From Chitinophagales bacterium (GTDB lineage Bacteria; Bacteroidota; Bacteroidia; Chitinophagales; Chitinophagaceae): a DNA stretch of 64,000 bases. The notes under the pieces are model-generated. The model was not told the origin of the DNA. It saw only the letters and a program-made list of their open reading frames with translations, and made no database searches. The translations under genes were made by a program, and so were the position numbers. This document shows positions 1-64,000 of the stretch, in pieces. Positions within the stretch are counted from its first letter, which is position 1. The number at the start of each line of letters is the position of its first letter. The stretch covers positions 9,940-73,939 of the forward strand of contig JBBSJI010000002.1 in the NCBI GenBank assembly GCA_038257425.1, written 5' to 3'.

Positions 1-238
1 CCACTTTTTTTACCACAATTGCCTTCTTTGGGGCCTTTTTTATAATTTTTGCTATCTTTTTAACTGTTTTCTTTACTACAGGCTTAGGAGCAGGTTTTTT
101 AGCCACTGCCTTCTTAGCTACTGGTTTTTTTACAGCAGGTTTCTTTGCAGGGCCTGCTTTTTTTGCCGGAGCAACTTTTTTAACTGGTTTTACAGCTTTT
201 TTAGGAGCTGGTTTTGACACTTTCTTTTTTGTAGCCAT
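1..238 (-). CDS. Lys/Ala/Pro-rich basic protein, histone H1-like (N-terminal part; runs off the window)
   Basis: ATG at 238 lies one nt after the ileS stop. My reverse-strand translation is MATKKKVSKPAPKKAVKPVKKVAPAKKAGPAKKPAV..., open to the window edge. Not in the ORF track because it is truncated. Confidence 0.5.
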   Translation of the reverse strand, partial: MATKKKVSKPAPKKAVKPVKKVAPAKKAGPAKKPAVKKPVAKKAVAKKPAPKPVVKKTVKKIAKIIKKAPKKAIVVKKV

Positions 239-239
239 A

Positions 240-3200
240 CTATTGTCCTTTTTTAAGTACGTTCACTTTTAATATAGCTTCATTCACTTCAATTTCCATT
301 CCGTCGTTTAAAACAGGCAAAAAAGTAAGTGAGTCAGCTAGAATTTCGGCGCAAATATAATCTTTATATTGAATTATAGACGGTTGCAGCCCTGCATTTT
401 CACTTACTATTATATCTATCCTGTCAGCCAGGTTAAATCCACTGTCTTTTCTGATATTTTGTATCCTATTTATAAATTCCCGTGCATCCCCTTCTTTTTT
501 CAAATGGTCTGTAATTACTATATCTAAAGCTACTGTTAGCTGTCCTTTTACAGCAACTTCATAGCCCGGTATCTCATCAGTAGAAATTTCCAGGTCCTCG
601 GCATTGATAATAATTGGTTCTTCGCCTGAGGTCTTATAATCAGGATTAAGCAGGTATTCATTTTCTAAAACCTGGTCTATAACCGTATTATCAAAAGCTG
701 AGATCTGTTCAGCAGCCCATTTCATTTTTGGCCCCAATTTTTTACCCAGTGTCTTAAAATTGGCTTTAGCTTTTTTCTTAATAAAATCATTATCGGGTCT
801 CAGCACCTCAACTTCCTTAATATTGGTCTCGGCCTTAATTATTTCGGCTACTTTATTTATACGCTCTGCCATCGTGATATCCAAAGCTGGTATAAAAACT
901 TTTTGCAGTGGCTGCCTCACCTTAAGATTTACTTTCTTGTTTTTGCGAAGCGACAATATCAGTGACGAAATATCCTGGGCCAGCTGCATTCTTTTCTCCA
1001 GATCAACATCAATTACAGTGCCATTCACTTTTGGAAAATCGGTATGATGTACAGATTGTTTGTTGAACCTGTTTGATACGGTATTGAGATTATTGAATAA
1101 CCAATCAGCAAAGAAAGGGGCAACAGGAGCCATCAGTTTGCAAAGTGTTTCAAGACATTCATACAAGGTTTGGTAAGCACAAATCTTATCATGCTCATAT
1201 TCTCCCTTCCAGAACCGGCGGCGACAAAGCCTTACGTACCAGTTACTCAAATGGGCATCTACAAAATCTTCAATAGCACGGCCTACCTGTGTAGGCTCGT
1301 AAGCATCAAAATTTTCCTGTACATCTTTGATTAAACTGTTCAGGGAAGATAAGATCCACTGGTCTATCTCGGGCCTGTCTTTTACGGGGATATAATTTTC
1401 TTTAAAAGCAAATCCATCAACATTGGCGTACAATGCAAAGAACTGGTAGGTGTTGTAAAGCGTACCAAAGAATTTACGTTGCACTTCTTTAATACCTTCG
1501 CTATCAAATTTTAAACTATCCCATGGTGATGCATTGGTGATGAGGTACCAGCGGGTGGCATCGGCACCAAAACTATCAATCGTGGCAAATGGATCAACTA
1601 CGTTGCCAAGGCGCTTACTCATTTTATTACCGGCCTTATCCAAAACCAGTCCGTTACTTACTACGGTTTTATAAGCAACACTGTCGAATAATAGTACAGC
1701 CAATGCATGAAGGGTATAGAACCAGCCTCTTGTTTGGTCAACACCTTCGGCAATAAAATCTGCAGGGAAGGCCCCATCCCAACCTTTCCCAAAGGGGAAG
1801 GGGTTACCACCGTTTACTTTCTCCATATCAAGGCCCCATTGTGCGTAAGGCATGGCGCCGCTATCGAACCAAACATCAATAAGGTCTGGTACCCGTTGCA
1901 TGGGTTTGCCTAAAGGACTTACCAAAGTAATTTCATCCACATAAGGTTTATGCAGGTCAAGTATACCTTCGTGCAGGTAATGTTTATTTGTTTCGCCGCC
2001 CAAAACTTCGGCAGCTTTTTTTATTTCGTTGTTCAGTTCTTCAATTGATCCGATACATTTTTCTTCTTCACCATCTTCGGTTTTCCAAATCGGAAGCGGT
2101 GTACCCCAAAAGCGGCTACGGCTCAGGTTCCAGTCAACCATATTCTCCAGCCAGTTGCCAAAGCGGCCGGTGCCGGTGCTTGCAGGCTTCCAGTTGATGG
2201 TCTTGTTGAGTTCAACCATCCTGTCTTTAACTGCTGTGGTTTTAATGAACCATGCATCAAGAGGATAATAAATAATGGGTTTATCTGTACGCCAGCAATG
2301 CGGATAATTGTGTTCGTATTTTTCAACCTTAAAAGCACGGTTCTCTTTTTTGAGCTTAACAGCAATATCAACATTCACATCCACGTAATCTTTTTCATCT
2401 TTATAATTTTTTACATAGCGGTTGCTGAATTCACCAACGCCCTCAACAAATTTTCCCTGCTTATCAACCAGGGTTAAAATGCCGAGGTTGTTTTTTTGTC
2501 CTGCTTTAAAATCATCTGCACCAAATGCAGGTGCTGTATGTACAATGCCGGTACCATCTTCGGTAGTTACAAAATCGCCAACAATAACTCTGAAAGGTTG
2601 AGCGCTTGGCGTTATTTCCTTAATTTTTTCTAAAGTATTTGCTTCGGAGGGGAGGAGTTGTTCGTAAGAAATGCCTTCAAACTCTTTTCCTTTAAATTCC
2701 GCTATAATTTTCCATGGAATAGCCCCTCCGCCCCCCGAAGGGGAGATCTTAGACACTTCAATGTTACTCAGCTTTTCTGAATATTCACCGAAGTTTCCGT
2801 TTTCATTTTCTACCTTAAAATATTTTGTAACCAATGCTTTTGCAAGAATAACATTAATGGGAAGATGTGTATATGGGTTGAAAGTTTTTACCATTACATA
2901 ATCAATGTTAGGTCCAACAGTCAAGCCTAAGTTGGAAGGTAATGTCCATGGTGTAGTTGTCCAGGCCATAAAGAAAGCCCCCCCACCCCCCGAAGGGTGG
3001 ATTGAAGAAGACTCTGCAATTGCAGAAAAAATCTTAGCAACAGCAGGGTGTTGCTCCCTCTCCTTTGGAGAGGGCTGGGGTGAGGTTTTCAGGAGCCGAA
3101 ACATCGCCACCGCACTCGTATCCTTCACATCCTTATAAGTACCTGGCTGGTTTAATTCGTGTGATGACAAGCCCGTACCGGCAGCAGGTGAGTAAGGCTG

Positions 3201-3740
3201 AATGCTTACACTCTCATACAGGTATCCTTTCTTATACAATTCGCTCAGGCACCACCAAAGGGTTTCAACATAATTATTTTCAAATGTTACATAAGGGTCT
3301 TTCAGATCTACCCAATAACCCATTTTTTGGGTTATATCATCCCACTTATCTTTAAACCGCATCACCACTTCACGACATTTTTTATTGTAATCCTCTACAG
3401 ATATTTTTACACCGATATCTTCTTTGGTTATGCCTAATTCTTTTTCAACGCCCAACTCAATAGGCAAGCCATGAGTATCCCAACCGCCTTTACGTTTTAC
3501 CTGAAAACCCTGCATGGTTTTGTAGCGGCAAACCAAATCTTTTAATGTCCTGGAAATAACATGATGTATACCGGGCATACCATTGGCACTTGGGGGACCT
3601 TCATAGAATACAAACGGAGGGTGGCCTTCACGGAACTGAACACTTTTTTCAAAGGTTTCTTCTTTCTTCCATTTTGCCAAAATCTCTTCACTTATGGAAG
3701 GGAGGTTCAATTGCTGGTATTCGGTATATTTTACACTCAT
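240..3740 (-). CDS. ileS: isoleucine--tRNA ligase (long, type-2-like)
   Basis: 1166-aa ORF with a HIGH-region (PGIHHV), KMSKS motif (GNKMSKRLGN) and editing-domain motif WTTTPWTLP. Contains four in-frame GC-hairpin repeat units (see repeat features). Confidence 0.97.
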   Translation of the reverse strand: MSVKYTEYQQLNLPSISEEILAKWKKEETFEKSVQFREGHPPFVFYEGPPSANGMPGIHHVISRTLKDLVCRYKTMQGFQVKRKGGWDTHGLPIELGVEKELGITKEDIGVKISVEDYNKKCREVVMRFKDKWDDITQKMGYWVDLKDPYVTFENNYVETLWWCLSELYKKGYLYESVSIQPYSPAAGTGLSSHELNQPGTYKDVKDTSAVAMFRLLKTSPQPSPKEREQHPAVAKIFSAIAESSSIHPSGGGGAFFMAWTTTPWTLPSNLGLTVGPNIDYVMVKTFNPYTHLPINVILAKALVTKYFKVENENGNFGEYSEKLSNIEVSKISPSGGGGAIPWKIIAEFKGKEFEGISYEQLLPSEANTLEKIKEITPSAQPFRVIVGDFVTTEDGTGIVHTAPAFGADDFKAGQKNNLGILTLVDKQGKFVEGVGEFSNRYVKNYKDEKDYVDVNVDIAVKLKKENRAFKVEKYEHNYPHCWRTDKPIIYYPLDAWFIKTTAVKDRMVELNKTINWKPASTGTGRFGNWLENMVDWNLSRSRFWGTPLPIWKTEDGEEEKCIGSIEELNNEIKKAAEVLGGETNKHYLHEGILDLHKPYVDEITLVSPLGKPMQRVPDLIDVWFDSGAMPYAQWGLDMEKVNGGNPFPFGKGWDGAFPADFIAEGVDQTRGWFYTLHALAVLLFDSVAYKTVVSNGLVLDKAGNKMSKRLGNVVDPFATIDSFGADATRWYLITNASPWDSLKFDSEGIKEVQRKFFGTLYNTYQFFALYANVDGFAFKENYIPVKDRPEIDQWILSSLNSLIKDVQENFDAYEPTQVGRAIEDFVDAHLSNWYVRLCRRRFWKGEYEHDKICAYQTLYECLETLCKLMAPVAPFFADWLFNNLNTVSNRFNKQSVHHTDFPKVNGTVIDVDLEKRMQLAQDISSLILSLRKNKKVNLKVRQPLQKVFIPALDITMAERINKVAEIIKAETNIKEVEVLRPDNDFIKKKAKANFKTLGKKLGPKMKWAAEQISAFDNTVIDQVLENEYLLNPDYKTSGEEPIIINAEDLEISTDEIPGYEVAVKGQLTVALDIVITDHLKKEGDAREFINRIQNIRKDSGFNLADRIDIIVSENAGLQPSIIQYKDYICAEILADSLTFLPVLNDGMEIEVNEAILKVNVLKKGQ
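1771..1805 (-). repeat. GC-hairpin unit R, translated in ileS
   Basis: GCCCCATCCCAA + CCTTTCCC-AAA-GGGGAAGG. On the coding strand it reads NPFPFGKGWDGA. Confidence 0.7.
2722..2747 (-). repeat. GC-hairpin unit A, translated in ileS
   Basis: GCCCCTCCGCCCCCCGAAGGGGAGAT. The coding strand encodes ISPSGGGGA. Identical to unit B at 22 of 26 nt. Confidence 0.8.
2977..3002 (-). repeat. GC-hairpin unit B, translated in ileS
   Basis: GCCCCCCCACCCCCCGAAGGGTGGAT. The coding strand encodes IHPSGGGGA. Confidence 0.8.
3053..3086 (+). repeat. GC-hairpin unit C, translated (antisense orientation) in ileS
   Basis: GCTCCCTCTCC-TTT-GGAGAGGG + CTGGGGTGAGGT. The ileS strand encodes TSPQPSPKEREQ. Confidence 0.85.
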
Positions 3741-3810
3741 AAATTCCCTGAAACTTTTATTCTGCAGTTAGTATTGTTAAACTAGCCAGTTATACGTTTA
3801 AATAAGTGTG

Positions 3811-3818
3811 CAAAGGTA
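3811..3818 (-). promoter_or_regulatory. candidate Bacteroidota -7 box (TACCTTTG) for ileS
   Basis: The reverse strand reads TAccTTTG, matching the TAnnTTTG consensus, 71 nt upstream of the ileS ATG. Confidence 0.3.
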
Positions 3819-4072
3819 GTAAAATAGCAGAGTTCTTAAATATGGATAAATTGCTAATTTACAGGTGTAAATACCTGCGTTGCTTTCGTATAATTACAGT
3901 GCTTTATTTTTAATTCGTGTGAAAGCCCTATTCTGCCTCAGTTTCAGCCCTACTTATCCACATTTTAAAACCTTTGGCATAGAATTGGCAATTATTCTTT
4001 TAGAAAATAAGGAAGTTAGTTACTTAAAAATATATAATAAAGATTTTTGCTGGTTTAGGGTTTTATTAGGGT

Positions 4073-4112
4073 AAAAAAGACGGGGGTAGTCTTATTCCCG
4101 TCTTACTTTTTT
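4073..4112. terminator. bidirectional rho-independent terminator-like hairpin
   Basis: AAGACGGG-12 nt loop-CCCGTCTT, flanked by an A-run upstream and a T-run downstream, so it has a U-tail on either strand. Confidence 0.5.
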
Positions 4113-4248
4113 AAAATGCTAAATTAAAAAAATTAGGTTCCGCTTTAACATCCAATACACCAACACCAATACCTGTTAAAAATTATTTCTCGGAAACAGT
4201 ACAAAACGAAAAGGTTTTCATCTACTTGGAAGCCTTTTTAAATATTTG

Positions 4249-4283
4249 TAAAAATAAAAAACTGCCTTTCAGTAAAGGCAGCT
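4249..4283 (-). terminator. terminator of the HmuY-like gene
   Basis: CTGCCTTT-CAGT-AAAGGCAG hairpin about 20 nt past the stop at 4304, followed on the minus strand by TTTTTTATTTTT. Confidence 0.6.
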
Positions 4284-4303
4284 TTTAGTTTTTCAATATC
4301 AAA

Positions 4304-5371
4304 TTATTTTATAAGGCTGTATTTGAATTCTGGTTTCCCCCTTGTACCTCCATCGGTACCGATACCCATGGAGAGGCATTTTAACTTGTAGTAATTACCT
4401 GTGGCATCTTTAATTATATAGAACCTGTCGAGCCTGGCACCGGTTGCCGGTTGTGTGCTTCTCCAACTGCTGCCAATTGCCCATCGGCTGGTTGAGGGAG
4501 TAGTAAGAGCCACACTGTCTTTATTAAAAGCAGCATATGCACTTTCTGCTGTTGCTGCATTGGCATATATTTTTGAAGCGACAGTTACCCCAGATAAATA
4601 GTTTACAGCGATCAGGTCAGAAAAATTATAAGGTACGGGCCCAGCACCAAAATTCGCTTCAAATACTGAATAGCTCCAAACCAAATCCCATTTTTCCTTT
4701 TCAGGTTGTGCATCTACTATACCTGTTTCAAAAGAAATAAATTTAAAATGATATGCTGCATCTTTGGCAACCTGTATTGTTCTGAAAGTTGTTTCCTGGA
4801 TACCTGCATATTGGAGGGTATATCCCCCGTTTATATTACGCAATACCCTTAATTTAACCCAAGGCCTGGCTGCAATGCCGCCACCTGTGCCACGATTGAG
4901 AATGATCACTTTGTTATTGGCATCTGTTGCAGCTATTGCAGGTATAACTGTTTTTGTAAGATCGCCGGCTACATTATCAAAATAAGGAAGATCCTGTGGT
5001 AAGGGATTAAACTGGCTGGTTGTTAAAGTTAACCCTATGGTATCTGCCGCACCAACTGTTGCCAGGTCATTTTTTGCCAATACTTTGGCGCCGGCAACTG
5101 ATGTATTATTTAAAACAACCCTGAAATCTGATCCTGAATAAAAGCCAAGATCCCAGCCTGAACGTAATACCGGCGTTTGCCTGTCGGCTGAAAGATCGAG
5201 ATAGACAGCATTACCGGCAACAGTTCCAGCTTCGCTGCCTGCTATACCATTCAATTTAATTTGTGCGCCGTTTGATGGGGGTATTATAAAAACAGGGTCA
5301 ACATCCTTTTTACAGGCTGTGAACAATAATAAAGTTGCAGCTATTAAAATATTTTTTTGTGTGCGTATCAT
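4304..5371 (-). CDS. HmuY-like lipoprotein (putative heme-binding partner of the adjacent TonB-dependent receptor)
   Basis: 355-aa ORF with a lipoprotein signal (LLLFTAC). WDLGF and KWDLVW motifs are reminiscent of the HmuY family. It is 31 nt downstream of a TonB-dependent receptor gene. Confidence 0.6.
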   Translation of the reverse strand: MIRTQKNILIAATLLLFTACKKDVDPVFIIPPSNGAQIKLNGIAGSEAGTVAGNAVYLDLSADRQTPVLRSGWDLGFYSGSDFRVVLNNTSVAGAKVLAKNDLATVGAADTIGLTLTTSQFNPLPQDLPYFDNVAGDLTKTVIPAIAATDANNKVIILNRGTGGGIAARPWVKLRVLRNINGGYTLQYAGIQETTFRTIQVAKDAAYHFKFISFETGIVDAQPEKEKWDLVWSYSVFEANFGAGPVPYNFSDLIAVNYLSGVTVASKIYANAATAESAYAAFNKDSVALTTPSTSRWAIGSSWRSTQPATGARLDRFYIIKDATGNYYKLKCLSMGIGTDGGTRGKPEFKYSLIK

Positions 5372-5402
5372 GATGTATGCTTTTAGATAAGATGATTAAT
5401 TT

Positions 5403-7460
5403 TTATTTTTTATTCCATTGAATGTTTAAACCCACAAAGTAAGAACGCCCATAACCCACAGCCACTGTAGCGCCTGCTGAATGAATAGCGTTACTGGCAA
5501 CAGCTGTGTTTCTTGCATTGGTAACATCAAAAATATTTTTTACGCCTGTGCTAACAGAAATGTATTTATTGATCTGTGTATTGGCAGTAAAATCGGCCAG
5601 GTGATAGGCTTCTGTTTCGGCTACTATTAAAGCCTGCTGGTTTGAAGCATTGATGCCCGGCACCAGTTGAGGTCTTTTGCCTGTAAGTTTATAAAAAACA
5701 TTCAGCCTGGTTTTTATTGTGGGAATACTGTAACCTACCGAGGCATTCACTTCGGGGGTCCATAAATATTTTTTATCATCTTCTTTTATGTAGATCTTGT
5801 CATTGTAATACTGGCGGTAAAAACCAATGTATGAAAGTCCCAGCGATGCATCCAGGTTTTTGGCAGATAATTTATTTTCGAGGGTAAAACCTGCTGTTTT
5901 TGCATTGTTGATGTTTAGATAAGTGTATTGAACCGAATCAAGCGTTTCAAAATCTATCTGGTTATTAAACTGGTTATAAAAACCGGCTAATGAAATGTTA
6001 TAAGCCATGTTATTTTTTGGTATTGCGTTCCAGTTAATAGATGCATTAAAACTGTTTGAGGTTTCGGCCTTTAAGTTTGGATTGCCCACAATATTGTGGT
6101 TCACATCAACAAAATAAAAATACAGTTCTCTTAATGCAGGCGCACGAAAGCCATACGCATATGCAAAACGCAGATCAAGTTGTTTGTTTAAAATGATCTT
6201 ACTGTTAATAGAAGGAATAACAGGCGGTGCATTGTAGTCAGAATTTTTAATGAAACGTAACCCCGGGCGGATATTGATCCGGGAGTTTGGTTTTATTTCT
6301 GCAGAGATGAAAGCCGCATAATCTGTTATAGACGGGTTGTCCTGTATTCTTTCTCCGCTGGCCGCTTCGCTGTTTATATCAATACCTGGCTGTAAAGCGA
6401 TCTTGTTGCTTAGCTGGTATTGAAATGTAGTTCTGAAAACAAAACTGTTGAATTTGGAAATATCCTGTTCGCCCTCACCGGTTGTTAACTCATCTGTATC
6501 TTTTTCAAAATCGTGGCGGGAAGTTTTTGTTCTTCTTTTATAATTGGTGTAGCCAACTACAGTAGCCATCTGTAATTTTTTATTGAATGCATAACTGCCC
6601 TGTAACTGGTGGGATAACCTGTCTGTAATATATTGCTGATCTATTGCTTTATAGTTACCATAATTAATGGCTCCTTTGCTTACAATATCTTCTGCCAATG
6701 CATCAATACGATAATACATGTTCAGGCCATTTTTATCGTAACCGATCCGTGCATTACCCATCCATTGCTCTTTGGGCTTCCATGATTTTGCCCTGCCGTA
6801 AGCATCCCCGCCAAAACCATTGAAATCGTTGTGTGTGCCACCGGCAGCAAAACTCCAGTTGCTTTTTTTGTAGGCAAGAGTTACATTTTGCTGGTGAACA
6901 CCTTTATAGTTGAATGGATGGTATTCTGAGCCTGCGGTCTCTTCCTGCAATTTTGCAGTTATAGATAAAATGTCTTTACTGTATTTTTTTGTAATGATGT
7001 TGATAACACCTGCTAAAGCATCTGAGCCGTAAGATACCGACATCGGCCCTTCCACAATCTCGATTCGCTCAATGCTGTTAATGTCTACCTGGCCCAGGCT
7101 TTCACGGGTATCGCCGCGGTCAATCATTGGCACACCATCTAATAGAATTTTTACATTCCGACCACTCATGCCCATCAACTGTACATCTGTTGTACCAAGG
7201 GTATTATCGCTGCTAAAGCGAAACCCTAATTGATTATTGAGTACCTGCTGAACATTGGTAGCGCCACTTTGTTTAATGCGCTCATTATTTATAACTCTCA
7301 CCTGATAAACAGATTTCTTTAAGGATTGAGGCTTATATTGACCGGTAATGATCACCTCATCAAGTTTTTTACCTAAGAGAGAATCCTGTTGGGCAAAACA
7401 GGCATTGGATATCATTATTGCCATCAGCAATACGAATGGGTTTAGACTTTTTTTCATCAA
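5403..7460 (-). CDS. TonB-dependent outer-membrane receptor (heme/HmuR-like by context)
   Basis: 685 aa with a signal peptide and plug motifs (DEVIITG; IERIEIVEGPMSVSYGSDALAGVINIITK), followed by a long beta-barrel region. Confidence 0.9.
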   Translation of the reverse strand: MMKKSLNPFVLLMAIMISNACFAQQDSLLGKKLDEVIITGQYKPQSLKKSVYQVRVINNERIKQSGATNVQQVLNNQLGFRFSSDNTLGTTDVQLMGMSGRNVKILLDGVPMIDRGDTRESLGQVDINSIERIEIVEGPMSVSYGSDALAGVINIITKKYSKDILSITAKLQEETAGSEYHPFNYKGVHQQNVTLAYKKSNWSFAAGGTHNDFNGFGGDAYGRAKSWKPKEQWMGNARIGYDKNGLNMYYRIDALAEDIVSKGAINYGNYKAIDQQYITDRLSHQLQGSYAFNKKLQMATVVGYTNYKRRTKTSRHDFEKDTDELTTGEGEQDISKFNSFVFRTTFQYQLSNKIALQPGIDINSEAASGERIQDNPSITDYAAFISAEIKPNSRINIRPGLRFIKNSDYNAPPVIPSINSKIILNKQLDLRFAYAYGFRAPALRELYFYFVDVNHNIVGNPNLKAETSNSFNASINWNAIPKNNMAYNISLAGFYNQFNNQIDFETLDSVQYTYLNINNAKTAGFTLENKLSAKNLDASLGLSYIGFYRQYYNDKIYIKEDDKKYLWTPEVNASVGYSIPTIKTRLNVFYKLTGKRPQLVPGINASNQQALIVAETEAYHLADFTANTQINKYISVSTGVKNIFDVTNARNTAVASNAIHSAGATVAVGYGRSYFVGLNIQWNKK

Positions 7461-7625
7461 ATAATTTTATAAAATCAAAAAATAGACCGCTGTGTTTTGT
7501 TCGTTTTGGTCATTTACAAGCACAAAGTTGGTTTCGTATTGTTATAGATTTATCATGGTTTTGTCAGGATGTTAAATACCTGTTTTAAATCATAATGTTT
7601 TACGAAATGATGACAGAATACATGA

Positions 7626-7664
7626 TCAAAAACAAAACAGGTGCTGATAATTATCAGCACCTGT
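7626..7664 (-). terminator. terminator after the 753-aa receptor gene
   Basis: Perfect 14-bp-arm palindrome ACAGGTGCTGATAA/TTATCAGCACCTGT, followed on the minus strand by TTTGTTTTTG. Confidence 0.65.
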
Positions 7665-7691
7665 TATAAAATTTATTTATAAAAAGAGATT

Positions 7692-9953
7692 CTAGAATTT
7701 TGCAGCCACAGAAACAAAGAATGTTCTGCCATCAGCCGGTAAAGCGCCGGGACCGGGATAGCCACCTGCACGGCGTGTAAAATATTTTTCGTTACCAACA
7801 TTATTGATACCTGCTTTGATATTGAACCTGGCTGAAAATTTATAAACGCCGGTTAGATCAATAACAGTATAAGCAGGGATCAAGCCATTTTGTGCATTAG
7901 CAGTTGGAGTAACTGTGTTATTAGCATCTGAATACGAATAATCAACATAACTTAATTGGCCTGTTAATGAAAAGTTGTTGTATGATGCAGTAATACCTGT
8001 TCTTACAATATTTTCAGGAGCATTCTCAACCTTTTTATTTTTAAGATTTGTCTCTACCAGCTGGTTGCTGCTGTTCTTGGTAATTATTTTAAAGTTCCCG
8101 TACCGGGCATCTGTATAACTATAACTTACAAACATGCTTATATCAGCCTTTGTATTTTTCTTGCTGAATGCTTTTACCGGGCTGAATTCGATCAGTCCTT
8201 CAAAACCTTTGCTGCTGCTGTTGCCAACATTGGTACGGTAATTATAAAAGCTTCCATCGGTTCTTTGCTGAACAATGGTACCAATGCGGTTATTATATCT
8301 GAGGTAATAAATGCCTGCATCAAAGAATAAATAACTTTTTATTTTACCACGATAGCCCAGGTCTGCGTTATAACCTTTTGCATCTTTCAGGTCCTGGTCA
8401 ATAACATCTGTTGTTGGCGGTGCAGTAAGATCAGCAAACTGTACGGGGCGGTAAGCCTGCGTTATGTTGGCATATATCTCTGTTGATTTACTGGTATGAA
8501 ATTCAGTTCCAACTCCTGCAAGCACAAATCCCCTTGATTTTTTTTGATTCTGTAAAATAATTTCTGCTCCGTTTGCTGCAAAACCATTTCTTCCTCCTGC
8601 ATTACCGGTAATATATTCATACCTAATACCTGGAATGATCAGGAATTTTTTTGAAATTCTGAAAATGTTTTCTGCAAATACGGCTACATTGGTTGTATTA
8701 AAATCAATATCCCTGTTCCATATACCGTCTGATAAACTCATCTCATAATCAGTTCCTGTTGTGCCTTTGCCATCGCTGGAGTAGCGGTATGTTGTGCCTT
8801 TGTACAATCTAACACCTCCAGAAAATGTTTGTTTTGTTTTGAATAATGTGTAGTCGCTTATAAATCTTGCCTCCAGGCCGGCATTGCGGTACTTATCAGC
8901 ATTCACATTTCTTGCATTATATTGACCAGTTGATTTATTAATGCTGTCGGCAACAATAATTCCACCGGCAGGGATATAACCCACGCTGTTCCTGTCGCCC
9001 CATATTCCAAATAATTTTACATTTAGTCTTGCATGTTCATTAAAATCGTAATTGGCAATTAGTGCTGCTGTGGTCCACGTAATATCAAACCAATTCCTGC
9101 TGCGGAAGCTTTGCTTTATATCCTGCTCTATTTGTATATCCGTTAATCCCCCAGGTTGCTGGCTGCGGATGTTGGAACGCATGACTTCAGTAGTTAAAGA
9201 GAATTTTTTATTTATCCTGTAAGTAAATGTTCCAAAACCTGAGTTGGTATAATATTCACTGTTCTTTCGGTAGCCATCGGCATTGCGGTGATCGAAGAAA
9301 GCATAGTAGTGGTACTTATCGGTTTTACCACCAATGGCGTTATAACTGTTGAACAGGCCATTGCTGCCCACAGTCTGCTGTGTTTCAAATTCAAATTTTT
9401 TATTGATCTCGCTGCCGTTGCGTAAAATATAATTTACCAGTCCGCCAAACTGCGGGCCGTATTGTAAGGCGCCCTGGCCTCTTACTATTTCAATGCGCTG
9501 TACAGCCTGTAACTGCGGATTGTAATAAGCTTCGGGATACCCAAAAGGATCGGCGGCAATATCATAACCATTCTGGCGAACATTAAATTCCCAACTGCGG
9601 TTGGGGCTCAGGCCTCTTGCTGCAATGCCTATCTGTATTCCGCTGCCATCACTTTCCCAAATATGAATACCGGGTACTTTGGCTACGATCTGGCGCATAT
9701 TGTTCGTTACCACATTTCCTTTTACGTTATCCAGCACGATGAGTGCATTTTTCTTACCGGCATATATTGATGTACCCACAATTTCAGGCAATTGCTGAAT
9801 ATCAGTCTTGCTGTTACGGCCCACAATAGTTACATCGGGTAAATACTTGTGATCAGGTTCTGTTGTGTCTTTTAAATGATTGTTCTTTTGCTGTGCAGAT
9901 AATGATAAACTTAAACCCAGCAGTAAAATTGAAATATTGAATCTTTTAGCCAT
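7692..9953 (-). CDS. TonB-dependent siderophore receptor (FecA/FhuE-like)
   Basis: 753 aa with a signal peptide, plug motif (IEIVRGQGALQYGPQFGGLVNYI) and a C-terminal ...VAAKF barrel terminus. Confidence 0.9.
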   Translation of the reverse strand: MAKRFNISILLLGLSLSLSAQQKNNHLKDTTEPDHKYLPDVTIVGRNSKTDIQQLPEIVGTSIYAGKKNALIVLDNVKGNVVTNNMRQIVAKVPGIHIWESDGSGIQIGIAARGLSPNRSWEFNVRQNGYDIAADPFGYPEAYYNPQLQAVQRIEIVRGQGALQYGPQFGGLVNYILRNGSEINKKFEFETQQTVGSNGLFNSYNAIGGKTDKYHYYAFFDHRNADGYRKNSEYYTNSGFGTFTYRINKKFSLTTEVMRSNIRSQQPGGLTDIQIEQDIKQSFRSRNWFDITWTTAALIANYDFNEHARLNVKLFGIWGDRNSVGYIPAGGIIVADSINKSTGQYNARNVNADKYRNAGLEARFISDYTLFKTKQTFSGGVRLYKGTTYRYSSDGKGTTGTDYEMSLSDGIWNRDIDFNTTNVAVFAENIFRISKKFLIIPGIRYEYITGNAGGRNGFAANGAEIILQNQKKSRGFVLAGVGTEFHTSKSTEIYANITQAYRPVQFADLTAPPTTDVIDQDLKDAKGYNADLGYRGKIKSYLFFDAGIYYLRYNNRIGTIVQQRTDGSFYNYRTNVGNSSSKGFEGLIEFSPVKAFSKKNTKADISMFVSYSYTDARYGNFKIITKNSSNQLVETNLKNKKVENAPENIVRTGITASYNNFSLTGQLSYVDYSYSDANNTVTPTANAQNGLIPAYTVIDLTGVYKFSARFNIKAGINNVGNEKYFTRRAGGYPGPGALPADGRTFFVSVAAKF

Positions 9954-10037
9954 TGTTCTTTTTTAGATTGCAAAAATGCATTCATAAAAAAATAAACAAC
10001 TCTTTAATCGGGAAAACGATTTACGTAAAGAGGAAAA

Positions 10038-10994
10038 CTAGCGTAATAACAATTCACAAGGTTTAATGCCCGTGTGTTTTTTAAACGCAGTAGAAAAATG
10101 AGATATAGATGAATATCCTAATAGTAATGATACTTCAGTTACGCTAAGGCCTTTTTCGTACAATAAATATTTTGCATGTTCCATTCTCTGACTTTGATAA
10201 AAATCGAATATGGTAGTGCCGAATATCTCTTTAAATCCTTTCTTTAAATAACACTCATTGATCGCAACTTTACGGCTGAGCGCCTTGATGGTAATGGGTT
10301 CGCCAATATGCTGCAATAAAACCTCTCTTGCTTTAATGATCTTTTCCCTGTCCTCGGCATTTTGTAAAAACTTGCAGGTAAATTCTGTTTCCTTATCATC
10401 ACCCAGCATACAATCCATACTGTACAGTAACAGTATCTGTGTTTGTGCATTGATGAAAATATTTTCCCTGGTGTCAGTATAGGTATGGTTCAGCAAAGCT
10501 TCAATAGCAGTTCTTGTTTTGCCACAAAGCGGTAATTGCTTTGAAAAGGAAGTTGTATGCCTGAAAGAAAGTACGTTCTCTGTTAAGCCGGGTTCGGTAC
10601 TGTTATTGGTAAACTGGGTTAAATAAGTTGGCTTAAAACTAAAGCTTACCACATCAACGCTGTCCACTTTTTCAATACAGCTTTTGCTGGTATTGAATTT
10701 GCAAAAATCACATTCAGTTTGTTTTTGCCTGCAATACACGTTGCCGCTAACACAGAATTTAAGTTCAAGGTAATTTGCAGCAGGGTTGTTCTTTTCAACA
10801 TGATAAACCAATATACCGGTATCATCAATATTCCATTGAGGTTGTTTCTTATACCTGTTTATAGAATAATGAACAGAGCCCGGTACGGTACGGTCAACAT
10901 GTAGCAATACATCCAGGTCCTCCTGTAAAAGGGGTTGGCGGTGTGCAATGCTTAGTATATCTGTTTGATCTTTCATGTAAAAATTCAACTGCAA
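10038..10994 (-). CDS. AraC-family transcriptional regulator
   Basis: C-terminal double-HTH AraC signature (...LLGYSSISHFSTAFKKHTGIKPCE). Sits upstream of the receptor genes. Alternative start at 10976 (MKDQ...). Confidence 0.85.
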   Translation of the reverse strand: MQLNFYMKDQTDILSIAHRQPLLQEDLDVLLHVDRTVPGSVHYSINRYKKQPQWNIDDTGILVYHVEKNNPAANYLELKFCVSGNVYCRQKQTECDFCKFNTSKSCIEKVDSVDVVSFSFKPTYLTQFTNNSTEPGLTENVLSFRHTTSFSKQLPLCGKTRTAIEALLNHTYTDTRENIFINAQTQILLLYSMDCMLGDDKETEFTCKFLQNAEDREKIIKAREVLLQHIGEPITIKALSRKVAINECYLKKGFKEIFGTTIFDFYQSQRMEHAKYLLYEKGLSVTEVSLLLGYSSISHFSTAFKKHTGIKPCELLLR

Positions 10995-11179
10995 AGATAC
11001 AGATAATGTTTAAACAATGAAAGTAAAAATAGTGCAGGCTTGTTGTTTTAATGTTATTTATGCATACTTAAAATGCACTGTAATTTTCTGCAATCAACAC
11101 CTTAAAAAAAGATCAATTGTATGGTAAATTCCAGCCCAAAATAAACCCTTAATAATTACCTTAAACGCCTGTTTTTTCG

Positions 11180-11187
11180 TACCTTTG
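11180..11187 (+). promoter_or_regulatory. candidate -7 box (TACCTTTG) for gyrB
   Basis: TAnnTTTG match 58 nt upstream of the gyrB ATG. Confidence 0.3.
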
Positions 11188-11235
11188 CCTGCCGATAGCC
11201 ATCGGCATTAATTTTACAAGTTAAAAGTGATTTAG

Positions 11236-13224
<1,989 letters not shown>

Positions 13225-13292
13225 ACCGACCGTTTTTCAAACAAAAACCAAGTTTTTTTAAACTATTTATTAATATATTATAACCACACAAT

Positions 13293-13319
13293 TCAGGGCT
13301 TTTGGCCCTGATTTTTTTT
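13293..13319 (+). terminator. gyrB terminator
   Basis: TCAGGGC-TTTTG-GCCCTGA followed by T8. Confidence 0.7.
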
Positions 13320-13611
13320 ATACCAATCCCTGTTGACATAAATAAGTGAAATAATCTATTTAATAGTATAGAACCTTGGCGGTAAAGGGTTTCAGCTGTT
13401 ACTATATAGTCAACGCAGGTTAATCTGGTATAAACAATACGTTGTTTTAAGTATAAATTCCGTATAAAAAGGCTATGGCAAGCAGCGCAGTTTCAAGCTG
13501 TTTTCAAGCTAAACCCCGTAGTGGATTTTTGCCAAAATCAATATTTTTAGTAGCTTGTATCCTGAAGCTTACTACTTCAAACACTATTTACTAACCATAA
13601 ATTCATTTAAA

Positions 13612-13812
13612 ATGTCAAACATGTTAACAGCCTATTGCATGAAAACAAAGGAAAAAAACGTTCCGATGCAGGATGCAGTAATAACTAAAACTTCCCGTGG
13701 TGGCTATATGGCCCAGGGTAATGATGGAAAAGGCAATAAAATGACCACCATGCTTAGCGAAGCTAATGCACTGGAAGCCGTTAAAAACGGTGTGGCCAAA
13801 AAAGCCTGGTAA
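13612..13812 (+). CDS. small hypothetical protein (66 aa)
   Basis: ORF with an ATG at 13612 (the track ORF starts at an upstream TTG). Lys-rich, and followed by a strong terminator. No family recognised. Confidence 0.5.
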   Translation: MSNMLTAYCMKTKEKNVPMQDAVITKTSRGGYMAQGNDGKGNKMTTMLSEANALEAVKNGVAKKAW

Positions 13813-13830
13813 AAATTATTCTTACTGTAA

Positions 13831-13866
13831 AAAGGTCATTCGCCACGGCGAATGGCCTTTTTTGTT
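13831..13866 (+). terminator. terminator of the small ORF
   Basis: GGTCATTCGCC/GGCGAATGGCC stem followed by TTTTTTG. Confidence 0.7.
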
Positions 13867-13934
13867 ATTGATTATCGTAGGCAAAAGGTTAAATAAAAGC
13901 CTTAATTTCCCCTATCAACCCGGGCCTATATATT

Positions 13935-15833
13935 ATGAGAAGGATCTTTCTGCTATTTATTGAATTGGGTATCGTTTGCTGCAGCCATGCGCAAATGAAT
14001 ATTTATTCTGCCTTAACCATACCTGATTCTCTAAAGAAAGATGCAGATATGGTAATAAGAGAAGAAAATATAAGACTTTCTATTAAAGACAAAAATACAG
14101 CCAAGTACGAAGTGCACCAGGTAATTACTGTACTGAATGAGCAGGCAAAAAAATATCTTTCATTTGTTCAGTTCTCTGATAAGTTTAATATGCTGGATGA
14201 TGCAGAAATAAAAACCTTTGATCTTTTAGGGAATAAAAAAAATACATACACCAAAAAAGAAATGACCTCTTTAAATTATGGAGAAGGGCTTGTGCCCGAG
14301 GGCAAAGTAACTTACTTTTATGTTACTGCCCCATCTTATCCCATTACGGTTGAATTTAATTACACTATAAAGTTTAAAGGTATTTTCAGCTTGCCTGGTT
14401 ACGATATTCAATCACCCTGGCAATCTGTGCAGCATTCTGTTTTTGAAATTGAAGCTCCTGCCGATTTAGGAATAAGGTATAAAATGGTAAATACAGATCA
14501 TCAACCGCAAGTAAAGCAGTATGGTAATAAGCAAGTTTATACCTGGGAATCAAAAAACTTAAAAGCTTATAAACTGGAAAAACATAGCGGCCCTTCTGAT
14601 GCCTTTGTGCCATCAGTTTTTATTGGGCCTAACAAATTTCAGCTGGAAGATTATGCTGGCGATATGACAAGCTGGAAAAATTATGGATTATGGTTCAATG
14701 AGCTATATGCTAAAGTATCGGGCCTTCCGGAAGATAGAAAACAATTTTACCGGCAGATGGTGCAAAGCGCTGCCAATGATAATGAAAAGGCTGCCCTATT
14801 ATATAATTATATGCAGAACAACATGCGTTATGTAAGTATTCAGCTTGGTATTGGCGGGTTAAAGCCATTTCCTGCAAGTTTTGTAGAAGAAAAAAAATAT
14901 GGCGATTGCAAGGCATTAAGCAATTACCTCAAGTCAGCATTGGATGCGGTTGGTATAAGATCCAATCTCATTATTATTTATCGTGATTATGAACCCAAAA
15001 TTGTAGATGAAAAATTCCCCATGAATGATTTTAACCACGTCATACTTTGTATTCCACAAGAGAAAGACAGTATATGGCTTGAATGTACAAGTACTACTTT
15101 ACCCTTTGCCAGTCTTGATGAAACAACGCTAAGCCGCAAGGGGGTAATGATAACTGATGATGGCGGCGTATTGGTAAACACGCCACCAAGCAATTACAAA
15201 ACGAATTCGGAAAGTGTAAATACTGTTATTGATGTTACGGAAGAAGGAGGGGCGAAAGTAAAAATGAGTTATGCACTTTTTGGGGAGGTAAGAGATAAGG
15301 TGCTGATGCGTTTTCATGATATGAAAGATGATGAGAAGCGGAAATATTTTATAACAAATATGGATCTTAAGCAGCCGGATGAGCTTGAAATCAGCAATTC
15401 AAAAAATAAGGCTAACCCTTATCTCGTTACTGCAAAAATGGAATATGAAAAGTTATATTCATTCAATGCAGGCAGCAAACTTTTCTTTGAATCGAGGCTT
15501 TACTCCATTTTTAACGAAGAGATACCTGAAAATGAAAAAAGGATGAGAGATTATTATTTTACTTTTCCTTACGAAGCGATGGATACAACCATTTATAAAT
15601 TTCCGGCAGGATTCTCATTAGAAACCATGCCTAAAAACAAATCCATAGCATATCCATTTGCACAATATACCTGCAATTATACATGGGATGCAGCTACACA
15701 TACACTTACCTCAATAACGGTATTGCAGGTAAAAGACCGGGTGATCAAGGCTGCGGATTATCCAAAGCTTGTTGACTTTAAGAAAAAAGTAATGGCAGAT
15801 GTAAATGAAAAGATCGTGATGAAGAGACAGTAA
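13935..15833 (+). CDS. DUF3857/transglutaminase-like domain protein
   Basis: 632 aa with a signal peptide. Transglutaminase-core Cys context YGDCKALSNY, with downstream His/Asp candidates. Confidence 0.8.
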   Translation: MRRIFLLFIELGIVCCSHAQMNIYSALTIPDSLKKDADMVIREENIRLSIKDKNTAKYEVHQVITVLNEQAKKYLSFVQFSDKFNMLDDAEIKTFDLLGNKKNTYTKKEMTSLNYGEGLVPEGKVTYFYVTAPSYPITVEFNYTIKFKGIFSLPGYDIQSPWQSVQHSVFEIEAPADLGIRYKMVNTDHQPQVKQYGNKQVYTWESKNLKAYKLEKHSGPSDAFVPSVFIGPNKFQLEDYAGDMTSWKNYGLWFNELYAKVSGLPEDRKQFYRQMVQSAANDNEKAALLYNYMQNNMRYVSIQLGIGGLKPFPASFVEEKKYGDCKALSNYLKSALDAVGIRSNLIIIYRDYEPKIVDEKFPMNDFNHVILCIPQEKDSIWLECTSTTLPFASLDETTLSRKGVMITDDGGVLVNTPPSNYKTNSESVNTVIDVTEEGGAKVKMSYALFGEVRDKVLMRFHDMKDDEKRKYFITNMDLKQPDELEISNSKNKANPYLVTAKMEYEKLYSFNAGSKLFFESRLYSIFNEEIPENEKRMRDYYFTFPYEAMDTTIYKFPAGFSLETMPKNKSIAYPFAQYTCNYTWDAATHTLTSITVLQVKDRVIKAADYPKLVDFKKKVMADVNEKIVMKRQ

Positions 15834-15839
15834 ATGCTG

Positions 15840-18800
15840 TTACTGAACAGTACTCTTTTTCATCTTATCTAAAAATGAAAACAAGTCATTCATGGTTTGT
15901 ATGTTTTCTACCACCAATATCCCATTCTTTCCAACCTGTTTTAATTTGCCTTTGTTGGTACCTGTTTGTAAGAATAAAAGTATACCATTAAAAATTTCAC
16001 TCTGAAAATAAGGAGAGTCGGGATTGCTTACAAAAAAGCATTTCAGCGTTTCATTCTTTAAGAACATTTTTTCAAAACCCAGTTCCACAGCTATTTTCCT
16101 GCAGCGTACTGTTGTAAACAGATCCTCCACCTGATTGGGTATCGGGCCAAACCTGTCGGTCATTTCCCTATGAAAAGTCTGCAGGTCTTCTTCGGTCCCG
16201 CAATTATCTAAACGGCTGTAAAGAGATAATCTTTCAGTGATACTTTCCACATAGCTATCAGGTATTAAGATCTCCAGGTCGGTATCAATACTACAATCAG
16301 TAACAAAATCATCCTGCTGCTGAATTTCTGCTTTAAATAATTCTTTAAACTCGGTTCTCTTTAATTCACGGATAGCCTCATCTAATATCTTCTGGTACAT
16401 TTCAAAACCGATCTCAGCAATAAAACCACTTTGTTCTCCACCAAGCATATTACCTGCGCCACGTATATCAAGGTCCCTCATCGCTATCTGGAAACCACTG
16501 CCCAGGTCACTATATTGCTCAAGCGTATTTAAACGCTTACGGCTGTCAACAGGTAAGGTACTCATTGGCGGTGCAAACAAATAACAGAATGCTTTTTTGT
16601 TACTGCGGCCAACCCTTCCCCTTAGTTGGTGCAGGTCGCTTAAACCAAATTGATGAGCATTATTTACAATGATGGTATTTACATTAGGAATATCTACACC
16701 ACTCTCTACAATGTTTGTACAAACAAGCACATCGTATTTTTTATCCATAAAATCCAGGATGGTATCTTCCAGCTGGTCTCCATCCATTTGCCCGTGTGCA
16801 TAGGCAATACTTACATCAGGACAAAGGCCCTGTATAAAACCTTTCATCTCTGCCAAACCATTTACCCTGTTATGTATAAAGAAAACCTGTCCGCCTCTTT
16901 CTGTTTCATAATAAATAATATCCCGGATGGCGTCTTCATTAAAAACCATTACTTCGGTTTGTATCGGCTGCCGGTTTGGTGGTGGCGTATTAATTATGCT
17001 CAAATCCCTGGCACCCATCAAACTGAATTGCAGCGTTCTTGGAATTGGTGTAGCAGTAAGCGTTAAAGAATCAACAGTAGTTCTAAGTTGTTTTAATTTT
17101 TCTTTTGCGGCCACACCAAATTTCTGTTCCTCGTCAATGATCATTATACCCAAGTCCTTGAACTTTACATTTTTGTTTAGTAAAGCATGTGTGCCAATGA
17201 TGATATCAATTTTTCCAGCAGCCACTTTTTCCATCGTCTCTTTTTTCTCCTTAGCCGATTTAAAACGATTGATAAAATCAACAGTTACCGGAAAATCTTT
17301 TAACCTGTCGCCAAATGTTTTAAAATGCTGGTAGGCAAGAATGGTTGTTGGTACTAAAACTGCAGCCTGTTTTCCATCGCAGCATGTTTTAAATGCAGCA
17401 CGTATGGCGATCTCTGTTTTACCAAAGCCCACATCGCCGCAAACAAGCCTGTCCATCGGTGATGGCTTTTCCATATCACGTTTTACATCTTCCGTTGCCT
17501 TACCCTGGTCTGGTGTGTCTTCATAAATAAAGCTGGCTTCCAGCTCGGTCTGCATATAATTATCAGGGCTGTGAGCAAAACCTTCCTGGCTTTTTCGCTG
17601 TGCATATAATTTTATAAGATCAGTAGCAATATCTTTTACCTGCTTCTTCGTTTTGTCTTTTAATTTATTCCATACATCGCTGCCCAGTTTATTTATTTTA
17701 GGTACGGTACCTTCTTTGCCGCTGTACTTTCCAATCTTATGCAGCGAAGAAATATTTACATACAACAGGTCGCCATCTTTGTATTGAATGCGTACCGCTT
17801 CCTGCATTCGCCCATTGGCCTCTATCTTCTGTAAACCACTGTACACACCCACGCCATGATCAATATGCGTTACATAATCGCCGGGTTGTAATTCCCTCAA
17901 CATTTTTAATGTGAGTGCCTTGTTCTTGCTGAATGCCTGTTTTACTTTGTATTTATGGTAACGTTGAAATATCTGGTGATCGGTATAGCAAACCGTTTTC
18001 AAGTCATCATCAATAAACCCTTCGTGAATTGAAGTAGGAATTGGAATAACATTTACCTCAGCTTTAAGATCAGTAAAAATTACATGCAGCCGTTCTAACT
18101 GTTTTGGATTATCGGCAAATAAATAAATATTGTATTTCTTCTCTTCGTATTCCTTTAAATTTTTTATTAAGAGATCAAAGTTTCGGTTGAAGGCGGGTTG
18201 TTCTTTAATTGAAAATGGGATAAGAACTGTTTCTTGTTTCTCGTTTGCGAAATAAGCTTTGCTGCCAAACTCTATGATATGCCTTTGCTTAACCTGTTCT
18301 TCAATTACAGTTGCTTTTACAAAATCAGTTGCTGATACTTCAGTCTTTGATTGGTAATTGTCTTCTTCTTCAGTTGGTGCAACCGGGTTTTGCTCCAGCA
18401 ATTCTAAATAAAGTTGCAGGTCTTCTTCCTGCTGCTGAATTTTTTCTTTGATGAAATCCCAGTCCTCACTCCATACCACGGTGTTCTCCGGTAAAAATTC
18501 CATGATGGAAACTTTCTCACCAGAATCGAATTGAGTCTCCACATTGGGAATGATACTTACCTGTAATAACTTTCTTTCACTAAGCTGTGATTCCGGGTCA
18601 AATATCCGTATGCTGTCTACTTCGTTTCCAAACAATTCAACACGGTAAGGTTTTTCATTTCCAAAAGAATAAATATCAAGAATACCGCCACGTACTGCAA
18701 ACTGCCCGGGCTCATATACAAAGTCGGTACGGGTAAAACCATAGCCAACAAATTTTTCGTAAATGCTGTTGGTATCAATGGTATCGCCCTGTTTTATGGA

Positions 18801-19247
18801 AATAATATTTGCAGAGAGTGTTTTGGGCAATACCACTTTTTCAAATAAAGCTTCGGGGTAAGTTATTATTGCACCAACCCTTTCACCTAACGGATTTGAA
18901 AATCTTGTGAGGCATTCTGTACGCAACATTACATGGCTTGCATTTAGCAGCCGGTAATTTTTTTTGTTCTTGAAAGAGGAGGGAAAGTAAAAGAGATTCA
19001 AAGCACTTGTAATATTCTCAAGCGTATTGTGAAAATAAGCAGCTTCTTCTGCATCCCGTAAGATTATAATGTGATTTAACTGCGATGCGGATTTATGATT
19101 AAAAACAGCCGAAACAATGAATGGAGCAGCACTTCCATAAAGACCCTTAAGCTGAATCTTTTGAGGATTGGATGCAGTAATCCTTTCCACTATTTTAAAA
19201 CAGCGGCTGTCATTTGCATACCCGTTCAACAACATTTCCAGATTCAT
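15840..19247 (-). CDS. mfd: transcription-repair coupling factor
   Basis: 1135 aa with SF2 helicase motifs (GDVGFGKTE, IIDEEQKFG, LTATPIPRT) and a UvrB-homology N-terminus. Confidence 0.96.
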   Translation of the reverse strand: MNLEMLLNGYANDSRCFKIVERITASNPQKIQLKGLYGSAAPFIVSAVFNHKSASQLNHIIILRDAEEAAYFHNTLENITSALNLFYFPSSFKNKKNYRLLNASHVMLRTECLTRFSNPLGERVGAIITYPEALFEKVVLPKTLSANIISIKQGDTIDTNSIYEKFVGYGFTRTDFVYEPGQFAVRGGILDIYSFGNEKPYRVELFGNEVDSIRIFDPESQLSERKLLQVSIIPNVETQFDSGEKVSIMEFLPENTVVWSEDWDFIKEKIQQQEEDLQLYLELLEQNPVAPTEEEDNYQSKTEVSATDFVKATVIEEQVKQRHIIEFGSKAYFANEKQETVLIPFSIKEQPAFNRNFDLLIKNLKEYEEKKYNIYLFADNPKQLERLHVIFTDLKAEVNVIPIPTSIHEGFIDDDLKTVCYTDHQIFQRYHKYKVKQAFSKNKALTLKMLRELQPGDYVTHIDHGVGVYSGLQKIEANGRMQEAVRIQYKDGDLLYVNISSLHKIGKYSGKEGTVPKINKLGSDVWNKLKDKTKKQVKDIATDLIKLYAQRKSQEGFAHSPDNYMQTELEASFIYEDTPDQGKATEDVKRDMEKPSPMDRLVCGDVGFGKTEIAIRAAFKTCCDGKQAAVLVPTTILAYQHFKTFGDRLKDFPVTVDFINRFKSAKEKKETMEKVAAGKIDIIIGTHALLNKNVKFKDLGIMIIDEEQKFGVAAKEKLKQLRTTVDSLTLTATPIPRTLQFSLMGARDLSIINTPPPNRQPIQTEVMVFNEDAIRDIIYYETERGGQVFFIHNRVNGLAEMKGFIQGLCPDVSIAYAHGQMDGDQLEDTILDFMDKKYDVLVCTNIVESGVDIPNVNTIIVNNAHQFGLSDLHQLRGRVGRSNKKAFCYLFAPPMSTLPVDSRKRLNTLEQYSDLGSGFQIAMRDLDIRGAGNMLGGEQSGFIAEIGFEMYQKILDEAIRELKRTEFKELFKAEIQQQDDFVTDCSIDTDLEILIPDSYVESITERLSLYSRLDNCGTEEDLQTFHREMTDRFGPIPNQVEDLFTTVRCRKIAVELGFEKMFLKNETLKCFFVSNPDSPYFQSEIFNGILLFLQTGTNKGKLKQVGKNGILVVENIQTMNDLFSFLDKMKKSTVQ

Positions 19248-19358
19248 CAGGGCGGCAAAGATAAGCCGAATAAAAAATGCAATACATATTGTGTTTAAAA
19301 TTGCAATATGAAGACAACTAAAACGTTAACTATGTTGTCTTATCAGGGGTTTAATGTA

Positions 19359-19366
19359 TATTTTTG
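19359..19366 (+). promoter_or_regulatory. candidate -7 box (TATTTTTG) for the S8 protease gene
   Basis: TAnnTTTG match 44 nt upstream of the ATG at 19410. The context TATATTTTTGyAACC is shared with the acpP upstream region. Confidence 0.3.
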
Positions 19367-19409
19367 TAACCGGGCTACTTAACAAAAAATCCAATGGCTA
19401 TATAACTAC

Positions 19410-22400
19410 ATGAAAAAATACTATTCATTCTTCTTTTTTCCGGTTCTGTTATTGAGTTATGTAGCTGTAACTGCCCAGGATAATGATATGCCTGTTCGTT
19501 TTGCAGCAGGCAATTTTATTACCGGCAATAATATTAAACGCCAAAGTTTTAATCCGGGCGGTCTCCAGGTTTCTCTTTATAAGAATAATTACTATGTTTT
19601 GGTTCAGTTTCTAAAATTGCCGTCTCTACAGGTTCAAAATGATTTAAGAATGGCAGGGCTGGATCTTGAAACCTATTTACCCGGCCATGCTTACCAGGCA
19701 ACTATAAATGGCAGTTTTGATTTTTCTCAGGCCAACAAGTACGGTATAATTTCTATAAATACTATTCCAGTCTTTTATAAAATTGATAAAGCAATTTTTA
19801 CTGTAAATGAATTTAATAAAAACGATCAATCATTAATAGCTGTCAGTTATTACGCTTCTTTAAACAAAACAGCAGTAATTATTGAATTGGAAAAAGCGGG
19901 TGCTGTAATAGTTGCTACAAAATTTTCAGCAACCAACGTGGTTTTTATACGGGCAGATCTCGGCTTGATACAAGCTATTGCATCGCTGCCTTTTGTAAGT
20001 TATGTGAGCTTGCAAAATTTAACCGATAAGCCATTAAATTATAAAAGCATCGGTAAGCATGCTGTAACCAGTTTGCTTTCGCCCTCAGGAAAAAACTTAA
20101 GTGGTAAAGGCATTGTGGTTGGTGTGGGCGATAATTCAGAAATTATTACACCGCATTTAGATTTTACGGGCCGGGTTATAAACCGGGTTCCATTTCCACT
20201 CAGTTTTCATGGCATACATGTTTCCGGAACTGTGGCCGGCGCAGGTTTATTGGATCCAAAACATAATGGCATGGCTCCCCGGGCTACCATTGTAAGCCAA
20301 TACCTGAGTGATATTATAACTTCAACACCAACCTATGTAACAGATTATAATATGGTTGTTACCAATAATTCATATACAAATGCTGAAGGCGGCTGTATAG
20401 GTACAGGGGCTTACGATGTAAGCAGTAATTATACTGATAAACAAATGGGGGATTATAAAAAATTGTTGCATGTTTTTGCTGCCGGTAATGATGGTAGTAA
20501 TACCTGTTCGCCTTATCCCTTATCATTTGCAACAATCAAATCGGGCTACCAGGTTGCAAAAAATGTTTTAACCGTTGGTGCTCTTGATACATTGTATGGC
20601 CCGGCCGTTTTTACCAGCCGTGGTCCGGTAAATGACGGCCGTTTAAAACCTGAAATTGTAGCAACGGGTGTGAATGTGTTTTCCACAAGACATGCTTTTG
20701 GTTACGAAAGAAGCAACGGCACCAGCATGTCATCACCAATTGTTGCCGGGGTAGCTACTTTGTTAAATGAGCAATACCGTAAATTCAATAGCAATGCTGT
20801 TCCCCAGGCATCATTAATAAAAGCAGTACTCTGCAATACAGCAGAAGATCTTGGCAACCCCGGCCCCGATTTTACTTTTGGTTTTGGAAATTTAAATGCA
20901 AGAAGAGCTGCTGAAACAATAGAAAATAACAGGTTCTATTTAAGTAGTACAACTCCTTCAACAAATGCTTTAACAGTACCTGTAGGTGTAAGGCGTTTAA
21001 AAGTGATGTTGTACTGGAACGATACTGCTGCTGCACCAAATGCTGCTACACAACTGATAAACGATTTTGATTTAACAGTTGTTGCACCGGGAAATATTAC
21101 ACATCAACCATTGATTTTAGATGCCACGCCAGCCAATGTTAATAACACGGCTTTTGAAGGCATTGACAGGATAAATAATATTGAGCAGGTTGTAATTGAT
21201 AACCCTGTTGCAGGTAGTTACGATGTAAATGTGAATGCATTTGCATTGCCATATGGCCCATGGGAATATGTGGTAACCTATCAAATGGATATGAATGGGG
21301 TAACTGTTGAGTATCCTTTCGGTGAAGAAAAAATGGTACCGGGTGAAACAGAAGTAATACGCTGGAATGCTTATGGTGATGAAGCAAATACTTTTACACT
21401 TGAATATTTTGATGGTAGTTCCTGGAACCTGATTAATAATAATGTACCTGCAGATGCACAGTCATATTACTGGGTTGTTCCATCAACTGTAAGTAATAAT
21501 TGTTTAGTAAGAGTTAGCAGGAATTCCTCTGCATATACTGATGTAAGTAATTTTAATTTCACCGTAATTGGCCAACCGGTGGTTGCGGCTACTATACCCT
21601 GTGATGGATTTGTGCAGTTGGATTGGCCTGCCACAAGCGGCACAACTTCTTATGATATCTGGCAGCTTAAAGCAGATACCATGGCCATCATTGGCAACAC
21701 TGCCAGCCTCTCTTATTTAATACCTGGCCTCAACAGTTCAACCACTTATTGGTTTGGAGTTAGTGCAAAGAACGGAACTGTTAATGGCAGAAGATCTGTT
21801 TCAAAGTCGGCATTGCCAGCAACAGGTGTTTGTACTTTATCCATTTTTGATAATAATATGAAAGCAGTTTCTGTTGATGCACCTGTTACAGGCAGGCAGT
21901 TTACATCTTCGGCTTTAACAGCATCTGAACAAATAAGATTCACCATTAAAAACCTGGATAATGTTGCCACTGCAGGGCCTTATGACTTGTACTATCAGAT
22001 AAATGGAGGCGCAACAATTATGGAAAGCAGTTCAGTTGCCATAGCAGCGTTGTCAACCCGTCAATATACTTTTACAACCACAGCCAATTTTTCCGCCCCC
22101 GGTATTTATACCATTAAAGCATGGGTTAAAAGAACCGGTGATACACATGTATTGGATGATACAGCAGCTTTAACCATAAAGCATTTGGCAAATGGGTTAG
22201 TTACGCTTCCTGTACTTGACGGATTTGAAAATGCATTGGCAAAGGATTATATAACTAATACCATTGGCCTGGACAGTATAGATCGTGTTGATTTTAAAGC
22301 AAACACAACAAGGGGCCGTGCCCGTACATTTGTAAACACCGGCTTTGCATTAAATGGAAGCAAGGCCATAACATTGGACCAGTTTCCCGTTGGGGCATTA

Positions 22401-24689
22401 AATACTGACAGCTTATTAATGACCTATAACCTGGGCAATTACATAAGCGGCCAGCAGTTGCGGTTAGATTTCTATTATAAAAACCACGGCCAGGAAAATT
22501 ATCCCAATAACAAAGTATGGGTACGTAGCAACGATACAAAACCCTGGGTTTTAGCTTATGATCTTATTGCCAACCAGGCTGCACTTGGACAATACAAACA
22601 TGCTGTTATTAATATTAACGATGTGCTGGATACTGTTGTACCTGCGCAACCCATCAGTAGTAGCTTTCAAATAAAAATAGGGCAGCAGGCCAATACCTCA
22701 GCCAATGTGCCCTATCCCATCATTGACCAGGATGATGGCTATACTTTTGATGATGTGGGTATCCGGGAAGCAACAAATGATATTGGTATCTATCGTATTG
22801 TTTCGCCATCAATCACCGGGTGCGGCATTGCGGGCAGCCAGCCTGTTTCAATTGAAATAAAAAATTACAGTAGTACAACATTTACCTCAGTTCCTGTCTA
22901 TTATTCTGTAAATGGCGGTACAGCTATGATGGAAACCATTGCATCACTGCCTCCAGGCATTTCACCTCATACTTTTGTATTACCAGAAAATCTTTTACCC
23001 GATACAGATTACAGTTTTAATTTCTGGATATATGAATCCACTGATAATTACAGGAGTAACGACAGTATACTAAATCATAATTTTCATACCAGCTCTGTTA
23101 TCAATACTTTTCCATACCTGGAAGGATTTGAAAGCAGTGAAGCAAACTGGTACAGCAAAGGGCAGAATAATAGTTGGCAGTGGGGTACGCCAACCAAAAC
23201 AATTATCAATAAAGCAGCTAACGGAACAAAGGCATGGGTAACTAATTTAACTGGTAAGTATAATTCAAATGAAATCTCATATTTATATTCTCCCTGCTTT
23301 AATTTAAGCGGGTTAACACAACCTGTCTTATCATTCAGTCATATTTTTCAAATTGAAGATAGAACTCCTGCAGACTATAACTGGATAGAATATTCCATCA
23401 ACGGAGGTGTTACCTGGAGCCGACTTGGGATTAATGGGGCTGGTACAAACTGGTATAATGATCCCACCGGTAAAAATCAATGGCGGCCATCTTTAAAAAC
23501 ATGGCATGTTGCCAGTATTGATATCCCCACTACAGGAACTAATGTTCGCTTCCGTTTTGTTTTTACAAGTGATCTTGGATTTAACCTGGAAGGTGTTGGA
23601 ATTGATGACATTCATATTTTCGAAAAGCAATTAATTTATTCTGATGTACCAATTACAGGTTTATCACAAAACGTTAGTGGTTCAAATTGGGTACATTTTA
23701 ATTCTGCTACCGGCAGGAGAGTTGCGTCCATAAATGCAAATGGTATTAGCCTGGGTAATACCATTGTTGATGTTTATCCATATACCGGAACGGTACGCAT
23801 TGACAATAACCAATATTACCTGAACCGCAATATAGTTATAAGGCCAACCACACAACCGGGAGCAAATGCCAGTGTACGTTTTTATTTTACTGATGCTGAA
23901 GCCAAACTTTTATTGGCAGCTTCGGGATGTGCACCTTGCACTCCAACTAAAGATCCATACGAACTGGGTGTAACCAAATACAGTGGTTCTGCTTCGCAGG
24001 AAAACGGAACCCTGCTTGATAATGGCGGCGGTATTTATTCATTCATCCTGCCTGCCAATACCGAGATCATTCCTTACGATAATGGATATTATGCCGAGTT
24101 TCCGGTAAGTAGCTTTAGTGAATTATGGCTGAACAATGGCGGAGTAGGAGGAGTAAATCCATTACCCGTTAACCTGCTAACTTTTGAGGCGGTTAAGCAA
24201 AGTAAAAAGGTGTTACTACAATGGACAACAGAAAATGAATTGAATGCTGATAAATTCCTGGTAGAAAGAAGTGCAGATGGAATAACCTATACAGGTATTG
24301 GAAATGTAGTTGCTTTAAATGGCAACACTAAAAATAATTACAACCTTGTAGATGTGCAACCTTTAGCGGGCCTGAATTTTTACCGGTTGAAAATGCTGGA
24401 CAAGGATGCCAGTTTCCGCTATTCTCCTGTAAGGAAAATTAATTTTAATGATGCAGGGGATGATATAACAGTTTATCCAAACCCTGTTGTTAATGCTGCA
24501 ATATTTATTGTTTCATCAACCAATTGCAATAAGGCTATTCTCTTTGATGCTGCAGGAAAAATGATCAGGGTATTTACACTTACAGGCAGAAGTAATACAC
24601 TTGACCTGGCCGGTATTGCAAAGGGCACATACCAGCTAAGGATATTTACAGAAAACTCCATGCACACAGAGAAGATAATTATTCAGTAA
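19410..24689 (+). CDS. secreted multidomain S8 (subtilisin-like) serine peptidase with T9SS C-terminal sorting domain
   Basis: 1759 aa with a signal peptide. Triad contexts are VGVGDNS, HGIHVSGTVAG and NGTSMSSPIVAG. Has repeated Ig/MAM-like modules (PYLEGFES...WQWGTP). The last ~80 aa resemble a Por/T9SS CTD. Confidence 0.9.
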   Translation: MKKYYSFFFFPVLLLSYVAVTAQDNDMPVRFAAGNFITGNNIKRQSFNPGGLQVSLYKNNYYVLVQFLKLPSLQVQNDLRMAGLDLETYLPGHAYQATINGSFDFSQANKYGIISINTIPVFYKIDKAIFTVNEFNKNDQSLIAVSYYASLNKTAVIIELEKAGAVIVATKFSATNVVFIRADLGLIQAIASLPFVSYVSLQNLTDKPLNYKSIGKHAVTSLLSPSGKNLSGKGIVVGVGDNSEIITPHLDFTGRVINRVPFPLSFHGIHVSGTVAGAGLLDPKHNGMAPRATIVSQYLSDIITSTPTYVTDYNMVVTNNSYTNAEGGCIGTGAYDVSSNYTDKQMGDYKKLLHVFAAGNDGSNTCSPYPLSFATIKSGYQVAKNVLTVGALDTLYGPAVFTSRGPVNDGRLKPEIVATGVNVFSTRHAFGYERSNGTSMSSPIVAGVATLLNEQYRKFNSNAVPQASLIKAVLCNTAEDLGNPGPDFTFGFGNLNARRAAETIENNRFYLSSTTPSTNALTVPVGVRRLKVMLYWNDTAAAPNAATQLINDFDLTVVAPGNITHQPLILDATPANVNNTAFEGIDRINNIEQVVIDNPVAGSYDVNVNAFALPYGPWEYVVTYQMDMNGVTVEYPFGEEKMVPGETEVIRWNAYGDEANTFTLEYFDGSSWNLINNNVPADAQSYYWVVPSTVSNNCLVRVSRNSSAYTDVSNFNFTVIGQPVVAATIPCDGFVQLDWPATSGTTSYDIWQLKADTMAIIGNTASLSYLIPGLNSSTTYWFGVSAKNGTVNGRRSVSKSALPATGVCTLSIFDNNMKAVSVDAPVTGRQFTSSALTASEQIRFTIKNLDNVATAGPYDLYYQINGGATIMESSSVAIAALSTRQYTFTTTANFSAPGIYTIKAWVKRTGDTHVLDDTAALTIKHLANGLVTLPVLDGFENALAKDYITNTIGLDSIDRVDFKANTTRGRARTFVNTGFALNGSKAITLDQFPVGALNTDSLLMTYNLGNYISGQQLRLDFYYKNHGQENYPNNKVWVRSNDTKPWVLAYDLIANQAALGQYKHAVININDVLDTVVPAQPISSSFQIKIGQQANTSANVPYPIIDQDDGYTFDDVGIREATNDIGIYRIVSPSITGCGIAGSQPVSIEIKNYSSTTFTSVPVYYSVNGGTAMMETIASLPPGISPHTFVLPENLLPDTDYSFNFWIYESTDNYRSNDSILNHNFHTSSVINTFPYLEGFESSEANWYSKGQNNSWQWGTPTKTIINKAANGTKAWVTNLTGKYNSNEISYLYSPCFNLSGLTQPVLSFSHIFQIEDRTPADYNWIEYSINGGVTWSRLGINGAGTNWYNDPTGKNQWRPSLKTWHVASIDIPTTGTNVRFRFVFTSDLGFNLEGVGIDDIHIFEKQLIYSDVPITGLSQNVSGSNWVHFNSATGRRVASINANGISLGNTIVDVYPYTGTVRIDNNQYYLNRNIVIRPTTQPGANASVRFYFTDAEAKLLLAASGCAPCTPTKDPYELGVTKYSGSASQENGTLLDNGGGIYSFILPANTEIIPYDNGYYAEFPVSSFSELWLNNGGVGGVNPLPVNLLTFEAVKQSKKVLLQWTTENELNADKFLVERSADGITYTGIGNVVALNGNTKNNYNLVDVQPLAGLNFYRLKMLDKDASFRYSPVRKINFNDAGDDITVYPNPVVNAAIFIVSSTNCNKAILFDAAGKMIRVFTLTGRSNTLDLAGIAKGTYQLRIFTENSMHTEKIIIQ

Positions 24690-24706
24690 AGCATATTTTT
24701 ATTTGT

Positions 24707-24750
24707 AAAATGCTTCTGTATTTGAATATACAGAAGCATTTTTTATTTTA
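24707..24750 (+). terminator. terminator of the S8 protease gene
   Basis: AAAATGCTTCTGTA-8 nt-TACAGAAGCATTTT followed by a T-run. Confidence 0.7.
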
Positions 24751-24780
24751 TTTATTTGTAACTTACCGCAAACATCATTA

Positions 24781-25500
24781 ATGGCATTACAACCATGGCG
24801 TACCGGTAAAGTTATCCGGGTAGAAAATGAAACGAAGGACACAAAACGATACTGGATTGAGGTGCCTGAGTTAACTACTTTCGATTTTATTCCCGGGCAA
24901 TTTGTAACACTTGATCTCCCTATTCACGAAAAAGCAAATAAGCGCTGGCGAAGTTATTCTATTGCGTCCTGGCCCGATGGCAGCAATGTTTTTGAACTGG
25001 TTATCGTACTGGATAAAAAAGGAGCCGGCACCAATTATATTTTTCATGATGTGAAAGTTGGCTCAGAACTCAGTTTTCGGGGAGCACAGGGCGTTTTCAC
25101 ATTAAGGGAACCTTTGGATAAAGATATTTTCCTGATATGCACCGGTACCGGCATAGCACCTTTCCGGAGCATGGTCAATCATATAAAAAATCAAAACATT
25201 CCTCACCAGCAGGTTCACCTCATTTTTGGATGCCGTACAAAGGATAACATTTTATATTATGATGAAATGAAAAAACTGGAAGAAACCGTTTCTTCTTTTA
25301 AATATATACCAACACTTTCAAGAGAGGAGTGGGATGGTGCTACAGGATATGTGCATCCTATATATGAAGAACTCTGTAAAGATAAAGGGCCGGCCAATTT
25401 TTATTTGTGCGGATGGCGTGGTATGATTGATGAGGCTAAGCAAAGGATCCTGGAAATGGGTTACGATAAAAAAGATATCCATATTGAGATCTATGGTTGA
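24781..25500 (+). CDS. ferredoxin-NADP reductase-type FAD/NAD(P)-binding oxidoreductase
   Basis: 239 aa with RxYS FAD motif (RWRSYSIAS) and GTGIAPF nucleotide-binding motif. Confidence 0.85.
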   Translation: MALQPWRTGKVIRVENETKDTKRYWIEVPELTTFDFIPGQFVTLDLPIHEKANKRWRSYSIASWPDGSNVFELVIVLDKKGAGTNYIFHDVKVGSELSFRGAQGVFTLREPLDKDIFLICTGTGIAPFRSMVNHIKNQNIPHQQVHLIFGCRTKDNILYYDEMKKLEETVSSFKYIPTLSREEWDGATGYVHPIYEELCKDKGPANFYLCGWRGMIDEAKQRILEMGYDKKDIHIEIYG

Positions 25501-25644
25501 TTAACCGGGAGCGTGTAAGACATTTTTAAATTATGATAAAGATCATGCGCTATGATAAAGCTTTTGCTTGTGAACAAGTTTACTGAACCCTTTTTTTCAT
25601 TATCTTGTAGCACTAAATTTTTATAATTCATTAATTCAATTTCT

Positions 25645-25995
25645 ATGGGTGCTTCTTCCATGATTGTTTTGATTATTGCAGGGCTTGCATTTTCCATTAT
25701 TACAATTATGGTTGCTAAGGTGCTCACGAAGGGAACAAAAAATGCACAGAAAGGTGAGCCTTACGAATGTGGAATACCTACGCAGGGTAAAACATGGGTA
25801 CAGCTAAACGTAGGCTATTATTTATTTGCTCTTATCTTTTTAATTTTTGATGTAGAACTCATCTTTATTTTTCCATGGGCTGTTGTAGCCAAGTCGGTGG
25901 GCTGGCTTGCTTTGGTAGAGATCATCATTTTCTTTTTTATTTTATTTATGGGATTCTTATATGCACATAAAAAAGGTGCGTTGAAGTGGAAATAG
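25645..25995 (+). CDS. nuoA: NADH-quinone oxidoreductase subunit A
   Basis: 116 aa with 3 TM segments and the conserved PYECG motif. First gene of the nuo cluster. Confidence 0.92.
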   Translation: MGASSMIVLIIAGLAFSIITIMVAKVLTKGTKNAQKGEPYECGIPTQGKTWVQLNVGYYLFALIFLIFDVELIFIFPWAVVAKSVGWLALVEIIIFFFILFMGFLYAHKKGALKWK

Positions 25996-26025
25996 CGCCC
26001 ACCCAAACCCTCCCGAATGGAGGGC
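25996..26025 (-). repeat. GC-hairpin unit D (reverse orientation)
   Basis: CGCCCACCCAAA + CCCTCC-CGAAT-GGAGGG. Begins at the base after the nuoA TAG stop. Confidence 0.8.
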
Positions 26026-26040
26026 TTTAAAGAGTATAAT

Positions 26041-26619
26041 ATGCGGAACAGCTTTTCAAATAATTCAGAGTCTTCAAAAGCCCCTCCGAAGGAGGGGCTT
26101 GGGGAGGCCTCTTTTCCGGGCCAGATACAGGAACTGCCCGGCGGGGGTATTGTATTAAGCAAGCTTGATGAGGTTATCAACTGGGCAAGGTCAAACTCTT
26201 TATGGCCGCTCACCTTTGCTACAAGTTGTTGCGGTATTGAAATGATGGCCGTAGCTTCTGCAAAGTATGATTTCTCAAGATTTGGATTTGAAGTGGCACG
26301 TGCTTCACCGAGGCAGGCAGATGTAATTATTATTGCCGGTACCATAGTAAATAAGATGGGACCGGTTTTAAAAAGATTGTACGACCAGATGGCTGATCCC
26401 AAATACGTGATCGCCATGGGGGCCTGTGCTATAAGTGGCGGACCTTTTTTTTATAATACTTATTCTGTTGTTAAAGGTGCAGATCATATTATACCGGTGG
26501 ATGTATATATACCCGGTTGCCCGCCAAGGCCCGAAGCACTGTTACATGCACTGATAAGCTTACAGGATAAAATAAAAGCCGGTATGACAAGAGAGCAAAT
26601 AAAGACCGGTAAAGAATAA
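26041..26619 (+). CDS. nuoB: NADH-quinone oxidoreductase subunit B
   Basis: Cluster-N2 ligand motifs [15 protein letters not shown] and IPGCPPRPE. The track start at 26017 lies in the loop of hairpin D, so I prefer the ATG at 26041. The N-terminus contains repeat unit E. Confidence 0.93.
26080..26109 (+). repeat. GC-hairpin unit E (forward), translated in nuoB
   Basis: GCCCCTCC-GAA-GGAGGGGC + TTGGGGAGGCC. Encodes [10 protein letters not shown] in the nuoB frame. Confidence 0.85.
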
Positions 26620-26621
26620 TT

Positions 26622-27080
26622 ATGGGGAACGAAGCCTTAAAGACCAAAATAACTGAACTGGTTGCTGCTGCCACTTTTGATGAAACGGGTGAGTGGCTTA
26701 GTATTTCTGTTGACTCCAAAGATTGGCTGCCTCTTGCTCAACAACTTCACTATGAAGAAAACCTACAGTTCGATTATCTTTTCTGTTTAACGTGCATTGA
26801 TTTTAAAGCAAACCTTACGATGGTTTACCATCTTAGCTCAACCATATTCCGGCATAATATAGTTATAAAATCTGTTCTTAATAGAGACAAACCCGAAATT
26901 GAATCTGTAAGTCATATCTGGAAGACGGCGGATTTTCACGAACGGGAAGCATATGAAATGTTTGGTGTAGATTTTTTAAACCATCCCGACCTGAGGTTAT
27001 TGATATTACCTGATGGATGGGAGGGAAAGAATCCGATGCGGAAAGATTTTGAGGATCCGGTGAATATGATCAAATTGTAA
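26622..27080 (+). CDS. nuoC: NADH-quinone oxidoreductase subunit C
   Basis: 152 aa with the 30-kDa subunit motif HEREAYEMFGVDF. Confidence 0.92.
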   Translation: MGNEALKTKITELVAAATFDETGEWLSISVDSKDWLPLAQQLHYEENLQFDYLFCLTCIDFKANLTMVYHLSSTIFRHNIVIKSVLNRDKPEIESVSHIWKTADFHEREAYEMFGVDFLNHPDLRLLILPDGWEGKNPMRKDFEDPVNMIKL

Positions 27081-27081
27081 A

Positions 27082-27106
27082 GCCCCCTCAATCCCCCGAA
27101 GGGGGA
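27082..27106 (-). repeat. GC-hairpin unit F (reverse)
   Basis: GCCCCCTCAA + TCCCCC-GAA-GGGGGA, starting 2 nt after the nuoC TAA stop. Confidence 0.8.
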
Positions 27107-27123
27107 AACAAAGCAAGAGAATA

Positions 27124-28278
27124 ATGTATAGAAATACTGATATAATTAGCGAAGGTTCTCAAAGCCCCTCCTTTGGAGGGGTTGGGGAGGCCGGTGATCT
27201 GATCATCAATGTAGGGCCGCAGCATCCTGCAACACATGGTGTATTGCACCTGGTGATCACCCTTAATGGTGAAACTATTAAAAAGGTAGAGCCGCACCTG
27301 GGTTATATTCACCGCTCTATTGAAAAAATGTGTGAGAGCCTCACCTACCGCCAATTCATTTATGTTACCAGCCGCATGGATTATCTCTCTGCCCATATCA
27401 ATAACCAGGCCTGTGCGTTAACGGTAGAGAAAGGTTTGCAGGTGGAGGTTCCCGAAAGGGCTCAAGTGATTAGAGTGCTTATGGCAGAACTTACAAGAAT
27501 TGCATCGCATGAATTATGGTGGGGTGCTATGGCCATGGATATTGGTGCGTTCACACCTTTCTTTCATGCGTTCAGGGAAAGAGAGACCATTAATGATATC
27601 ATGGAAGAAACCTGCGGTGCCAGGTTAACCATGAATTATATGGTGCCTGGTGGCGTAATGCAGGAACTGCATCCCGACTTTCAAAAGAAGGTAAAAGAAT
27701 TCATCACGCTCTTTAAATCGAAAGTGCATGAGTATGATGAAATGGTTACGGGTAATATTATTTTTCAAAACCGGATGAAGGGTGTAGGTATCTTATCAAA
27801 AGAAGATGCGATTTCTTTTGGTTGCACGGGCCCTACAGGCAGGGGGAGTGGCCTGAGTTGTGATATCAGGAAATTATATCCTTACGATGCTTATAGTAAA
27901 GTGCAGTTTGAGGAGATCATTGAAACAGCCGGCGATTCACTGGCCCGTTACATGGTACGCATAAAAGAACTGCATCAATCCATACATATAATAGAACAAT
28001 TGATAGATAATATTCCCGAAGGAGATTTTCAGGCTAAGACAAAAGCCGTTTTAAAATTACCCAAGGGTGAGTTTTACCAAAGAGTGGAAACAGCAAGAGG
28101 AGAGTTTGGTGTGTACATAGTAAGTGAAGGTGGCATGACACCTTACCGGATCAAATTCCGTTCACCAGGATTTTCAAATCTTTCAGCATTGGATCATATG
28201 GCAAGAGGGAGTAAGCTGGGAGATTTGGTGGCGATGATGGGAACACTTGATTTGGTGATACCGGATATTGACAGATAA
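27124..28278 (+). CDS. nuoD: NADH-quinone oxidoreductase subunit D
   Basis: 384 aa with NVGPQHPATHGVLHLV and C-terminal DLVIPDIDR. The N-terminus contains repeat unit G. Confidence 0.95.
   Translation: MYRNTDIISEGSQSPSFGGVGEAGDLIINVGPQHPATHGVLHLVITLNGETIKKVEPHLGYIHRSIEKMCESLTYRQFIYVTSRMDYLSAHINNQACALTVEKGLQVEVPERAQVIRVLMAELTRIASHELWWGAMAMDIGAFTPFFHAFRERETINDIMEETCGARLTMNYMVPGGVMQELHPDFQKKVKEFITLFKSKVHEYDEMVTGNIIFQNRMKGVGILSKEDAISFGCTGPTGRGSGLSCDIRKLYPYDAYSKVQFEEIIETAGDSLARYMVRIKELHQSIHIIEQLIDNIPEGDFQAKTKAVLKLPKGEFYQRVETARGEFGVYIVSEGGMTPYRIKFRSPGFSNLSALDHMARGSKLGDLVAMMGTLDLVIPDIDR
27164..27192 (+). repeat. GC-hairpin unit G (forward), translated in nuoD
   Basis: GCCCCTCC-TTT-GGAGGGG + TTGGGGAGGCC. 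Encodes SPSFGGVGEA. Near-identical to unit E. Confidence 0.85.
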
Positions 28279-28283
28279 AAAAA

Positions 28284-28372
28284 TAATAATGAACAAGGAA
28301 CAAGGAATCCCGAACAAGGAAGTGGGTATTCCGATTGTTATTCATAATTCCTTGTTCCTTGTTCGATATTCA
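28284..28372. repeat. tandem-arm long hairpin X1 (GAACAAG-repeat arms)
   Basis: Left arm AATAATGAACAAGGAACAAGGAAT, right arm ATTCCTTGTTCCTTGTTCGATATTCA, giving an 18-bp perfect stem. Fills the nuoD-nuoH spacer. Arms are identical to X2. Confidence 0.9.
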
Positions 28373-28376
28373 TAAG

Positions 28377-29453
28377 ATGTGGAGTTTAAATAAAATATCG
28401 TCTTCCATTCAGGATTGGTTGAACCAAACATTCGATCCAACCTGGTCATTGATCTTTCAAATGCTCATTGCAGGCATTGCTGTGATCAGCCTGTTTGCTG
28501 TGCTGGGTTTAGTTTTAGTGTTGATGGAAAGAAGGGTTGCCGCCTGGATGCAGATCAGGCTGGGACCCAACCGGGTTGGTCCAAAAGGTTTATTACAATC
28601 CTTCGCTGATACTTTAAAATTGTTGGTGAAAGAAGGTTTAACTCCAAATGGTGCTGATAAATTCTTATTCAACCTGGCACCTATCATTGCATTGGTTGTT
28701 GCTATGCTTTTAATGGCACCTATTGCTTTTGCAAAAGATTTTCAACTCTGGAATTTAAATATAGGCGTACTGTATGTATCAGCAGTTTCTTCCATTATGA
28801 TCATCAGTATTTTAATGGCAGGCTGGGCAAGCAATAATAAATATTCATTGATGGGCGCTATGCGTAGCGGTGCACAGATCGTAAGCTATGAATTATCTGC
28901 AGGCCTTTCCATTCTTACGATAGTTGTATTAACAGGCAGCCTGAATATTTCCGACATCATTTATTCGCAGGCAGATGGCTGGTGGATATTTAAAGGACAT
29001 ATACCCGTAATCATTTCGTTTGTAATATTTATAATTGCCGTTACTGCAGAAACCAACCGGGCGCCTTTTGACCTGGCAGAAGCAGAATCAGAATTGACTG
29101 CAGGGTTTCATACTGAATATTCAGGGATGAAATTCGCCTTGTTCTTTTTAGCAGAGTATGTAAATGTATTTATTGTATGTGCTATTGGAGCCACATTGTT
29201 TTTAGGTGGATGGATGCCTTTACATATTGGTAACTGGGAAGGCTTTAATCATGTGATGGATTATATTCCATCCAGCGTATGGTTCTTTGGAAAAACGTTC
29301 TTCCTGATCTTTGTAATTATGTGGTTCAGGTGGACATTCCCCCGCCTCCGTATTGACCAGTTATTGAATTTAGAATGGAAATATTTGTTACCGATAAGTA
29401 TGTTTAATCTACTGTTGGTTACAGCGATCGCAATATTGGGATGGCATTTTTGA
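28377..29453 (+). CDS. nuoH: NADH-quinone oxidoreductase subunit H
   Basis: Motifs RLGPNRVGPKGLLQ and TAETNRAPFDLAEAESEL. I moved the start to 28377 because the track start at 28335 translates the X1 repeat arm (IPCSLFDIHK). Confidence 0.93.
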   Translation: MWSLNKISSSIQDWLNQTFDPTWSLIFQMLIAGIAVISLFAVLGLVLVLMERRVAAWMQIRLGPNRVGPKGLLQSFADTLKLLVKEGLTPNGADKFLFNLAPIIALVVAMLLMAPIAFAKDFQLWNLNIGVLYVSAVSSIMIISILMAGWASNNKYSLMGAMRSGAQIVSYELSAGLSILTIVVLTGSLNISDIIYSQADGWWIFKGHIPVIISFVIFIIAVTAETNRAPFDLAEAESELTAGFHTEYSGMKFALFFLAEYVNVFIVCAIGATLFLGGWMPLHIGNWEGFNHVMDYIPSSVWFFGKTFFLIFVIMWFRWTFPRLRIDQLLNLEWKYLLPISMFNLLLVTAIAILGWHF

Positions 29454-29476
29454 CCCCCAGCCCCCTGAAGGGGGAG
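29454..29476 (-). repeat. GC-hairpin unit H (reverse)
   Basis: CCCCCAG + CCCCC-TGAA-GGGGG, beginning at the base after the nuoH TGA stop. Confidence 0.75.
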
Positions 29477-29541
29477 TATTGCGAAGATTGTGTTGTAAAT
29501 ATTGTAGAAGTATTGAAGTAATAAAATTATAGTGTTATAAT

Positions 29542-30078
29542 ATGAGTGATGATTTAAAAAATAAAGACTTCAAAACTCCCCCCTTGGGGGGCGGGGGGGC
29601 TGGTTGGGGGGTTCAGTATTTTAAAGATATTTTCAATGCAATTAAGTCGCTGCTCATTGGCATGCGCCGTACAGGTTATTATTTTACGCATCACAAGGAG
29701 ATCATCACACAGCAATATCCTGATAACCGGGAAACATTGAATTTGCCGGAACGCTTTAAAGGCGAAGTGATCTTACTGCATGATGAAAACAATGAGCACG
29801 CCTGCACCGGTTGTACTGCCTGTGAGCTGGCATGTCCCAATGCAACTATAAAAATTGTTACGCAATTCGATATTACACCCGAAGGCAAAAAGAAAAAAGC
29901 ATTGGACAAATTTGTGTATCACCTTGAGCTGTGTACCTTATGCAATCTGTGTATCATCGCTTGCCCTACGGATGCTATAAAAATGGCACAGACATTTGAA
30001 CACAGTGTTTTTGACAGGGCAGAGCTGACTAAAATTTTAAATAAACCCGGTTCTAAAATAAGAGAAGGTATCGAGTAA
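29542..30078 (+). CDS. nuoI: NADH-quinone oxidoreductase subunit I
   Basis: Two CxxCxxCxxxCP motifs (CTGCTACELACP, CTLCNLCIIACP). The N-terminus contains repeat unit I. Confidence 0.93.
   Translation: MSDDLKNKDFKTPPLGGGGAGWGVQYFKDIFNAIKSLLIGMRRTGYYFTHHKEIITQQYPDNRETLNLPERFKGEVILLHDENNEHACTGCTACELACPNATIKIVTQFDITPEGKKKKALDKFVYHLELCTLCNLCIIACPTDAIKMAQTFEHSVFDRAELTKILNKPGSKIREGIE
29569..29611 (+). repeat. GC-hairpin unit I (forward), translated in nuoI
   Basis: TTCAAAA + CTCCCCCC-TT-GGGGGG + CGGGGGGGCTGGTTGGGGGG. Encodes KTPPLGGGGAGWG. Confidence 0.75.
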
Positions 30079-30139
30079 TAATCAGATGAGAAAAGAGAAA
30101 CAGTCGAAATGCTTAATTAATTAAGTTAAATCATAAAAT

Positions 30140-30186
30140 TAAAGCCCGGCCTCTCCCGATAATTATCGGGAGAACGAGGGTGAGGC
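30140..30186 (+). repeat. GC-hairpin unit J (forward, variant stem)
   Basis: GCCCGGCC + TCTCCCGAT-AATT-ATCGGGAGA + ACGAGGGTGAGGCC, in the nuoI-nuoJ spacer. Confidence 0.7.
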
Positions 30187-30204
30187 CATGATTGACCGGC
30201 CTGC

Positions 30205-30232
30205 TGTCATCCTGAGCGGTAGCGAAGGATCT
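30205..30232 (+). repeat. GTCATCCTGAGCGGTAGCGAAGGATCTC motif (half-unit of the third repeat family)
   Basis: Shares the GTCAnCCTGAG core with the left arm at 41151. Lies in the nuoI-nuoJ spacer. Confidence 0.4.
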
Positions 30233-30269
30233 CTTGCTGAGACTAAAAAATTGAATACGAATAATAGTT

Positions 30270-30845
30270 ATGACAGGATCTGCAATTATATTCTATTTAC
30301 TGGCCGCACTTACATTAGGAAGTGCATGGTTGGCTGTTACCACCAGGATGATCTTCAGGGCGGCAATTTATCTTTTGTTTGCGCTGATAGGTATTGCAGG
30401 TATTTATTTCTGGCTGCAATACGAATTTATTGCTGCTGTTCAGATCGTGGTGTATGTAGGAGGAATCGTAGTAATTATCATTTTTTCAATTTTCCTTACT
30501 CAGCAGGCAGGCGATCTTTTACCTAAACAGAAATTAGGCAGGCAAATATTTTCAGCACTGGCTGCATTTTGTGGAATGGCATTAGTAATGCTGCAGTTGG
30601 CACAACATGAATTTGTTGCAACTGCTAATGCTGCGATTGAACCTAGTGTAGCCAATATCGGATACCAGATGTTGGGAACAGATGATAATGGTTATGCATT
30701 GCCATTTGAAGTGGTAAGTATTTTATTGCTGGCTGCATTGATCGGTTGTATTGTGATTGCGGCCCCCTCTGAACTTCGTTCTTTCCCTGGCGGGAACCCC
30801 AAAGGGGGAGAAAAAACCCTTAGTTCAACCGAAAATAATACTTGA
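30270..30845 (+). CDS. nuoJ: NADH-quinone oxidoreductase subunit J
   Basis: 191 aa with 5 TM segments, positioned between nuoI and nuoK. The last ~27 aa are read through repeat unit L. Confidence 0.9.
   Translation: MTGSAIIFYLLAALTLGSAWLAVTTRMIFRAAIYLLFALIGIAGIYFWLQYEFIAAVQIVVYVGGIVVIIIFSIFLTQQAGDLLPKQKLGRQIFSALAAFCGMALVMLQLAQHEFVATANAAIEPSVANIGYQMLGTDDNGYALPFEVVSILLLAALIGCIVIAAPSELRSFPGGNPKGGEKTLSSTENNT
30761..30810 (-). repeat. GC-hairpin unit L (reverse; compound/degenerate), translated as the nuoJ tail
   Basis: GGCCCCCTCTGAA (compare unit K, GGCCCCTCTAAA) + TTCCC-TGGC-GGGAA + CCCC-AAA-GGGG. Encodes AAPSELRSFPGGNPKGGE. Confidence 0.45.
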
Positions 30846-30883
30846 GTAACATGGAATTTATAATTATAAAAACTGTTAAAAAT

Positions 30884-30916
30884 GTCCTCCCTTTCGGGGA
30901 GGATTTAGGAGGGGCC
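30884..30916 (+). repeat. GC-hairpin unit M (forward)
   Basis: TCCTCCC-TTTCG-GGGAGGA + TTTAGGAGGGGCC, ending 2 nt before the nuoK ATG. Confidence 0.75.
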
Positions 30917-30918
30917 GC

Positions 30919-31236
30919 ATGATGATAGAACCTGGACTATATCAATTGCTTTTTATTAGTACTGCACTGTTCTTCATTGGTGTGTACGGGTTCTTTACCC
31001 GGCGCAACCTCGTTACTATGCTCATGAGTGTTGAGTTGATATTGAACAGCGTGAACCTGAATTTTATTGCATTCAATAAATATTTGTGGTACGACAAACT
31101 GGATGGAGTTTTCTTCACCATTTTTATTATTGCCATTGCAGCCGCAGAAGCGGCGGTTGCCATAGCTATCATAATTAATTTATACCGAAGTCATAAATCT
31201 ATTGATGTGGAGAATGCGGAAGAGATGAAATTTTAA
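30919..31236 (+). CDS. nuoK: NADH-quinone oxidoreductase subunit K
   Basis: 105 aa with 3 TM segments and conserved Glu residues in the membrane helices (SVELILNS, AAAEAAV). Confidence 0.92.
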   Translation: MMIEPGLYQLLFISTALFFIGVYGFFTRRNLVTMLMSVELILNSVNLNFIAFNKYLWYDKLDGVFFTIFIIAIAAAEAAVAIAIIINLYRSHKSIDVENAEEMKF

Positions 31237-31239
31237 TAA

Positions 31240-31270
31240 CCTCACCCCAACCCCTCTCCAAAGGAGAGGG
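31240..31270 (-). repeat. GC-hairpin unit N (reverse)
   Basis: CCTCACCCCAA + CCCTCTCC-AAA-GGAGAGGG, 3 nt after the nuoK TAA stop. Its flank is the exact reverse complement of the unit O flank. Confidence 0.85.
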
Positions 31271-31383
31271 AACTGGGAGATCGAAGCGGTGAGGTGCGGA
31301 GAATTCAGTTTTAGTTTTAAAAGTTTAGGTCTTAATTTGGAACAATGATTCAAAATTTGAGAAGTATTTTTTAATAACCGATA

Positions 31384-31422
31384 TCAAACCCCCTCTCTTT
31401 AAGGAGAGGGTTGGGGTGAGGT
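31384..31422 (+). repeat. GC-hairpin unit O (forward)
   Basis: TCAAA + CCCCCTCTC-TTTAA-GGAGAGGG + TTGGGGTGAGGT, ending 4 nt before the nuoL ATG. Confidence 0.85.
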
Positions 31423-31426
31423 AATA

Positions 31427-33445
31427 ATGCCAAACACAACTTACATAACACTGATCATCTTGCTGCCACTGGCAGGCTTTATAATGCTTGGGCTTTTTGG
31501 TAGAAGATATTTTACTAAAACCTCCGGCGTTATAGGAACAGCATTGTTATTGGTTTCAACCCTGCTTGCCTTACATACTGCTTATAGCTATTTCTTTGAG
31601 TATGGAAAAGTGAATGGTGTTTATCAAAAATTAGTTCCACTTAAATATACATGGTTACAATTTTCCGAGGGCGTATCAATTGATATGGGGATCATCATCG
31701 ATCCCATCTCTGTAATGATGCTAATAGTGGTATCCTTTATTTCTTTAATGGTGCATATCTATAGCCTTGGTTATATGAAAGGCGATGAAAGATTCCCTAC
31801 TTATTTTGCATTCCTGGGGTTGTTTACTTTTTCTATGCTGGGACTGGTTATTTCTTCTAACATTTTCCAGATCTATATTTTTTGGGAGCTGGTGGGTGTT
31901 TCCTCTTTCCTGCTGGTTGGCTATTATTATGATAAACCCAGTGCAGTTGCTGCCTGCAAAAAAGCTTTTATTGTAACAAGGTTTGCCGATGTGGGCTTTT
32001 TGATCGGCATTTTAATCCTGTCTTTTTATTCAGGCACATTAGATTTTAATACATTGATCGCAACACTCACTTCTCCTGAAACCAATGGCTATAAAAATGC
32101 AGTGGCAGCATCTTTCCTGGGTGTTTCTGCATTAACCTGGGGATTAGTATTAGTGTTCATCGGTGCTGCTGGCAAGAGTGCGATGTTTCCTTTACATATC
32201 TGGCTGCCCGATGCGATGGAAGGCCCAACACCAGTCTCAGCATTGATACATGCTGCTACCATGGTGGTTGCCGGCGTTTTTTTAGTGGCAAGATTATTTC
32301 CCGTGTTTGCCATTTCAGCTCCCGGGGCTTTGAGCCTTGTTGGTTATGTTGGCGCCATCTCTGCATTATTTGCAGCAGTGATAGCCTGCACACAAACAGA
32401 TATTAAACGGGTGTTGGCTTATTCCACGATGAGCCAGATAGGATACATGATGTTTGCACTAGGTGTTTCAAAATACGGTGGCGAGGAAAGCCTGGGTTAC
32501 ACCGCATCTATGTTTCATTTGTTCACACATGCCATGTTTAAAGCATTGTTGTTTTTAGGCGCAGGTGCTGTAATACATTATATACACAGCAACGAAATGA
32601 AAGACATGGGTGGGTTAAGAAAATATTTACCCATCACCCATATTACTTTTTTAATTGCCTGCCTGGCTATTGCAGGTGTGCCGCCGTTTGCAGGGTTCTT
32701 CAGCAAAGAAGAGATCCTATTGGCTGCTTATCAAAATAACCAGGCCATTTACTGGATAGCATTGATCACTTCCGGCTTAACAGCTTTTTATATGTTCCGT
32801 TTGTACTTCAATATTTTCTGGAGCAAAGACCATCACGCACATACTCAACAGCATGCTACCGAGTTGAAATCTGAAATTACGGAAGCTGTGGCTCCCTCTC
32901 CTTTGGAGAGGGAGGGGGGTGAGGTCCATAAAGGTGAAGGTGGATTTACTATGATGATGCCTTTAGTATTATTAGCTATTGGCGCAGCAGCTGCAGGCTT
33001 TATTCCTTTCGGTCATTTTGTTAGCTCCGATGGAACAAGGCTGGAAGCTGAATTCCATTTGCAGTTTTCCATTGCTCCTGTGGCACTTGGACTGGCAGGA
33101 ATTTTTATTGCTATGTGGATGTATAAAAAAGAAAATAATAAACCCGATAGGTTTGTTGCTTCGCTGCATGGGTTATACAAAGCGGCTTATCATAAATTCT
33201 ATATTGATGAGATCTATTTGTTCATCACAAAAAAAATAATTTTTAATCTCATCGGCAGGCCGGCAGCATGGTTTGATAAAAATGTAGTTGATGGAATGGT
33301 GAATGCAACCGGCAATGGCACAAAAGATATTTCAGAAATTATAAAAAGTTTTCAATCAGGTAAGGTACAGCAATATGCTATTTACTTTTTGGTAAGTGTT
33401 ATTGGCCTGGCATTGCTGTTTATATACGTTTGGAACCCCCGCTAA
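31427..33445 (+). CDS. nuoL: NADH-quinone oxidoreductase subunit L
   Basis: 672 aa antiporter-like subunit with a long C-terminal extension. Contains in-frame repeat unit P. Confidence 0.95.
   Translation: MPNTTYITLIILLPLAGFIMLGLFGRRYFTKTSGVIGTALLLVSTLLALHTAYSYFFEYGKVNGVYQKLVPLKYTWLQFSEGVSIDMGIIIDPISVMMLIVVSFISLMVHIYSLGYMKGDERFPTYFAFLGLFTFSMLGLVISSNIFQIYIFWELVGVSSFLLVGYYYDKPSAVAACKKAFIVTRFADVGFLIGILILSFYSGTLDFNTLIATLTSPETNGYKNAVAASFLGVSALTWGLVLVFIGAAGKSAMFPLHIWLPDAMEGPTPVSALIHAATMVVAGVFLVARLFPVFAISAPGALSLVGYVGAISALFAAVIACTQTDIKRVLAYSTMSQIGYMMFALGVSKYGGEESLGYTASMFHLFTHAMFKALLFLGAGAVIHYIHSNEMKDMGGLRKYLPITHITFLIACLAIAGVPPFAGFFSKEEILLAAYQNNQAIYWIALITSGLTAFYMFRLYFNIFWSKDHHAHTQQHATELKSEITEAVAPSPLEREGGEVHKGEGGFTMMMPLVLLAIGAAAAGFIPFGHFVSSDGTRLEAEFHLQFSIAPVALGLAGIFIAMWMYKKENNKPDRFVASLHGLYKAAYHKFYIDEIYLFITKKIIFNLIGRPAAWFDKNVVDGMVNATGNGTKDISEIIKSFQSGKVQQYAIYFLVSVIGLALLFIYVWNPR
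32891..32925 (+). repeat. GC-hairpin unit P (forward), translated inside nuoL
   Basis: GCTCCCTCTCC-TTT-GGAGAGGGAG + GGGGGTGAGGT. Encodes APSPLEREGGEV. The first 22 nt are identical to unit C in ileS. Confidence 0.85.
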
Positions 33446-33459
33446 TTCTCCGCCGAGAA
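33436..33459 (-). repeat. possible degenerate GC-hairpin unit S (reverse) overlapping the nuoL stop
   Basis: CCCCCGCTAA + TTCTC-CGCC-GAGAA. Weak similarity to the F/K flank-plus-hairpin layout. Confidence 0.25.
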
Positions 33460-33523
33460 AAAGCGCTGGAATTATTTTAAAGTTGAAATGGAAGAACAAA
33501 TGTTTATTAATGATTTTAAAAAC

Positions 33524-33563
33524 CGCTCCTTCCCTATCGGGGAAGGAGAAGGAGGATGGGGCC
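33524..33563 (+). repeat. GC-hairpin unit Q (forward)
   Basis: CTCCTTCCC-TATCG-GGGAAGGAG (9-bp stem) + AAGGAGGATGGGGCC. Overlaps the first possible nuoM ATG. Confidence 0.75.
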
Positions 33564-35040
33564 GATGAATCTATCATTTTTGATATTGTTGCCACTGCTC
33601 ACTGCAATACTCATATTGCTGATGAAGAATGCTGCACAGGTTAAGTGGGTGGCACTGGCAGGCGCAACAGCCCAGTTGGTATTGAGTTTTGTATTACTTT
33701 ATCTTTTTCGTGAGCAGCAGGCTGATCGGAATACCACACAAATGTTATTTGAGCAACAATATGATTGGTTCCCTTCCTGGAACATCAGTTTCCATTTTGG
33801 AGTTGACGGTATTTCTGTGGCCATGATCTTATTAACAGCTTTTGTAGTCATCGCCGGTGTGCTGGTTTCCTGGAATGTAACCAAAATGACAAAGGAGTTT
33901 TATTTCCTCCTCATTTTATTAAGTCTTGGTGCATATGGTTTCTTTATTTCGCTTGACCTGTTCATCTTATTTTTCTTTTTAGAAATCGCTGTTATTCCCA
34001 AATATTTACTCATCGGTATCTGGGGAAGTGGTAAAAAAGAATACAGTGCCAATAAACTGGCGCTGATGCTGATGGGCGGCTCTGCACTGGTGTTGGTTGG
34101 CCTGCTCGGGGTTTATTTTTCCAATACTACACATAGTTTTGATTTAATGTACCTATCTCAAATCAATATCCCAATAAAAACACAGATGATCTGTTTCCCT
34201 TTATTGTTTGTGGGTTTTGGTGTATTCACAGCTTTGTTTCCTTTTCATACCTGGGTACCCGATGGTCACTCGTCTGCACCTACAGCAGGGTCTATGTTTC
34301 TTGCCGGCATTTCTATGAAGCTTGGTGGTTACGGTTGTTTACGTGTGGCAACATACATTATGCCCGAAGGTGCAAAGGAATATGCGGAGATCATCATTGT
34401 ACTTTCTGTCATTGCCATTTTATATGGAGCCTTTGCTACCATGATGCAGAAGGATCTTAAATATATCAATGCCTATTCATCGGTGAGTCATTGCGGATTT
34501 GTTTTACTGGGTATTGGGATGCTCACCAGAACATCCATGACAGGTGCGGTGATGCAAATGGTTTCGCATGGTTTAATGACGGCACTTTTCTTTGCTATCA
34601 TCGGCATGATCTACGAACGCACACACACCAGGCAGGTGAGTGAGATGGGAGGGTTGTTAAAGAAGATGCCTTTTATCATCTCTGTATTGTTCATTGTTGG
34701 TTTGTGTTCACTAGGTTTACCCGGACTGAGTGGTTTTGTAGCAGAGATGACCGTGTTCATGGGTTCCTGGGAACATCCTGATACATTTAGAAGGGTAGCA
34801 ACAATTCTTGCATGTCTTTCTATTGTTGTAACAGCCGTTTATATTTTACGGGCTGTTACAAAAACAGCCATGGGCCCATTAAAGGAAGGATTTGAAAGTT
34901 TGACCGATGCAACCTGGAATGAAAAATTAGCAGCACTGATACTGATAGCCGGAATTATTGCGATTGGTGTTGCACCATTCTGGCTGAATGACCTGGTTAG
35001 CCCGGGAGCGGAAGTGATTATGAATAAAATTGGTAAATAA
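33556..35040 (+). CDS. nuoM: NADH-quinone oxidoreductase subunit M
   Basis: 494 aa antiporter-like subunit. The first ATG (33556) lies in the repeat Q flank; alternative ATG at 33565 (MNLSFLILL). Confidence 0.94.
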   Translation: MGPMNLSFLILLPLLTAILILLMKNAAQVKWVALAGATAQLVLSFVLLYLFREQQADRNTTQMLFEQQYDWFPSWNISFHFGVDGISVAMILLTAFVVIAGVLVSWNVTKMTKEFYFLLILLSLGAYGFFISLDLFILFFFLEIAVIPKYLLIGIWGSGKKEYSANKLALMLMGGSALVLVGLLGVYFSNTTHSFDLMYLSQINIPIKTQMICFPLLFVGFGVFTALFPFHTWVPDGHSSAPTAGSMFLAGISMKLGGYGCLRVATYIMPEGAKEYAEIIIVLSVIAILYGAFATMMQKDLKYINAYSSVSHCGFVLLGIGMLTRTSMTGAVMQMVSHGLMTALFFAIIGMIYERTHTRQVSEMGGLLKKMPFIISVLFIVGLCSLGLPGLSGFVAEMTVFMGSWEHPDTFRRVATILACLSIVVTAVYILRAVTKTAMGPLKEGFESLTDATWNEKLAALILIAGIIAIGVAPFWLNDLVSPGAEVIMNKIGK

Positions 35041-35052
35041 CATTGCTAAATA

Positions 35053-35158
35053 AATAATGAACAAGGAACAAGGAATTTCGAATGATGAGCGTCCGCAAGC
35101 GTCTGCGGAGAATTTCGAACTTCTGAAGTCAATATTCCTTGTTCCTTGTTCGATATTC
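35053..35158. repeat. tandem-arm long hairpin X2
   Basis: Same 24-nt and 26-nt arms as X1, with a longer centre containing an inner hairpin TCCGCA-AGCGTC-TGCGGA and a direct repeat GAATTTCGAA x2. Fills the nuoM-nuoN spacer. Confidence 0.9.
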
Positions 35159-35168
35159 AAATAAAAAT

Positions 35169-36569
35169 ATGCTAAATGATTTTTTAATATTAATGAAACC
35201 TGAACTGCTGTTAACCGGTATCATTTTCCTGTTGCTGTTCATCAAGATCGGCAAAGGTTTAAAAAATGATACCATGCTGTTATTGGTACAGGTGCTGTTA
35301 TTACTGAATTTTATTTTCGGTTTCTTTTTTAATACAGATGGCTCATTGTTTGATGGTATGTACGTAACTACAAACATGATCGTGTTGCAGAAAAGTATTC
35401 TAAGCCTGGGTGTTTACCTGATCTCTTTATTATTTGCAGATTGGTTTAAGAAAAGTGAACACATGCCCGAGTTCTTTATGCTGATGTTATCAGCATTGCT
35501 GGGTATGTTCTTCCTTATTTCGAGCGGTAACCTGCTGATGTTCTTTTTAGCTTTGGAATTATCTACTATTCCCGTAGCTGCCATGGCAAATTTCGATCTT
35601 GATAAAAAAAGATCTTCTGAAGCGGCCATGAAGATGATCCTGTCTTCGGCATTCTCTTCCGGTATTTTATTGTTTGGTATTTCATTGATATATGGAGCAA
35701 CCGGTACAATCAGTTTTGCTGAAATTCCACAGCAGCTTAATGGCAGCCCTTTACAGATCCTTGCATTGGTATTCCTGTTTTCAGCATTTGCTTTTAAATT
35801 ATCTATTGTTCCCTTTCATTTATGGACGGCAGATGTATATGAAGGATCACCGATGGCTGTTACTTCGTTTCTTTCTGTTATATCCAAAGGAGCTGTTGCA
35901 TTTATTTTTATGGCAACACTGTATAAAGTGTTTCAGCCCATGCAGGAAACCTGGTACAACCTGGTGATGATCCTGTCCATAGCTACCATGATCATCGGTA
36001 ACCTGTTTGCATTACGTCAACAAAATATAAAACGCTTTCTTGCCTTTTCCTCCATTGCTCAGGTTGGTTTTATTTTAGTAGGTATCAGCAGTAATTCCAT
36101 TGAAGGAACAACATCGGTTGTTTATTTTATTTTGATCTATGTGTTTTCAAACCTGGCAGCATTTGGTGTGGCTGCAGCCATTGCAGCAAAAGCTAACCGG
36201 GAAAATATTGATGATTATAAAGGTTTGTACCAGACCAATCCTTTCCTGAGCTGGGTATTGGCACTGGCTTTATTTTCACTGGCCGGTATTCCGCCAACTG
36301 CAGGCTTCTTTGGTAAATTATTCTTATTAACTGCCGGTGCATCAAAAGGCAGCTATCTTTTCATTACGATTGCTGCACTAAATATGATCATTTCCCTGTA
36401 TTATTATTTACGTGTTGTACGGTCTGTGTTTATGGAAAAGAATGAACAGCCGGTAGAAAAAGTGGCGATCGAACCCTCTGCAAAATTTGCATTGATCATT
36501 TGCAGCGCAGGCATAATTTTAGTTGGCTTATTAAGCTGGATATATGATTACATACAAAACCTGGTTTAG
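35169..36569 (+). CDS. nuoN: NADH-quinone oxidoreductase subunit N
   Basis: 466 aa antiporter-like subunit. I moved the start to 35169 because the track start at 35139 translates the X2 repeat arm. Confidence 0.93.
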   Translation: MLNDFLILMKPELLLTGIIFLLLFIKIGKGLKNDTMLLLVQVLLLLNFIFGFFFNTDGSLFDGMYVTTNMIVLQKSILSLGVYLISLLFADWFKKSEHMPEFFMLMLSALLGMFFLISSGNLLMFFLALELSTIPVAAMANFDLDKKRSSEAAMKMILSSAFSSGILLFGISLIYGATGTISFAEIPQQLNGSPLQILALVFLFSAFAFKLSIVPFHLWTADVYEGSPMAVTSFLSVISKGAVAFIFMATLYKVFQPMQETWYNLVMILSIATMIIGNLFALRQQNIKRFLAFSSIAQVGFILVGISSNSIEGTTSVVYFILIYVFSNLAAFGVAAAIAAKANRENIDDYKGLYQTNPFLSWVLALALFSLAGIPPTAGFFGKLFLLTAGASKGSYLFITIAALNMIISLYYYLRVVRSVFMEKNEQPVEKVAIEPSAKFALIICSAGIILVGLLSWIYDYIQNLV

Positions 36570-36643
36570 AAGTTTAGGAGTTTAGAAGATTAGTTGAGTA
36601 ATCTCCTGGACCCTAAACCCCTAAACCCCTAAACCCCTAAACT
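36564..36643. repeat. tandem-arm hairpin Y with CCCCTAAA octamer array
   Basis: The left arm GTTTAGAAGTTTAGGAGTTTAGAAG opposes the right arm CCCTAAACCCCTAAACCCCTAAACCCCTAAACT. Overlaps the nuoN stop and ends 5 nt before the next ATG. Confidence 0.8.
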
Positions 36644-36648
36644 ATAAA

Positions 36649-37047
36649 ATGGCTATAAATAAAAATCACGAATTTGAAGAACTGGATGGCGTTAAATGTG
36701 GCATCGTGGAAAAGAATGTATCGCCCGAAAGAGTTGCCTTCCTGAAAAAATTACTGGAGTATAATAAATTTACGGTGGTGGTTGTTCCATCTTCTCCACC
36801 AAAAGTAGCGGCGGCTCCTGCTGTAAAAGCTGTAGAGGGAGAAGAGACGCCGGCACCACCGGCACCTGCGTCTGCAGCACCTGAAACATTCACCGTTGGT
36901 GTAACAGACTACACATACAATACAATCAATGCAATTTACGGGCGGTTGCTTAAAACACCTGATGGGCATGTAGTTACCATGGCTTACTGGCATCAAAAAG
37001 AAGCTGTGAGCCAGGATGAGATCCCTTATTATGAAGATGTAAGCTAG
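36649..37047 (+). CDS. hypothetical protein with Pro/Ala-rich linker
   Basis: 132-aa ORF with two small globular segments joined by PSSPPKVAAAPAVKAVEGEETPAPPAPASAAP. No family recognised. Confidence 0.6.
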   Translation: MAINKNHEFEELDGVKCGIVEKNVSPERVAFLKKLLEYNKFTVVVVPSSPPKVAAAPAVKAVEGEETPAPPAPASAAPETFTVGVTDYTYNTINAIYGRLLKTPDGHVVTMAYWHQKEAVSQDEIPYYEDVS

Positions 37048-37220
37048 AAATTTTATTTTAACAGACGAAACCTTTATCAATTCCTTTAACCGTCCTGCCG
37101 GTTTTATTTCTGCAATACAGCTCTCTCATTTAAATGATAAGAATCACTTTATCAGATGAGTCATGTTTTAAAAAATAAGGCAAACAAGGCATAATTATGT
37201 GTAAGATAAAACACAGAATC

Positions 37221-39971
37221 ATGTTAAAGTTAACTAAGGCTGGAAAGTTTGTTTACTTCTTTGGTGGCGGCAAAGCCGACGGAAATGAATCAATGAAAAA
37301 TCTGCTGGGCGGCAAGGGAGCCAATCTTGCAGAAATGGCAGGCCACCCAAAACTCCGGTTACCGGTACCTCCGGGATTTACGGTTACCACCGAAGTGTGC
37401 GCCTGGTTTTATGAGAATAAAAAAACGTACCCCAAAGATTTAAAGAGCCAGGTGGAAGAATCGCTGGGTAAAATGGAAAAACTCGCCGGGAAAAAATTCG
37501 GTGACGAAAAAAATCCGTTGCTTGTATCCATTCGTTCGGGTGCCAGGCGAAGTATGCCGGGCATGATGGAAACGGTATTAAATGTTGGGCTGACTGACAA
37601 AACAATTAACGGGCTTATTGAACAAAGTGGCGATGAACGTTTTGCCTATGATGCATACAGGCGCCTGATTATGATGTACGCAGATGTAGTAATGGAGAAA
37701 GGTGCCGGCATTGAAGTAAAGAATAATAAGGGCATCCGTAAAATGATGGATGAAAAACTGGAACATATCAAACAAAAAAAAGGATATGCCAGCGATACAG
37801 ATTTAACTGTTGATGAACTGAAAGAACTGGTTAAGGATTATAAGCTGACAATCAAGAAAATTTTGGGTGCCGATTTTCCCGATGATCCCTGGAAACAAAT
37901 GTGGGGCGGCATTGGCGCTGTATTCAGCAGCTGGAATGGTAAGCGGGCTATTGAATACCGCAGGATAGAAAAGATTCCGGATGAATGGGGCACTGCCGTA
38001 AATGTGCAGTCGATGGTGTTTGGTAATATGGGCAACGACAGTTGCACAGGTGTTGCTTTTACCAGGAATCCCGGCACCGGAGAAAATAAATTTTATGGCG
38101 AATACCTGGTAAATGCACAGGGCGAAGATGTGGTGGCCGGCATCCGTACACCGGCGCCGGTGAATCAATATTCGATGAATGAACAAAGCAAACAATTCAC
38201 TTCGCTGGAAAAATTAATGCCTGCGCTTTACAAAGAATTATTCGGCTATCAGAAAAAACTGGAACAGCATTATAAAGACATGCAGGATATTGAATTTACC
38301 ATTGAAAAAGGAAAACTTTATATGCTGCAATGCCGTGTTGGTAAACGAAACGGAATTGCAGCCGTAAGGATGGCAGCAGAAATGCATAAAGAAAAACTGA
38401 TTGATGCAGAAACGGCCATCATGCGGGTTGGGCCCAATCAACTGGTTGAGTTATTGCTTCCTATGATAGACCCTGCAGCCGAACTTATTACGAAGCCCAT
38501 TGCAAAAGGATTGCCGGCCGGTCCGGGTGGTGCCAGGGGACGTGTGGTGTTTACATCTAATGATGCAGTTGAATGGGCTGCTAAAGGAGAGCAGGTAATT
38601 TTAGTTCGGGAAGAAACATCGCCTGAAGATGTGGATGGAATGCATAAGGCGCATGCCATACTTACAACCAAGGGCGGTATGACATCTCATGCCGCATTGG
38701 TAGCCCGGGGCTGGGGCAAATGCTGTATTGTTGGTTGTTCTGATATTGAGATACATGCCGACACCAAAACATTTCACACAAAGACAGGCGATATCATTAA
38801 GGAAGGCGACTGGCTTAGTTTGAATGGAACCAAAGGCCTGGTATATGAAGGTAGTATGGCATTAACGGATATTGACATGGATAAGAACCAATCGTACAAT
38901 TACCTGATGAAGCTGGTTGATAAAATAAAACAGATTGCTGTTCGAACTAATGCAGAAACTCCGCAAGATGCAGCACATGCTATGAAATTTGGTGCCGAAG
39001 GTATTGGGTTGTTCCGCACCGAACATATGTTTTATGGAGAAGGAAGTGAGCAGCCGTTATTTCTGCTGCGTAAAATGATCGTGAGTAAAACTGAGCAGGA
39101 AAGAAGGTTGGCTTTGAATGAATTATTTAAGTACGTTAAGAAAGATATTAAGGACACGATGAAAGTTATGAAGGGATATCCTGTTACCATTCGTTTACTG
39201 GATCCGCCTTTACATGAATTTGTTCCGCATGATATTGATAAACTACATCAGCTTGGAAAAGAACTGGGCATCAGCATGAGTGTATTAAGAAGAAGAGTGC
39301 TGGCTTTGCATGAAAATAATCCGATGCTTGGCCACCGTGGAGTAAGGCTGGGCATTAGTTTTCCGGAAATTACAGAAATGCAGGTTCGTGCCATACTGGA
39401 AGCGACTGCCGAAATACTCAAGACCGGAAAAAAGGCATTTCCTGAAATCATGGTTCCGGTAACCTGCACGGTAAATGAATTGATACATCAGAAAGTTATT
39501 GTGGATAGAGTATACCAGGAAGTATGTGCAAAAATGAAAATGAAAAAGATCCCATACCTGTACGGAACTATGATTGAAACACCCAGGGCAGCGCTGCGGG
39601 CTGAACTGATGGCGCAAGTTGCAGACTTCTTCAGTTATGGAACCAATGATCTTACTCAAATGAGTTTTGGATTCAGTCGTGATGATATTGGCGGTTTCTT
39701 ACCTAAATACCTTGATCTGAAAATACTTCCCTACGATCCGTTTCAAACCATTGACCAGGATGGTGTAGGGGAATTGGTAAGGGCTGGTATAAACGGAGGA
39801 CGAAAAGCCAAGCCGCATCTTAAAGTGGGTATTTGTGGTGAACATGGCGGAGATGCAGACAGCGTAAAATTCTTTCACAGGCTGGGCATGAATTATGTAA
39901 GTTGTTCTCCATTCCGTGTGCCTATTGCACGTTTAGCTGCTGCGCAGGCTGCAGTTGAAAGCAAATTATAA
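37221..39971 (+). CDS. ppdK: pyruvate, phosphate dikinase
   Basis: Phosphohistidine loop GGMTSHAALVARG, N-terminal VYFFGGGKADGN, C-terminal ICGEHGGD. I chose the start at 37221; the track ORF begins at 37197. Confidence 0.96.
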   Translation: MLKLTKAGKFVYFFGGGKADGNESMKNLLGGKGANLAEMAGHPKLRLPVPPGFTVTTEVCAWFYENKKTYPKDLKSQVEESLGKMEKLAGKKFGDEKNPLLVSIRSGARRSMPGMMETVLNVGLTDKTINGLIEQSGDERFAYDAYRRLIMMYADVVMEKGAGIEVKNNKGIRKMMDEKLEHIKQKKGYASDTDLTVDELKELVKDYKLTIKKILGADFPDDPWKQMWGGIGAVFSSWNGKRAIEYRRIEKIPDEWGTAVNVQSMVFGNMGNDSCTGVAFTRNPGTGENKFYGEYLVNAQGEDVVAGIRTPAPVNQYSMNEQSKQFTSLEKLMPALYKELFGYQKKLEQHYKDMQDIEFTIEKGKLYMLQCRVGKRNGIAAVRMAAEMHKEKLIDAETAIMRVGPNQLVELLLPMIDPAAELITKPIAKGLPAGPGGARGRVVFTSNDAVEWAAKGEQVILVREETSPEDVDGMHKAHAILTTKGGMTSHAALVARGWGKCCIVGCSDIEIHADTKTFHTKTGDIIKEGDWLSLNGTKGLVYEGSMALTDIDMDKNQSYNYLMKLVDKIKQIAVRTNAETPQDAAHAMKFGAEGIGLFRTEHMFYGEGSEQPLFLLRKMIVSKTEQERRLALNELFKYVKKDIKDTMKVMKGYPVTIRLLDPPLHEFVPHDIDKLHQLGKELGISMSVLRRRVLALHENNPMLGHRGVRLGISFPEITEMQVRAILEATAEILKTGKKAFPEIMVPVTCTVNELIHQKVIVDRVYQEVCAKMKMKKIPYLYGTMIETPRAALRAELMAQVADFFSYGTNDLTQMSFGFSRDDIGGFLPKYLDLKILPYDPFQTIDQDGVGELVRAGINGGRKAKPHLKVGICGEHGGDADSVKFFHRLGMNYVSCSPFRVPIARLAAAQAAVESKL

Positions 39972-40127
39972 AGAAGTGATTTTATAAAACCTTGATCACC
40001 CTTAACGGGCAGGCCTTGGTTATTTTCTGTGAATGAAATAAATGGCATTTGCACCTGCATTGATTGTAGTCTGAAGGCTGTTGAAAGAACCGGCCGGTGC
40101 TAACAGCTCAATAACTTTCTTGTGCAT

Positions 40128-41117
40128 TTACTTCTGGCTTTCCAATACTTTAATATAATTGGCCCTTTCGTAACCGGTAGGATCTGAAATATGCTGCTGG
40201 CTCATCACGCCTTTAAAAGAATCAATACTTTCAAATCCTTTTGTAAGCATCCATGATTCCAGCTCTTTATTCATTGTTTTTAAATAACCAATGCCATTTT
40301 TGTATAAGGCCGAAGCTGTCATAGCAACATCTGCACCGGCTAAAATGTATTTGATTACTTCAATGGAACTTTGCACACCGGTTGTGGCTGCCAGCGAAAT
40401 TGGGATACGTCCATACAGAAGTGCAATCCATAATAGTGGTAACCTGATCTCATTCGATTCACTGTATTGTAAATTATGCAGCAGTGTTAATTGGTTGATA
40501 TCAAAATCGGGCTGATAAAAGCGGTTGAATAAAACCAACGCATCGGCTTTATATTCCTGCATGCGCTTGGCCATATTACCCATGGCACTGAAATATGGAT
40601 TTAGTTTTACGGCCATCGGAATTTTAACCGTGGCTTTTACTTCGTCAATAATATTCAGGTAACGATACTCAACTGCCGAAGTTGATAAATGTACATCAGC
40701 CGGAATAAAAAAGATATTTATCTCCAGGCCATCTGCACCAGCCTGTTCCATCTGCCTTGCATAACTTATCCAGCCTTCATTGGTTATACCGTTTAAGCTG
40801 GCAATAACAGGAATGTTCACTTTTTCTTTTGCCTTACGGATTATTTCCAGGTACTGGTCCGACCCTTTGTGATAAGCATCAAGGTCAGGAAAAAAATCAC
40901 TGGCCTCTGCAAACATATTGCTGGTGCTGCTTACAATGGCTTCATACTTTGCTTCTTCTTTTTTAAGCTGCTCTTCAAACAGGGAGAATAATACAACGGC
41001 ACCTGCCCCGGAATCTTCCATCTGAACAATGTTGCCAACTTCTTCTGATAAGGTACAGGCAGAAACCACGATGGGTGATTTCAGGTTTAATCCCATGTAA
41101 GTTGTTTGTAAGTCCAT
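40128..41117 (-). CDS. dihydroorotate dehydrogenase-like (PyrD/DPD FMN-domain family) protein
   Basis: 329-aa TIM-barrel flavoprotein pattern typical of class-1 DHOD/PreA-like proteins. Last gene of the PFOR operon. Confidence 0.8.
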   Translation of the reverse strand: MDLQTTYMGLNLKSPIVVSACTLSEEVGNIVQMEDSGAGAVVLFSLFEEQLKKEEAKYEAIVSSTSNMFAEASDFFPDLDAYHKGSDQYLEIIRKAKEKVNIPVIASLNGITNEGWISYARQMEQAGADGLEINIFFIPADVHLSTSAVEYRYLNIIDEVKATVKIPMAVKLNPYFSAMGNMAKRMQEYKADALVLFNRFYQPDFDINQLTLLHNLQYSESNEIRLPLLWIALLYGRIPISLAATTGVQSSIEVIKYILAGADVAMTASALYKNGIGYLKTMNKELESWMLTKGFESIDSFKGVMSQQHISDPTGYERANYIKVLESQK

Positions 41118-41150
41118 AAAAAATAATTTTAGTTTTTAAGCAATCATTAT

Positions 41151-41216
41151 GTCAGCCTGAGTTTGTCGAAGGCGGGTTCGTTATAGTACACCGGGTTCGA
41201 CAAGCTCACCCTGACA
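41151..41216. repeat. inverted repeat GTCAGCCTGAGTTTGTCGAA ... TTCGACAAGCTCACCCTGAC
   Basis: 20-nt arms (17 Watson-Crick pairs plus 1 G-U of 20) around a 26-nt centre carrying two CGGGTTCG copies. Lies between PFOR and the PyrD-like gene. Confidence 0.8.
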
Positions 41217-41233
41217 TCTCATTATTAATTATA

Positions 41234-44200
41234 TCACGCAACCGGTGTAAAGTCGCTGGCAGTTTTTGTTGCCAGTTCTTCATAATTTTTCCAGCGCTGG
41301 TTCACCATCTCCTGTGCCAGTGTCATCAGTTCTTCTGCTTCTTCAGGATTGGTTTGCGTAAGTACTTTGTAACGCAGTTCCTTGTAAGCAAATTCTTTTA
41401 ATGGCATATTGGGCCTGGTAGAATCAAGAATAAAAGGGTTCAGTTTTTTTATTCTTAAAGCAGGATTGTACCGCATCAATGGCCAGTAGCCGCTTGCAAC
41501 CGCATTGTTCTGCTGGGTAAGCCCGTCTTTCAGGTCGTAACCATGTGCAATGCAATGGCTGTATGCCAGTATCAGCGATGGTCCATTGTAAGCTTCTGCC
41601 TCACGCATGGCCAGCATGGTTTGCTGCGGATTGGCACCAAACGCAATTCTTGCTACATATACATTACCATAAGACACGGCCTGCATGGCAAGGTCTTTTT
41701 TACCGCCACGTTTACCAGCCGATGCAAATTTTGCAGAAGCAGCCGTTGGGGTGGATTTAGAACTTTGTCCACCGGTATTGCTGTACACTTCCGTATCCAG
41801 CACCAGGATATTGATATTTTTTCCACTTGCCAAAGCATGATCCAGTCCACCGTAACCAATATCATAAGCCCAGCCATCGCCTCCCACCAGCCATACACTG
41901 CGGTGAACCAACTGTTCGCAAACAGAAAATAAATGTTGTGCAGATGCTTCGTTAATAGTTAGCAATTTCTCTTTCAGTACTTCAATTCTTTTTCGCTGTG
42001 CGGCAATTTCAGATTCCTGTAATTGCGGCGCATGAATGATTTCATCTACAAATGCATTACCGAGCTGTGGCGCCAGTTGTAACAATAAGCGATGAGCCAT
42101 AGTCAATTGATGATCGGCCGTCATACGCATGCCCAGGCCAAATTCTGCATTGTCTTCAAACAAAGAATTTGACCAGGCCGGCCCTTGTCCGGCAGCATTC
42201 ATTGTCCAGGGTGTGGTTGGTAAATTGCCGCCATAGATGGAAGAACAACCTGTTGCATTGGCAACCAACAAACGATCGCCAAATAACTGCGATAGTAATT
42301 TAATGTACGGTGTTTCGCCGCAACCGGCGCAGGCTCCGGAGAACTCGAATAACGGTTCCATAAACTGTGCACCATGCACGGTGGAGAAATTAATTTCGGA
42401 GCGGTTGTTCCAGGGAAGATCTTCAAAGAAGCTGATCTGCTTTTTTATTTTTAGCGGATCGGGTTCTTTCTCTGTCATATTGATGGCTTTAAAAGAGCGG
42501 TTTATTGGATCGGAAGCAGGGCAAGCTTCAACACATAAATTACAGCCGGTACAATCTTCGGCATAAACCTGTAACGTGTATTTGGTTTCGGGAAAGCCTC
42601 TTGAATTAATGGGTGCAGATTGAAAACCATCCGGGGCATTTTTTAAAAAACCTTCGTTGTAAAATTTAGCACGTATTACACTATGCGGACAAACAAATGC
42701 GCAGTTGCCACATTGTATGCAAAGATCAGGTTCCCACAAAGGCACCTGCTCGCTGATATTTCTTTTCTCCCATTTGGTAGTGCCGCTTGGATAGGTGCCA
42801 TCAACCGACATTTTGCTTACAGGCAATTCATCACCATGTCCCGACATCATTTTTGCGGTAACATCCTTTACAAAATCAGGTGCATCTGTACCAACAACTG
42901 CAAGCATTTCGGCAGTTGAACTGGCCGCTGCAGGAACCGGTACTTCAAATAAATTTGCCAATGTTGCATCTACTGCTTCAAAATTTTTCTCTACTACTGC
43001 CCTTCCTTTTTTGGTATAGGTTTTTTCAATGGTATGTTTAATCTGTTCAATTGCTTCTTCCTTTGGCAATACACCACTTAATGCAAAGTAACAGGTTTGC
43101 ATGATGGTGTTGATCCTGCCGTTCATACCGGTGTCTTTGGCAACCGTGTTGGCATCAATAATATATAATAAAAGTTTTTTGCTGATGATCTCCTGCTGAA
43201 CAGATCTCGGTAGTTTGTCCCAAACTTCTTCTTTATTAAAAGGACTGTTGAGTAAAAAAGTTCCGCCGGATTTTATAAAGTTCAGCATCTCTACTTTTTC
43301 GGTAAAGTTGAATTGATGGCTGGCAATAAAATCGGCTTTGCTTATAAGATATGGTGCCCTGATGGGTTTTGGGCCGAACCGCAAATGAGAAACCGTTCTG
43401 GCTCCCGATTTTTTTGAATCGTACACAAAATAACCCTGGCCATAGAGGTCGGTATTTTCGCCAATGATCTTAATGGTATTTTTATTGGCACCAACTGTGC
43501 CATCTGCACCCAAACCAAAGAACAGTGCCTGCCGCCATGCTGATTCATCCAGCGTATAGGATTCATCATACTGCAAACTGGTGTGCGTTACATCATCATT
43601 AATACCGATGGTAAAATTATTTTTGGGATGATCCTTCTTCAATTCATCGTAAACAGCTTTCACCATGGCGGGTGTAAACTCTTTGGAAGAAAGACCATAG
43701 CGGCCACCGACCATATTGGGTAGTTGTTTGATTTTACCCTGCTGCAATGCACTCACCAACGTTGATAACACATCCTGGTACATAGGTTCGCCGGAAGCGC
43801 CTGATTCTTTAGTGCGGTCTAAAACTGCAATTGATGTAACAGAAGCAGGCAATGATTTTACCAAATGCTCCAAAGAGAACGGGCGATATAAACGAACCTG
43901 CACCACACCAACCTTTTCACCCGCTGCATTCAGGGCATTAACTGTTTCAGAAACGGTTTCTCCGCCAGAGCCCATAATGATGATCACTCTTTCTGCATCT
44001 GCTGTGCCTGTATATTCAAACAGTTCATACTTTCTGCCTGTCAGTTTTTCAAAATACTTCATAACATCATCAACAATACCAACGGTGTCGTCATAAAATT
44101 TGTTAACCGTTTCCCTGCCCTGAAAATATACATCGGGGTTTTGTGCGGTTCCCCTGATAAAAGGATGATCGGGATTCAGCGCTCTTTTTCGGTGTGCAAA

Positions 44201-44809
44201 AACATATTCATCCGGTATCATTGATTTTATCTGTTCGTCAGATAAAAGTTCCAGCTTATTCACTTCATGCGAAGTGCGGAAGCCATCAAAAAAATGCATG
44301 AATGGTATCCGGGAACGCAGGGTTGCTGCCTGTGCAATCAGCGAAAAATCATGCGCCTCCTGCACACTTGCAGAGCTAAGCATAGCAAAGCCGGTTGTTC
44401 TTGCAGCCATCACATCCTGGTGATCGCCAAAGATAGAAAGGCCCTGTGCTGCCAGCGAACGGGCGGCAATATGAAATACAGTAGCGGTAAGTTCACCAGC
44501 TATCTTATACATGTTGGGCAGCATCAGCATTAAGCCCTGCGATGCTGTAAAGGTTGTTGTTAAGGCACCTGTTTGTAAGGCACCATGCACGGTACCGGCA
44601 GCTCCACCTTCACTTTGCATTTCTATTACATCAGGTACATTTCCCCAGATATTTTTGATGCCTTTGGCACTCCATTCATCTGCCAGTTCGGCCATAGTGG
44701 ATGAAGGCGTGATGGGATAGATAGCACAAATTTCATTAACCCGGTAAGCAACATAAGCCGCAGCCTCGTTTCCATCTATAGTTACAATTAATTTATTTTT
44801 ATTGGGCAT
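41234..44809 (-). CDS. nifJ: pyruvate:ferredoxin (flavodoxin) oxidoreductase
   Basis: 1191-aa single-chain PFOR with two CxxCxxCxxxCP ferredoxin motifs and a TPP-binding GDGWAYDIGYGG region. Confidence 0.96.
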   Translation of the reverse strand: MPNKNKLIVTIDGNEAAAYVAYRVNEICAIYPITPSSTMAELADEWSAKGIKNIWGNVPDVIEMQSEGGAAGTVHGALQTGALTTTFTASQGLMLMLPNMYKIAGELTATVFHIAARSLAAQGLSIFGDHQDVMAARTTGFAMLSSASVQEAHDFSLIAQAATLRSRIPFMHFFDGFRTSHEVNKLELLSDEQIKSMIPDEYVFAHRKRALNPDHPFIRGTAQNPDVYFQGRETVNKFYDDTVGIVDDVMKYFEKLTGRKYELFEYTGTADAERVIIIMGSGGETVSETVNALNAAGEKVGVVQVRLYRPFSLEHLVKSLPASVTSIAVLDRTKESGASGEPMYQDVLSTLVSALQQGKIKQLPNMVGGRYGLSSKEFTPAMVKAVYDELKKDHPKNNFTIGINDDVTHTSLQYDESYTLDESAWRQALFFGLGADGTVGANKNTIKIIGENTDLYGQGYFVYDSKKSGARTVSHLRFGPKPIRAPYLISKADFIASHQFNFTEKVEMLNFIKSGGTFLLNSPFNKEEVWDKLPRSVQQEIISKKLLLYIIDANTVAKDTGMNGRINTIMQTCYFALSGVLPKEEAIEQIKHTIEKTYTKKGRAVVEKNFEAVDATLANLFEVPVPAAASSTAEMLAVVGTDAPDFVKDVTAKMMSGHGDELPVSKMSVDGTYPSGTTKWEKRNISEQVPLWEPDLCIQCGNCAFVCPHSVIRAKFYNEGFLKNAPDGFQSAPINSRGFPETKYTLQVYAEDCTGCNLCVEACPASDPINRSFKAINMTEKEPDPLKIKKQISFFEDLPWNNRSEINFSTVHGAQFMEPLFEFSGACAGCGETPYIKLLSQLFGDRLLVANATGCSSIYGGNLPTTPWTMNAAGQGPAWSNSLFEDNAEFGLGMRMTADHQLTMAHRLLLQLAPQLGNAFVDEIIHAPQLQESEIAAQRKRIEVLKEKLLTINEASAQHLFSVCEQLVHRSVWLVGGDGWAYDIGYGGLDHALASGKNINILVLDTEVYSNTGGQSSKSTPTAASAKFASAGKRGGKKDLAMQAVSYGNVYVARIAFGANPQQTMLAMREAEAYNGPSLILAYSHCIAHGYDLKDGLTQQNNAVASGYWPLMRYNPALRIKKLNPFILDSTRPNMPLKEFAYKELRYKVLTQTNPEEAEELMTLAQEMVNQRWKNYEELATKTASDFTPVA

Positions 44810-44810
44810 T

Positions 44811-46445
44811 TTAAATTGATTTAACAGGTTCGGGAATCATTTCAATGGCATGACAGGGGCATTGCTCAAAGCAAACGCCACATCCTGTGCAGGCATCGTA
44901 ATTAAATTTGTAGCGGTTACCGGCGCCCAGTTTTATAATTGCATCTTCGGGGCATGCACCAAAACAACCATCACATTCAAAACAGTTGCCACAGCTTAAA
45001 CAACGCTGGGCTTCGTACCGGGCTTCTTTTTCTGATAAGCCGGCGTTTACTTCATTAAAATTCTGAATGGCTACCTCGGGACTGAGTTTATCCTGTTCTT
45101 TTTGCGGGGCATCTGTTTTGTACCACATGTGTAGTTTTTTGTAACTGGCTGTGGCGTGTTTCTCCCGTTTTTGAAATGCATTGCCTTTTAAAAATGCGTC
45201 AATATATTTGGCGGCTTTTTTGCCCTGGCCTATTGCAATGGTGGCACTGCGGTTTTCGCCCGGCAGCATATCGCCCCCGGCAAATATCCCTTCGTGGCCG
45301 GCCATGCGTTGCATATCAATTTTAATAGTGCCGTCTTCATTTAACACGATGCCTGTTATTGAACGCAGGAAACCTGAATCCGTTTCCTGTTTATTGGCAA
45401 CAATCAATACATCTGCATCAATGGTTTCAAATTCGTTGCAACCAACCGCTTTTGCTTTCTCCACTTTCATCTGCTCCAGCGTAATTTTATTTTTGCTGAT
45501 GCTTTTAATGCTTTTTAAAAGCTGCACATCCACTCCTTCGGCGAGTGCATCTTCTGTTTCATAATCATAAGCGGGCATTAACTTTTTATCGCCGACAAAA
45601 TATACCGTGGCTTCCGATCCAAATCTTTTTACCATCCTGGCGAGGTAGAGTGCCAGCTTACCACCGCCATAAATCACTACTTTCTTTTTTATGAAAGGAG
45701 AAGGATTTGACCTGGCTTCTTTAAAAAAGCTAAAAGCATCTGTTATGTAAACAGAATCGTCATGCTCAAAATCTTCCTGGTGAATAAGGCCTGCGCCGAT
45801 ACCCAGGTAAACGGCGTCAAAACCACCAGCTTCTTTTTCCTGCAGTATATCCTGTACCTTATGATTCAGTTCTATTTTTACTCCGGCTCTTACAATTCTA
45901 CCTACTTCAAAATCGAGTATCTCTTTTGGTAAACGATAGTCGGGAATACCGGACCACATTAAACCTCCGGCATGTTCTCCGGCTTCATATACTACAACCT
46001 CGTGCCCCATGCGGGCCATGTGATAAGCAGCAGATAAGCCTGATGGCCCAGCACCAATTACCAATACTTTTTTGCCTGTTGCATGAGCTTTAAACTGTAC
46101 TGGCCATTTTTGTCTGATGGCTTCATCGCCGATGTACCGCTCCACTGCATGAATATTTACCGTGGTATCAATATGAGTTCTGTTGCAGCCCGTTTCGCAG
46201 GGCTTTACACAAACCCGGCCCATGATGGCCGGAAAGGGATTGTCTTCCACCAGGGTTTGAAATGCTTCAAAATAATTTCCTGCCTGTGCAAAGCTCATCC
46301 ATGCCTGGATGTTTTCGCCGGCAGGGCAGGCGCTGTTGCAGGGCGGCATAAAATCAACGTACAAAGGACGTTGTTTTCTCAACGGGCCTGTACCATCAGC
46401 ATGTGCTGTAAGGTCCGCCGGTTTTGTAATGTCGGTTGTTGACAT
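44811..46445 (-). CDS. GltD-like NAD(P)H-dependent FAD/Fe-S oxidoreductase with C-terminal 2x[4Fe-4S] ferredoxin domain
   Basis: N-terminal Cys cluster (CNSACPAGE), dinucleotide fold GAGPSGLSAAY, C-terminal CLSCGNCFECDGC and CTGCGVCFEQCPC. Its stop is 1 nt from the PFOR ATG. I chose the start at 46445 (MSTTD...). Confidence 0.85.
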   Translation of the reverse strand: MSTTDITKPADLTAHADGTGPLRKQRPLYVDFMPPCNSACPAGENIQAWMSFAQAGNYFEAFQTLVEDNPFPAIMGRVCVKPCETGCNRTHIDTTVNIHAVERYIGDEAIRQKWPVQFKAHATGKKVLVIGAGPSGLSAAYHMARMGHEVVVYEAGEHAGGLMWSGIPDYRLPKEILDFEVGRIVRAGVKIELNHKVQDILQEKEAGGFDAVYLGIGAGLIHQEDFEHDDSVYITDAFSFFKEARSNPSPFIKKKVVIYGGGKLALYLARMVKRFGSEATVYFVGDKKLMPAYDYETEDALAEGVDVQLLKSIKSISKNKITLEQMKVEKAKAVGCNEFETIDADVLIVANKQETDSGFLRSITGIVLNEDGTIKIDMQRMAGHEGIFAGGDMLPGENRSATIAIGQGKKAAKYIDAFLKGNAFQKREKHATASYKKLHMWYKTDAPQKEQDKLSPEVAIQNFNEVNAGLSEKEARYEAQRCLSCGNCFECDGCFGACPEDAIIKLGAGNRYKFNYDACTGCGVCFEQCPCHAIEMIPEPVKSI

Positions 46446-46559
46446 AATATCGGGTTGATGAATAGTAGAATTGCAGACCAAATTAAAATTAAGCCCTACA
46501 TTATACATTGATTTACTTCACGGTAAGTGCTGATATAAATCATATCCGCTTTATTGCAG

Positions 46560-46597
46560 CAATAAAAAAGCTGCCGGCGTTAAAGGCCGGCAGCTTT
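46560..46597 (-). terminator. glyQS terminator
   Basis: AAAGCTGCCGGC-7 nt-GCCGGCAGCTTT, with a T-rich tail on the minus strand. Confidence 0.6.
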
Positions 46598-46618
46598 GAA
46601 AAATGTAAACGGTATATT

Positions 46619-48082
46619 TTAAATGATCTTTTCCATCACCAGTTTCTTTACTTCACTTAGTGCAATCCTTTCCTGCATCATGGTATCCCTGTATCGTATC
46701 GTAACCGTATTGTCTTCTTTGGTTTGATGATCTATAGTTACACAGAAAGGAGTACCAATAGCATCCATCCTTCTGTACCTTTTACCAATCGCATCTTTCT
46801 CTTCATAAAAACACATAAAGCTGCTCTTGCAATCATCCATCAGTTCATTTGCGATTTCTGGCAGGCCATCTTTTTTTAATAAAGGAAGAATAGCCAGTTT
46901 GGTAGGCGCAATCTTTGCAGGTATTTTTAAAACCACACGGCTGTCTTCGGTTCCATCTTCTTTCAGCCATTTCTCTTCTTTATATGTCAGGCTGATGATG
47001 GTTAAGAAAAGCCTGTCTAAACCAACGGAAGTTTCTACAACAAACGGTGTATAGTTTCCGTAAGGCTTATTGGTAGCAGGATCTACATCATTATCAAAAT
47101 ACTGTATTTTCTTTTTGCTGAATTCCTGGTGTTGCTTCAAATCAAAGTCGGTACGACTGTGAATACCTTCCAGCTCTTTCCAGCCAAAGGGAAATTCAAA
47201 TTCAATATCCAAAGCTGCATCGGCGTAATGGGCAAGTTTAACATGATCATGATAGCGTAATTTTTCAGCAGGTATGCCCAAACTCTCATGCCATTTCTTT
47301 CTTTCGGCTTTCCAGAAATTATACCATTCCATTTGAGTACCGGGGCGAACAAAGAACTGCATTTCCATCTGCTCAAATTCACGCATTCGGAAAATAAATT
47401 GCCTTGCAACAATTTCGTTACGGAAAGCCTTGCCGGTTTGTGCAATACCAAAAGGTATTTTCATACGGCCGGTTTTTTGTACGTTTAAAAAATTTACGAA
47501 AATACCTTGTGCAGTTTCGGGCCTTAAATAAATGGTATCACTTTCTTCGGCCACGCTGCCTATCTGTGTACTGAACATGAGGTTGAATTCTCTAACATCT
47601 GTCCAGTTGCATGTTTTGCTGATGGCACATTTGATCTTATTGTTTTCAATCAGCTTTTTTATTCCTGTATAATCATTTGCAGCCAGCAATGAATCCATCG
47701 AGGCTAAAAGCTCCTTTGCCAATTGCTCATTGCCAATTGCCAATTGCTCTTCAGCATAGCCTTCGATCAAATGATCAATCCTATACCTTTTATTACTGTC
47801 TTTATTATCAATCATCGGGTCGCTGAAATTATCAACGTGGCCGCTGGCCTTCCAGGTGGTTGGGTGCATGAAGATAGCAGCATCAATACCCACAATATTA
47901 TCATGCATCTGGGTCATACTTTTCCACCAGTAATCACGGATGTTCTTTTTTAACTGGGCGCCATTCTGTCCATAGTCGTACACCGCCGCCAGGCCATCAT
48001 ATATTTCGGATGACTGAAAAATGTAACCGTATTCCTTACAATGAGAGATCAGCTCTTGGAAATTATTTGCTTCGTTTGCCAT
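46619..48082 (-). CDS. glyQS: glycine--tRNA ligase (homodimeric class II type)
   Basis: 487 aa from MANEANNFQELISHCKEYGYIFQSSEIYDG. Has class II motifs (FRNE, GLDRL) and a C-terminal anticodon-binding domain. Confidence 0.95.
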   Translation of the reverse strand: MANEANNFQELISHCKEYGYIFQSSEIYDGLAAVYDYGQNGAQLKKNIRDYWWKSMTQMHDNIVGIDAAIFMHPTTWKASGHVDNFSDPMIDNKDSNKRYRIDHLIEGYAEEQLAIGNEQLAKELLASMDSLLAANDYTGIKKLIENNKIKCAISKTCNWTDVREFNLMFSTQIGSVAEESDTIYLRPETAQGIFVNFLNVQKTGRMKIPFGIAQTGKAFRNEIVARQFIFRMREFEQMEMQFFVRPGTQMEWYNFWKAERKKWHESLGIPAEKLRYHDHVKLAHYADAALDIEFEFPFGWKELEGIHSRTDFDLKQHQEFSKKKIQYFDNDVDPATNKPYGNYTPFVVETSVGLDRLFLTIISLTYKEEKWLKEDGTEDSRVVLKIPAKIAPTKLAILPLLKKDGLPEIANELMDDCKSSFMCFYEEKDAIGKRYRRMDAIGTPFCVTIDHQTKEDNTVTIRYRDTMMQERIALSEVKKLVMEKII

Positions 48083-48165
48083 AGGGCGCAAAGGTAAAAA
48101 TAAATGGGTACAGAACATCAGCCTATCTTTGGGCATTACAAACGCTGGAAGTAAAAGCTTTAAAT

Positions 48166-48462
48166 ATGATAACGGACGAAAAAATAAAGCAGGTAAGAAA
48201 ACAGTTGAGGTCTGGTATTCCAGAAGGAGAAATAAAAAATGAATTGATAGAAGCAGGTTATACCGAAGAGGATATAGCTAAGGTTTTTGTTGCACACCGC
48301 CCAGATATGCGAAGCTGGTTTTTAATTTTTGCCATCCTTTTCTTATTGATCGGGATATACAGGGTTATGGTAAATACAAGCATTCTTTTCCTGTTGTTTT
48401 CTGCTGGAATGTTTGCAGCCTATTATTTTGAGGTTAACAGAATAAAAAGATCAGCAAATTAA
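48166..48462 (+). CDS. small membrane protein (2 TM)
   Basis: 98-aa ORF with a soluble N-terminus followed by two hydrophobic helices. Confidence 0.55.
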   Translation: MITDEKIKQVRKQLRSGIPEGEIKNELIEAGYTEEDIAKVFVAHRPDMRSWFLIFAILFLLIGIYRVMVNTSILFLLFSAGMFAAYYFEVNRIKRSAN

Positions 48463-48479
48463 TTTTTATCTGAATCAGG

Positions 48480-49460
48480 CTATGGCGTTGGCTTCGGCGG
48501 TGTATCGGTTGTTGGAATAACTGCTTTTGCTTCAGGTTGATGTTCGATTGGTGTTACTGATTCCACTTCAATTTCCTGCACCCAAACTGCATAGCTGTTT
48601 GGATAAATACGACTGCCGGTATGTGCTGCATATGCATGCGTAAACACTGCACCAAAATATAAGATCATAGCCGAATAATAAACCCAAACCAACATTACAA
48701 TTACAGTGCCTGCTGTTCCATAGGTAGATGACAGTTCACTGTGACCTATATAATACCCGATTAAAAATTTACCTACCATAAAAAGTGCAGCAGTGGTAAA
48801 TGCACCGGCTCTTACATGTTTCCATTTTACACGGGCATCGGGCAGTACTTTAAATATCATTCCAAATAATAAGGAGGTGATAATAAATGTGAGAATAACA
48901 TTAAAAACATAGACCATGATCACCGTGAGCTGAGGAAACACCTGGGTAAGCCGATCAAGGAGTGCATCCATTGCCCCATTAATAAGCAGCGATACAAGTA
49001 ATAAAAATCCAAGGCTTATTACCAAAGAGAAAGAAAGGAGGCGGATTACCAGCATTCTCAGAATGCCCGTTCCTTTTGGTTTTGATTTTAATTTCCAGAT
49101 ATGATTTATCGAGTCCTGTATTTCGCTGAATACACTTGTAGCACCAATTAATAAAGTAATGATGCCGACTATTGTGGCAAAATAGCTGCTCTGTGATAAT
49201 GCTGCACCACGTATAGTTTGCTGTACCTGCAACGCTGCATCATTACCCACTAATCCGGCGATCTGCTCGTATAATGTTCCCTCAATTGCCTCCCTGCCGT
49301 AGAAAATATTACTGACAGAAATTATGATGATCAGCATGGCGGGTAACGAAAAAATGGTATAGTAAGCCAGTGCGGCACTCAGTTTAAGTACCTTATTATC
49401 TATAAAATCAGAAAAGGACTGTTTGGTGATTGACCATATACTTTTTGTCAACTTTTTCAT
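48480..49460 (-). CDS. YihY/BrkB-family membrane protein
   Basis: About 6 TM helices and the family-typical N-terminus (FSDFIDNKVLKLSAALAYYTIFSLPAMLII). I chose the start at 49460; the track ORF extends to 49502 and overlaps the mazG-like gene. Confidence 0.8.
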   Translation of the reverse strand: MKKLTKSIWSITKQSFSDFIDNKVLKLSAALAYYTIFSLPAMLIIIISVSNIFYGREAIEGTLYEQIAGLVGNDAALQVQQTIRGAALSQSSYFATIVGIITLLIGATSVFSEIQDSINHIWKLKSKPKGTGILRMLVIRLLSFSLVISLGFLLLVSLLINGAMDALLDRLTQVFPQLTVIMVYVFNVILTFIITSLLFGMIFKVLPDARVKWKHVRAGAFTTAALFMVGKFLIGYYIGHSELSSTYGTAGTVIVMLVWVYYSAMILYFGAVFTHAYAAHTGSRIYPNSYAVWVQEIEVESVTPIEHQPEAKAVIPTTDTPPKPTP

Positions 49461-49464
49461 TTTA

Positions 49465-49791
49465 TCAATTAAGTTTCTTATTATTTTTATGTCTTTCCCC
49501 ATCTCTTAAATTTTTCTTTTCGAAATTTTTTTCGAGAGCTTCAGTTAAGCTAACGCCGGTTTGATTGGCCAGACAGATCAGTACCCACAAAACATCTGCC
49601 AATTCATCTGCTATATCTGTGCCCTTATCTGATTCTTTAAAAGATTGCTCTCCATATTTTCTAACCATCAGCCTGCTTAGTTCCCCAACTTCTTCCATCA
49701 GTATGCCAAGATTTGTAAGTTCATTAAAATATTTTACACCAACGGTTTTTATCCATTGGTCAATATCTGATTGTGCTTGTTGTATAGTCAT
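49465..49791 (-). CDS. MazG-like nucleotide pyrophosphohydrolase
   Basis: 108 aa with the EExxE...ADxL motif pattern (MEEVGELSR ... ADELADVLWVL). Confidence 0.8.
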   Translation of the reverse strand: MTIQQAQSDIDQWIKTVGVKYFNELTNLGILMEEVGELSRLMVRKYGEQSFKESDKGTDIADELADVLWVLICLANQTGVSLTEALEKNFEKKNLRDGERHKNNKKLN

Positions 49792-49802
49792 GAGATCTGT
49801 TT

Positions 49803-50248
49803 ATTACACTAATTAAAACTAATTACACGGATTATAAAACAATTCTTTTCCAGGTTAAGGAGCGTTCTCCAAAGTTAATAACTAATGCCAGCTTCATTCC
49901 GGAAACAGCTAAATAACTCAATCCTTGTGCTAAATGGACATCTATGATGGCTGCTACTGACTTTACTTCGATAATGATGGAGTCATAGACAACAAAATCA
50001 GCTACATAAGGATTTTGAAGGATCTTATCTTTATATTTTACAGTAAACTTCTTTTCCCTGTTATAATTAATACCTTGTTCAGCAAAATCCATTTCCATGG
50101 CATCTTTATAATTTATTTCCTTTAACCCCATTCCAAGTGTTTTATGTATCTCCATACAAACACCAATAATTCTAAAAGATTCTTCTTTAAATAATAATTC
50201 AGTCATTGCTAAAGCTAAATTGGTGTAATTCGTAAAAATCAGTGTAAT
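49803..50248 (-). mobile_element. candidate cassette: GxxExxY gene bounded by 26-nt inverted repeats
   Basis: The left end ATTACAC-N12-ATTACAC (49803-49828) and the right end GTGTAAT-N12-GTGTAAT (50223-50248) match at 21 of 26 positions as inverted repeats. Outside them only about 15 nt separate dtd from the mazG-like gene. Confidence 0.5.
49832..50206 (-). CDS. GxxExxY protein (PD-(D/E)xK nuclease-fold family)
   Basis: 124 aa from MTELLFKEESF. Contains GLKEINY (GxxExxY) and a D...EVK motif (DFVVYDSIIIEVK). Confidence 0.8.
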   Translation of the reverse strand: MTELLFKEESFRIIGVCMEIHKTLGMGLKEINYKDAMEMDFAEQGINYNREKKFTVKYKDKILQNPYVADFVVYDSIIIEVKSVAAIIDVHLAQGLSYLAVSGMKLALVINFGERSLTWKRIVL

Positions 50249-50252
50249 CCAA

Positions 50253-50705
50253 TCATTCTTTGTTTTTAGTATCAATCACAATAGTAACCGGTCCATCATT
50301 TAAAAGCGATACTTTCATATCTGCACCAAACTCGCCGGTATAAATTTTCTTCCCCAGGTCATTTTCTAATTGATTAATCATTTTTTCATAAAGGGGTATG
50401 GCAATAGCAGGTTTGCTGGCTTTTAGGTAGGATGGCCTGTTCCCTTTTTTTGTAGAAGCATGTAAGGTGAACTGGCTTACCAGTAAAATATCGCCAGCTA
50501 TATCCTTTACAGAAATATTGGGCACCTTGTTCTCGTCATCAAAAATGCGTAGGTTGGCGATCTTATTGCTTAGCCATTCAATATCTTCACTGTTATCCCC
50601 ATCTTCAATACCAATTAATACAAGTAGCCCTGAACCGATCTCAGCTTTAACCATATCATTGATACTAACACTGGCCTGCGAAACTCTTTGAATAACTGCT
50701 CTCAT
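50253..50705 (-). CDS. dtd: D-aminoacyl-tRNA deacylase
   Basis: 150 aa from MRAVIQRVSQASV, with SQFTL and the C-terminal NDGPVT motif. The track ORF extends upstream through a terminator hairpin. Confidence 0.93.
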   Translation of the reverse strand: MRAVIQRVSQASVSINDMVKAEIGSGLLVLIGIEDGDNSEDIEWLSNKIANLRIFDDENKVPNISVKDIAGDILLVSQFTLHASTKKGNRPSYLKASKPAIAIPLYEKMINQLENDLGKKIYTGEFGADMKVSLLNDGPVTIVIDTKNKE

Positions 50706-50731
50706 GTTTACAAATATAGTTTTCAAAGCGT

Positions 50732-50766
50732 AAAAAAATCCCCCGATGCATCGGGGGATTTTTTTT
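50732..50766. terminator. bidirectional terminator hairpin
   Basis: A7-TCCCCCGATG/CATCGGGGGA-T8 perfect palindrome. Confidence 0.65.
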
Positions 50767-50767
50767 G

Positions 50768-50935
50768 TTATTTTTTGTTTGCTACAAGCAATGCTAATGC
50801 CGCAATCGGAAGCGGTATCCACCAGAAATCCTGCAGCTCAGATAAATGACTGGAATCTTTGCCGATAAAATACATTGCAGCTGCTGCAATGATACATACT
50901 ACACCAAGAATGTAGAACAGTGTTTTTTTATTCAT
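50768..50935 (-). CDS. small membrane protein (55 aa)
   Basis: My translation is MNKKTLFYILGVVCIIAAAAMYFIGKDSSHLSELQDFWWIPLPIAALALLVANKK. It has two hydrophobic helices and is followed directly by the terminator. It is below the ORF-track length cutoff. Confidence 0.4.
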   Translation of the reverse strand: MNKKTLFYILGVVCIIAAAAMYFIGKDSSHLSELQDFWWIPLPIAALALLVANKK

Positions 50936-51400
50936 AACAGTTGGTTTTTTATAAATCTACTCATTACTATTTATATATGCAATAGATGCGCTGTTTACTG
51001 TGCATAATCGCATGAAAAGCCTGAAGAGAAAATTAAGTTTTACCAGGCAGCCTCAAAAAAGTTTAAAACACAGTAGATTGCTGGTGAAGTAGCGCTAATA
51101 TTTTTTTTTGGAATGGTATGATAAAGTATAAACTGCCTATAATTTCATTTTCTGCAAAAAGCACTAAAACAGCCTGAAATCAACCCATTGAATCTTTACT
51201 GAAAATTCCAAGAAATTCTGTAAAGAAATTTTAAAAAAAATGGGGAAAAGTAAGCAAAGGCAATACCCGTTTGCATCTGCAAAATTATCCACGTCTTTTT
51301 CCACACGTGTTAATATTTAAAGGTTTGTTTGTTCATGCAATACAAATATTTTCGTTTGCTTAACATTACTTAACCCATCTACCAAAGCTATTAATATATT

Positions 51401-54400
51401 ATGTCAAAGAAATCACAACCTGCAAAAGGACTACAGTTTACACGGCAGTTTACTAAAGATGACGTTAGTCCATTCGATATGTTTGAGTATGACTACCGTA
51501 CTTCCGTAATTAAAAATCCATCAGGCGAAATTGTTTTCCAGATGGATAATGTGGAAGTTCCAAAACAATGGAGCCAGATCGCTACGGATATTCTGGCACA
51601 GAAATATTTCAGGAAAGCAGGCGTACCTAAAGAAGATGGTACAACAGGTAGAGAAACAACTGTTAAACAGGTTGCACATCGTATGGCTCATTGCTGGCGT
51701 GTATGGGGTGAACGTTATGATTATTTTGCAACAGCAAATGATGCACTTATTTTTTATGATGAGTTGGTGTACTCAATTTTAAACCAGGCCTGCGTACCCA
51801 ACAGTCCGCAATGGTTTAACACCGGCCTGCACGAAGTGTATGGCATTACCGGAAAACCACAGGGCCATTATTATGTAGATGCAAAAGACGGCCAGTTAAA
51901 AAAATCGGCTAATGCTTATGAGCGTCCGCAACCTCATGCCTGCTTTATTTTAAGTGTTAATGACGATCTGGTTAATGAAGGTGGCATCATGGATCTTTGG
52001 GTACGGGAAGCAAGAATATTTAAATATGGTAGTGGTGTAGGTACCAACTTCAGCAGCATCCGTGGCGAAGGTGAAAAATTAAGCGGTGGTGGTACATCAA
52101 GCGGCTTAATGAGTTTCTTAAAAATTGGCGACCGTGCCGCAGGTGCTATTAAAAGTGGTGGTACAACAAGAAGGGCAGCCAAAATGGTTTGTCTGGATCT
52201 TGATCACCCCGAAATTGAAAAGTTTATTAATTGGAAAGTTCAGGAAGAAGATAAGGTTGCTGCTTTAATAGCTGCTGGTTATGCCAGCGATTATGAAGGT
52301 GAAGCTTACAGAACAGTAAGTGGACAAAACAGCAACAACTCCATCCGCATACCAAATGAGTTCTTTAAAATTTTGGATGAAGATGGTGAATGGGAACTTA
52401 AAGGCAGAAGTGATGGAAGGGTAATGAAAAAAGTAAAGGCAAAGGAATTATGGGAGCAGATCACTTATGCCGCATGGCGTTGTGCTGATCCCGGCACACA
52501 ATATGATACTACCATCAACGAATGGCATACCTGCCCCGAAGGTGGTCCCATCAGGGCTTCTAACCCCTGTAGTGAATACATGTTCCTGGATAACACGGCC
52601 TGTAATTTAGCCAGTGTTAATCTTCGCCAGTTCTTTGATGAAAGCGATAACAGCTTTAATGTAGCCGGTTTTGAACATACCTGCCGCTTATGGACAGTTG
52701 TTTTAGAAATATCTGTTTTAATGGCGCAGTTCCCGTCAAAAGAAGTTGCTCAATTAAGTTACGATTACAGAACACTTGGATTAGGATTTGCAAACCTGGG
52801 CTCTATGTTAATGGTAAGCGGTATTGCTTACGATAGTGAAGAGGCAAGAGGTATTGCAGGGGCTATTACCGCCATCATGACCGGGGTATCTTATAAAACT
52901 TCAGCAGAGCTTGCAAGCTTTTTAGGCGCATTTGATAAGTACGAAGAAAATAAAGTGCACATGTTACGTGTAATGCGTAACCATCGTGCTGCAGCTTACG
53001 ATGCAGCTGATGCATACGAAGGCATTGAAATAAAACCACAGGGTATCAACGCAAAATATTGTCCTGATTATTTATTGAAAGCCGCCACCAAGGCATGGGA
53101 TGATGCCGTGCAAATGGGAGAGAAGTACGGCTACCGCAATGCACAAACAACCGTAATTGCCCCAACAGGCACTATTGGCCTGGTAATGGATTGCGATACA
53201 ACCGGTGTTGAACCTGATTTTGCCTTGGTGAAATTTAAAAAATTAAGTGGTGGTGGTTATTTCAAGATCATTAACCAGAGTGTGCCACAGGCTTTGCGTA
53301 ATTTAAAATACAGCGAAAAAGAAATTGAAGAAATAGTTGCTTATGCAAAAGGACATGCATCTCTTGATAAATCTCCTTTCATTAATACAAAAACATTAAT
53401 AGAGAAAGGTTTTACACAGGAAGATATAGATAAACTGAATGGAGTATTAGGTGCAGCTTTCGAGATCGGCTTTGTTTTCAATCAATATACCTTGGGTGAA
53501 GCCTGCCTGGAAAGACTTGGATTTAAACCTGAGCAATACCAGGATTTTGGCTGGAGCTTACTGGAAGCTTTAGGATTCAGTGATGAAGAAATTGAAGCAG
53601 CTAATATTTACATCTGCGGTACTATGACGGTTGAAGGCGCTCCTTATTTAAAAGACGAGCATCTTTCAGTATTTGATTGTGCTAACAAATGCGGACAGAT
53701 TGGCGAGCGTTTCATTCATGCACACGGACATATCCGTATGATGGGTGCTGCACAACCTTTCTTAAGTGGCGCCATTTCTAAAACGATCAACCTGCCAAAC
53801 GAAGCCACACAGGATGAAATTGCAGACTCGTACAGGTTAAGCTGGGAGCTGGGTTTAAAAGCCTGTGCTTTATACCGTGACGGTTCTAAATTATCACAAC
53901 CATTAAGCAACAAGAGCGATAAGAAAAAGAAACTTGATGAAGCGATCAGTGAAGAGAATGCAGCAGCATTGGCCGCTGATATTTCTACCATGGTTGATAT
54001 GGGTAAGTTAACTATTGATGACCTGCTGGATGAAATGAACAAGCGTGTGCAGAACAGCGCCGATACAACCTTAAAGCGCCAGCTGGCCATGATCGTTGAA
54101 AGGCGTGCATTACCAGCCAAGCGCAGGGGCTTTACACAAAAAGCAAAAATAAACGGGCAGGCATTGTTCCTGCGTACCGGTGAATATAATGACGGAACCT
54201 TAGGAGAAATATTTATTGATATGGCCAAAGAAGGCGCTACCATGCGTAGTATGCTCAACTGTTTTGCCATAGCTATTTCTATCGGCCTCCAATATGGTGT
54301 GCCTTTAGAGGAGTATGTTGAGAAATTTGTTTTCACCCGTTTTGAGCCAAGCGGTATGGTTGATCATCCGAATATCAAGAGCGCAACATCCATTATTGAT

Positions 54401-54763
54401 TTTATCTTCCGTTCACTGGCCTATGAATATTTAGGTAGAAACGATTTAGTTCATGTATTGGATGCACCCGAAGTACAAAATTTAGGTAACGCAGAGTGGG
54501 ACCAGAATACACCTACCATTGGCGACCGTAAACCTGAGCTGAGTGAAGTGAGGGTGATTGCAGGCGCAACCAATGGTGCAACACAACCGGCCCAGCACCG
54601 CACTGCTCATGTAAAAGCACCGAATGGTATGGATGCCGTAAATGCAGCAGCTAAAAGCATGCAAAGCGATGCACCTGCCTGCAATACATGCGGACATATA
54701 ACAGTACGCAGCGGCACCTGTTACAAATGCCTGAATTGTGGTAATAGTATGGGCTGTAGTTAG
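51401..54763 (+). CDS. nrdJ: adenosylcobalamin-dependent (class II) ribonucleotide reductase
   Basis: 1120 aa with active-site regions NPCSEY and TNFSSIRGEGEKLSGGG. C-terminal Cys-rich tail CNTCGH...CYKCLNCG. Confidence 0.93.
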   Translation: MSKKSQPAKGLQFTRQFTKDDVSPFDMFEYDYRTSVIKNPSGEIVFQMDNVEVPKQWSQIATDILAQKYFRKAGVPKEDGTTGRETTVKQVAHRMAHCWRVWGERYDYFATANDALIFYDELVYSILNQACVPNSPQWFNTGLHEVYGITGKPQGHYYVDAKDGQLKKSANAYERPQPHACFILSVNDDLVNEGGIMDLWVREARIFKYGSGVGTNFSSIRGEGEKLSGGGTSSGLMSFLKIGDRAAGAIKSGGTTRRAAKMVCLDLDHPEIEKFINWKVQEEDKVAALIAAGYASDYEGEAYRTVSGQNSNNSIRIPNEFFKILDEDGEWELKGRSDGRVMKKVKAKELWEQITYAAWRCADPGTQYDTTINEWHTCPEGGPIRASNPCSEYMFLDNTACNLASVNLRQFFDESDNSFNVAGFEHTCRLWTVVLEISVLMAQFPSKEVAQLSYDYRTLGLGFANLGSMLMVSGIAYDSEEARGIAGAITAIMTGVSYKTSAELASFLGAFDKYEENKVHMLRVMRNHRAAAYDAADAYEGIEIKPQGINAKYCPDYLLKAATKAWDDAVQMGEKYGYRNAQTTVIAPTGTIGLVMDCDTTGVEPDFALVKFKKLSGGGYFKIINQSVPQALRNLKYSEKEIEEIVAYAKGHASLDKSPFINTKTLIEKGFTQEDIDKLNGVLGAAFEIGFVFNQYTLGEACLERLGFKPEQYQDFGWSLLEALGFSDEEIEAANIYICGTMTVEGAPYLKDEHLSVFDCANKCGQIGERFIHAHGHIRMMGAAQPFLSGAISKTINLPNEATQDEIADSYRLSWELGLKACALYRDGSKLSQPLSNKSDKKKKLDEAISEENAAALAADISTMVDMGKLTIDDLLDEMNKRVQNSADTTLKRQLAMIVERRALPAKRRGFTQKAKINGQALFLRTGEYNDGTLGEIFIDMAKEGATMRSMLNCFAIAISIGLQYGVPLEEYVEKFVFTRFEPSGMVDHPNIKSATSIIDFIFRSLAYEYLGRNDLVHVLDAPEVQNLGNAEWDQNTPTIGDRKPELSEVRVIAGATNGATQPAQHRTAHVKAPNGMDAVNAAAKSMQSDAPACNTCGHITVRSGTCYKCLNCGNSMGCS

Positions 54764-54791
54764 GCCCCTCTAAATCTCCCCCAAGGGGAGA
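54764..54791 (-). repeat. GC-hairpin unit K (reverse)
   Basis: GCCCCTCTAAA + TCTCCCC-CAA-GGGGAGA, beginning at the base after the nrdJ TAG stop. Confidence 0.8.
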
Positions 54792-54986
54792 CTTGTTAAC
54801 AGTTTGAATAAGCACGAACATAAATTAAACCATCAGTGTAAAAACCGGTGGTTTTTTTGTGGGTCAAATTTTATCTCTTTGGTCATCATCGTTGTAAATA
54901 TGATTTTGTCGTTTTTTTTGTTTTTAAAAAACAATTGCTGAGCATTTTTAGTTCCGTCAGGATATTGTTGTGGGTAGAGACCAGGC

Positions 54987-55028
54987 AAAAGCACAAAGCG
55001 TTCCTTCGGAACGCCTCGTGCTCTTTTT
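54987..55028. terminator. bidirectional terminator between the convergent nrdJ and 790-aa genes
   Basis: AAAAGCAC-AAA-GCGTTC-CTTCG-GAACGC-CTC-GTGCTCTTTTT, nested in an outer GGGTAGA/TCTACCC stem. Confidence 0.55.
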
Positions 55029-55076
55029 GGGTTTATTCTACCCATGAAATGTTCCTACGGAATAAGTGCAAGAGAT

Positions 55077-57449
55077 TTATTTCTTCCTCACAAAATCCCT
55101 TAAATAACTGCAGGTGCTGAAAGCCTCTTTATAAAAAGCTGTGTTGCCATATTCTTTTACAAACTGCGGAAAATATTTATTCTGCTTGAATTTTATAAAG
55201 TACAGATCTTCATCAGTACTCATCTTATCATAGTTGCTTGTATAATCTTCATATTGCGGCCTGTGTAATTGCTTCTGTGCACATTTAGCCATCATGAACA
55301 GACAACGGGCTTTAAAATTCTTATCGGTGCTTGCTTTCATTGCTTTTTCAAAATAGTTGTGTGCTTTAAAAACACCATAGTATTCTTTTTGAAAACCAGT
55401 TGCATTCTTCGGTATATAATAACCATCGCTGCCGCTACGGTCATAATGTACCAGTTCCCAGGTATGTCCGTAATAACTCGTATTGTACATGCCGAGCGCC
55501 AGTTTATAATAACTATTTGCAGCCAGTGCCGGTTGTTTTGCCTGTTGCTCAAGCTTCAGCATTTGTTGTGCAAAAGCAAGTTTGCTTATAGTGAATTTTT
55601 TATCTGAAGCAAACTGTTCTTCACGGTCGTATAAAATATCTACGAACGGATTTTTATTGATCCCTTCTTTGTCGGCTGATCTTTTAAACCAGGCTATGGC
55701 TTTGCTGTAATTATTCTCTCTTAAATAAGAAGTTCCGGCAAAATCTATCACTTCTTTTTTTGTAACCGAGTTATGACTGAATAGATAGCTTTCGAATTTA
55801 TTCGGTTGTTTACCGTTCTGCAAGGCATAAAGTTTTTCAACATCTTTACTCATCAGGTTATTTCTTAAAAAAGACAATCCATTATAATGACTGCTCATGA
55901 TCCAGTCTGCAGCACCAATGGATAAGGTTTCTTTTGCCAGGTCTCCCTGCTCATGGTAGCGCTTTGCTATGATCTCACTCATGAGGTTTCGGTAAATATT
56001 TCGCCATTGCTGTACCTGCCAATAGTCTACTTCCACGGGCTTCTCATTTTTCACCCTTTCTTCCAGCCATTTTATGGATGGTAATAATTGCTCTTCAAAT
56101 GCAGCATCAATTTTATCCTGCTCATTAATGGTTATCAGTAAATTGGTGAGGGCCCATTGATCTTTTACTTTTTGGGTAAGCTGCATTTTATTGGCAGTTG
56201 CCAGGTATTTTTTTGCAACAGCATAATCCTTGATCATGTAAGAGGCATAGGCTGCCGAGGTTTCAAGCAGCCCTGCATTTTTTACTGCAGGCGATTGAGC
56301 AGCTTCGTGTAAAAAAGAAGCCAATGCCTGTACTTCTTTTCGGGCATCGGTAATAATGCTGTCTGAATCAGCATCCGTCCAGGTAAAATAAAAAGCCTTG
56401 CCGCCTTGTACATTTTGTAATACAGGGGTAAGGTATTTTTCTTCCAGTTTGTTTATCTCCCTTACTACCAGTGCTTCAAGTTGTTCGCTGGAAGGATGAA
56501 GCCTGAAGATATCTTTGAGGTTACCCAGGTCATTGTTTGTGCTGCCTAATGTAAACAGGGCAATGATGTCAGCTTTTTCTTTATCATTCTTACCCATAGC
56601 AATGTATTCAGCTTTACCAGCTTCTGAATTTACGCTCCATTTAAAGCCCAGGTAATTAGATATTTTTTTTGCATTGGTAGCTGCAAAAACTTTACTGAAT
56701 AAATAAGCTGCTTCTTTTTGCTGGCCGCTGCGGAATAAGGCGCCAGCCTTTAAAGCCAGGCTCAATGGTTGCAATACGCTGTTGCTTGTAGTTTTAGTAA
56801 CATATTCATCATACCAGTTTATAGCATCGGCATATCTAACGCTGTAATGCGCAAGCCTGATAAACTGGTAAGCATATTTTAATTTGAAGATATCTTTTTT
56901 TGCAGCTGCGTATAATTGTTGACCGCTTTTGATAAGCTTAACCATTTTAAGGCTGTCTCTTTCTGCTGGTTGCCAATCAATCTCTCCGCCAATAACATAA
57001 GGCTCTACCTGTTTTGCATACAGAATATATCCAAGCGCTTCTATATCTTTTGTGCGGATAAAATAATCCGTCATGCTGTTTTGTTTTACCGAGTCGGGTA
57101 TTTTTAGGGGTTGATTTTTTTCAATGTGGTAGTATAGATTATTGAGGTCTTTCAATGAAAATTTGTTTACCAGTTTTTTTGCATCAGCATTTTTTACAGG
57201 AACTCCGCAATAAGCTGCCCATTCCCCGGCAAGTATATCAGGCACTGATGCAGGCTCATTTGAATCGTATAAAAAATTATAGCCCGTATAATAAAAAGGG
57301 CGGTAGCCATTTGCTTCCGGCAGGTTTTGATGAAAGAAGGAGGTGTAATAATCATAAGGGTCGGCTTCGGGTCCGCATCCAATAATGTTTTGCGGAAAAG
57401 AAACAATGGCCATGCTAATACAGGCTGTTATAAATGCTTTCCAGTTCAT
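55077..57449 (-). CDS. large hypothetical lipoprotein, helical-repeat (TPR-like) rich
   Basis: 790 aa with a lipoprotein-type signal (...NIIGCG) and many Y/A-rich helical repeats. No family recognised. Confidence 0.75.
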   Translation of the reverse strand: MNWKAFITACISMAIVSFPQNIIGCGPEADPYDYYTSFFHQNLPEANGYRPFYYTGYNFLYDSNEPASVPDILAGEWAAYCGVPVKNADAKKLVNKFSLKDLNNLYYHIEKNQPLKIPDSVKQNSMTDYFIRTKDIEALGYILYAKQVEPYVIGGEIDWQPAERDSLKMVKLIKSGQQLYAAAKKDIFKLKYAYQFIRLAHYSVRYADAINWYDEYVTKTTSNSVLQPLSLALKAGALFRSGQQKEAAYLFSKVFAATNAKKISNYLGFKWSVNSEAGKAEYIAMGKNDKEKADIIALFTLGSTNNDLGNLKDIFRLHPSSEQLEALVVREINKLEEKYLTPVLQNVQGGKAFYFTWTDADSDSIITDARKEVQALASFLHEAAQSPAVKNAGLLETSAAYASYMIKDYAVAKKYLATANKMQLTQKVKDQWALTNLLITINEQDKIDAAFEEQLLPSIKWLEERVKNEKPVEVDYWQVQQWRNIYRNLMSEIIAKRYHEQGDLAKETLSIGAADWIMSSHYNGLSFLRNNLMSKDVEKLYALQNGKQPNKFESYLFSHNSVTKKEVIDFAGTSYLRENNYSKAIAWFKRSADKEGINKNPFVDILYDREEQFASDKKFTISKLAFAQQMLKLEQQAKQPALAANSYYKLALGMYNTSYYGHTWELVHYDRSGSDGYYIPKNATGFQKEYYGVFKAHNYFEKAMKASTDKNFKARCLFMMAKCAQKQLHRPQYEDYTSNYDKMSTDEDLYFIKFKQNKYFPQFVKEYGNTAFYKEAFSTCSYLRDFVRKK

Positions 57450-58494
57450 GCGTTGGGTATTTGCTTAAAATTAGGGAATCAAGATGGTAGAGTGATACCC
57501 GTAGCCGGGTATTTTTTATGTGCCTGCCGATCTCATGGGCGGCAGCCAGTATTTCTTTTATATCGCTTTGCTCATCCCGTAGTATATCTCCCTTTTTTAA
57601 AGCATGCCCCTCCAATAAAGTATCCTTTAAAATTTCATAACGGTTCCCTGTTCTCTTTGAAAATGAATTTTGGAATACAGCCTGGGGTAAATTTTGTATT
57701 AAACCGGTGTATATATTATTACGGTATAAAACCTTCCAGTTGAATAATGGCAGGGCAATATCCAGGGGCAAAGGATAGCTGGAAAGGTTGCCAATATATT
57801 TTTTTAACTCTGTCGTTTGTAAAATGGAATTTTTTGTGGCAGGGTCTTTTAAATTACCCATATTATAACACATTAGTAACCCCCTGTCAACAGGCGGTAT
57901 GCCGGTCTTGTTAATAAATTTTATTTGATGCAGGCGTATGGTAGCTGATAAAGGGGTTTTGACAAACCTTTTTTTAAACTGTTTTATTAAATCAAAATAT
58001 TTTTCTTTAGTTGAAGCTGTCCAGTCACAGTCAAATTGTATTTCTAAAATATCGTTAAATGCATTTCCTGAGATAAGTTTAAAAGTAAGGTCTGCAATAT
58101 TATTGCCAAGCACTGCAATTTGTGAAGTATCAATTTTACTGATGCATTCGTTGGTGATAAATATCACGGGAATGATATTGCATTTAAAATTATTGGTGCC
58201 CGCTGATCTTAAAGATGCTATAGAAGTTTCATTAACAGTAAGCTTCGCCACAGGCACGGGGCCTTTGGCAGACTCATTCCAATCCACATCAAAGAATTTA
58301 AGGTAGATCGTTTTTACCTTGAGGGAATCCAGCCTTTGCTTTTCAAAATCGGTTAGGCTTAAAACTGATTTCCAGTAATAGAACGAGCGTTCGATCTGCC
58401 TGTCTTCCCTTTTTTCATTGCATGAGGATAGGCAAATGGGGAGAAATACTATAGCAACATAGAGAATAAAATGACCAGGGTTTAATAAAAACAT
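57415..58494 (-). CDS. hypothetical lipoprotein
   Basis: 359 aa with a lipoprotein signal (LPICLSSC). Its 3' end overlaps the next gene by 35 nt. Confidence 0.75.
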   Translation of the reverse strand: MFLLNPGHFILYVAIVFLPICLSSCNEKREDRQIERSFYYWKSVLSLTDFEKQRLDSLKVKTIYLKFFDVDWNESAKGPVPVAKLTVNETSIASLRSAGTNNFKCNIIPVIFITNECISKIDTSQIAVLGNNIADLTFKLISGNAFNDILEIQFDCDWTASTKEKYFDLIKQFKKRFVKTPLSATIRLHQIKFINKTGIPPVDRGLLMCYNMGNLKDPATKNSILQTTELKKYIGNLSSYPLPLDIALPLFNWKVLYRNNIYTGLIQNLPQAVFQNSFSKRTGNRYEILKDTLLEGHALKKGDILRDEQSDIKEILAAAHEIGRHIKNTRLRVSLYHLDSLILSKYPTHELESIYNSLY

Positions 58495-58547
58495 TAGTTC
58501 AAAAATAGGATAAAAAATAACTGATGTCTAGTGCTTATATTTGCCGC

Positions 58548-59030
58548 ATGACATCTTCATTTTTTACCTACGATAAGAAAAAAGTAATACAGGCATTGCG
58601 GTATCATTTTATAACCCGTCGGGAGATCAAGATAATGATGATACTGGTGAATGTATTTGCTATTTTGTCTGCCGGGCTGTTCTTTTTTAAGAAGATATCA
58701 CCTTTTGCATTTTTAATAAGCTCGCTTTTATGGTTTGCCCTAATGGTCCTGTTCTGGTTTGTGATGCCTTATATGGTGTACCGGAAAGCAGAAACATTTA
58801 AAGACCGTTTTAAAGCAATATTGGGAGAAGATGTTTTCCGTATAGAGAATGAAAGAGGTGGCAGAAGCTGGAACTGGAGCGACTTCAGCACCTGGATTGA
58901 AAGCCCACATTTTTATCACCTGTATTTTAACAGCCGCTCATTTTTTATTGTACCCAAAGATGCGTTTGAAGGGGATGATGTGCATGAGGCAAGGAAGATA
59001 TTGAGGGCGAAGATCCATAAAAAGTCGTGA
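58548..59030 (+). CDS. YcxB-like membrane protein
   Basis: Two TM helices followed by a PH-like C-terminal region ending ...FFIVPKDAF. Family assignment is tentative. I chose the start at 58548. Confidence 0.6.
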   Translation: MTSSFFTYDKKKVIQALRYHFITRREIKIMMILVNVFAILSAGLFFFKKISPFAFLISSLLWFALMVLFWFVMPYMVYRKAETFKDRFKAILGEDVFRIENERGGRSWNWSDFSTWIESPHFYHLYFNSRSFFIVPKDAFEGDDVHEARKILRAKIHKKS

Positions 59031-59138
59031 GTCTTGAGTCGTAAGTTGGGAGATGAGAACATCAAGGGTCTTGAAGCTTTGTGGAGTTAAAGCAGCATTA
59101 AATCAAAGGGGCCTACTCCGAGCTCCCGACTCTCAACT
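59028..59138. repeat. tandem-arm hairpin Z (GAGTCnn-repeat arms, imperfect)
   Basis: The left arm TGAGTCTTGAGTCGTAAGTTGGGAG opposes the right arm CTCCGAGCTCCCGACTCTCAACT. Exactly spans the gap between the two convergent stop codons. Confidence 0.5.
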
Positions 59139-59565
59139 ATAATTTCTTCTCCATTATAAAATGCGGAATAGTTACTTCGGTAAATTTATCACCAACTACT
59201 TTATAGCCGAGTTTTTCGTAGAAGCCTACTGCAGTTTCCCTGGCATGCATGATCAGCTTTTTGTATCCTTTGTCCCTCGATATCAGCTCAGCAAAATTCA
59301 TCATACTGGCACCAATACCTTTGCCCTGTAAATTATTCTGAACCGCCATTTGCCTTAACCTTAAGCTGTTATTTCCCGTTTTGGTAAGCATACAGCAGGC
59401 CAGCATTTCATCCTCGTCAAAAGCACCTATTAAAATATCCTCTTTTTCTTTTTCCAATTCATCAGGACTAAACTTCAGCCCAAGAGGCTGGCGTAATATC
59501 TCATTCCTCAGCTTTACCATCTGCTGGTATTCTTTAGTGCCGTGGTCTATTTGTTTTAAGGCCAT
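59137..59565 (-). CDS. GNAT-family N-acetyltransferase
   Basis: 142 aa with the acetyl-CoA binding motif QGKGIGASMM. Confidence 0.85.
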   Translation of the reverse strand: MALKQIDHGTKEYQQMVKLRNEILRQPLGLKFSPDELEKEKEDILIGAFDEDEMLACCMLTKTGNNSLRLRQMAVQNNLQGKGIGASMMNFAELISRDKGYKKLIMHARETAVGFYEKLGYKVVGDKFTEVTIPHFIMEKKL

Positions 59566-59802
59566 AACAGAATCATTGTTTTTGTGATAAAGGTTGGGGT
59601 TTTATTTAGAGACGGGTTAACAATATACAATTTTTTTGCTATTATGGCATCTATGATAAAAAACAGGTATAGGTTTCATTGTACATATTTAATCAATAAA
59701 TAAGTTACAGCAAAAAGTAACTTAATAGCATAGTAACTATTATTCAGTTTCTAAAGAATTTATCAAACAATATCTATTTCTTTGTAATTACCTCAAAATG
59801 TA

Positions 59803-59810
59803 TATTTTTG
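59803..59810 (+). promoter_or_regulatory. candidate -7 box (TATTTTTG) for acpP
   Basis: TAnnTTTG match 29 nt upstream of the acpP ATG, with a TTG about 20 nt further upstream. Confidence 0.35.
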
Positions 59811-59838
59811 CAACCAATACAAACTAAATTTAATTATC

Positions 59839-60075
59839 ATGTCAGACATTGCAACAAGAGTAAAGAAAATAATTGTTGACAAATTAGGAGTAGATGAAGC
59901 AGAGGTTACGCCGGAAGCTTCTTTTACCAATGATTTAGGTGCCGATAGCTTGGACACCGTAGAACTAATTATGGAATTTGAAAAAGAATTTAATATTTCT
60001 ATTCCGGATGAGCAGGCTGAGACCATTACTACTGTAGGTCAGGCCAATGCTTACTTAGAAGAGCATGCTAAGTAA
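59839..60075 (+). CDS. acpP: acyl carrier protein
   Basis: 78 aa with the phosphopantetheine site [11 protein letters not shown]. Confidence 0.97.
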
Positions 60076-60102
60076 TTAATTTAATTATCACAGGCAAATT
60101 TT

Positions 60103-61356
60103 ATGGAATTAAAACGGGTTGTAGTTACCGGATTGGGAGCACTAACTCCATTGGGCAAAACTGTTGAGGATTATTGGCAGGGTTTGGCTGAAGGTGTTAG
60201 TGGTTGTGATTTTATCAAACAATTCGATTGCAGTAAGTTTAAGACCAGGTTTGCCTGTGAGGTTAAAAATTTTGAACCCACCGATTACCTCGACCGGAAA
60301 GAAGCCCGGAAAATTGACCGCTTTACCCAATTTGCTTTAATTGCCAGCGATGAAGCGATCAAAGATGCAGGCATCAGCAAAGAAAATGTTGATGTTGACA
60401 GGGTGGGCGTGATCTTTGCCAGCGGCATTGGCGGCATCACTACTTTTTATGAAGAAGTATGCAACTATGCTTTAGGCGACGGTACTCCACGTTACAATCC
60501 CTTCTTTATTCCTAAAATGATATTGGATATTGCTGCAGGGCAGATATCTATGCGTCATGGTTTCAGGGGACCTAACTATGCAGTTGTAAGCGCCTGCGCC
60601 AGCAGTACCAATGCAGTTATTGATGCATTTGATACCATCAGGTTGAATAAGGCCGATATTATTGTTAGCGGTGGCAGCGAAGCGGTTATCAGCTCACCGG
60701 GTGTTGGTGGTTTTAATGCCATGAAAGCCCTGAGTGAAAGAAATGATGATCCTGCAACTGCAAGCCGCCCTTTTGATAAAGACCGCGACGGTTTTGTTAT
60801 GGGAGAAGGTGCCGGTGTATTAATTCTTGAAAGCCTCGAGCATGCCCTTGCAAGAGGTGCAAAGATCTATTGCGAAATTGCCGGTGGTGGTGCCACAGCC
60901 GATGCACACCATATTACAGCTCCGCATCCCGAAGGTTTGGGTGCCCAGAATGTGATGAATGTAGCATTAAAAGATGCAGGCATGAAGCCTGAAGATATTG
61001 ATTATATCAATGTACATGGTACTTCAACCCCGCTTGGCGATTTGGCCGAAACAAAAGCCATATTGAACGTATTTGGTGATCATGCTTATAATCTGAATAT
61101 CAGTTCTACCAAAAGTATGACAGGGCATTGCCTGGGTGCTGCAGGTGTGCTGGAAGCACTGGCCTGTATCATGGCGATTGTAAAAGACATTATTCCTCCA
61201 ACCATCAATCACTTCACTGATGATCCTATGCTGGATCCAAAGCTTAATTTTACTTTCAACAAAGCACAGCACCGTACCGTAAATGCAGCCCTCAGCAATA
61301 CCTTTGGTTTTGGCGGGCACAATGCCAGTGTTATTGTAAAAAAATATGTTGCTTAA
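60103..61356 (+). CDS. fabF: beta-ketoacyl-ACP synthase II
   Basis: 417 aa with active-site Cys (VVSACASS) and His-His contexts (ADAHHITAP, NVHGTSTP). Confidence 0.96.
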   Translation: MELKRVVVTGLGALTPLGKTVEDYWQGLAEGVSGCDFIKQFDCSKFKTRFACEVKNFEPTDYLDRKEARKIDRFTQFALIASDEAIKDAGISKENVDVDRVGVIFASGIGGITTFYEEVCNYALGDGTPRYNPFFIPKMILDIAAGQISMRHGFRGPNYAVVSACASSTNAVIDAFDTIRLNKADIIVSGGSEAVISSPGVGGFNAMKALSERNDDPATASRPFDKDRDGFVMGEGAGVLILESLEHALARGAKIYCEIAGGGATADAHHITAPHPEGLGAQNVMNVALKDAGMKPEDIDYINVHGTSTPLGDLAETKAILNVFGDHAYNLNISSTKSMTGHCLGAAGVLEALACIMAIVKDIIPPTINHFTDDPMLDPKLNFTFNKAQHRTVNAALSNTFGFGGHNASVIVKKYVA

Positions 61357-61428
61357 TCGTTATTATTTATCCCTTCCTTTTGTTTTAAGCCTTTACCTCA
61401 GTAGTTATAAATATTATATCTTTCAAGT

Positions 61429-63057
61429 ATGAAAAAATATTTGTTTACTATTTGTCTACTTACAACAATACATGCATTTGCACAGGATGTAAAGATTTCT
61501 AAAGCGATAAAACAGGCCATGGGCCGCATAGATACCAATACGATCCGTTCTCATATTGCATTTCTGGCAGATGACAAACTGAAAGGCCGTTACCCGGGAA
61601 CCGAAGGATTTCAGACTGCTGTTGATTATGTGATTGACCAGTATAAAAAAATTGGTTTGCAACCCGGAGGAGATAATAATGGATTTACGCAAAAGCTCGT
61701 TATCCGAAAATCGTTGGTGAATAACCCCTCCTCGGTTGCCATATTAAAAGATAAAAATGGCAATACCGATTCGCTGGGTTTTGTGAGGGATTTTGCACCG
61801 GTAGCTCATCCATTAATTGAAAATATAAATACCGAAGGACAATTGGTTTTTGCAGGTTATGGAGTTGAAATTCCGGGTGGTTATTCAGATTATAATGGTA
61901 TTGATGTAAAAGGGAAAATTGTTGTTGTTATCAATGGGGCACCACCAGGGTTGATGTCAACCTTAACTGCACATTTTTCAAATGCAGGAAATAAAATGAA
62001 TACGGCATTCACAAAAGGTGAAATTGGTGTTATAACAGTTAATACAACATTGAGACCCGGAACAAACCTAAATCCAACAATACAATCAAATACAACATTA
62101 AATCCTAAAAAAACAACAGCTTATGGTCTTGGGTTTACAGGAAATTTGAAGGCTGTTTTAAATGGTACAACCTATTTTCTTAAAAAGATTTTTTTAAACT
62201 CCGGCAAAAATATGGAGCAGGTGCTGGCTGATTTAAAAAAAGGTAAACCCTCATCGTTTGATCTGCCATTCAGTATTGCGGTTTCATACCAAACAATACA
62301 TATCGATTTTGAAAGTTATAATATTGTTGGTCTTATTTCCGGCAATGATAAGGTTTTAAAAAACGAATATATTGTTCATTCGGCCCATCTTGATCATTTG
62401 GGAATTGGAAGGGTTGTAAACGGAGATTCAATTTATAATGGTGCACATGATAATGCTTCGGGTGTTGCTTCATTGCTGGAGATAGCCAGGATTTACAAGA
62501 ACTCCGGGGCAAAGCCTAAGCGTTCTGTATTGATTGTAATGGTTACCGGTGAAGAAATGGGGCTGATAGGGTCATCATATTTTGCAGCTAATCCAACTGT
62601 GCCAAAAGCATCAATAGTTGCTGATGTAAATACAGATATGCCAACAGTGATTTCTCCGCTTCTTTCAATAGTTCCACTCGGCGCAGAACATTCAAGTATT
62701 ATGAACAATGTAAAGTTTGCAGCAGGATATCTTGGTTTGGAAGTTGAAAAAGATCCTGAACCTGACGAAAACCGTTTTGTACGCAGCGACCAGTACAGTT
62801 TTGTAAAGAATGGGATCCCGGCGCTGCATATAAAATATGGTACAAAAACCAATGTGCCCGGTTTTAATCTCATCGATTTTGTAAAACAATGGAGAGCAAA
62901 ATATTATCACCAGGCGGCCGATGGCATGGATGGTATATTTAATTTTGCTGCTGCAAAAACCTATGTTCAACTAAATTTTCTTATCAGTTATTCAATAGCA
63001 CAAACTTTGGAGCGGCCTAAGTGGAATAATGGCGACCTGTTCGGAACGATCAAATAA
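61429..63057 (+). CDS. M28-family aminopeptidase with PA domain
   Basis: 542 aa with a signal peptide and zinc-ligand contexts (HSAHLDHLG, GAHDNASG, TGEEMGLIGS). Confidence 0.85.
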   Translation: MKKYLFTICLLTTIHAFAQDVKISKAIKQAMGRIDTNTIRSHIAFLADDKLKGRYPGTEGFQTAVDYVIDQYKKIGLQPGGDNNGFTQKLVIRKSLVNNPSSVAILKDKNGNTDSLGFVRDFAPVAHPLIENINTEGQLVFAGYGVEIPGGYSDYNGIDVKGKIVVVINGAPPGLMSTLTAHFSNAGNKMNTAFTKGEIGVITVNTTLRPGTNLNPTIQSNTTLNPKKTTAYGLGFTGNLKAVLNGTTYFLKKIFLNSGKNMEQVLADLKKGKPSSFDLPFSIAVSYQTIHIDFESYNIVGLISGNDKVLKNEYIVHSAHLDHLGIGRVVNGDSIYNGAHDNASGVASLLEIARIYKNSGAKPKRSVLIVMVTGEEMGLIGSSYFAANPTVPKASIVADVNTDMPTVISPLLSIVPLGAEHSSIMNNVKFAAGYLGLEVEKDPEPDENRFVRSDQYSFVKNGIPALHIKYGTKTNVPGFNLIDFVKQWRAKYYHQAADGMDGIFNFAAAKTYVQLNFLISYSIAQTLERPKWNNGDLFGTIK

Positions 63058-63150
63058 CAAAAATTCAGCAGGAATAATTTTTCGCCGGGCAGATTGTTTC
63101 TTTTATTTTGACATCAAATAAGATTAATTTCACGCAAACATTTATCCGTC

Positions 63151-63861
63151 TTGCAATTCATTAAAGATTTTTTTAAGAGTCAGAACAATAACCGGGAGTT
63201 TAAAAAACAACTGAGTAATGTGCTGGGTTTTACCCCCGGAGAAATTACGCTCTATAAAACTGCACTGAGCCATCGCAGTGTAAGGGAAGGTGCTGATGAA
63301 AATAATGAAAGGCTTGAATTTTTAGGAGATGCGGTTTTAAGTTCTGTAGTTGCACATTATCTTTTCAGGAAATATCCTTACAAAGGCGAAGGTTTTTTAA
63401 CAGAGATGAGGAGCAAAATGGTAAACCGCCAGAAGCTGAATGATATAGCTTTAAAGATGGGACTTAAGAAAATTACTTTTTATAATAAATATGATAATGC
63501 TTTAAAGATCTCCCAGATCTTTGGGAATACACTGGAAGCATTGATCGGCGCCGTTTACCTGGATAAAGGTTATGCAGGTACACACAGGTGGGTTGAGCGG
63601 TACATCATTATGCCACATATGTTTATGGATGACCTGGAAGATGTGGAAATTAATATTAAGAACAGGCTATATGGCTGGGCCAATAAGAACGGTAAAGCAT
63701 TAGAGTTTGAAACCCTTGATGAAAAATTTGAGAATGGCCGCAGACTGTTTACCATCGGCGCAACTGTAGATGGAGAGCTGATTGCAGAGGCAAAAGGATA
63801 CAATAAAAAAGATGCCAGCCAGATAGCTGCACAACTGGCGGTGGATAAATTAGGGTTATAG
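63151..63861 (+). CDS. rnc: ribonuclease III
   Basis: RNase III signature ERLEFLGDAVL and a C-terminal dsRBD. Apparent TTG start. Confidence 0.92.
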   Translation: MQFIKDFFKSQNNNREFKKQLSNVLGFTPGEITLYKTALSHRSVREGADENNERLEFLGDAVLSSVVAHYLFRKYPYKGEGFLTEMRSKMVNRQKLNDIALKMGLKKITFYNKYDNALKISQIFGNTLEALIGAVYLDKGYAGTHRWVERYIIMPHMFMDDLEDVEINIKNRLYGWANKNGKALEFETLDEKFENGRRLFTIGATVDGELIAEAKGYNKKDASQIAAQLAVDKLGL

Positions 63862-63866
63862 AAACT

Positions 63867-63980
63867 GTTTCTCGTTTCTTGTTACCCGTTCATTTGATTT
63901 CCGGATTTTTGAGTTAACAAATACAGTTTTTAATTTAATGCAACGAGAAACGAATAACGATTAACAAGAAACAAGAAACC
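63867..63980. repeat. tandem-arm long hairpin X3 (AACAAGA-repeat variant of X1/X2)
   Basis: The left arm GTTTCTCGTTTCTTGTTA pairs with the right arm TAACAAGAAACAAGAAAC at 17 of 18 bp. Starts 5 nt after the rnc stop and ends 1 nt before the next ATG (63982). Confidence 0.75.
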
Positions 63981-64000
63981 ATGCATTTTGGAATTTTAGG

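Follow-up and report, generated by a model that had tools for sequence, protein, structure and literature searches.

Hairpin repeat units and the probable N-termini of NuoB, NuoD and NuoI in a Ferruginibacter-like member of the Chitinophagaceae

Described repeat systems and the present locus

The conversion of repeat DNA into protein has been described in several systems, of which the RPEs of Rickettsia, REPs inside open reading frames (ORFs) and the Neisseria REP2 element are the nearest to the present case, in which the N-termini of three complex I subunits constitute a clear bacterial example of 'selfish' repeats joining essential proteins. RPEs are dispersed palindromic repeats located in frame in unrelated housekeeping genes and translated, the host proteins apparently staying functional (Ogata et al. 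2000; PMC10969869, PMC3184786). The units described here resemble them as in-frame, dispersed palindromes translated as an extra peptide in housekeeping proteins. However, RPEs measure ~100-150 bp, reside in alphaproteobacterial obligate intracellular hosts and form sequence families of their own, whereas the present units are ~30-36 nt long and belong to free-living Bacteroidota; moreover, most of them occupy the ends of genes or intercistronic junctions, and those in three genes are joined to an apparently new start codon.

The REP/BIME/REPIN elements are short GC-rich imperfect palindromes that also occur within ORFs (PMC3733652, PMC3116915, PMC3337134) and share with the present units the arrangement as inverted doublets with a spacer, within operons or right after stops, sometimes supplying stops or lying at ORF ends. 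For REPs at ORF N-termini the true start has been suspected to be further 3' (PMC3733652), while in the present genes there is no downstream start and the comparative data strongly favour translation of the repeat. The unit carries neither a GTAG nor a CGTC tag, and no RAYT gene was seen. [quoted passage not shown] REP2 also has a promoter and a Shine-Dalgarno sequence and precedes co-regulated virulence genes; the module described here, in contrast, is intra-operonic, follows no Shine-Dalgarno logic and includes its hairpin in the protein. Finally, MIRUs are intercistronic repeats in polycistronic operons, with small ORFs overlapping the flanking stops and starts (Supply et al. 1997; PMC3184786). 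In two relatives (L080 and L053) the module 5' of nuoH forms an upstream ORF of this kind, whose stop overlaps the next start in ATGTTGA, but MIRUs are 40-100 bp tandem-type repeats of other sequence and phylum, and in the DNA analysed here the ORF continues into the downstream gene as a fusion and is not merely coupled to it.

The nuo operon and its junction units

The stretch of DNA analysed (64 kb; the window) belongs to a Ferruginibacter-like bacterium of the family Chitinophagaceae (Bacteroidota) and includes a nuo operon of 11 genes (A, B, C, D, H, I, J, K, L, M, N), the genes being identified from PDB matches and the Pfam domains of NuoD homologues. It was compared with 80 related Chitinophagaceae operons (loci labelled L001 etc.), Ferruginibacter/Chitinophagaceae MAG loci to which its NuoD is 83-96% identical. 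The features of the three junctions of interest are as follows.

25645..25995, + strand: nuoA, 116 aa, stop TAG at 25993-25995; from the ORF list, with tblastn orthologues in ~70 loci
25996..26025, + strand: reverse hairpin unit cgcccacccaaaCCCTCCcgaatGGAGGGc, a C-rich tail followed by CCCTCC-cgaat-GGAGGG, from the first base after the nuoA stop
26041..26619, + strand: probable nuoB coding sequence, 192 aa; residues 1-12 leader, 13-24 from the forward unit
26077..26109, + strand: forward hairpin unit in nuoB, aaaGCCCCTCCgaaGGAGGGGCttggggaggcc (aaaGCCCCTCC-gaa-GGAGGGGC-ttggggaggcc), 11 residues when translated; from sequence reading and pattern match
26622..27080, + strand: nuoC, 152 aa, stop TAA at 27078-27080
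27081..27106, + strand: reverse hairpin unit agccccctcaaTCCCCCgaaGGGGGA (agccccctcaa-TCCCCC-gaa-GGGGGA), adjoining the nuoC stop
27124..28278, + strand: nuoD coding sequence, 384 aa; leader MYRNTDIISEG, unit-encoded SQSPSFGGVGEA, conserved core from GDLIINVGPQHP
27160..27192, + strand: forward hairpin unit in nuoD, caaagCCCCTCC-ttt-GGAGGGG-ttggggaggcc; hairpin kept in 30 orthologous copies
28377..29453, + strand: nuoH, stop TGA at 29451-29453
29454..29497, + strand: reverse element cccccagCCCCCtgaaGGGGG, hairpin CCCCC-tgaa-GGGGG plus the conserved extension agtattGCGAAGATTGTGTTGTA, directly 3' of the nuoH stop
29542..30078, + strand: nuoI coding sequence, 178 aa; leader MSDDLKNKDF, unit-encoded KTPPLGGGGAGWG, core from VQYFKDIFNAIKSLL; ancestral MFI start absent
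29571..29611, + strand: forward hairpin unit in nuoI, caaaacTCCCCCC-ttg-GGGGGG-cgggggggctggttgggggg; from sequence reading and pattern match

In each unit a C-rich and a G-rich arm enclose a loop of 3-5 nt, with a G-rich tail attached; units are GC-rich, roughly 30-36 nt long and free of stops in every frame. Units are present at nearly all nuo operon junctions of the window, the B-C junction being without a repeat, and, as the preliminary description had it, the reverse units adjoin the upstream stops, namely those of nuoA, nuoC and nuoH. Searching the window for the pattern CCYCCNNNGGRGGNNTTGGGG with at most two mismatches gave six matches, which correspond to five of the six junction units, one counted in two registers; the A-B reverse unit was unmatched. 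Dinucleotide shuffles yielded an expectation of 0.06 matches, and none of 100 shuffles reached six or more. The extension agtattGCGAAGATTGTGTTGTA also occurs at C-D, K-L, A-B and minus-strand sites of relatives. Further copies lie elsewhere in the window.

2721..3002, - strand: two units in the isoleucyl-tRNA synthetase gene, ISPSGGGGA (2721-2747) and IHPSGGGGA (2976-3002), both in frame
30759..30810, + strand: reverse-type unit translated as a NuoJ C-terminal extension (AAPSELRSFPGGNPKGGE...), replacing the ancestral end ...LKSKPETK and its stop
30884..30918, + strand: forward unit ending right at the nuoK ATG (30919), 5' of the start and untranslated
31240..31421, + strand: full element of reverse unit, AT-rich spacer and forward unit, 3' of the nuoK stop and 5' of the nuoL ATG (31427)
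32891..32926, + strand: lone forward unit, an in-frame insert in a variable nuoL loop (APSPLEREGGEV)
33520..33564, + strand: forward unit at the beginning of nuoM; the ORF has its first ATG (33556) in the G-rich tail of the unit and a second at 33565
54763..54792, + strand: reverse unit adjoining the stop of a class II ribonucleotide reductase gene

Since two units lie in frame in the isoleucyl-tRNA synthetase, the family extends beyond nuo; as judged from sequence, it is a dispersed and often translated one. The exact unit was found on at least 120 metagenome contigs; of 123 copies, 55 fall between genes and 68 within ORFs of 120 aa or more, where the translation is repeatedly KAPPSEGFGEA or ASPNPSxGGA. 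No transposase was found in the window and no target-site duplication was established for the units. Unit density is ~25-fold higher in nuo operons (~256 units over some 636 kb) than in the 7 kb flanking them (6 in 377 kb), and junction modules are sometimes far better conserved than the synonymous sites next to them (the pair L004 and L047, for example, is 95% identical at the junction and 60% at third codon positions). This nuo-biased density and junction conservation are not predicted by a purely selfish, neutral model.

Start codons and translated leaders

The ATGs at 26041, 27124 and 29542 had been proposed as the only plausible start ATGs, each in the spacer between a reverse and a forward unit. 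All three are confirmed as candidate starts, but not as the only ones, an extra ATG (26017) being available to NuoB and a TTG (29584) to NuoI. The former lies in frame in the loop of the A-B reverse hairpin and is followed, after 26041, by no canonical start until 26242, already in the Cys-rich core; in L001 and like relatives the nuoB reading frame begins with the leader ATG and has no other in-frame ATG 5' of it, so that 26041 is probably the conserved NuoB start. The TTG lies in the hairpin loop of the nuoI forward unit, is not conserved among relatives and is followed by ATG 29662 (M41). In nuoD, ATG 27124 is followed only by TTG 27244 and GTG 27253, both past the GPQHP motif. Between forward unit and core, no ATG, GTG or TTG occurs in any of the three genes, in agreement with the preliminary description.

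Alignments with distant homologues and with solved structures begin no earlier than just past the forward unit, or further in: Nqo6/PSST homology, including the alignment with T. thermophilus Nqo6, begins at NuoB residue 25 (FPGQIQ...), that of NuoD mostly at residues 22-28 and that of NuoI mostly at about residue 31 or later. Orthologues free of repeats likewise lack the extensions and begin right at the core. Their NuoD N-terminus is MFEEIGTTTEGDL at a TGAtATG junction, their NuoB N-terminus is MTEQQNKAVDFPG or starts with an ATG overlapping the nuoA stop (L012), and their NuoI starts MFIVKYIKD after an H-I gap of 18 nt. Because this ancestral ATG-TTT-ATA is gone from the nuoI of the window, the NuoI start is clearly new.

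Leaders of the window type are open and in frame into the core in every relative that has them (43/43 NuoD, 29/29 NuoB and 12/12 NuoI). They fall into 7, 8 and 6 length classes, respectively, all differing by whole codons despite many indels, and the entropy of their codon positions rises from position 2 through 1 to 3 (0.53/0.86/1.18 for NuoD, 0.34/0.59/0.73 for NuoI and 0.83/0.91/1.06 for NuoB, in the order 2, 1, 3). In-frame leaders despite indels and coding-type variation strongly support translation through the hairpin, and the unit-encoded peptides quoted previously are correct. Within the translated NuoD unit, 90% of cells retain the pairing and 18 changes are double-sided, which none of 500 shuffles reached.

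Three junction states were distinguished among the 80 loci. Empty junctions with a short ancestral N-terminus occur, for example, at H-I in L021 ('TAAaataaaaaaATGtttata') and at C-D in L010, L012 and L021 ('TGAtATGtttgaagaa...GGTGATCTG'). An entire element separates the stop from an intact ancestral ATG at C-D in L014, L024, L028 and L050, and at H-I in L001, L014, L019 and L078. In the window-type state, the forward unit adjoins the conserved core. All 42-43 NuoD leaders of the MYR/MFR type carry a unit or its remnant, as against none of ~35 MFEE-type N-termini, with no intermediates, and no NuoD leader was found away from C-D. The NuoB-type ATG, leader and hairpin, in contrast, also occur 5' of nuoH (L080, L053) and fused to nuoI (L050), and are on this sequence evidence a portable module.

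The description of the start codons as enclosed by inverted repeat pairs holds in so far as units flank them, but reverse and forward units do not behave demonstrably as one element. Some leaders have no reverse unit at all (L064, L011, L049), and complementarity within a locus was no better than across loci (262/2000, 384/2000 and 172/2000 permutations); given this lack of co-variation, the pair may be two separate insertions. Similarly, the claim that repeats supply both initiation regions and extensions stands for the forward-unit residues and for the use of spacer ATGs, but the sequence of the ATG and of the initial ~11 codons is particular to each gene and differs from the repeat consensus. 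A repeat derivation of these codons looks likely in NuoB and NuoI and may hold in NuoD.

Origin of the tails and alternative explanations

Forward units lie 36-45 nt 3' of the ATGs, with 12-13 codons from ATG to hairpin in nuoB, nuoD and nuoI. The 20 nt upstream of window-type ATGs are 77% A+T, with A in 72% at -1 and in 49% at -3; their predicted unpaired probability (0.46-0.55) compares with 0.45-0.58 at other nuo starts and ~0.32 in the forward-unit region. Bacteroidetes do not use Shine-Dalgarno sequences and rely on structure and an A at -3 (PMC6847099). Probably, repeats entered the junctions, with the result that NuoB, NuoD and NuoI are now initiated at a new ATG and carry the translated repeat as a Pro/Gly-rich tail. 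Hairpin units, spreading as selfish REP/RPE-like DNA, would have colonized nearly all nuo junctions and persisted where the loop they encode does no harm, namely in variable termini and surface loops. At A-B, C-D and H-I the ancestral start region (3 codons in nuoI, ~10-11 in nuoB and nuoD) is gone, and initiation would have moved to an AUG in the A/T-rich, weakly structured stretch 36-45 nt 5' of the forward hairpin; such a spacer could support initiation because Bacteroidota dispense with Shine-Dalgarno pairing and begin translation on A-rich leaders that lack structure. Ribosomes would elongate through the hairpin, yielding a 23-24-residue tail of a polar leader and a Pro/Gly-rich stretch, e.g. 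PP-x-GG-x-GEA, which would replace the short, non-conserved ancestral N-terminus and be tolerated as a flexible surface extension of complex I.

That a non-canonical codon (CTG, ATA, ATT or ATC) 3' of the forward units serves instead as the start, leaving the units as 5' UTR, is very unlikely. In-frame near-cognates are at hand (ATA 26125 and CTG 26134; CTG 27199 and ATC 27202; ATT 29629), and gene callers may over-extend ORFs at REP-bearing N-termini (PMC3733652), but these codons are not conserved, the 84 orthologous leaders are in frame and stop-free, with indels all multiples of three and a coding-type substitution pattern, and the conserved NuoI helix VQYFKDIFNAIKSLL needs translation and has no start of its own. 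Skipping of the hairpins through ribosomal bypassing or excision from the mRNA is extremely improbable. Precedents for bypassing are the GC-rich 'byp' elements of yeast mitochondria and T4 gene 60, and in Magnusiomyces mitochondria programmed bypassing acts on mobile GC-rich hairpins that lie within coding sequence. In the present operons no take-off/landing codon pairs were seen, and the inserts are whole-codon and stop-free (all leaders; NuoL loop lengths with insertions are multiples of three in 60/60), as only ordinary translation needs.

A possible but less probable history is that the nuoB and nuoD starts are ancestral, the forward unit having been inserted in frame ~11 codons downstream in the manner of RPEs and an unrelated reverse unit in the intergenic gap, so that only the hairpin residues are repeat-derived. 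Lone in-frame insertions are indeed found in the NuoL loop, the isoleucyl-tRNA synthetase and many metagenomic ORFs; the leaders without a reverse unit have their ATG 5-15 nt past the upstream stop, as at empty sites; and reverse and forward units do not co-vary. Furthermore, subtracting the unit brings the N-terminus to the repeat-free length both in NuoD (11 aa ahead of DL) and in NuoB (10 aa ahead of FPG), and MFRETEI is faintly like MFEEI, for which reasons these two start codons may be ancestral. However, this history is inapplicable to nuoI, which lacks the ancestral start and owes 10 new residues to its leader, and it sits poorly with the perfect association of NuoD leader type and unit, with the shared ATG-hairpin spacing in three genes and with the NuoB-type leader and hairpin at nuoH and nuoI, which fit a portable module. 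Rather unlikely, on balance, is that modules of reverse unit, spacer and forward unit are selected intercistronic RNA devices (mRNA stabilizers, processing sites or translational couplers) spread by recombination, for instance with the terminating ribosome opening the pairing between units and exposing the spacer AUG in a phylum without Shine-Dalgarno pairing. The unit density in nuo operons, the compensatory differences that keep the hairpin, the conservation of junctions beyond synonymous sites with its L004/L047 decay gradient, and the independent assortment of junction states among close species would all suit such devices, as would the minimum free energy folds at C-D and H-I, which pair reverse with forward unit around the start (z = -2.9 and -4.5), and the nuoH module of L080 and L053, an upstream ORF of 33-36 codons whose stop overlaps the nuoH ATG. 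Against this, same-locus complementarity does not exceed that across loci; many species have empty junctions, and the modules are therefore dispensable; hairpins have decayed with the leader kept in L011, L049 and L064; 25 of 40 forward units 5' of an ancestral start have no ORF through them; and the same units lie within unrelated coding sequences, where an intercistronic role is impossible.

Repeat units around the starts of nuoB, nuoD and nuoI

The placement of the start codons and N-termini of NuoB, NuoD and NuoI inside inverted pairs of small GC-rich hairpin repeats, as put forward in the preliminary description, is confirmed. The three genes belong to an 11-gene nuo operon, in a genome of 40% G+C; the genes around the operon have ordinary housekeeping roles and encode IleRS, TonB-dependent receptors, GyrB, Mfd, PPDK, PFOR, ProRS, a class II RNR and an S8 peptidase with a T9SS tail, and no tRNA was found in the window.

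Genes of the nuo operon in the window
25645-25995, nuoA
26041-26619, nuoB
26622-27080, nuoC
27124-28278, nuoD
28377-29453, nuoH
29542-30078, nuoI
30270-30845, nuoJ
30919-31236, nuoK
31427-33445, nuoL
from 33556 or 33565, nuoM
nuoN, the last of the 11 genes

NuoB matches 2fug_6 (Nqo6/PSST) with E = 3e-59 over residues 25-182, NuoI matches 7awt_I and 8qby_I (Nqo9/TYKY) beyond its N-terminal tail, and the NuoD homologues carry PF00346 and PF00374, with 1543 library proteins below 1e-30 (Nqo4/49-kDa). Homology along the full length beyond the N-terminal tail identifies the three proteins as complex I subunits. The window NuoD is 83-96% identical to its counterparts in 80 related loci from metagenome-assembled genomes (L001-L080, labelled Ferruginibacter, Chitinophagaceae or Chitinophagales), which places the host in the Chitinophagaceae (Bacteroidota).

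In each of the three genes a reverse unit, consisting of a C-rich tail and a 5-6 bp C/G hairpin, begins immediately after the upstream stop codon (first base 25996, 27081 and 29454), and the forward unit (26077-26109, 27160-27192 and 29571-29611), built of a hairpin and a G-rich tail such as TTGGGGAGGC, lies 36-45 nt 3' of the ATG in the AT-rich spacer (26041, 27124 and 29542). A degenerate unit pattern gave six matches in 64 kb, corresponding to five of the six units, while 0.06 are expected from shuffled sequence. An in-frame start scan confirmed that ATG, GTG and TTG are absent between the forward unit and the conserved core in all three genes. The statement that each frame offers a single plausible ATG requires some qualification, as NuoB has a second in-frame ATG (26017) inside the loop of the reverse hairpin, although L001 and similar relatives lack an ATG in frame at this place; a TTG inside the loop of the NuoI forward hairpin (29584), which had been overlooked, is not conserved.

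Junction states in relatives and translation through the hairpins

All nuo genes were placed in the 80 loci by tblastn and the junctions between adjacent genes (A|B for nuoA and nuoB, and so on) were then compared; automatic classification by perfect stems proved too crude, and peptide patterns and inspection of the DNA were used in its place. Three states were distinguished. In the first, the junction is empty and the N-terminus is short and ancestral: at H|I the sequence reads 'TAAaataaaaaaATGtttatagtt' and NuoI begins MFIVKYIKD (L020, L021, L028), at C|D it reads 'TGAtATGtttgaagaaataggcacaaccactgaaGGTGATCTG' with the NuoD N-terminus MFEEIGTTTEGDL (seven loci), and at A|B the nuoB ATG either overlaps the nuoA stop (L012, L016, L029, L048) or follows an AT-rich gap of about 45 nt (MTEQQNKAVDFPG). 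In the second, a complete element, with a reverse and a forward unit on either side of an AT-rich spacer, stands between the stop codon and an intact ancestral ATG, as at C|D in L014, L024, L028 and L050, at H|I in L001, L014, L019 and L078, and at K|L of the window itself (31240-31421). In the third, which is the window type, the forward unit adjoins the conserved core, the ancestral start is lost and the spacer ATG opens the frame. Repeats are nearly always missing from the B|C junction, which is empty in 71 of 74 cases among the 81 nuo loci (the window and L001-L080).

In the four loci with overlapping genes at A|B, the nuoB ATG lies within the nuoA end (aaATGgaagTAA); in the corresponding stretch of the window (25984-25995) the equivalent triplet is GTG (aaGTGgaaaTAG), in a frame that stops after 14 codons, and looks like a relic of a lost overlapping nuoB start.

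The states assort almost freely among close species. The repeat is translated at nuoB, nuoD and nuoI in the window and in L005, at nuoB and nuoD only in L001, at nuoB and nuoI in L013, at nuoI only in L010 and at nuoB only in L008, and the two types of NuoD N-terminus are interspersed on a tree of the NuoD core. Since repeat-free orthologues lack the N-terminal extension and a downstream start is unavailable, neither of the observations named beforehand as evidence against the proposal was made.

Translation of the repeat as an N-terminal extension, with initiation at the spacer ATG, is strongly supported by the comparative evidence. When the leader peptides (the first 11 or so codons from the spacer ATG) were searched in three frames, all genuine leaders (43/43 for NuoD, 29/29 for NuoB and 12/12 for NuoI) were found to be open into the conserved core without a stop codon, and the distance from ATG to core, which falls into seven (NuoD), eight (NuoB) and six (NuoI) length classes, is a whole number of codons throughout. 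Variation in leader codons 2-11 follows the order of coding sequence, position 2 < 1 < 3 (0.53/0.86/1.18 in NuoD, 0.34/0.59/0.73 in NuoI and 0.83/0.91/1.06 in NuoB, at positions 2/1/3). The search for homologous proteins yielded close relatives only, and a representative library at 50% identity is too distant for leader ancestry, while being usable for establishing where homology begins. Alignment to distant NuoD homologues, whose own N-terminal tails comprise 4-26 residues, mostly begins at query residues 22-28, that of T. thermophilus Nqo6 at NuoB residue 25, the first after the unit, and that of NuoI homologues mostly at about residue 31 or later.

The hairpin in the NuoD leader is itself conserved, with pairing retained in 90% of cells in copies from 30 species and 18 double-sided changes, a level reached by none of 500 shuffles; RNAalifold missed this local hairpin in the translated NuoD units owing to the alignment register, and a structure specified by the authors was tested in its place. 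An assembly artefact or a pseudogene is ruled out as an explanation, the same arrangements being present in dozens of independent metagenome-assembled genomes with intact downstream reading frames. The more general proposition that the hairpins are always translated, whether fused or in a coupled upstream ORF, was rejected: of 40 forward units that precede an ancestral ATG, 25 are not traversed by any ORF opening with ATG.

Bacteroidetes do not use Shine-Dalgarno pairing (PMC6847099; PMC7797042, ribosome structure), and their initiation relies on weak structure and upstream adenines, for example A at -3 (PMC6847099). The context of the window-type starts is normal for this phylum: the 20 nt 5' of the ATG are 77% A+T, with A in 72% at -1 and 49% at -3, and the predicted unpaired probability from -15 to +12 is 0.46-0.55 against 0.45-0.58 at other nuo starts and about 0.32 in the forward-unit region. 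If the spacer ATGs are the true starts, N-terminal peptides such as MSDDLKNKDFKTPPLGGGG are to be expected. For annotation in this lineage, the rule would be that ORFs opening 5' of these hairpins are real. The natural series of empty junctions, repeats upstream of the start and translated repeats also offers a possible test of mRNA structure and start context in a phylum that controls initiation without Shine-Dalgarno pairing. The repeat-bearing arrangement of NuoB, NuoD and NuoI has lasted across dozens of species, and the evidence that essential respiratory proteins of high conservation can have their start region and N-terminus replaced by dispersed hairpin repeats is comparative rather than anecdotal.

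Origin of the start codons and leaders

The support is only partial for the further claim, by which the repeats also gave rise to the initiation region, and the three genes differ in this respect. The NuoI start is clearly new: ATG-TTT-ATA, the ancestral start, has been lost, and the protein is ten residues longer. The ATG, leader and hairpin of NuoB behave as a portable, ATG-bearing module: the NuoB-type leader (ATGAATAAC..TCTTCAA; matched over 26 nt with up to five mismatches) occurs together with the hairpin 23 times at A|B, and the 26-nt leader and forward unit are fused in frame to nuoI in L050 (5164-5260) and lie upstream of nuoH in L080 (8195-8300) and L053 (8249-8350), where they form an ORF of 33-36 codons with a stop that overlaps the nuoH ATG (ATGTTGA). 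The NuoD and NuoI leaders, on the other hand, were found at their own genes only.

For NuoD, and possibly for NuoB, an ancestral start followed by the in-frame insertion of a hairpin similar to the Rickettsia palindromic elements (RPEs) is a live alternative. The NuoD leader was found at C|D only, the N-termini of NuoD and NuoB equal the repeat-free type in length once the unit is removed, MFRETEI of NuoD faintly resembles the repeat-free MFEEI, leaders exist without any reverse unit (L064, L011, L049) and the two units of a pair match no better within a locus than between loci, all of which keep this alternative in play; the portability of the NuoB module and the novelty of the NuoI start favour repeat-derived initiation at those two genes. 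The spacing from ATG to hairpin is 12-13 codons in all three. A common origin of the three leaders was considered and was not retained, as the mean identity of the NuoB and NuoI leaders (0.50) is barely above that of an unrelated control pair, nuoA and nuoJ (0.49), and can be taken as suggestive only, while NuoD is unrelated to both (0.29-0.31).

The repeat family and its possible function

The units, with the consensus aaaGCCCCTCC-nnn-GGAGGGG-tTTGGGGAGGC, form a dispersed family that contains a stop codon in no frame, and the stems are perfect, with 5-8 bp and loops of 3-5 nt, in all six units, pairing being kept across 30 orthologous copies. There are about 17 copies in the window, and 262 were counted over 1.0 Mb from the related loci. 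The reverse unit belongs to a longer element, made of the hairpin and GGAAATGGAGAAGATTRTGTTGTA, which is conserved and recurs at several places, among them A|B, C|D, H|I and K|L. One exact variant, GCCCCTCCNNNGGAGGGGNTTGGGGAGGC, was found in 123 copies on at least 120 metagenome contigs, and only about ten of these contigs carry nuo genes. Its copies are intergenic in 55 cases and lie within ORFs of at least 120 aa in 68, of which 23 are sense (mostly KAPPSEGFGEA) and 45 antisense (mostly ASPNPSxGGA); 18 of these 45 encode the very end of the ORF, a stop following within eight codons. Units were also found in other proteins of the window, as follows.

Repeat units within other proteins of the window
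30759-30810 (region 30759-30845), reverse-type unit in frame as the NuoJ C-terminal extension, ...CIVIAAPSELRSFPGGNPKGGEKTLSSTENNT*
32891-32926, single in-frame forward unit (APSPLEREGGEV) in a NuoL loop rich in His and Gly
2721-3083, minus strand, units encoding ISPSGGGGA and IHPSGGGGA in IleRS (ORF 240-3740)

The repeats remodel C-termini as well as N-termini, since the end of NuoJ is a reverse-type unit and about 40 relatives end otherwise, in the ancestral ...CIVIALKSKPETK (...LKSKPETK). In 60 loci the NuoL loop measures between 72 and 180 nt, a multiple of three in every case, with a unit in about 20 of them, and one of the IleRS units falls within an insertion of about 33 residues relative to PDB entry 8c8w; SPQPSPKERE in the same protein is a possible decayed third unit. 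Other copies immediately precede the start codons of nuoK, nuoL and nuoM or immediately follow the RNR stop codon. At nuoM the G-rich tail of the forward unit (ggaggATGgggccgATG, 33556-33567) contains the first ATG (33556), and the true start could be either 33556 or 33565.

No Rfam family was found in the whole window at the gathering threshold, no transposase was found by a Pfam scan of 20 large window ORFs, and no account of these hairpin units was found in the literature searched. Like REP and REPIN sequences, the units are GC-rich imperfect palindromes of the 20-40 nt class that form a stem-loop and are dispersed in many copies, often intergenic (55/123 for the exact variant). However, REP superfamilies carry a GTAG or CGTC tetranucleotide at one end of the palindrome (PMC3733652), and neither occurs in the present consensus. 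Units flank a spacer with predicted pairing at four or five junctions, recalling the inverted doublet of REPINs, but the match within a locus is no better than that across loci and each unit also occurs alone. REPs at the N-termini of ORFs have been noted before, with downstream initiation suspected (PMC3733652). Palindromic repeats translated in frame have been described in Rickettsia (RPEs) and in the form of REPs inside ORFs, and MIRUs lie between cistrons and contain small ORFs overlapping the genes on either side (PMC3184786, PMC10969869). The resemblance to RPEs lies in the in-frame insertion into functional genes, here NuoB, NuoD, NuoI, NuoL, NuoJ and IleRS, and in the 68/123 metagenomic copies within ORFs of at least 120 aa; RPEs are, however, about 100-150 bp long and form Rickettsia families, whereas the present units measure about 30-36 nt and are hosted by Chitinophagaceae. 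A likeness to MITEs is seen in the elements of 110-185 nt (reverse unit, AT-rich core, forward unit) that occupy sites found empty in relatives (H|I, C|D, K|L), with a left end that reaches the conserved GGAAATGGAGAAGATTRTGTTGTA; the flanks TGA|...|TAAAT and TAATAA|...|TAATAATG hint at a TA/TAA target-site duplication, but none was consistent in comparisons of empty and filled sites. As with Neisseria REP2, the NuoB-type copy supplies an ATG to different genes (to nuoB at A|B and, by fusion, to nuoI in L050; before nuoH in L080 and L053 it forms an upstream ORF that overlaps the gene start), although REP2 contains a promoter and a Shine-Dalgarno site, use of the latter being unexpected in a Bacteroidota host. 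The units thus work like RPEs and REP2, yet belong to neither family, and are a Bacteroidota version of a known phenomenon, which widens the notion of selfish DNA inside proteins from Rickettsia to free-living Bacteroidota.

The distribution of the units leaves room for a selected intercistronic role or for a cassette-like exchange of modules. A count under one detection rule places about 256 units in or beside the nuo operons of 81 sequences and six in 377 kb of flanks (7-kb flanks), a roughly 25-fold difference in density, and the states of the junctions are almost freely assorted. In some cases the modules are far better conserved than adjacent synonymous sites: the C|D modules of L004 (6921-7075) and L047 (463-616) are 95% identical, with a spacer at 100%, while identity between the nuoD cores is 81% overall and drops to 60% at third positions, and synonymous identity falls with distance from the junction, which suggests that the module may have been exchanged laterally between the two species. 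A recombination tract around the junction is not general, as third-position decay is clear in L004/L047 and L002/L067 only. In minimum free energy folds of C|D and H|I, the reverse and forward units of the junction pair with each other around the start; on the other hand, duplex energies within a locus differ significantly from those across loci at no junction, so that reverse:forward covariation is absent and there is no evidence that the pair is maintained as one co-evolving stem. Many species have empty junctions, the hairpins have decayed in some lineages and the upstream units mostly lack an ORF running through them (25/40), all of which weigh against such a role. It is improbable, in our estimate, that the modules (a structured reverse element and a forward hairpin, with an A/T-rich start region between them that provides an ATG and a short polar leader) are not just debris but exchangeable Bacteroidota translation-initiation cassettes, which would be kept by selection in a long, stoichiometry-sensitive operon, would move among nuoB, nuoH and nuoI and among species by recombination and would set cistron-specific initiation or coupling through the upstream start and hairpin melting. 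If true, this would explain the nuo enrichment, the conservation of modules above that of synonymous sites and the free assortment of states; the enrichment and the unusual conservation could point to a function.

Further repeats were observed in the same operon. The nuoI|nuoJ spacer (30144-30240) contains a variant unit, gcccggcCTCCCGataattatCGGGAGaacgagggtgaggcc, followed by gtcatcctgagcggtagcgaaggatctc, which resembles yet another dispersed repeat, and a spurious 112-aa ORF (30188-30526) begins in this region. A second, unrelated inverted-repeat family (AATGAACAAGGAACAAGGAAT ... ATTCCTTGTTCCTTGTTCGATATTCA) is found at nuoD|nuoH (28285-28373) and nuoM|nuoN (35058-35160), and also at C|D in L013, L015, L019, L032, L062 and L078. 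A third type (GTTTAGAAGTTTAGGAG... / CCTAAACCCCTAAACCCCTAAAC) follows nuoN (36565-36645), and a similar one is present at H|I of L003.

What the first reader, a model, noticed from the sequence alone, without database searches (positions are those of the whole stretch)
32891..32925. The in-frame unit inside nuoL shares 22 identical nucleotides with the unit in ileS
GCTCCCTCTCCTTTGGAGAGGG occurs at 32891-32912 (nuoL, sense orientation, encoding APSPLERE). The same string occurs at 3053-3074 (ileS, antisense orientation, encoding the PSPKEREQ part). In both, a GGGGTGAGGT flank follows after 2-3 differing bases. Identity this high between unrelated genes, read in opposite orientations, argues for recent spread by copying rather than convergent coding. 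It also shows the unit is open in reading frames on both strands.
Basis: seen in the sequence. Interest (0 to 1): 0.65.

Follow-up and report, generated by a model that had tools for sequence, protein, structure and literature searches.

The report
Triplex-motif repeat units inside essential genes
The 22 shared bases belong to a known ~33-base bacterial repeat (BoxC/PIT/"triplex motif") that in this Ferruginibacter genome sits in frame inside essential genes. In related DNA the same units bracket small DUF559 nuclease genes, which points to how this long-unexplained repeat may spread.

Summary
GCTCCCTCTCCTTTGGAGAGGG occurs exactly at 3053-3074 (ileS, antisense) and 32891-32912 (nuoL, sense), with 0 matches expected by chance.

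The unit is about 33 nt: a C-rich arm, a loop, a G-rich arm, 2-3 nt, then a mirror-image G-rich tail. It belongs to the known BoxC/PIT/TMECO "intrastrand triplex motif" family (Holder 2015). That family was reported as always intergenic in E. coli and has no known means of spread.

Here at least 16 units or relics lie in 64 kb. Several are read through in frame, in ileS, nuoL, nuoB, nuoD and nuoI. Five of the six frames are stop-free because of base composition alone.

Copying rather than convergent coding is supported. "Recent" is not: the same 22-mer sits in nuoL of another species and in a viral contig.

New lead: in related loci, small DUF559 (Vsr-like nuclease) genes are flanked by outward-facing pairs of these units. 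This holds for 37 of 66 loci, against 3.4% of control windows that carry even one unit. Such cassettes are often inserted in frame in LeuRS, MetH and HisF. E. coli ycjD also lies next to a TMECO. The window's units look like solo ends or gutted pairs of such cassettes. That last step is inferred, not shown.

The parts
32891..32926 (+). Triplex-motif (TM) unit inside nuoL, sense orientation, read as APSPLEREGGEV. C-arm 32893-32901, loop 32902-32904, G-arm 32905-32913, mirror tail GGGGTGAGG 32916-32924.
   Evidence: It is an insertion relative to 63 of 120 NuoL orthologues and to PDB 6hum_F, in the loop between FYMFRLYF and EGGF.MM. Metagenome depth spikes exactly on 32891-32926.
3053..3088 (+). 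TM unit inside ileS (gene on the - strand), antisense orientation, read as TSPQPSPKEREQ.
   Evidence: Most Chitinophagaceae IleS lack it. Close relatives carry a different unit variant at the same site. Depth spike and unrelated flanks start at 3054 and 3085/3086.
2973..3002 (-). Degenerate TM unit in ileS, sense to the gene (IHPSGGGGA), 50 nt from the 3053-3088 unit. Together they form an outward-facing pair just before the AWTTTPWTLPSN editing motif.
   Evidence: (family D3). The orthologous position holds clear TM units in L127, L147 and L196. My triplex finder does not detect it; it is called from the alignment.
2719..2748 (-). Degenerate TM unit in ileS (ISPSGGGGAIPW), third insertion site.
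   Evidence: The same loop carries units in L164 and L172 and is short in most relatives.
1778..1799 (-). Relic unit in ileS (GNPFPFGKGWDGAF). Orthologous to intact CCTTCCCC/GGGGAAGG/GGATGGGG units in L125 and L126.
31236..31273 (-). TM unit directly after the nuoK stop codon. Left member of an outward-facing pair.
   Evidence: (I1, I6). Conserved in L123, a different variant in L121, absent in L122.
31391..31425 (+). TM unit ending 1 nt before the nuoL ATG (31427). Right member of the pair.
   Evidence: (I6). L121 and L123 have a related unit ending 4 nt before the ATG.
25999..26107 (.). Outward-facing pair 25999-26024(-) / 26081-26107(+) that encloses the nuoB start codon (26017). It encodes an N-terminal extension (..[14 protein letters not shown]..).
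   Evidence: L121 shows the empty site. L122 and L123 are filled with other unit variants.
27083..27190 (.). Outward-facing pair 27083-27106(-) / 27165-27190(+) that encloses the nuoD start codon (27124). It replaces the native N-terminus MFEEVGTTTE seen in L121 and L122.
29454..29616 (.). Outward-facing pair 29454-29474(-) / 29578-29597(+), G-runs continuing to 29616, that encloses the nuoI start codon (29542).
   Evidence: The 62-nt insert is absent from L121, L122 and L123.
30153..30188 (+). Unit variant (TCTCCCGAT..ATCGGGAGA-ACG-AGGGTGAGG) at the 3' end of a ~115-nt cassette, directly before the in-frame ATG at 30189. That ATG aligns with the nuoJ start in L121 and L122. The mechanical ORF list starts nuoJ at 30270 instead.
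   Evidence: The same cassette precedes nuoJ and nuoL in L121, nuoL in L123 and nuoC in L122.
30885..30914 (+). Unit variant TCCTCCC/GGGAGGA/AGGAGGGG ending 4 nt before the nuoK ATG (30919).
33526..33561 (+). Unit variant CTCCTTCCC/GGGAAGGAG/GAGGATGGG ending 4 nt before the nuoM ATG.
54765..54791 (-). Unit variant TCTCCCC/GGGGAGA/AGAGGGG directly after the stop of ORF 51401-54763.
31427..33445 (+). Host gene nuoL (672 aa; the insert-free orthologue form is 644 aa).
240..3740 (-). Host gene ileS (1166 aa).

Best explanation
The unit is a copy of the BoxC / PIT / TMECO 'intrastrand triplex motif' repeat. It is about 33 nt: a C/T arm, a 3-4 nt loop, the complementary G/A arm, 2-3 nt, then a G-rich tail that is the mirror image of the G/A arm. 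As a single strand it can fold hairpin-plus-third-strand. In this Ferruginibacter genome the family is dense and is not confined to spacers. Copies lie in frame in variable surface loops or N-termini of essential proteins and are simply translated as Pro/Ser/Gly/Glu-rich peptides of about 11 residues. This is possible because the arm composition leaves 5 of 6 frames stop-free, and selection keeps only copies that preserve the frame (shown). The nuoL and ileS copies are identical because both are copies of the family's current master sequence, which is held constant by the three-way pairing constraint or by whole-unit replacement. A particularly recent event is not required (shown in part). Most likely mechanism of spread (inferred): the units are the two ends of small mobile cassettes whose complete form carries a DUF559 (Vsr-like PD-(D/E)XK) nuclease gene between two outward-facing units. 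The nuclease would cut a target, and repair would copy the cassette in, as in homing. Cassettes read through their right-hand unit into the host gene, so they can sit in frame. Internal deletion would leave gutted pairs, as in ileS 2973-3088, nuoK/L, nuoB, nuoD and nuoI. Further deletion would leave solo units, as in nuoL. My confidence is about 0.9 for the identity and translated-passenger part and about 0.5 for the DUF559-driven spread.
For: Identity. All window variants keep the three-block rule, for example CCCTCTCC/GGAGAGGG/GGGGTGAGG, CCCCTCC/GGAGGGG/GGGGAGG, CTCCTTCCC/GGGAAGGAG/GAGGATGGG. A generic class-II triplex finder gave 39 hits in 1.57 Mb of Chitinophagaceae DNA, 0 in three shuffles, and 13 when the tail was required to be direct instead of mirrored. 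The core matches 8 of 9 triads of the published TMECO consensus and Table 1 sequences.

Translated insertion. 63 of 120 NuoL orthologues lack the unit, 50 carry it and 7 carry another unit at that loop, always in frame. The DNA comparison shows 36 nt replacing 15 nt. In ileS the relatives carry another variant at the same site. Five of six frames are open.

Abundance elsewhere. There were at least 120 viral stretches. Depth spikes with unrelated flanks appear in 4 metagenomes.

DUF559 link. In L122 a DUF559 ORF (PF04480, E=7e-30) lies between inverted units in the nuoD-nuoH spacer. L123 has the empty site and L121 has the pair without the gene. Of 66 metagenome DUF559 loci with both flanks, 44 have a unit upstream on the - strand, 44 have one downstream on the + strand, and 37 have both. 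Only 20 of 592 control windows carry a unit. The exact window unit CCCTCTCCTTTGGAGAGGGCTGGGGTGAGG is a cassette end in L252, L256 and L260. Cassettes lie in frame in LeuRS, MetH and HisF and in a cyanobacterial methyltransferase-like CDS. E. coli ycjD (DUF559) lies about 170 nt from TMECO #9. DUF559 matches PDB 3hrl and belongs to the Vsr clade, which includes a homing endonuclease. Window pairs enclose the nuoB, nuoD and nuoI start codons, the same geometry as the DUF559-HisF fusions.
Against: No DUF559 gene lies in the 64-kb window, nor in the 120 viral loci that carry units. No target-site duplication or clean junction was seen; insertions look like replacements. No relic of DUF559 sequence could be detected between the ileS units or next to the nuoL unit (HMM scores negative). 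The association could mean that DUF559 genes home into pre-existing unit pairs rather than mobilise them. The 80 DUF559 loci were fetched with two Chitinophagaceae sequences and are of unknown taxonomy. Triplex folding was shown in vitro only and was not detected in vivo. No RNA or protein data show that the units are translated. All 50 NuoL units share one orientation and frame. That pattern fits one old insertion followed by losses or allelic exchange as well as it fits repeated insertion.
Confidence: 0.6

Rival explanations
1. The units spread and turn over without any dedicated enzyme. The folded single strand stalls replication, and template switching or ectopic gene conversion between dispersed copies creates, replaces and deletes units. 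This is the 'instability' view of Holder 2015. DUF559 genes merely accumulate at such fragile sites.
For: Junctions look like replacements without target duplications. A whole unit is swapped at the ileS site. Units are associated with local variability in E. coli and no transposase was found near them. Many units have no nuclease nearby.
Against: This view does not explain why 37 of 66 DUF559 genes sit exactly between two outward-facing units at median gaps of 61 and 36 nt. It does not explain why end type follows nuclease subfamily, with distinct left and right ends in one lineage. It does not explain how a near-identical 33-mer reaches unrelated phyla and viral contigs.
Confidence: 0.2
2. 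The units are host cis-elements kept by selection, for example ribosome-binding or translation-coupling signals, or mRNA or DNA structure signals. Their G-rich tail resembles a Shine-Dalgarno sequence. The intragenic copies are by-products.
For: At least four window units end 0-4 nt before start codons and always in sense orientation, at nuoJ (ATG 30189), nuoK, nuoL and nuoM. The same holds in L121-L123. E. coli TMECOs lie more often upstream than downstream of ORFs.
Against: The positions differ between operons that are 86% identical. Units also lie after stop codons, inside loops and antisense. PIT elements showed no promoter or terminator activity. No Rfam family matches. As general knowledge not tested here, Bacteroidota make little use of Shine-Dalgarno pairing.
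Confidence: 0.12
3. The units are non-autonomous elements moved in trans by some other enzyme, for example a REP-associated tyrosine transposase (RAYT) as for REP/REPIN, or an IS200/IS605-type enzyme that works on hairpins.
For: Short hairpin units occur singly and as inverted pairs, as REPINs do.
Against: REP and REPIN are defined by association with a RAYT gene, and no RAYT or other transposase was looked for here, either in the window or next to units. The units lack the conserved GT[AG]G head that I recall for REPs (recalled, not checked). The only gene seen recurrently between unit pairs is DUF559.
Confidence: 0.05
4. Convergent coding, meaning selection for a PSPLER..GEV-like peptide, or an assembly artefact that joined unrelated contigs at a repeat.
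For: Logan contigs break inside the units. So repeats of this kind can mislead assemblers.
Against: The unit is read in opposite orientations in the two genes and is also intergenic. Both flanks of each unit continue the same gene in frame. Independent assemblies of other species show the same inserts at the same loops.
Confidence: 0.02

Closest known systems
BoxC / PIT elements / TMECO intrastrand triplex motif (Bachellier 1990s; Hoyne & Maher 2000, 2002; Holder et al. 2015, PMC4666352)
   Same: The architecture and almost the same sequence: CCCTCTCC(C)-loop-(G)GGAGAGGG-N3-GGGTGAGG(G). A purine-motif mirror tail with one T opposite an A. Many dispersed copies. Inverted pairs. High turnover between close relatives. 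Wide distribution in Proteobacteria and Cyanobacteria.
   Different: In E. coli the units are reported as always intergenic, not on phages or plasmids, and without mobility genes nearby. Here they are in Bacteroidota, with 8 rather than 9 triads and many covarying variants. They lie in frame inside essential genes, occur on viral contigs and plasmids, and bracket DUF559 genes. The window pairs face outward, whereas the E. coli pairs in the paper's Table 1 face inward.
Rickettsia palindromic elements (RPE; Ogata et al. 2000). [quoted passage not shown]
   Same: [quoted passage not shown]
   Different: From memory, RPEs are about 100-150 bp, AT-rich and restricted to Rickettsia. They have no mirror tail. 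They are unrelated in sequence. No associated nuclease is known.
REP / REPIN with RAYT transposases (Bertels & Rainey 2011, PMC3116915)
   Same: A short hairpin unit, inverted doublets as the likely mobile form, and a single-copy enzyme gene flanked by the units that is proposed to move them in trans.
   Different: The enzyme is of a different class: an HUH tyrosine transposase against a Vsr-like PD-(D/E)XK nuclease. REPs are extragenic. There is no triplex tail.
Vsr-like (EDxHD) homing endonucleases: I-Bth0305I and 'fractured genes' (PMC3239194, PMC2677866)
   Same: A nuclease of the Vsr fold acts as a selfish element that targets conserved sites in essential or DNA-metabolism genes.
   Different: Those sit in group I introns or between split-intein halves, so the host protein is restored by splicing. 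The DUF559 cassettes here have no intron or intein and stay in the host reading frame, joined through unit-encoded linkers.
Small dispersed repeats (SDR) of Nostoc (Elhai et al. 2008, Genome Res 18:1484; recalled from memory, the paper is not held) and GC clusters of yeast mitochondria (from memory)
   Same: Very small (about 20-40 nt) GC-rich hairpin repeats that behave as mobile DNA in AT-richer genomes and can lie inside genes.
   Different: Different sequences. No mirror tail. No linked nuclease has been described.

Membership tests
BoxC / PIT / TMECO intrastrand triplex motif | C-rich arm, 3-6 nt loop, complementary G-rich arm (a hairpin) | tested here: met
   CCCTCTCC-TTT(G)-GGAGAGGG in all four copies. 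DNA folding gives -7.9 to -10.8 kcal/mol with z about -2.5 to -3.1 for three copies. The copy at 31388-31428 is weaker, at -6.9 kcal/mol and z -1.55.
BoxC / PIT / TMECO intrastrand triplex motif | A second G-rich block 1-5 nt downstream that mirrors the G arm, with G opposite G and A or T opposite A (class II purine motif) | tested here: met
   39 hits against 0 in shuffles and 13 with a direct instead of a mirrored tail. All three blocks covary across at least 6 variants.
BoxC / PIT / TMECO intrastrand triplex motif | Match to the published pattern CCCTCNCCC N3-6 GGGNGAGGG N3 GGGNGAGGG | tested here: met
   Read against the pattern and Table 1 of PMC4666352. 8 of 9 triads are identical and in the same order. 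The triad next to loop 1 is missing. The paper itself allows one mismatched triad.
BoxC / PIT / TMECO intrastrand triplex motif | Many dispersed copies per genome, some as inverted pairs | tested here: met
   16 units by the relaxed finder in 64 kb. Pairs at 31236/31391, 25999/26081, 27083/27165, 29454/29578 and 2973/3053. Only an 82-kb contig of this genome is available, so no genome-wide count was possible.
BoxC / PIT / TMECO intrastrand triplex motif | Folds into a stable triplex as single-stranded DNA (CD, NMR) | not testable with these tools
   Shown for the E. coli sequence only, and not seen in vivo.
BoxC / PIT / TMECO intrastrand triplex motif | Intergenic location (a description of the E. 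coli copies, not a structural criterion) | tested here: not met
   25 of 39 units lie in long ORFs, against 73% of random 33-mers. The units in nuoL, ileS, nuoB, nuoD and nuoI are in frame.
Rickettsia palindromic elements | About 100-150 bp palindromic element of Rickettsia, recognised by family-specific HMMs | tested here: not met
   The unit is about 33 nt, in a Bacteroidota genome, and unrelated in sequence. The sizes of RPEs are from memory. It works like an RPE (translated in-frame insertion) but is not a member.
REP / REPIN-RAYT | Units flank, and are mobilised by, a RAYT (IS200-like Y1 transposase) gene | not tested
   The window's ORFs were not scanned for RAYT. The only gene seen recurrently between unit pairs is DUF559.
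Homing-endonuclease-type mobile cassette (proposed: DUF559 gene between two units) | Nuclease gene bracketed by the repeat units | tested here: met
   37 of 66 loci have the outward-facing pair, while 3.4% of control windows carry a unit. Also seen in L122, L134, L205 and, with a downstream unit only, E. coli ycjD. Not met inside the window itself, which has no DUF559 gene.
Homing-endonuclease-type mobile cassette (proposed: DUF559 gene between two units) | Filled and empty alleles of the same site | tested here: met
   nuoD-nuoH spacer: L122 is filled with the gene, L121 has the pair only, L123 is empty. nuoA-nuoB: L121 is empty and the others are filled. The L122-like nucleases (at least 64% identical) lie in several different flanking contexts, read by eye from the printed flanks.
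Homing-endonuclease-type mobile cassette (proposed: DUF559 gene between two units) | The nuclease cuts the unit or the empty target, and copying depends on it | not testable with these tools
   Only the fold is supported: PF04480, PDB 3hrl at E=5e-13, and membership of the Vsr clade.
Inteins | Hint splicing domain that removes the insert from the protein | tested here: inconclusive
   The L134 LeuRS insert is about 160 aa, made of two unit-encoded linkers plus a DUF559 domain of about 110 aa. That leaves no room for a Hint domain. No formal domain scan of the insert was run.

The most novel reading that the evidence does not exclude
BoxC/PIT/triplex-motif units are the terminal repeats of an unrecognised class of mobile cassettes that carry a DUF559 (Vsr-like) nuclease. 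These cassettes invade protein-coding genes in frame, including LeuRS, MetRS, MetH, HisF, methyltransferases and the nuo genes. They persist as translated insertions with no intron or intein. This works because their ends are stop-free in five frames and encode flexible Pro/Ser/Gly linkers, and because the cassette can supply a start codon and read out into the host gene. Solo units and gutted pairs, such as those in nuoL and ileS here and the 23 TMECOs of E. coli K-12, are their relics or non-autonomous derivatives.
Probability: 0.45. Interest if true: 0.9.

Novelty: new variant of a known kind. Interest (0 to 1): 0.75.

Why it matters
BoxC/PIT/TMECO repeats have been known in E. coli since the 1990s. 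Their function, origin and means of spread are all unknown. The last detailed study found no mobility gene near them and proposed only that they cause local instability.

Three points here change the picture. First, the family extends to Bacteroidota and to viral contigs. Second, it lives inside essential genes as translated in-frame insertions. That makes it a second, much smaller and far more widespread counterpart of the Rickettsia palindromic elements, and a recurrent source of loop and N-terminal variation in conserved proteins. Third, the units bracket small DUF559 nuclease genes with very high regularity, including E. coli ycjD.

The third point turns an old open question into a bench experiment: does YcjD or another DUF559 protein bind or cut TM DNA, and does a marked cassette move? 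It would also give a first function to a large domain of unknown function. It matters for annotation too, because the units extend ORFs, shift start codons and break assemblies.

Tried and rejected
- Rfam, gathering thresholds over the whole window and E-value mode on 31150-33000: nothing real, only sub-threshold chance matches to miRNA models across the inverted pair.
- RNA evidence for translation or processing: no RNA run holds the locus. The DNA runs are contigs only, so presence/absence variants within the population could not be read. The 'joints' come from other genomes at 85% likeness and were not interpreted.
- Curated phage records: one hit only.
- Relics of DUF559 coding sequence between the ileS units and upstream of the nuoL unit: HMM scores were negative, about -4.4 to -5.5 with i-E-values of 13 to 120. 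The resemblance I saw by eye is therefore not claimed. It was KIFSAIAESS against ..VLNTIKEAISS, and ATELKSEITEA against the A+ELR..MTEAE head.
- Target-site duplications at filled and empty sites: none seen.
- Literature: no paper in the held library links DUF559 to BoxC/PIT/TM or describes in-frame TM units. Elhai 2008 is not held. Subscription papers (Hoyne 2000, 2002; Bachellier) could not be read.
- ORF-based 'coding' calls in the viral contigs (36 of 141) are unreliable at high GC and are used only to show which frames occur.
- Considered but not pursued: a G-quadruplex reading of the G-rich half.
- Considered but not pursued: the recurrent mismatch variant (CCCCTCGCC paired with GGAGAGGGG) as a possible substrate for a Vsr-like mismatch nuclease. 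This is an idea only.
Full report
**1. The observation**

The string GCTCCCTCTCCTTTGGAGAGGG is present exactly at 3053-3074 and at 32891-32912, both on the + strand. A third copy with one mismatch lies at 31252-31273 on the - strand. None was found in 100 dinucleotide-preserving shuffles. GGGGTGAGGT follows after CT in the first copy and after AGG in the second.

ORF 31427-33445(+) is NuoL and ORF 240-3740(-) is IleS by curated NCBIfam cut-offs. The unit is read as APSPLEREGGEV in NuoL (sense) and as TSPQPSPKEREQ in IleS (antisense). The window has about 40% G+C. By its NuoL and IleS relatives it comes from a Ferruginibacter (Chitinophagaceae, Bacteroidota) metagenome-assembled genome.

**2. 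Anatomy of the unit**

The four close copies are 3053-3088(+), 31236-31273(-), 31391-31425(+) and 32891-32926(+). They share this layout:
- a C/T arm, (C)CCCTCTCC;
- a loop, TTT(G);
- the complementary G/A arm, GGAGAGGG(G);
- 2-3 nt;
- the tail GGGGTGAGG(T).

The tail is the mirror image of the G/A arm, with T in place of one A. The hairpin part folds at -7.9 to -10.8 kcal/mol as DNA for three copies and at -6.9 kcal/mol for the copy before nuoL. No Rfam family matches.

**3. It is a known repeat**

A full-text search for the sequence blocks led to Holder et al. 2015 (PMC4666352). That paper describes the E. coli 'TMECO' motif 5'-CCCTCNCCC N3-6 GGGNGAGGG N3 GGGNGAGGG. The motif was earlier called BoxC and PIT (potential intrastrand triplex). 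It is a class II purine-motif triplex that forms in vitro as single-stranded DNA but was not detected in vivo.

The paper reports:
- 3610 copies in 262 proteobacterial genomes, and many G/C-rich motifs in cyanobacteria;
- 23 copies in K-12, 'always intergenic', five of them as inverted pairs;
- no association with phages, plasmids or mobility genes;
- increased local variability between strains.

The window unit has 8 of the 9 triads in the same order as Table 1 of that paper.

I wrote a generic finder for C-arm / loop / G-arm / loop / mirrored tail. It gave 39 hits in 1.57 Mb of Chitinophagaceae DNA, 10 of them in the window. It gave none in three shuffles and 13 when the tail was required to be direct rather than mirrored.

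The variants covary in all three blocks:
- CCCTCTCC / GGAGAGGG / GGGGTGAGG
- CCCCTCC / GGAGGGG / GGGGAGG
- TCTCCCC / GGGGAGA / AGAGGGG
- CCTTCCCC / GGGGAAGG / GGATGGGG
- CTCCTTCCC / GGGAAGGAG / GAGGATGGG

This covariation is the strongest sequence-level support that the three-strand architecture is what is conserved. Membership in the family is therefore well supported.

**4. Distribution**

There were at least 120 stretches and 141 units, with contig G+C from 0.34 to 0.71. A BLAST search of plasmids found 30 records. Most were cyanobacterial. Prevotella, Hymenobacter, Sulfitobacter and Cupriavidus were also represented, and some hits lay under annotated CDS.

When contigs of four soil and sediment metagenomes were laid on the window, depth rose 5- to 50-fold exactly over the units. 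The spikes were at 3054-3086, 32891-32926, and also 2717-2747 and 2965-2995. The flanks were unrelated, so these are many other copies in other contexts.

**5. The units are real in-frame insertions**

*NuoL.* Of 120 NuoL orthologues at 83-100% identity, 63 have the short loop (FWNKE-AHVHGEHKG-EGGF, 644 aa). Fifty carry a TM unit there (PSPLERAGGEV, SPSPLERGWGEV or SPSPQGEGRGEV), some with nested extra segments. Seven carry a different unit (PSFAKATAGK). Filled and empty forms are interleaved, with pairs up to 97.9% identical outside the loop.

At the DNA level, L123 has GCTCCCTCTCCTTTGGAGAGGGCGGGGGGTGAGGTG where L124 has AAAGAATCGCATGTA. That is 36 nt in place of 15, a net gain of 21 nt. Against the solved NdhF structure 6hum_F, the unit is a gap in the loop between two transmembrane helices.

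*IleS.* Most Chitinophagaceae have a short segment between VAMFKA and FFMAWTTTPW. The window's clade has an expansion there. Where the window has ACCTCACCCC-AG-CCCTCTCC-AAAG-GAGAGGG, its relatives L126, L128, L131, L136 and L139 have CCTCCCC-AA-CCCCTCC-GAAG-GAGGGG. All three blocks differ together, which indicates that a whole unit was replaced by another variant.

IleS is a hot spot for units. Fifteen of 21 strict units in the 80 ileS loci lie inside ileS, which makes up 19% of the DNA (binomial P = 2e-7). They cluster at five recurrent positions.

*Overall.* In Chitinophagaceae 25 of 39 units lie in long ORFs, against 73% for random 33-mers. So units are not excluded from coding sequence, unlike in E. 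coli.

**6. Frames**

Both intragenic copies are open in five of six frames. Among the 141 viral units, the two forward frames without the TGA of GGTGAGG are open in 93% and 98% of copies. The three reverse frames are open in 91%, 67% and 91%. All five open frames are seen in putative coding copies. The openness follows from arms made only of C/T or only of G/A.

**7. What the 22/22 identity means**

The same 22-mer is found at the same nuoL loop in L123, a different species, and in viral contig L030. Identity is thus a property of the family's master sequence and not evidence of a recent nuoL-to-ileS transfer. Copying as such is supported. Convergent coding is excluded by the opposite reading orientations and by the intergenic copies.

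**8. The operon comparison and the DUF559 lead**

The window's nuo operon is 86% identical to that of L121. The two differ mainly by many small G+C-rich insertions on either side.

A four-way alignment showed the following in the nuoD-nuoH spacer:
- L122 has a 120-aa ORF between two inverted units (7005-7030 and 7461-7487);
- L121 has the same inverted pair with a short non-coding filling;
- L123 has the empty site.

The ORF is DUF559 (PF04480, E = 7e-30). It is related to PDB 3hrl (E = 5e-13). DUF559 is classed with Vsr in a PD-(D/E)XK clade that includes a group I intron homing endonuclease. Vsr-like homing endonucleases are established.

A second homologue, in L134, lies between two units in frame inside leuS. 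The ORF is 1101 aa and the insert sits just before the TTRPDT motif.

I then fetched 80 metagenome loci with an alignment of the two DUF559 sequences. Of the 66 loci with at least 150 nt on both sides:
- 48 have a unit within 200 nt upstream and 47 have one downstream;
- 44 have the upstream unit on the - strand and 44 have the downstream unit on the + strand;
- 37 have both, an outward-facing pair.

By comparison, 20 of 592 control windows (3.4%) taken at least 300 nt away carry a unit. Median gaps are 61 nt upstream and 36 nt downstream.

The closest relatives of the L122 gene all carry the same 5-triad ends and lie in several different flanking contexts, by my reading of the printed flanks. 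One lineage has distinct left (CCCTTCTCC/GGGATGAGG) and right (CCCCTCTCC/GGGGTGAGG) ends. The exact window unit CCCTCTCCTTTGGAGAGGGCTGGGGTGAGG is a cassette end in L252, L256 and L260.

In E. coli K-12 the DUF559 gene ycjD ends about 170 nt from TMECO #9, in the same downstream orientation.

No paper in the held library links DUF559 to these repeats or to mobility.

**9. Cassettes sit in frame**

Among the 80 loci the DUF559 reading frame behaves as follows:
- It continues at least 40 codons on both sides in 25 loci. These include about 12 in LeuRS at the same site, 4 in MetH, and 3-4 in a MetRS-like gene.
- It continues downstream only in 7 loci.
- It is free-standing in 34 loci.

Four contigs carry a 388-395-aa DUF559-SSPFRGRGG-HisF fusion. 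There the right-hand unit is the linker and the HisF start codon is replaced. A Pseudanabaena plasmid CDS has units, DUF559 and more units in frame just before a DPACGSGHF motif. I read that motif, from memory, as methyltransferase motif I.

The window shows the same geometry without the nuclease. Outward-facing pairs enclose the start codons of nuoB, nuoD and nuoI and replace the native N-termini. L121 shows the empty or native state. The two units in ileS at 2973-3088 also form an outward-facing pair. They lie just before the CP1 editing motif, which I take to be the position homologous to the LeuRS insertion site.

**10. Explanation and limits**

*Shown:*
- the unit belongs to the BoxC/PIT/TMECO family;
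- it is multi-copy and turns over quickly between relatives;
- it is inserted in frame in variable loops and N-termini of essential genes;
- related units bracket DUF559 genes far more often than chance allows;
- filled, gutted and empty alleles exist.

*Inferred:*
- the DUF559 protein mobilises the cassette;
- solo units and gutted pairs derive from cassettes.

*Against the inference:*
- the window has no DUF559 gene, and neither do the viral loci;
- junctions show no target duplication;
- no DUF559 relic is detectable next to the nuoL or ileS units;
- the association could equally mean that the nuclease gene homes into unit pairs;
- translation of the units is supported only by conservation of the frame, because no RNA or protein data exist.

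The main rival is enzyme-free spread by replication errors and gene conversion at a structure-forming sequence. A host function such as translation initiation cannot be excluded for the units that end 1-4 nt before the nuoK, nuoL and nuoM start codons.

**11. Verdict**

The finding is real. The element belongs to a known family. Its in-frame life inside essential genes in Bacteroidota is a new variant of that family's behaviour. The DUF559 association appears not to have been described and is directly testable.

Noticed in passing
L134 18856-22161 (- strand); also L232, L233, L235, L243, L250, L252, L254, L271, L278, L283, L285: Leucyl-tRNA synthetase genes carry an in-frame insert of about 160 aa, made of unit + DUF559 nuclease domain + unit, between NWIGKS..GAE..F and ..TTRPDTIFG. 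The site recurs in many metagenome contigs whose DUF559 domains are only 38-46% identical to the L122 protein.
   Followed up: partly
L218, L219, L220, L222: DUF559 is fused in frame through a unit-encoded linker (SSPFRGRGG) to HisF (LAKRIIPCLDVKDGR...), giving ORFs of 388-395 aa. The normal HisF start codon is gone.
   Followed up: partly
L286 (E. coli K-12 NC_000913.3, 1351040-1351830): ycjD (DUF559) has a degenerate unit in its last codons. A partial duplicate of its own 3' end follows, and then TMECO #9. The 2015 paper reported no mobility-related gene near any TMECO.
   Followed up: partly
window 30077-30188; L121 upstream of nuoJ and nuoL; L123 upstream of nuoL; L122 upstream of nuoC: A cassette of about 115 nt (GAAATGCTTAATTA...AAAGCCCGGCC plus a unit ending in AGGGTGAGG) sits directly in front of the start codons of different nuo genes in different genomes, always in the same orientation.
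   Followed up: partly
window 30194-30275: An 82-nt insert at the 5' end of nuoJ, read from the ATG at 30189, contains GTCATCCTGAGCGGTAGCGAAGGATCTC. It is absent from L121-L123 and looks like another small repeat family.
   Followed up: no
window 28280-28372, 35042-35168, 63951-63985: An unrelated AT-rich inverted-repeat family (AATGAACAAGGAACAAGGAAT and its complement) lies in the nuoD-nuoH and nuoM-nuoN spacers and near the window end. A related copy is in L122.
   Followed up: no
window 36564-36593 and 36611-36642: Two octamer arrays lie after nuoN, GTTTAGAA x3.8 and CCCTAAAC x4, which are near reverse complements of each other. Similar arrays lie between nuoH and nuoI in L121 and L123.
   Followed up: no
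NuoL orthologues P0036, P0059, P0064, P0086, P0089, P0099, P0115 (same loop as window 32891-32926): A second, unrelated 10-aa insert type (PSFAKATAGK and variants) occupies the same NuoL loop in 7 of 120 orthologues. The loop is therefore a shared landing or tolerance site for several repeat families.
   Followed up: no
NuoL P0005, P0016, P0021, P0041; window 30761-30827; L121 near 8833; L123 nuoC-nuoD spacer: Nested forms occur. A second small hairpin element (core GAACTTCGTTC..TTCCCT..GGGAAC, read as ..LSETKNGSEA.. in NuoL) sits inside loop 1 of a triplex unit.
   Followed up: no
viral loci L009, L031, L041, L051, L055, L063, L077, L082, L095, L099, L109; E. coli Table 1 'mm' types: A recurrent variant has a fixed mismatch in the hairpin (CCCCTCGCC opposite GGAGAGGGG, G opposite A), conserved from E. 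coli to metagenomic viral contigs. This is odd for a plain hairpin. It is notable because Vsr-type enzymes are mismatch nucleases.
   Followed up: no
L234 and L236: Arrays of alternating units (TCCCCCTTTGAAGGGGGATTTAGGGGGA on the - strand and CCTCCCTTCGAAGGGAGGCGGGGGAGGGA on the + strand) repeat about every 150 nt around a DUF559 gene. This resembles the clustered mosaic arrangement of REP elements.
   Followed up: no
window 3057-3078 and 32891-32927 in run X1: Logan contigs of the source metagenome end or start inside the units. These repeats therefore fragment assemblies and can mislead gene callers. The window's own NuoL was called 661 aa rather than 672 aa.
   Followed up: no
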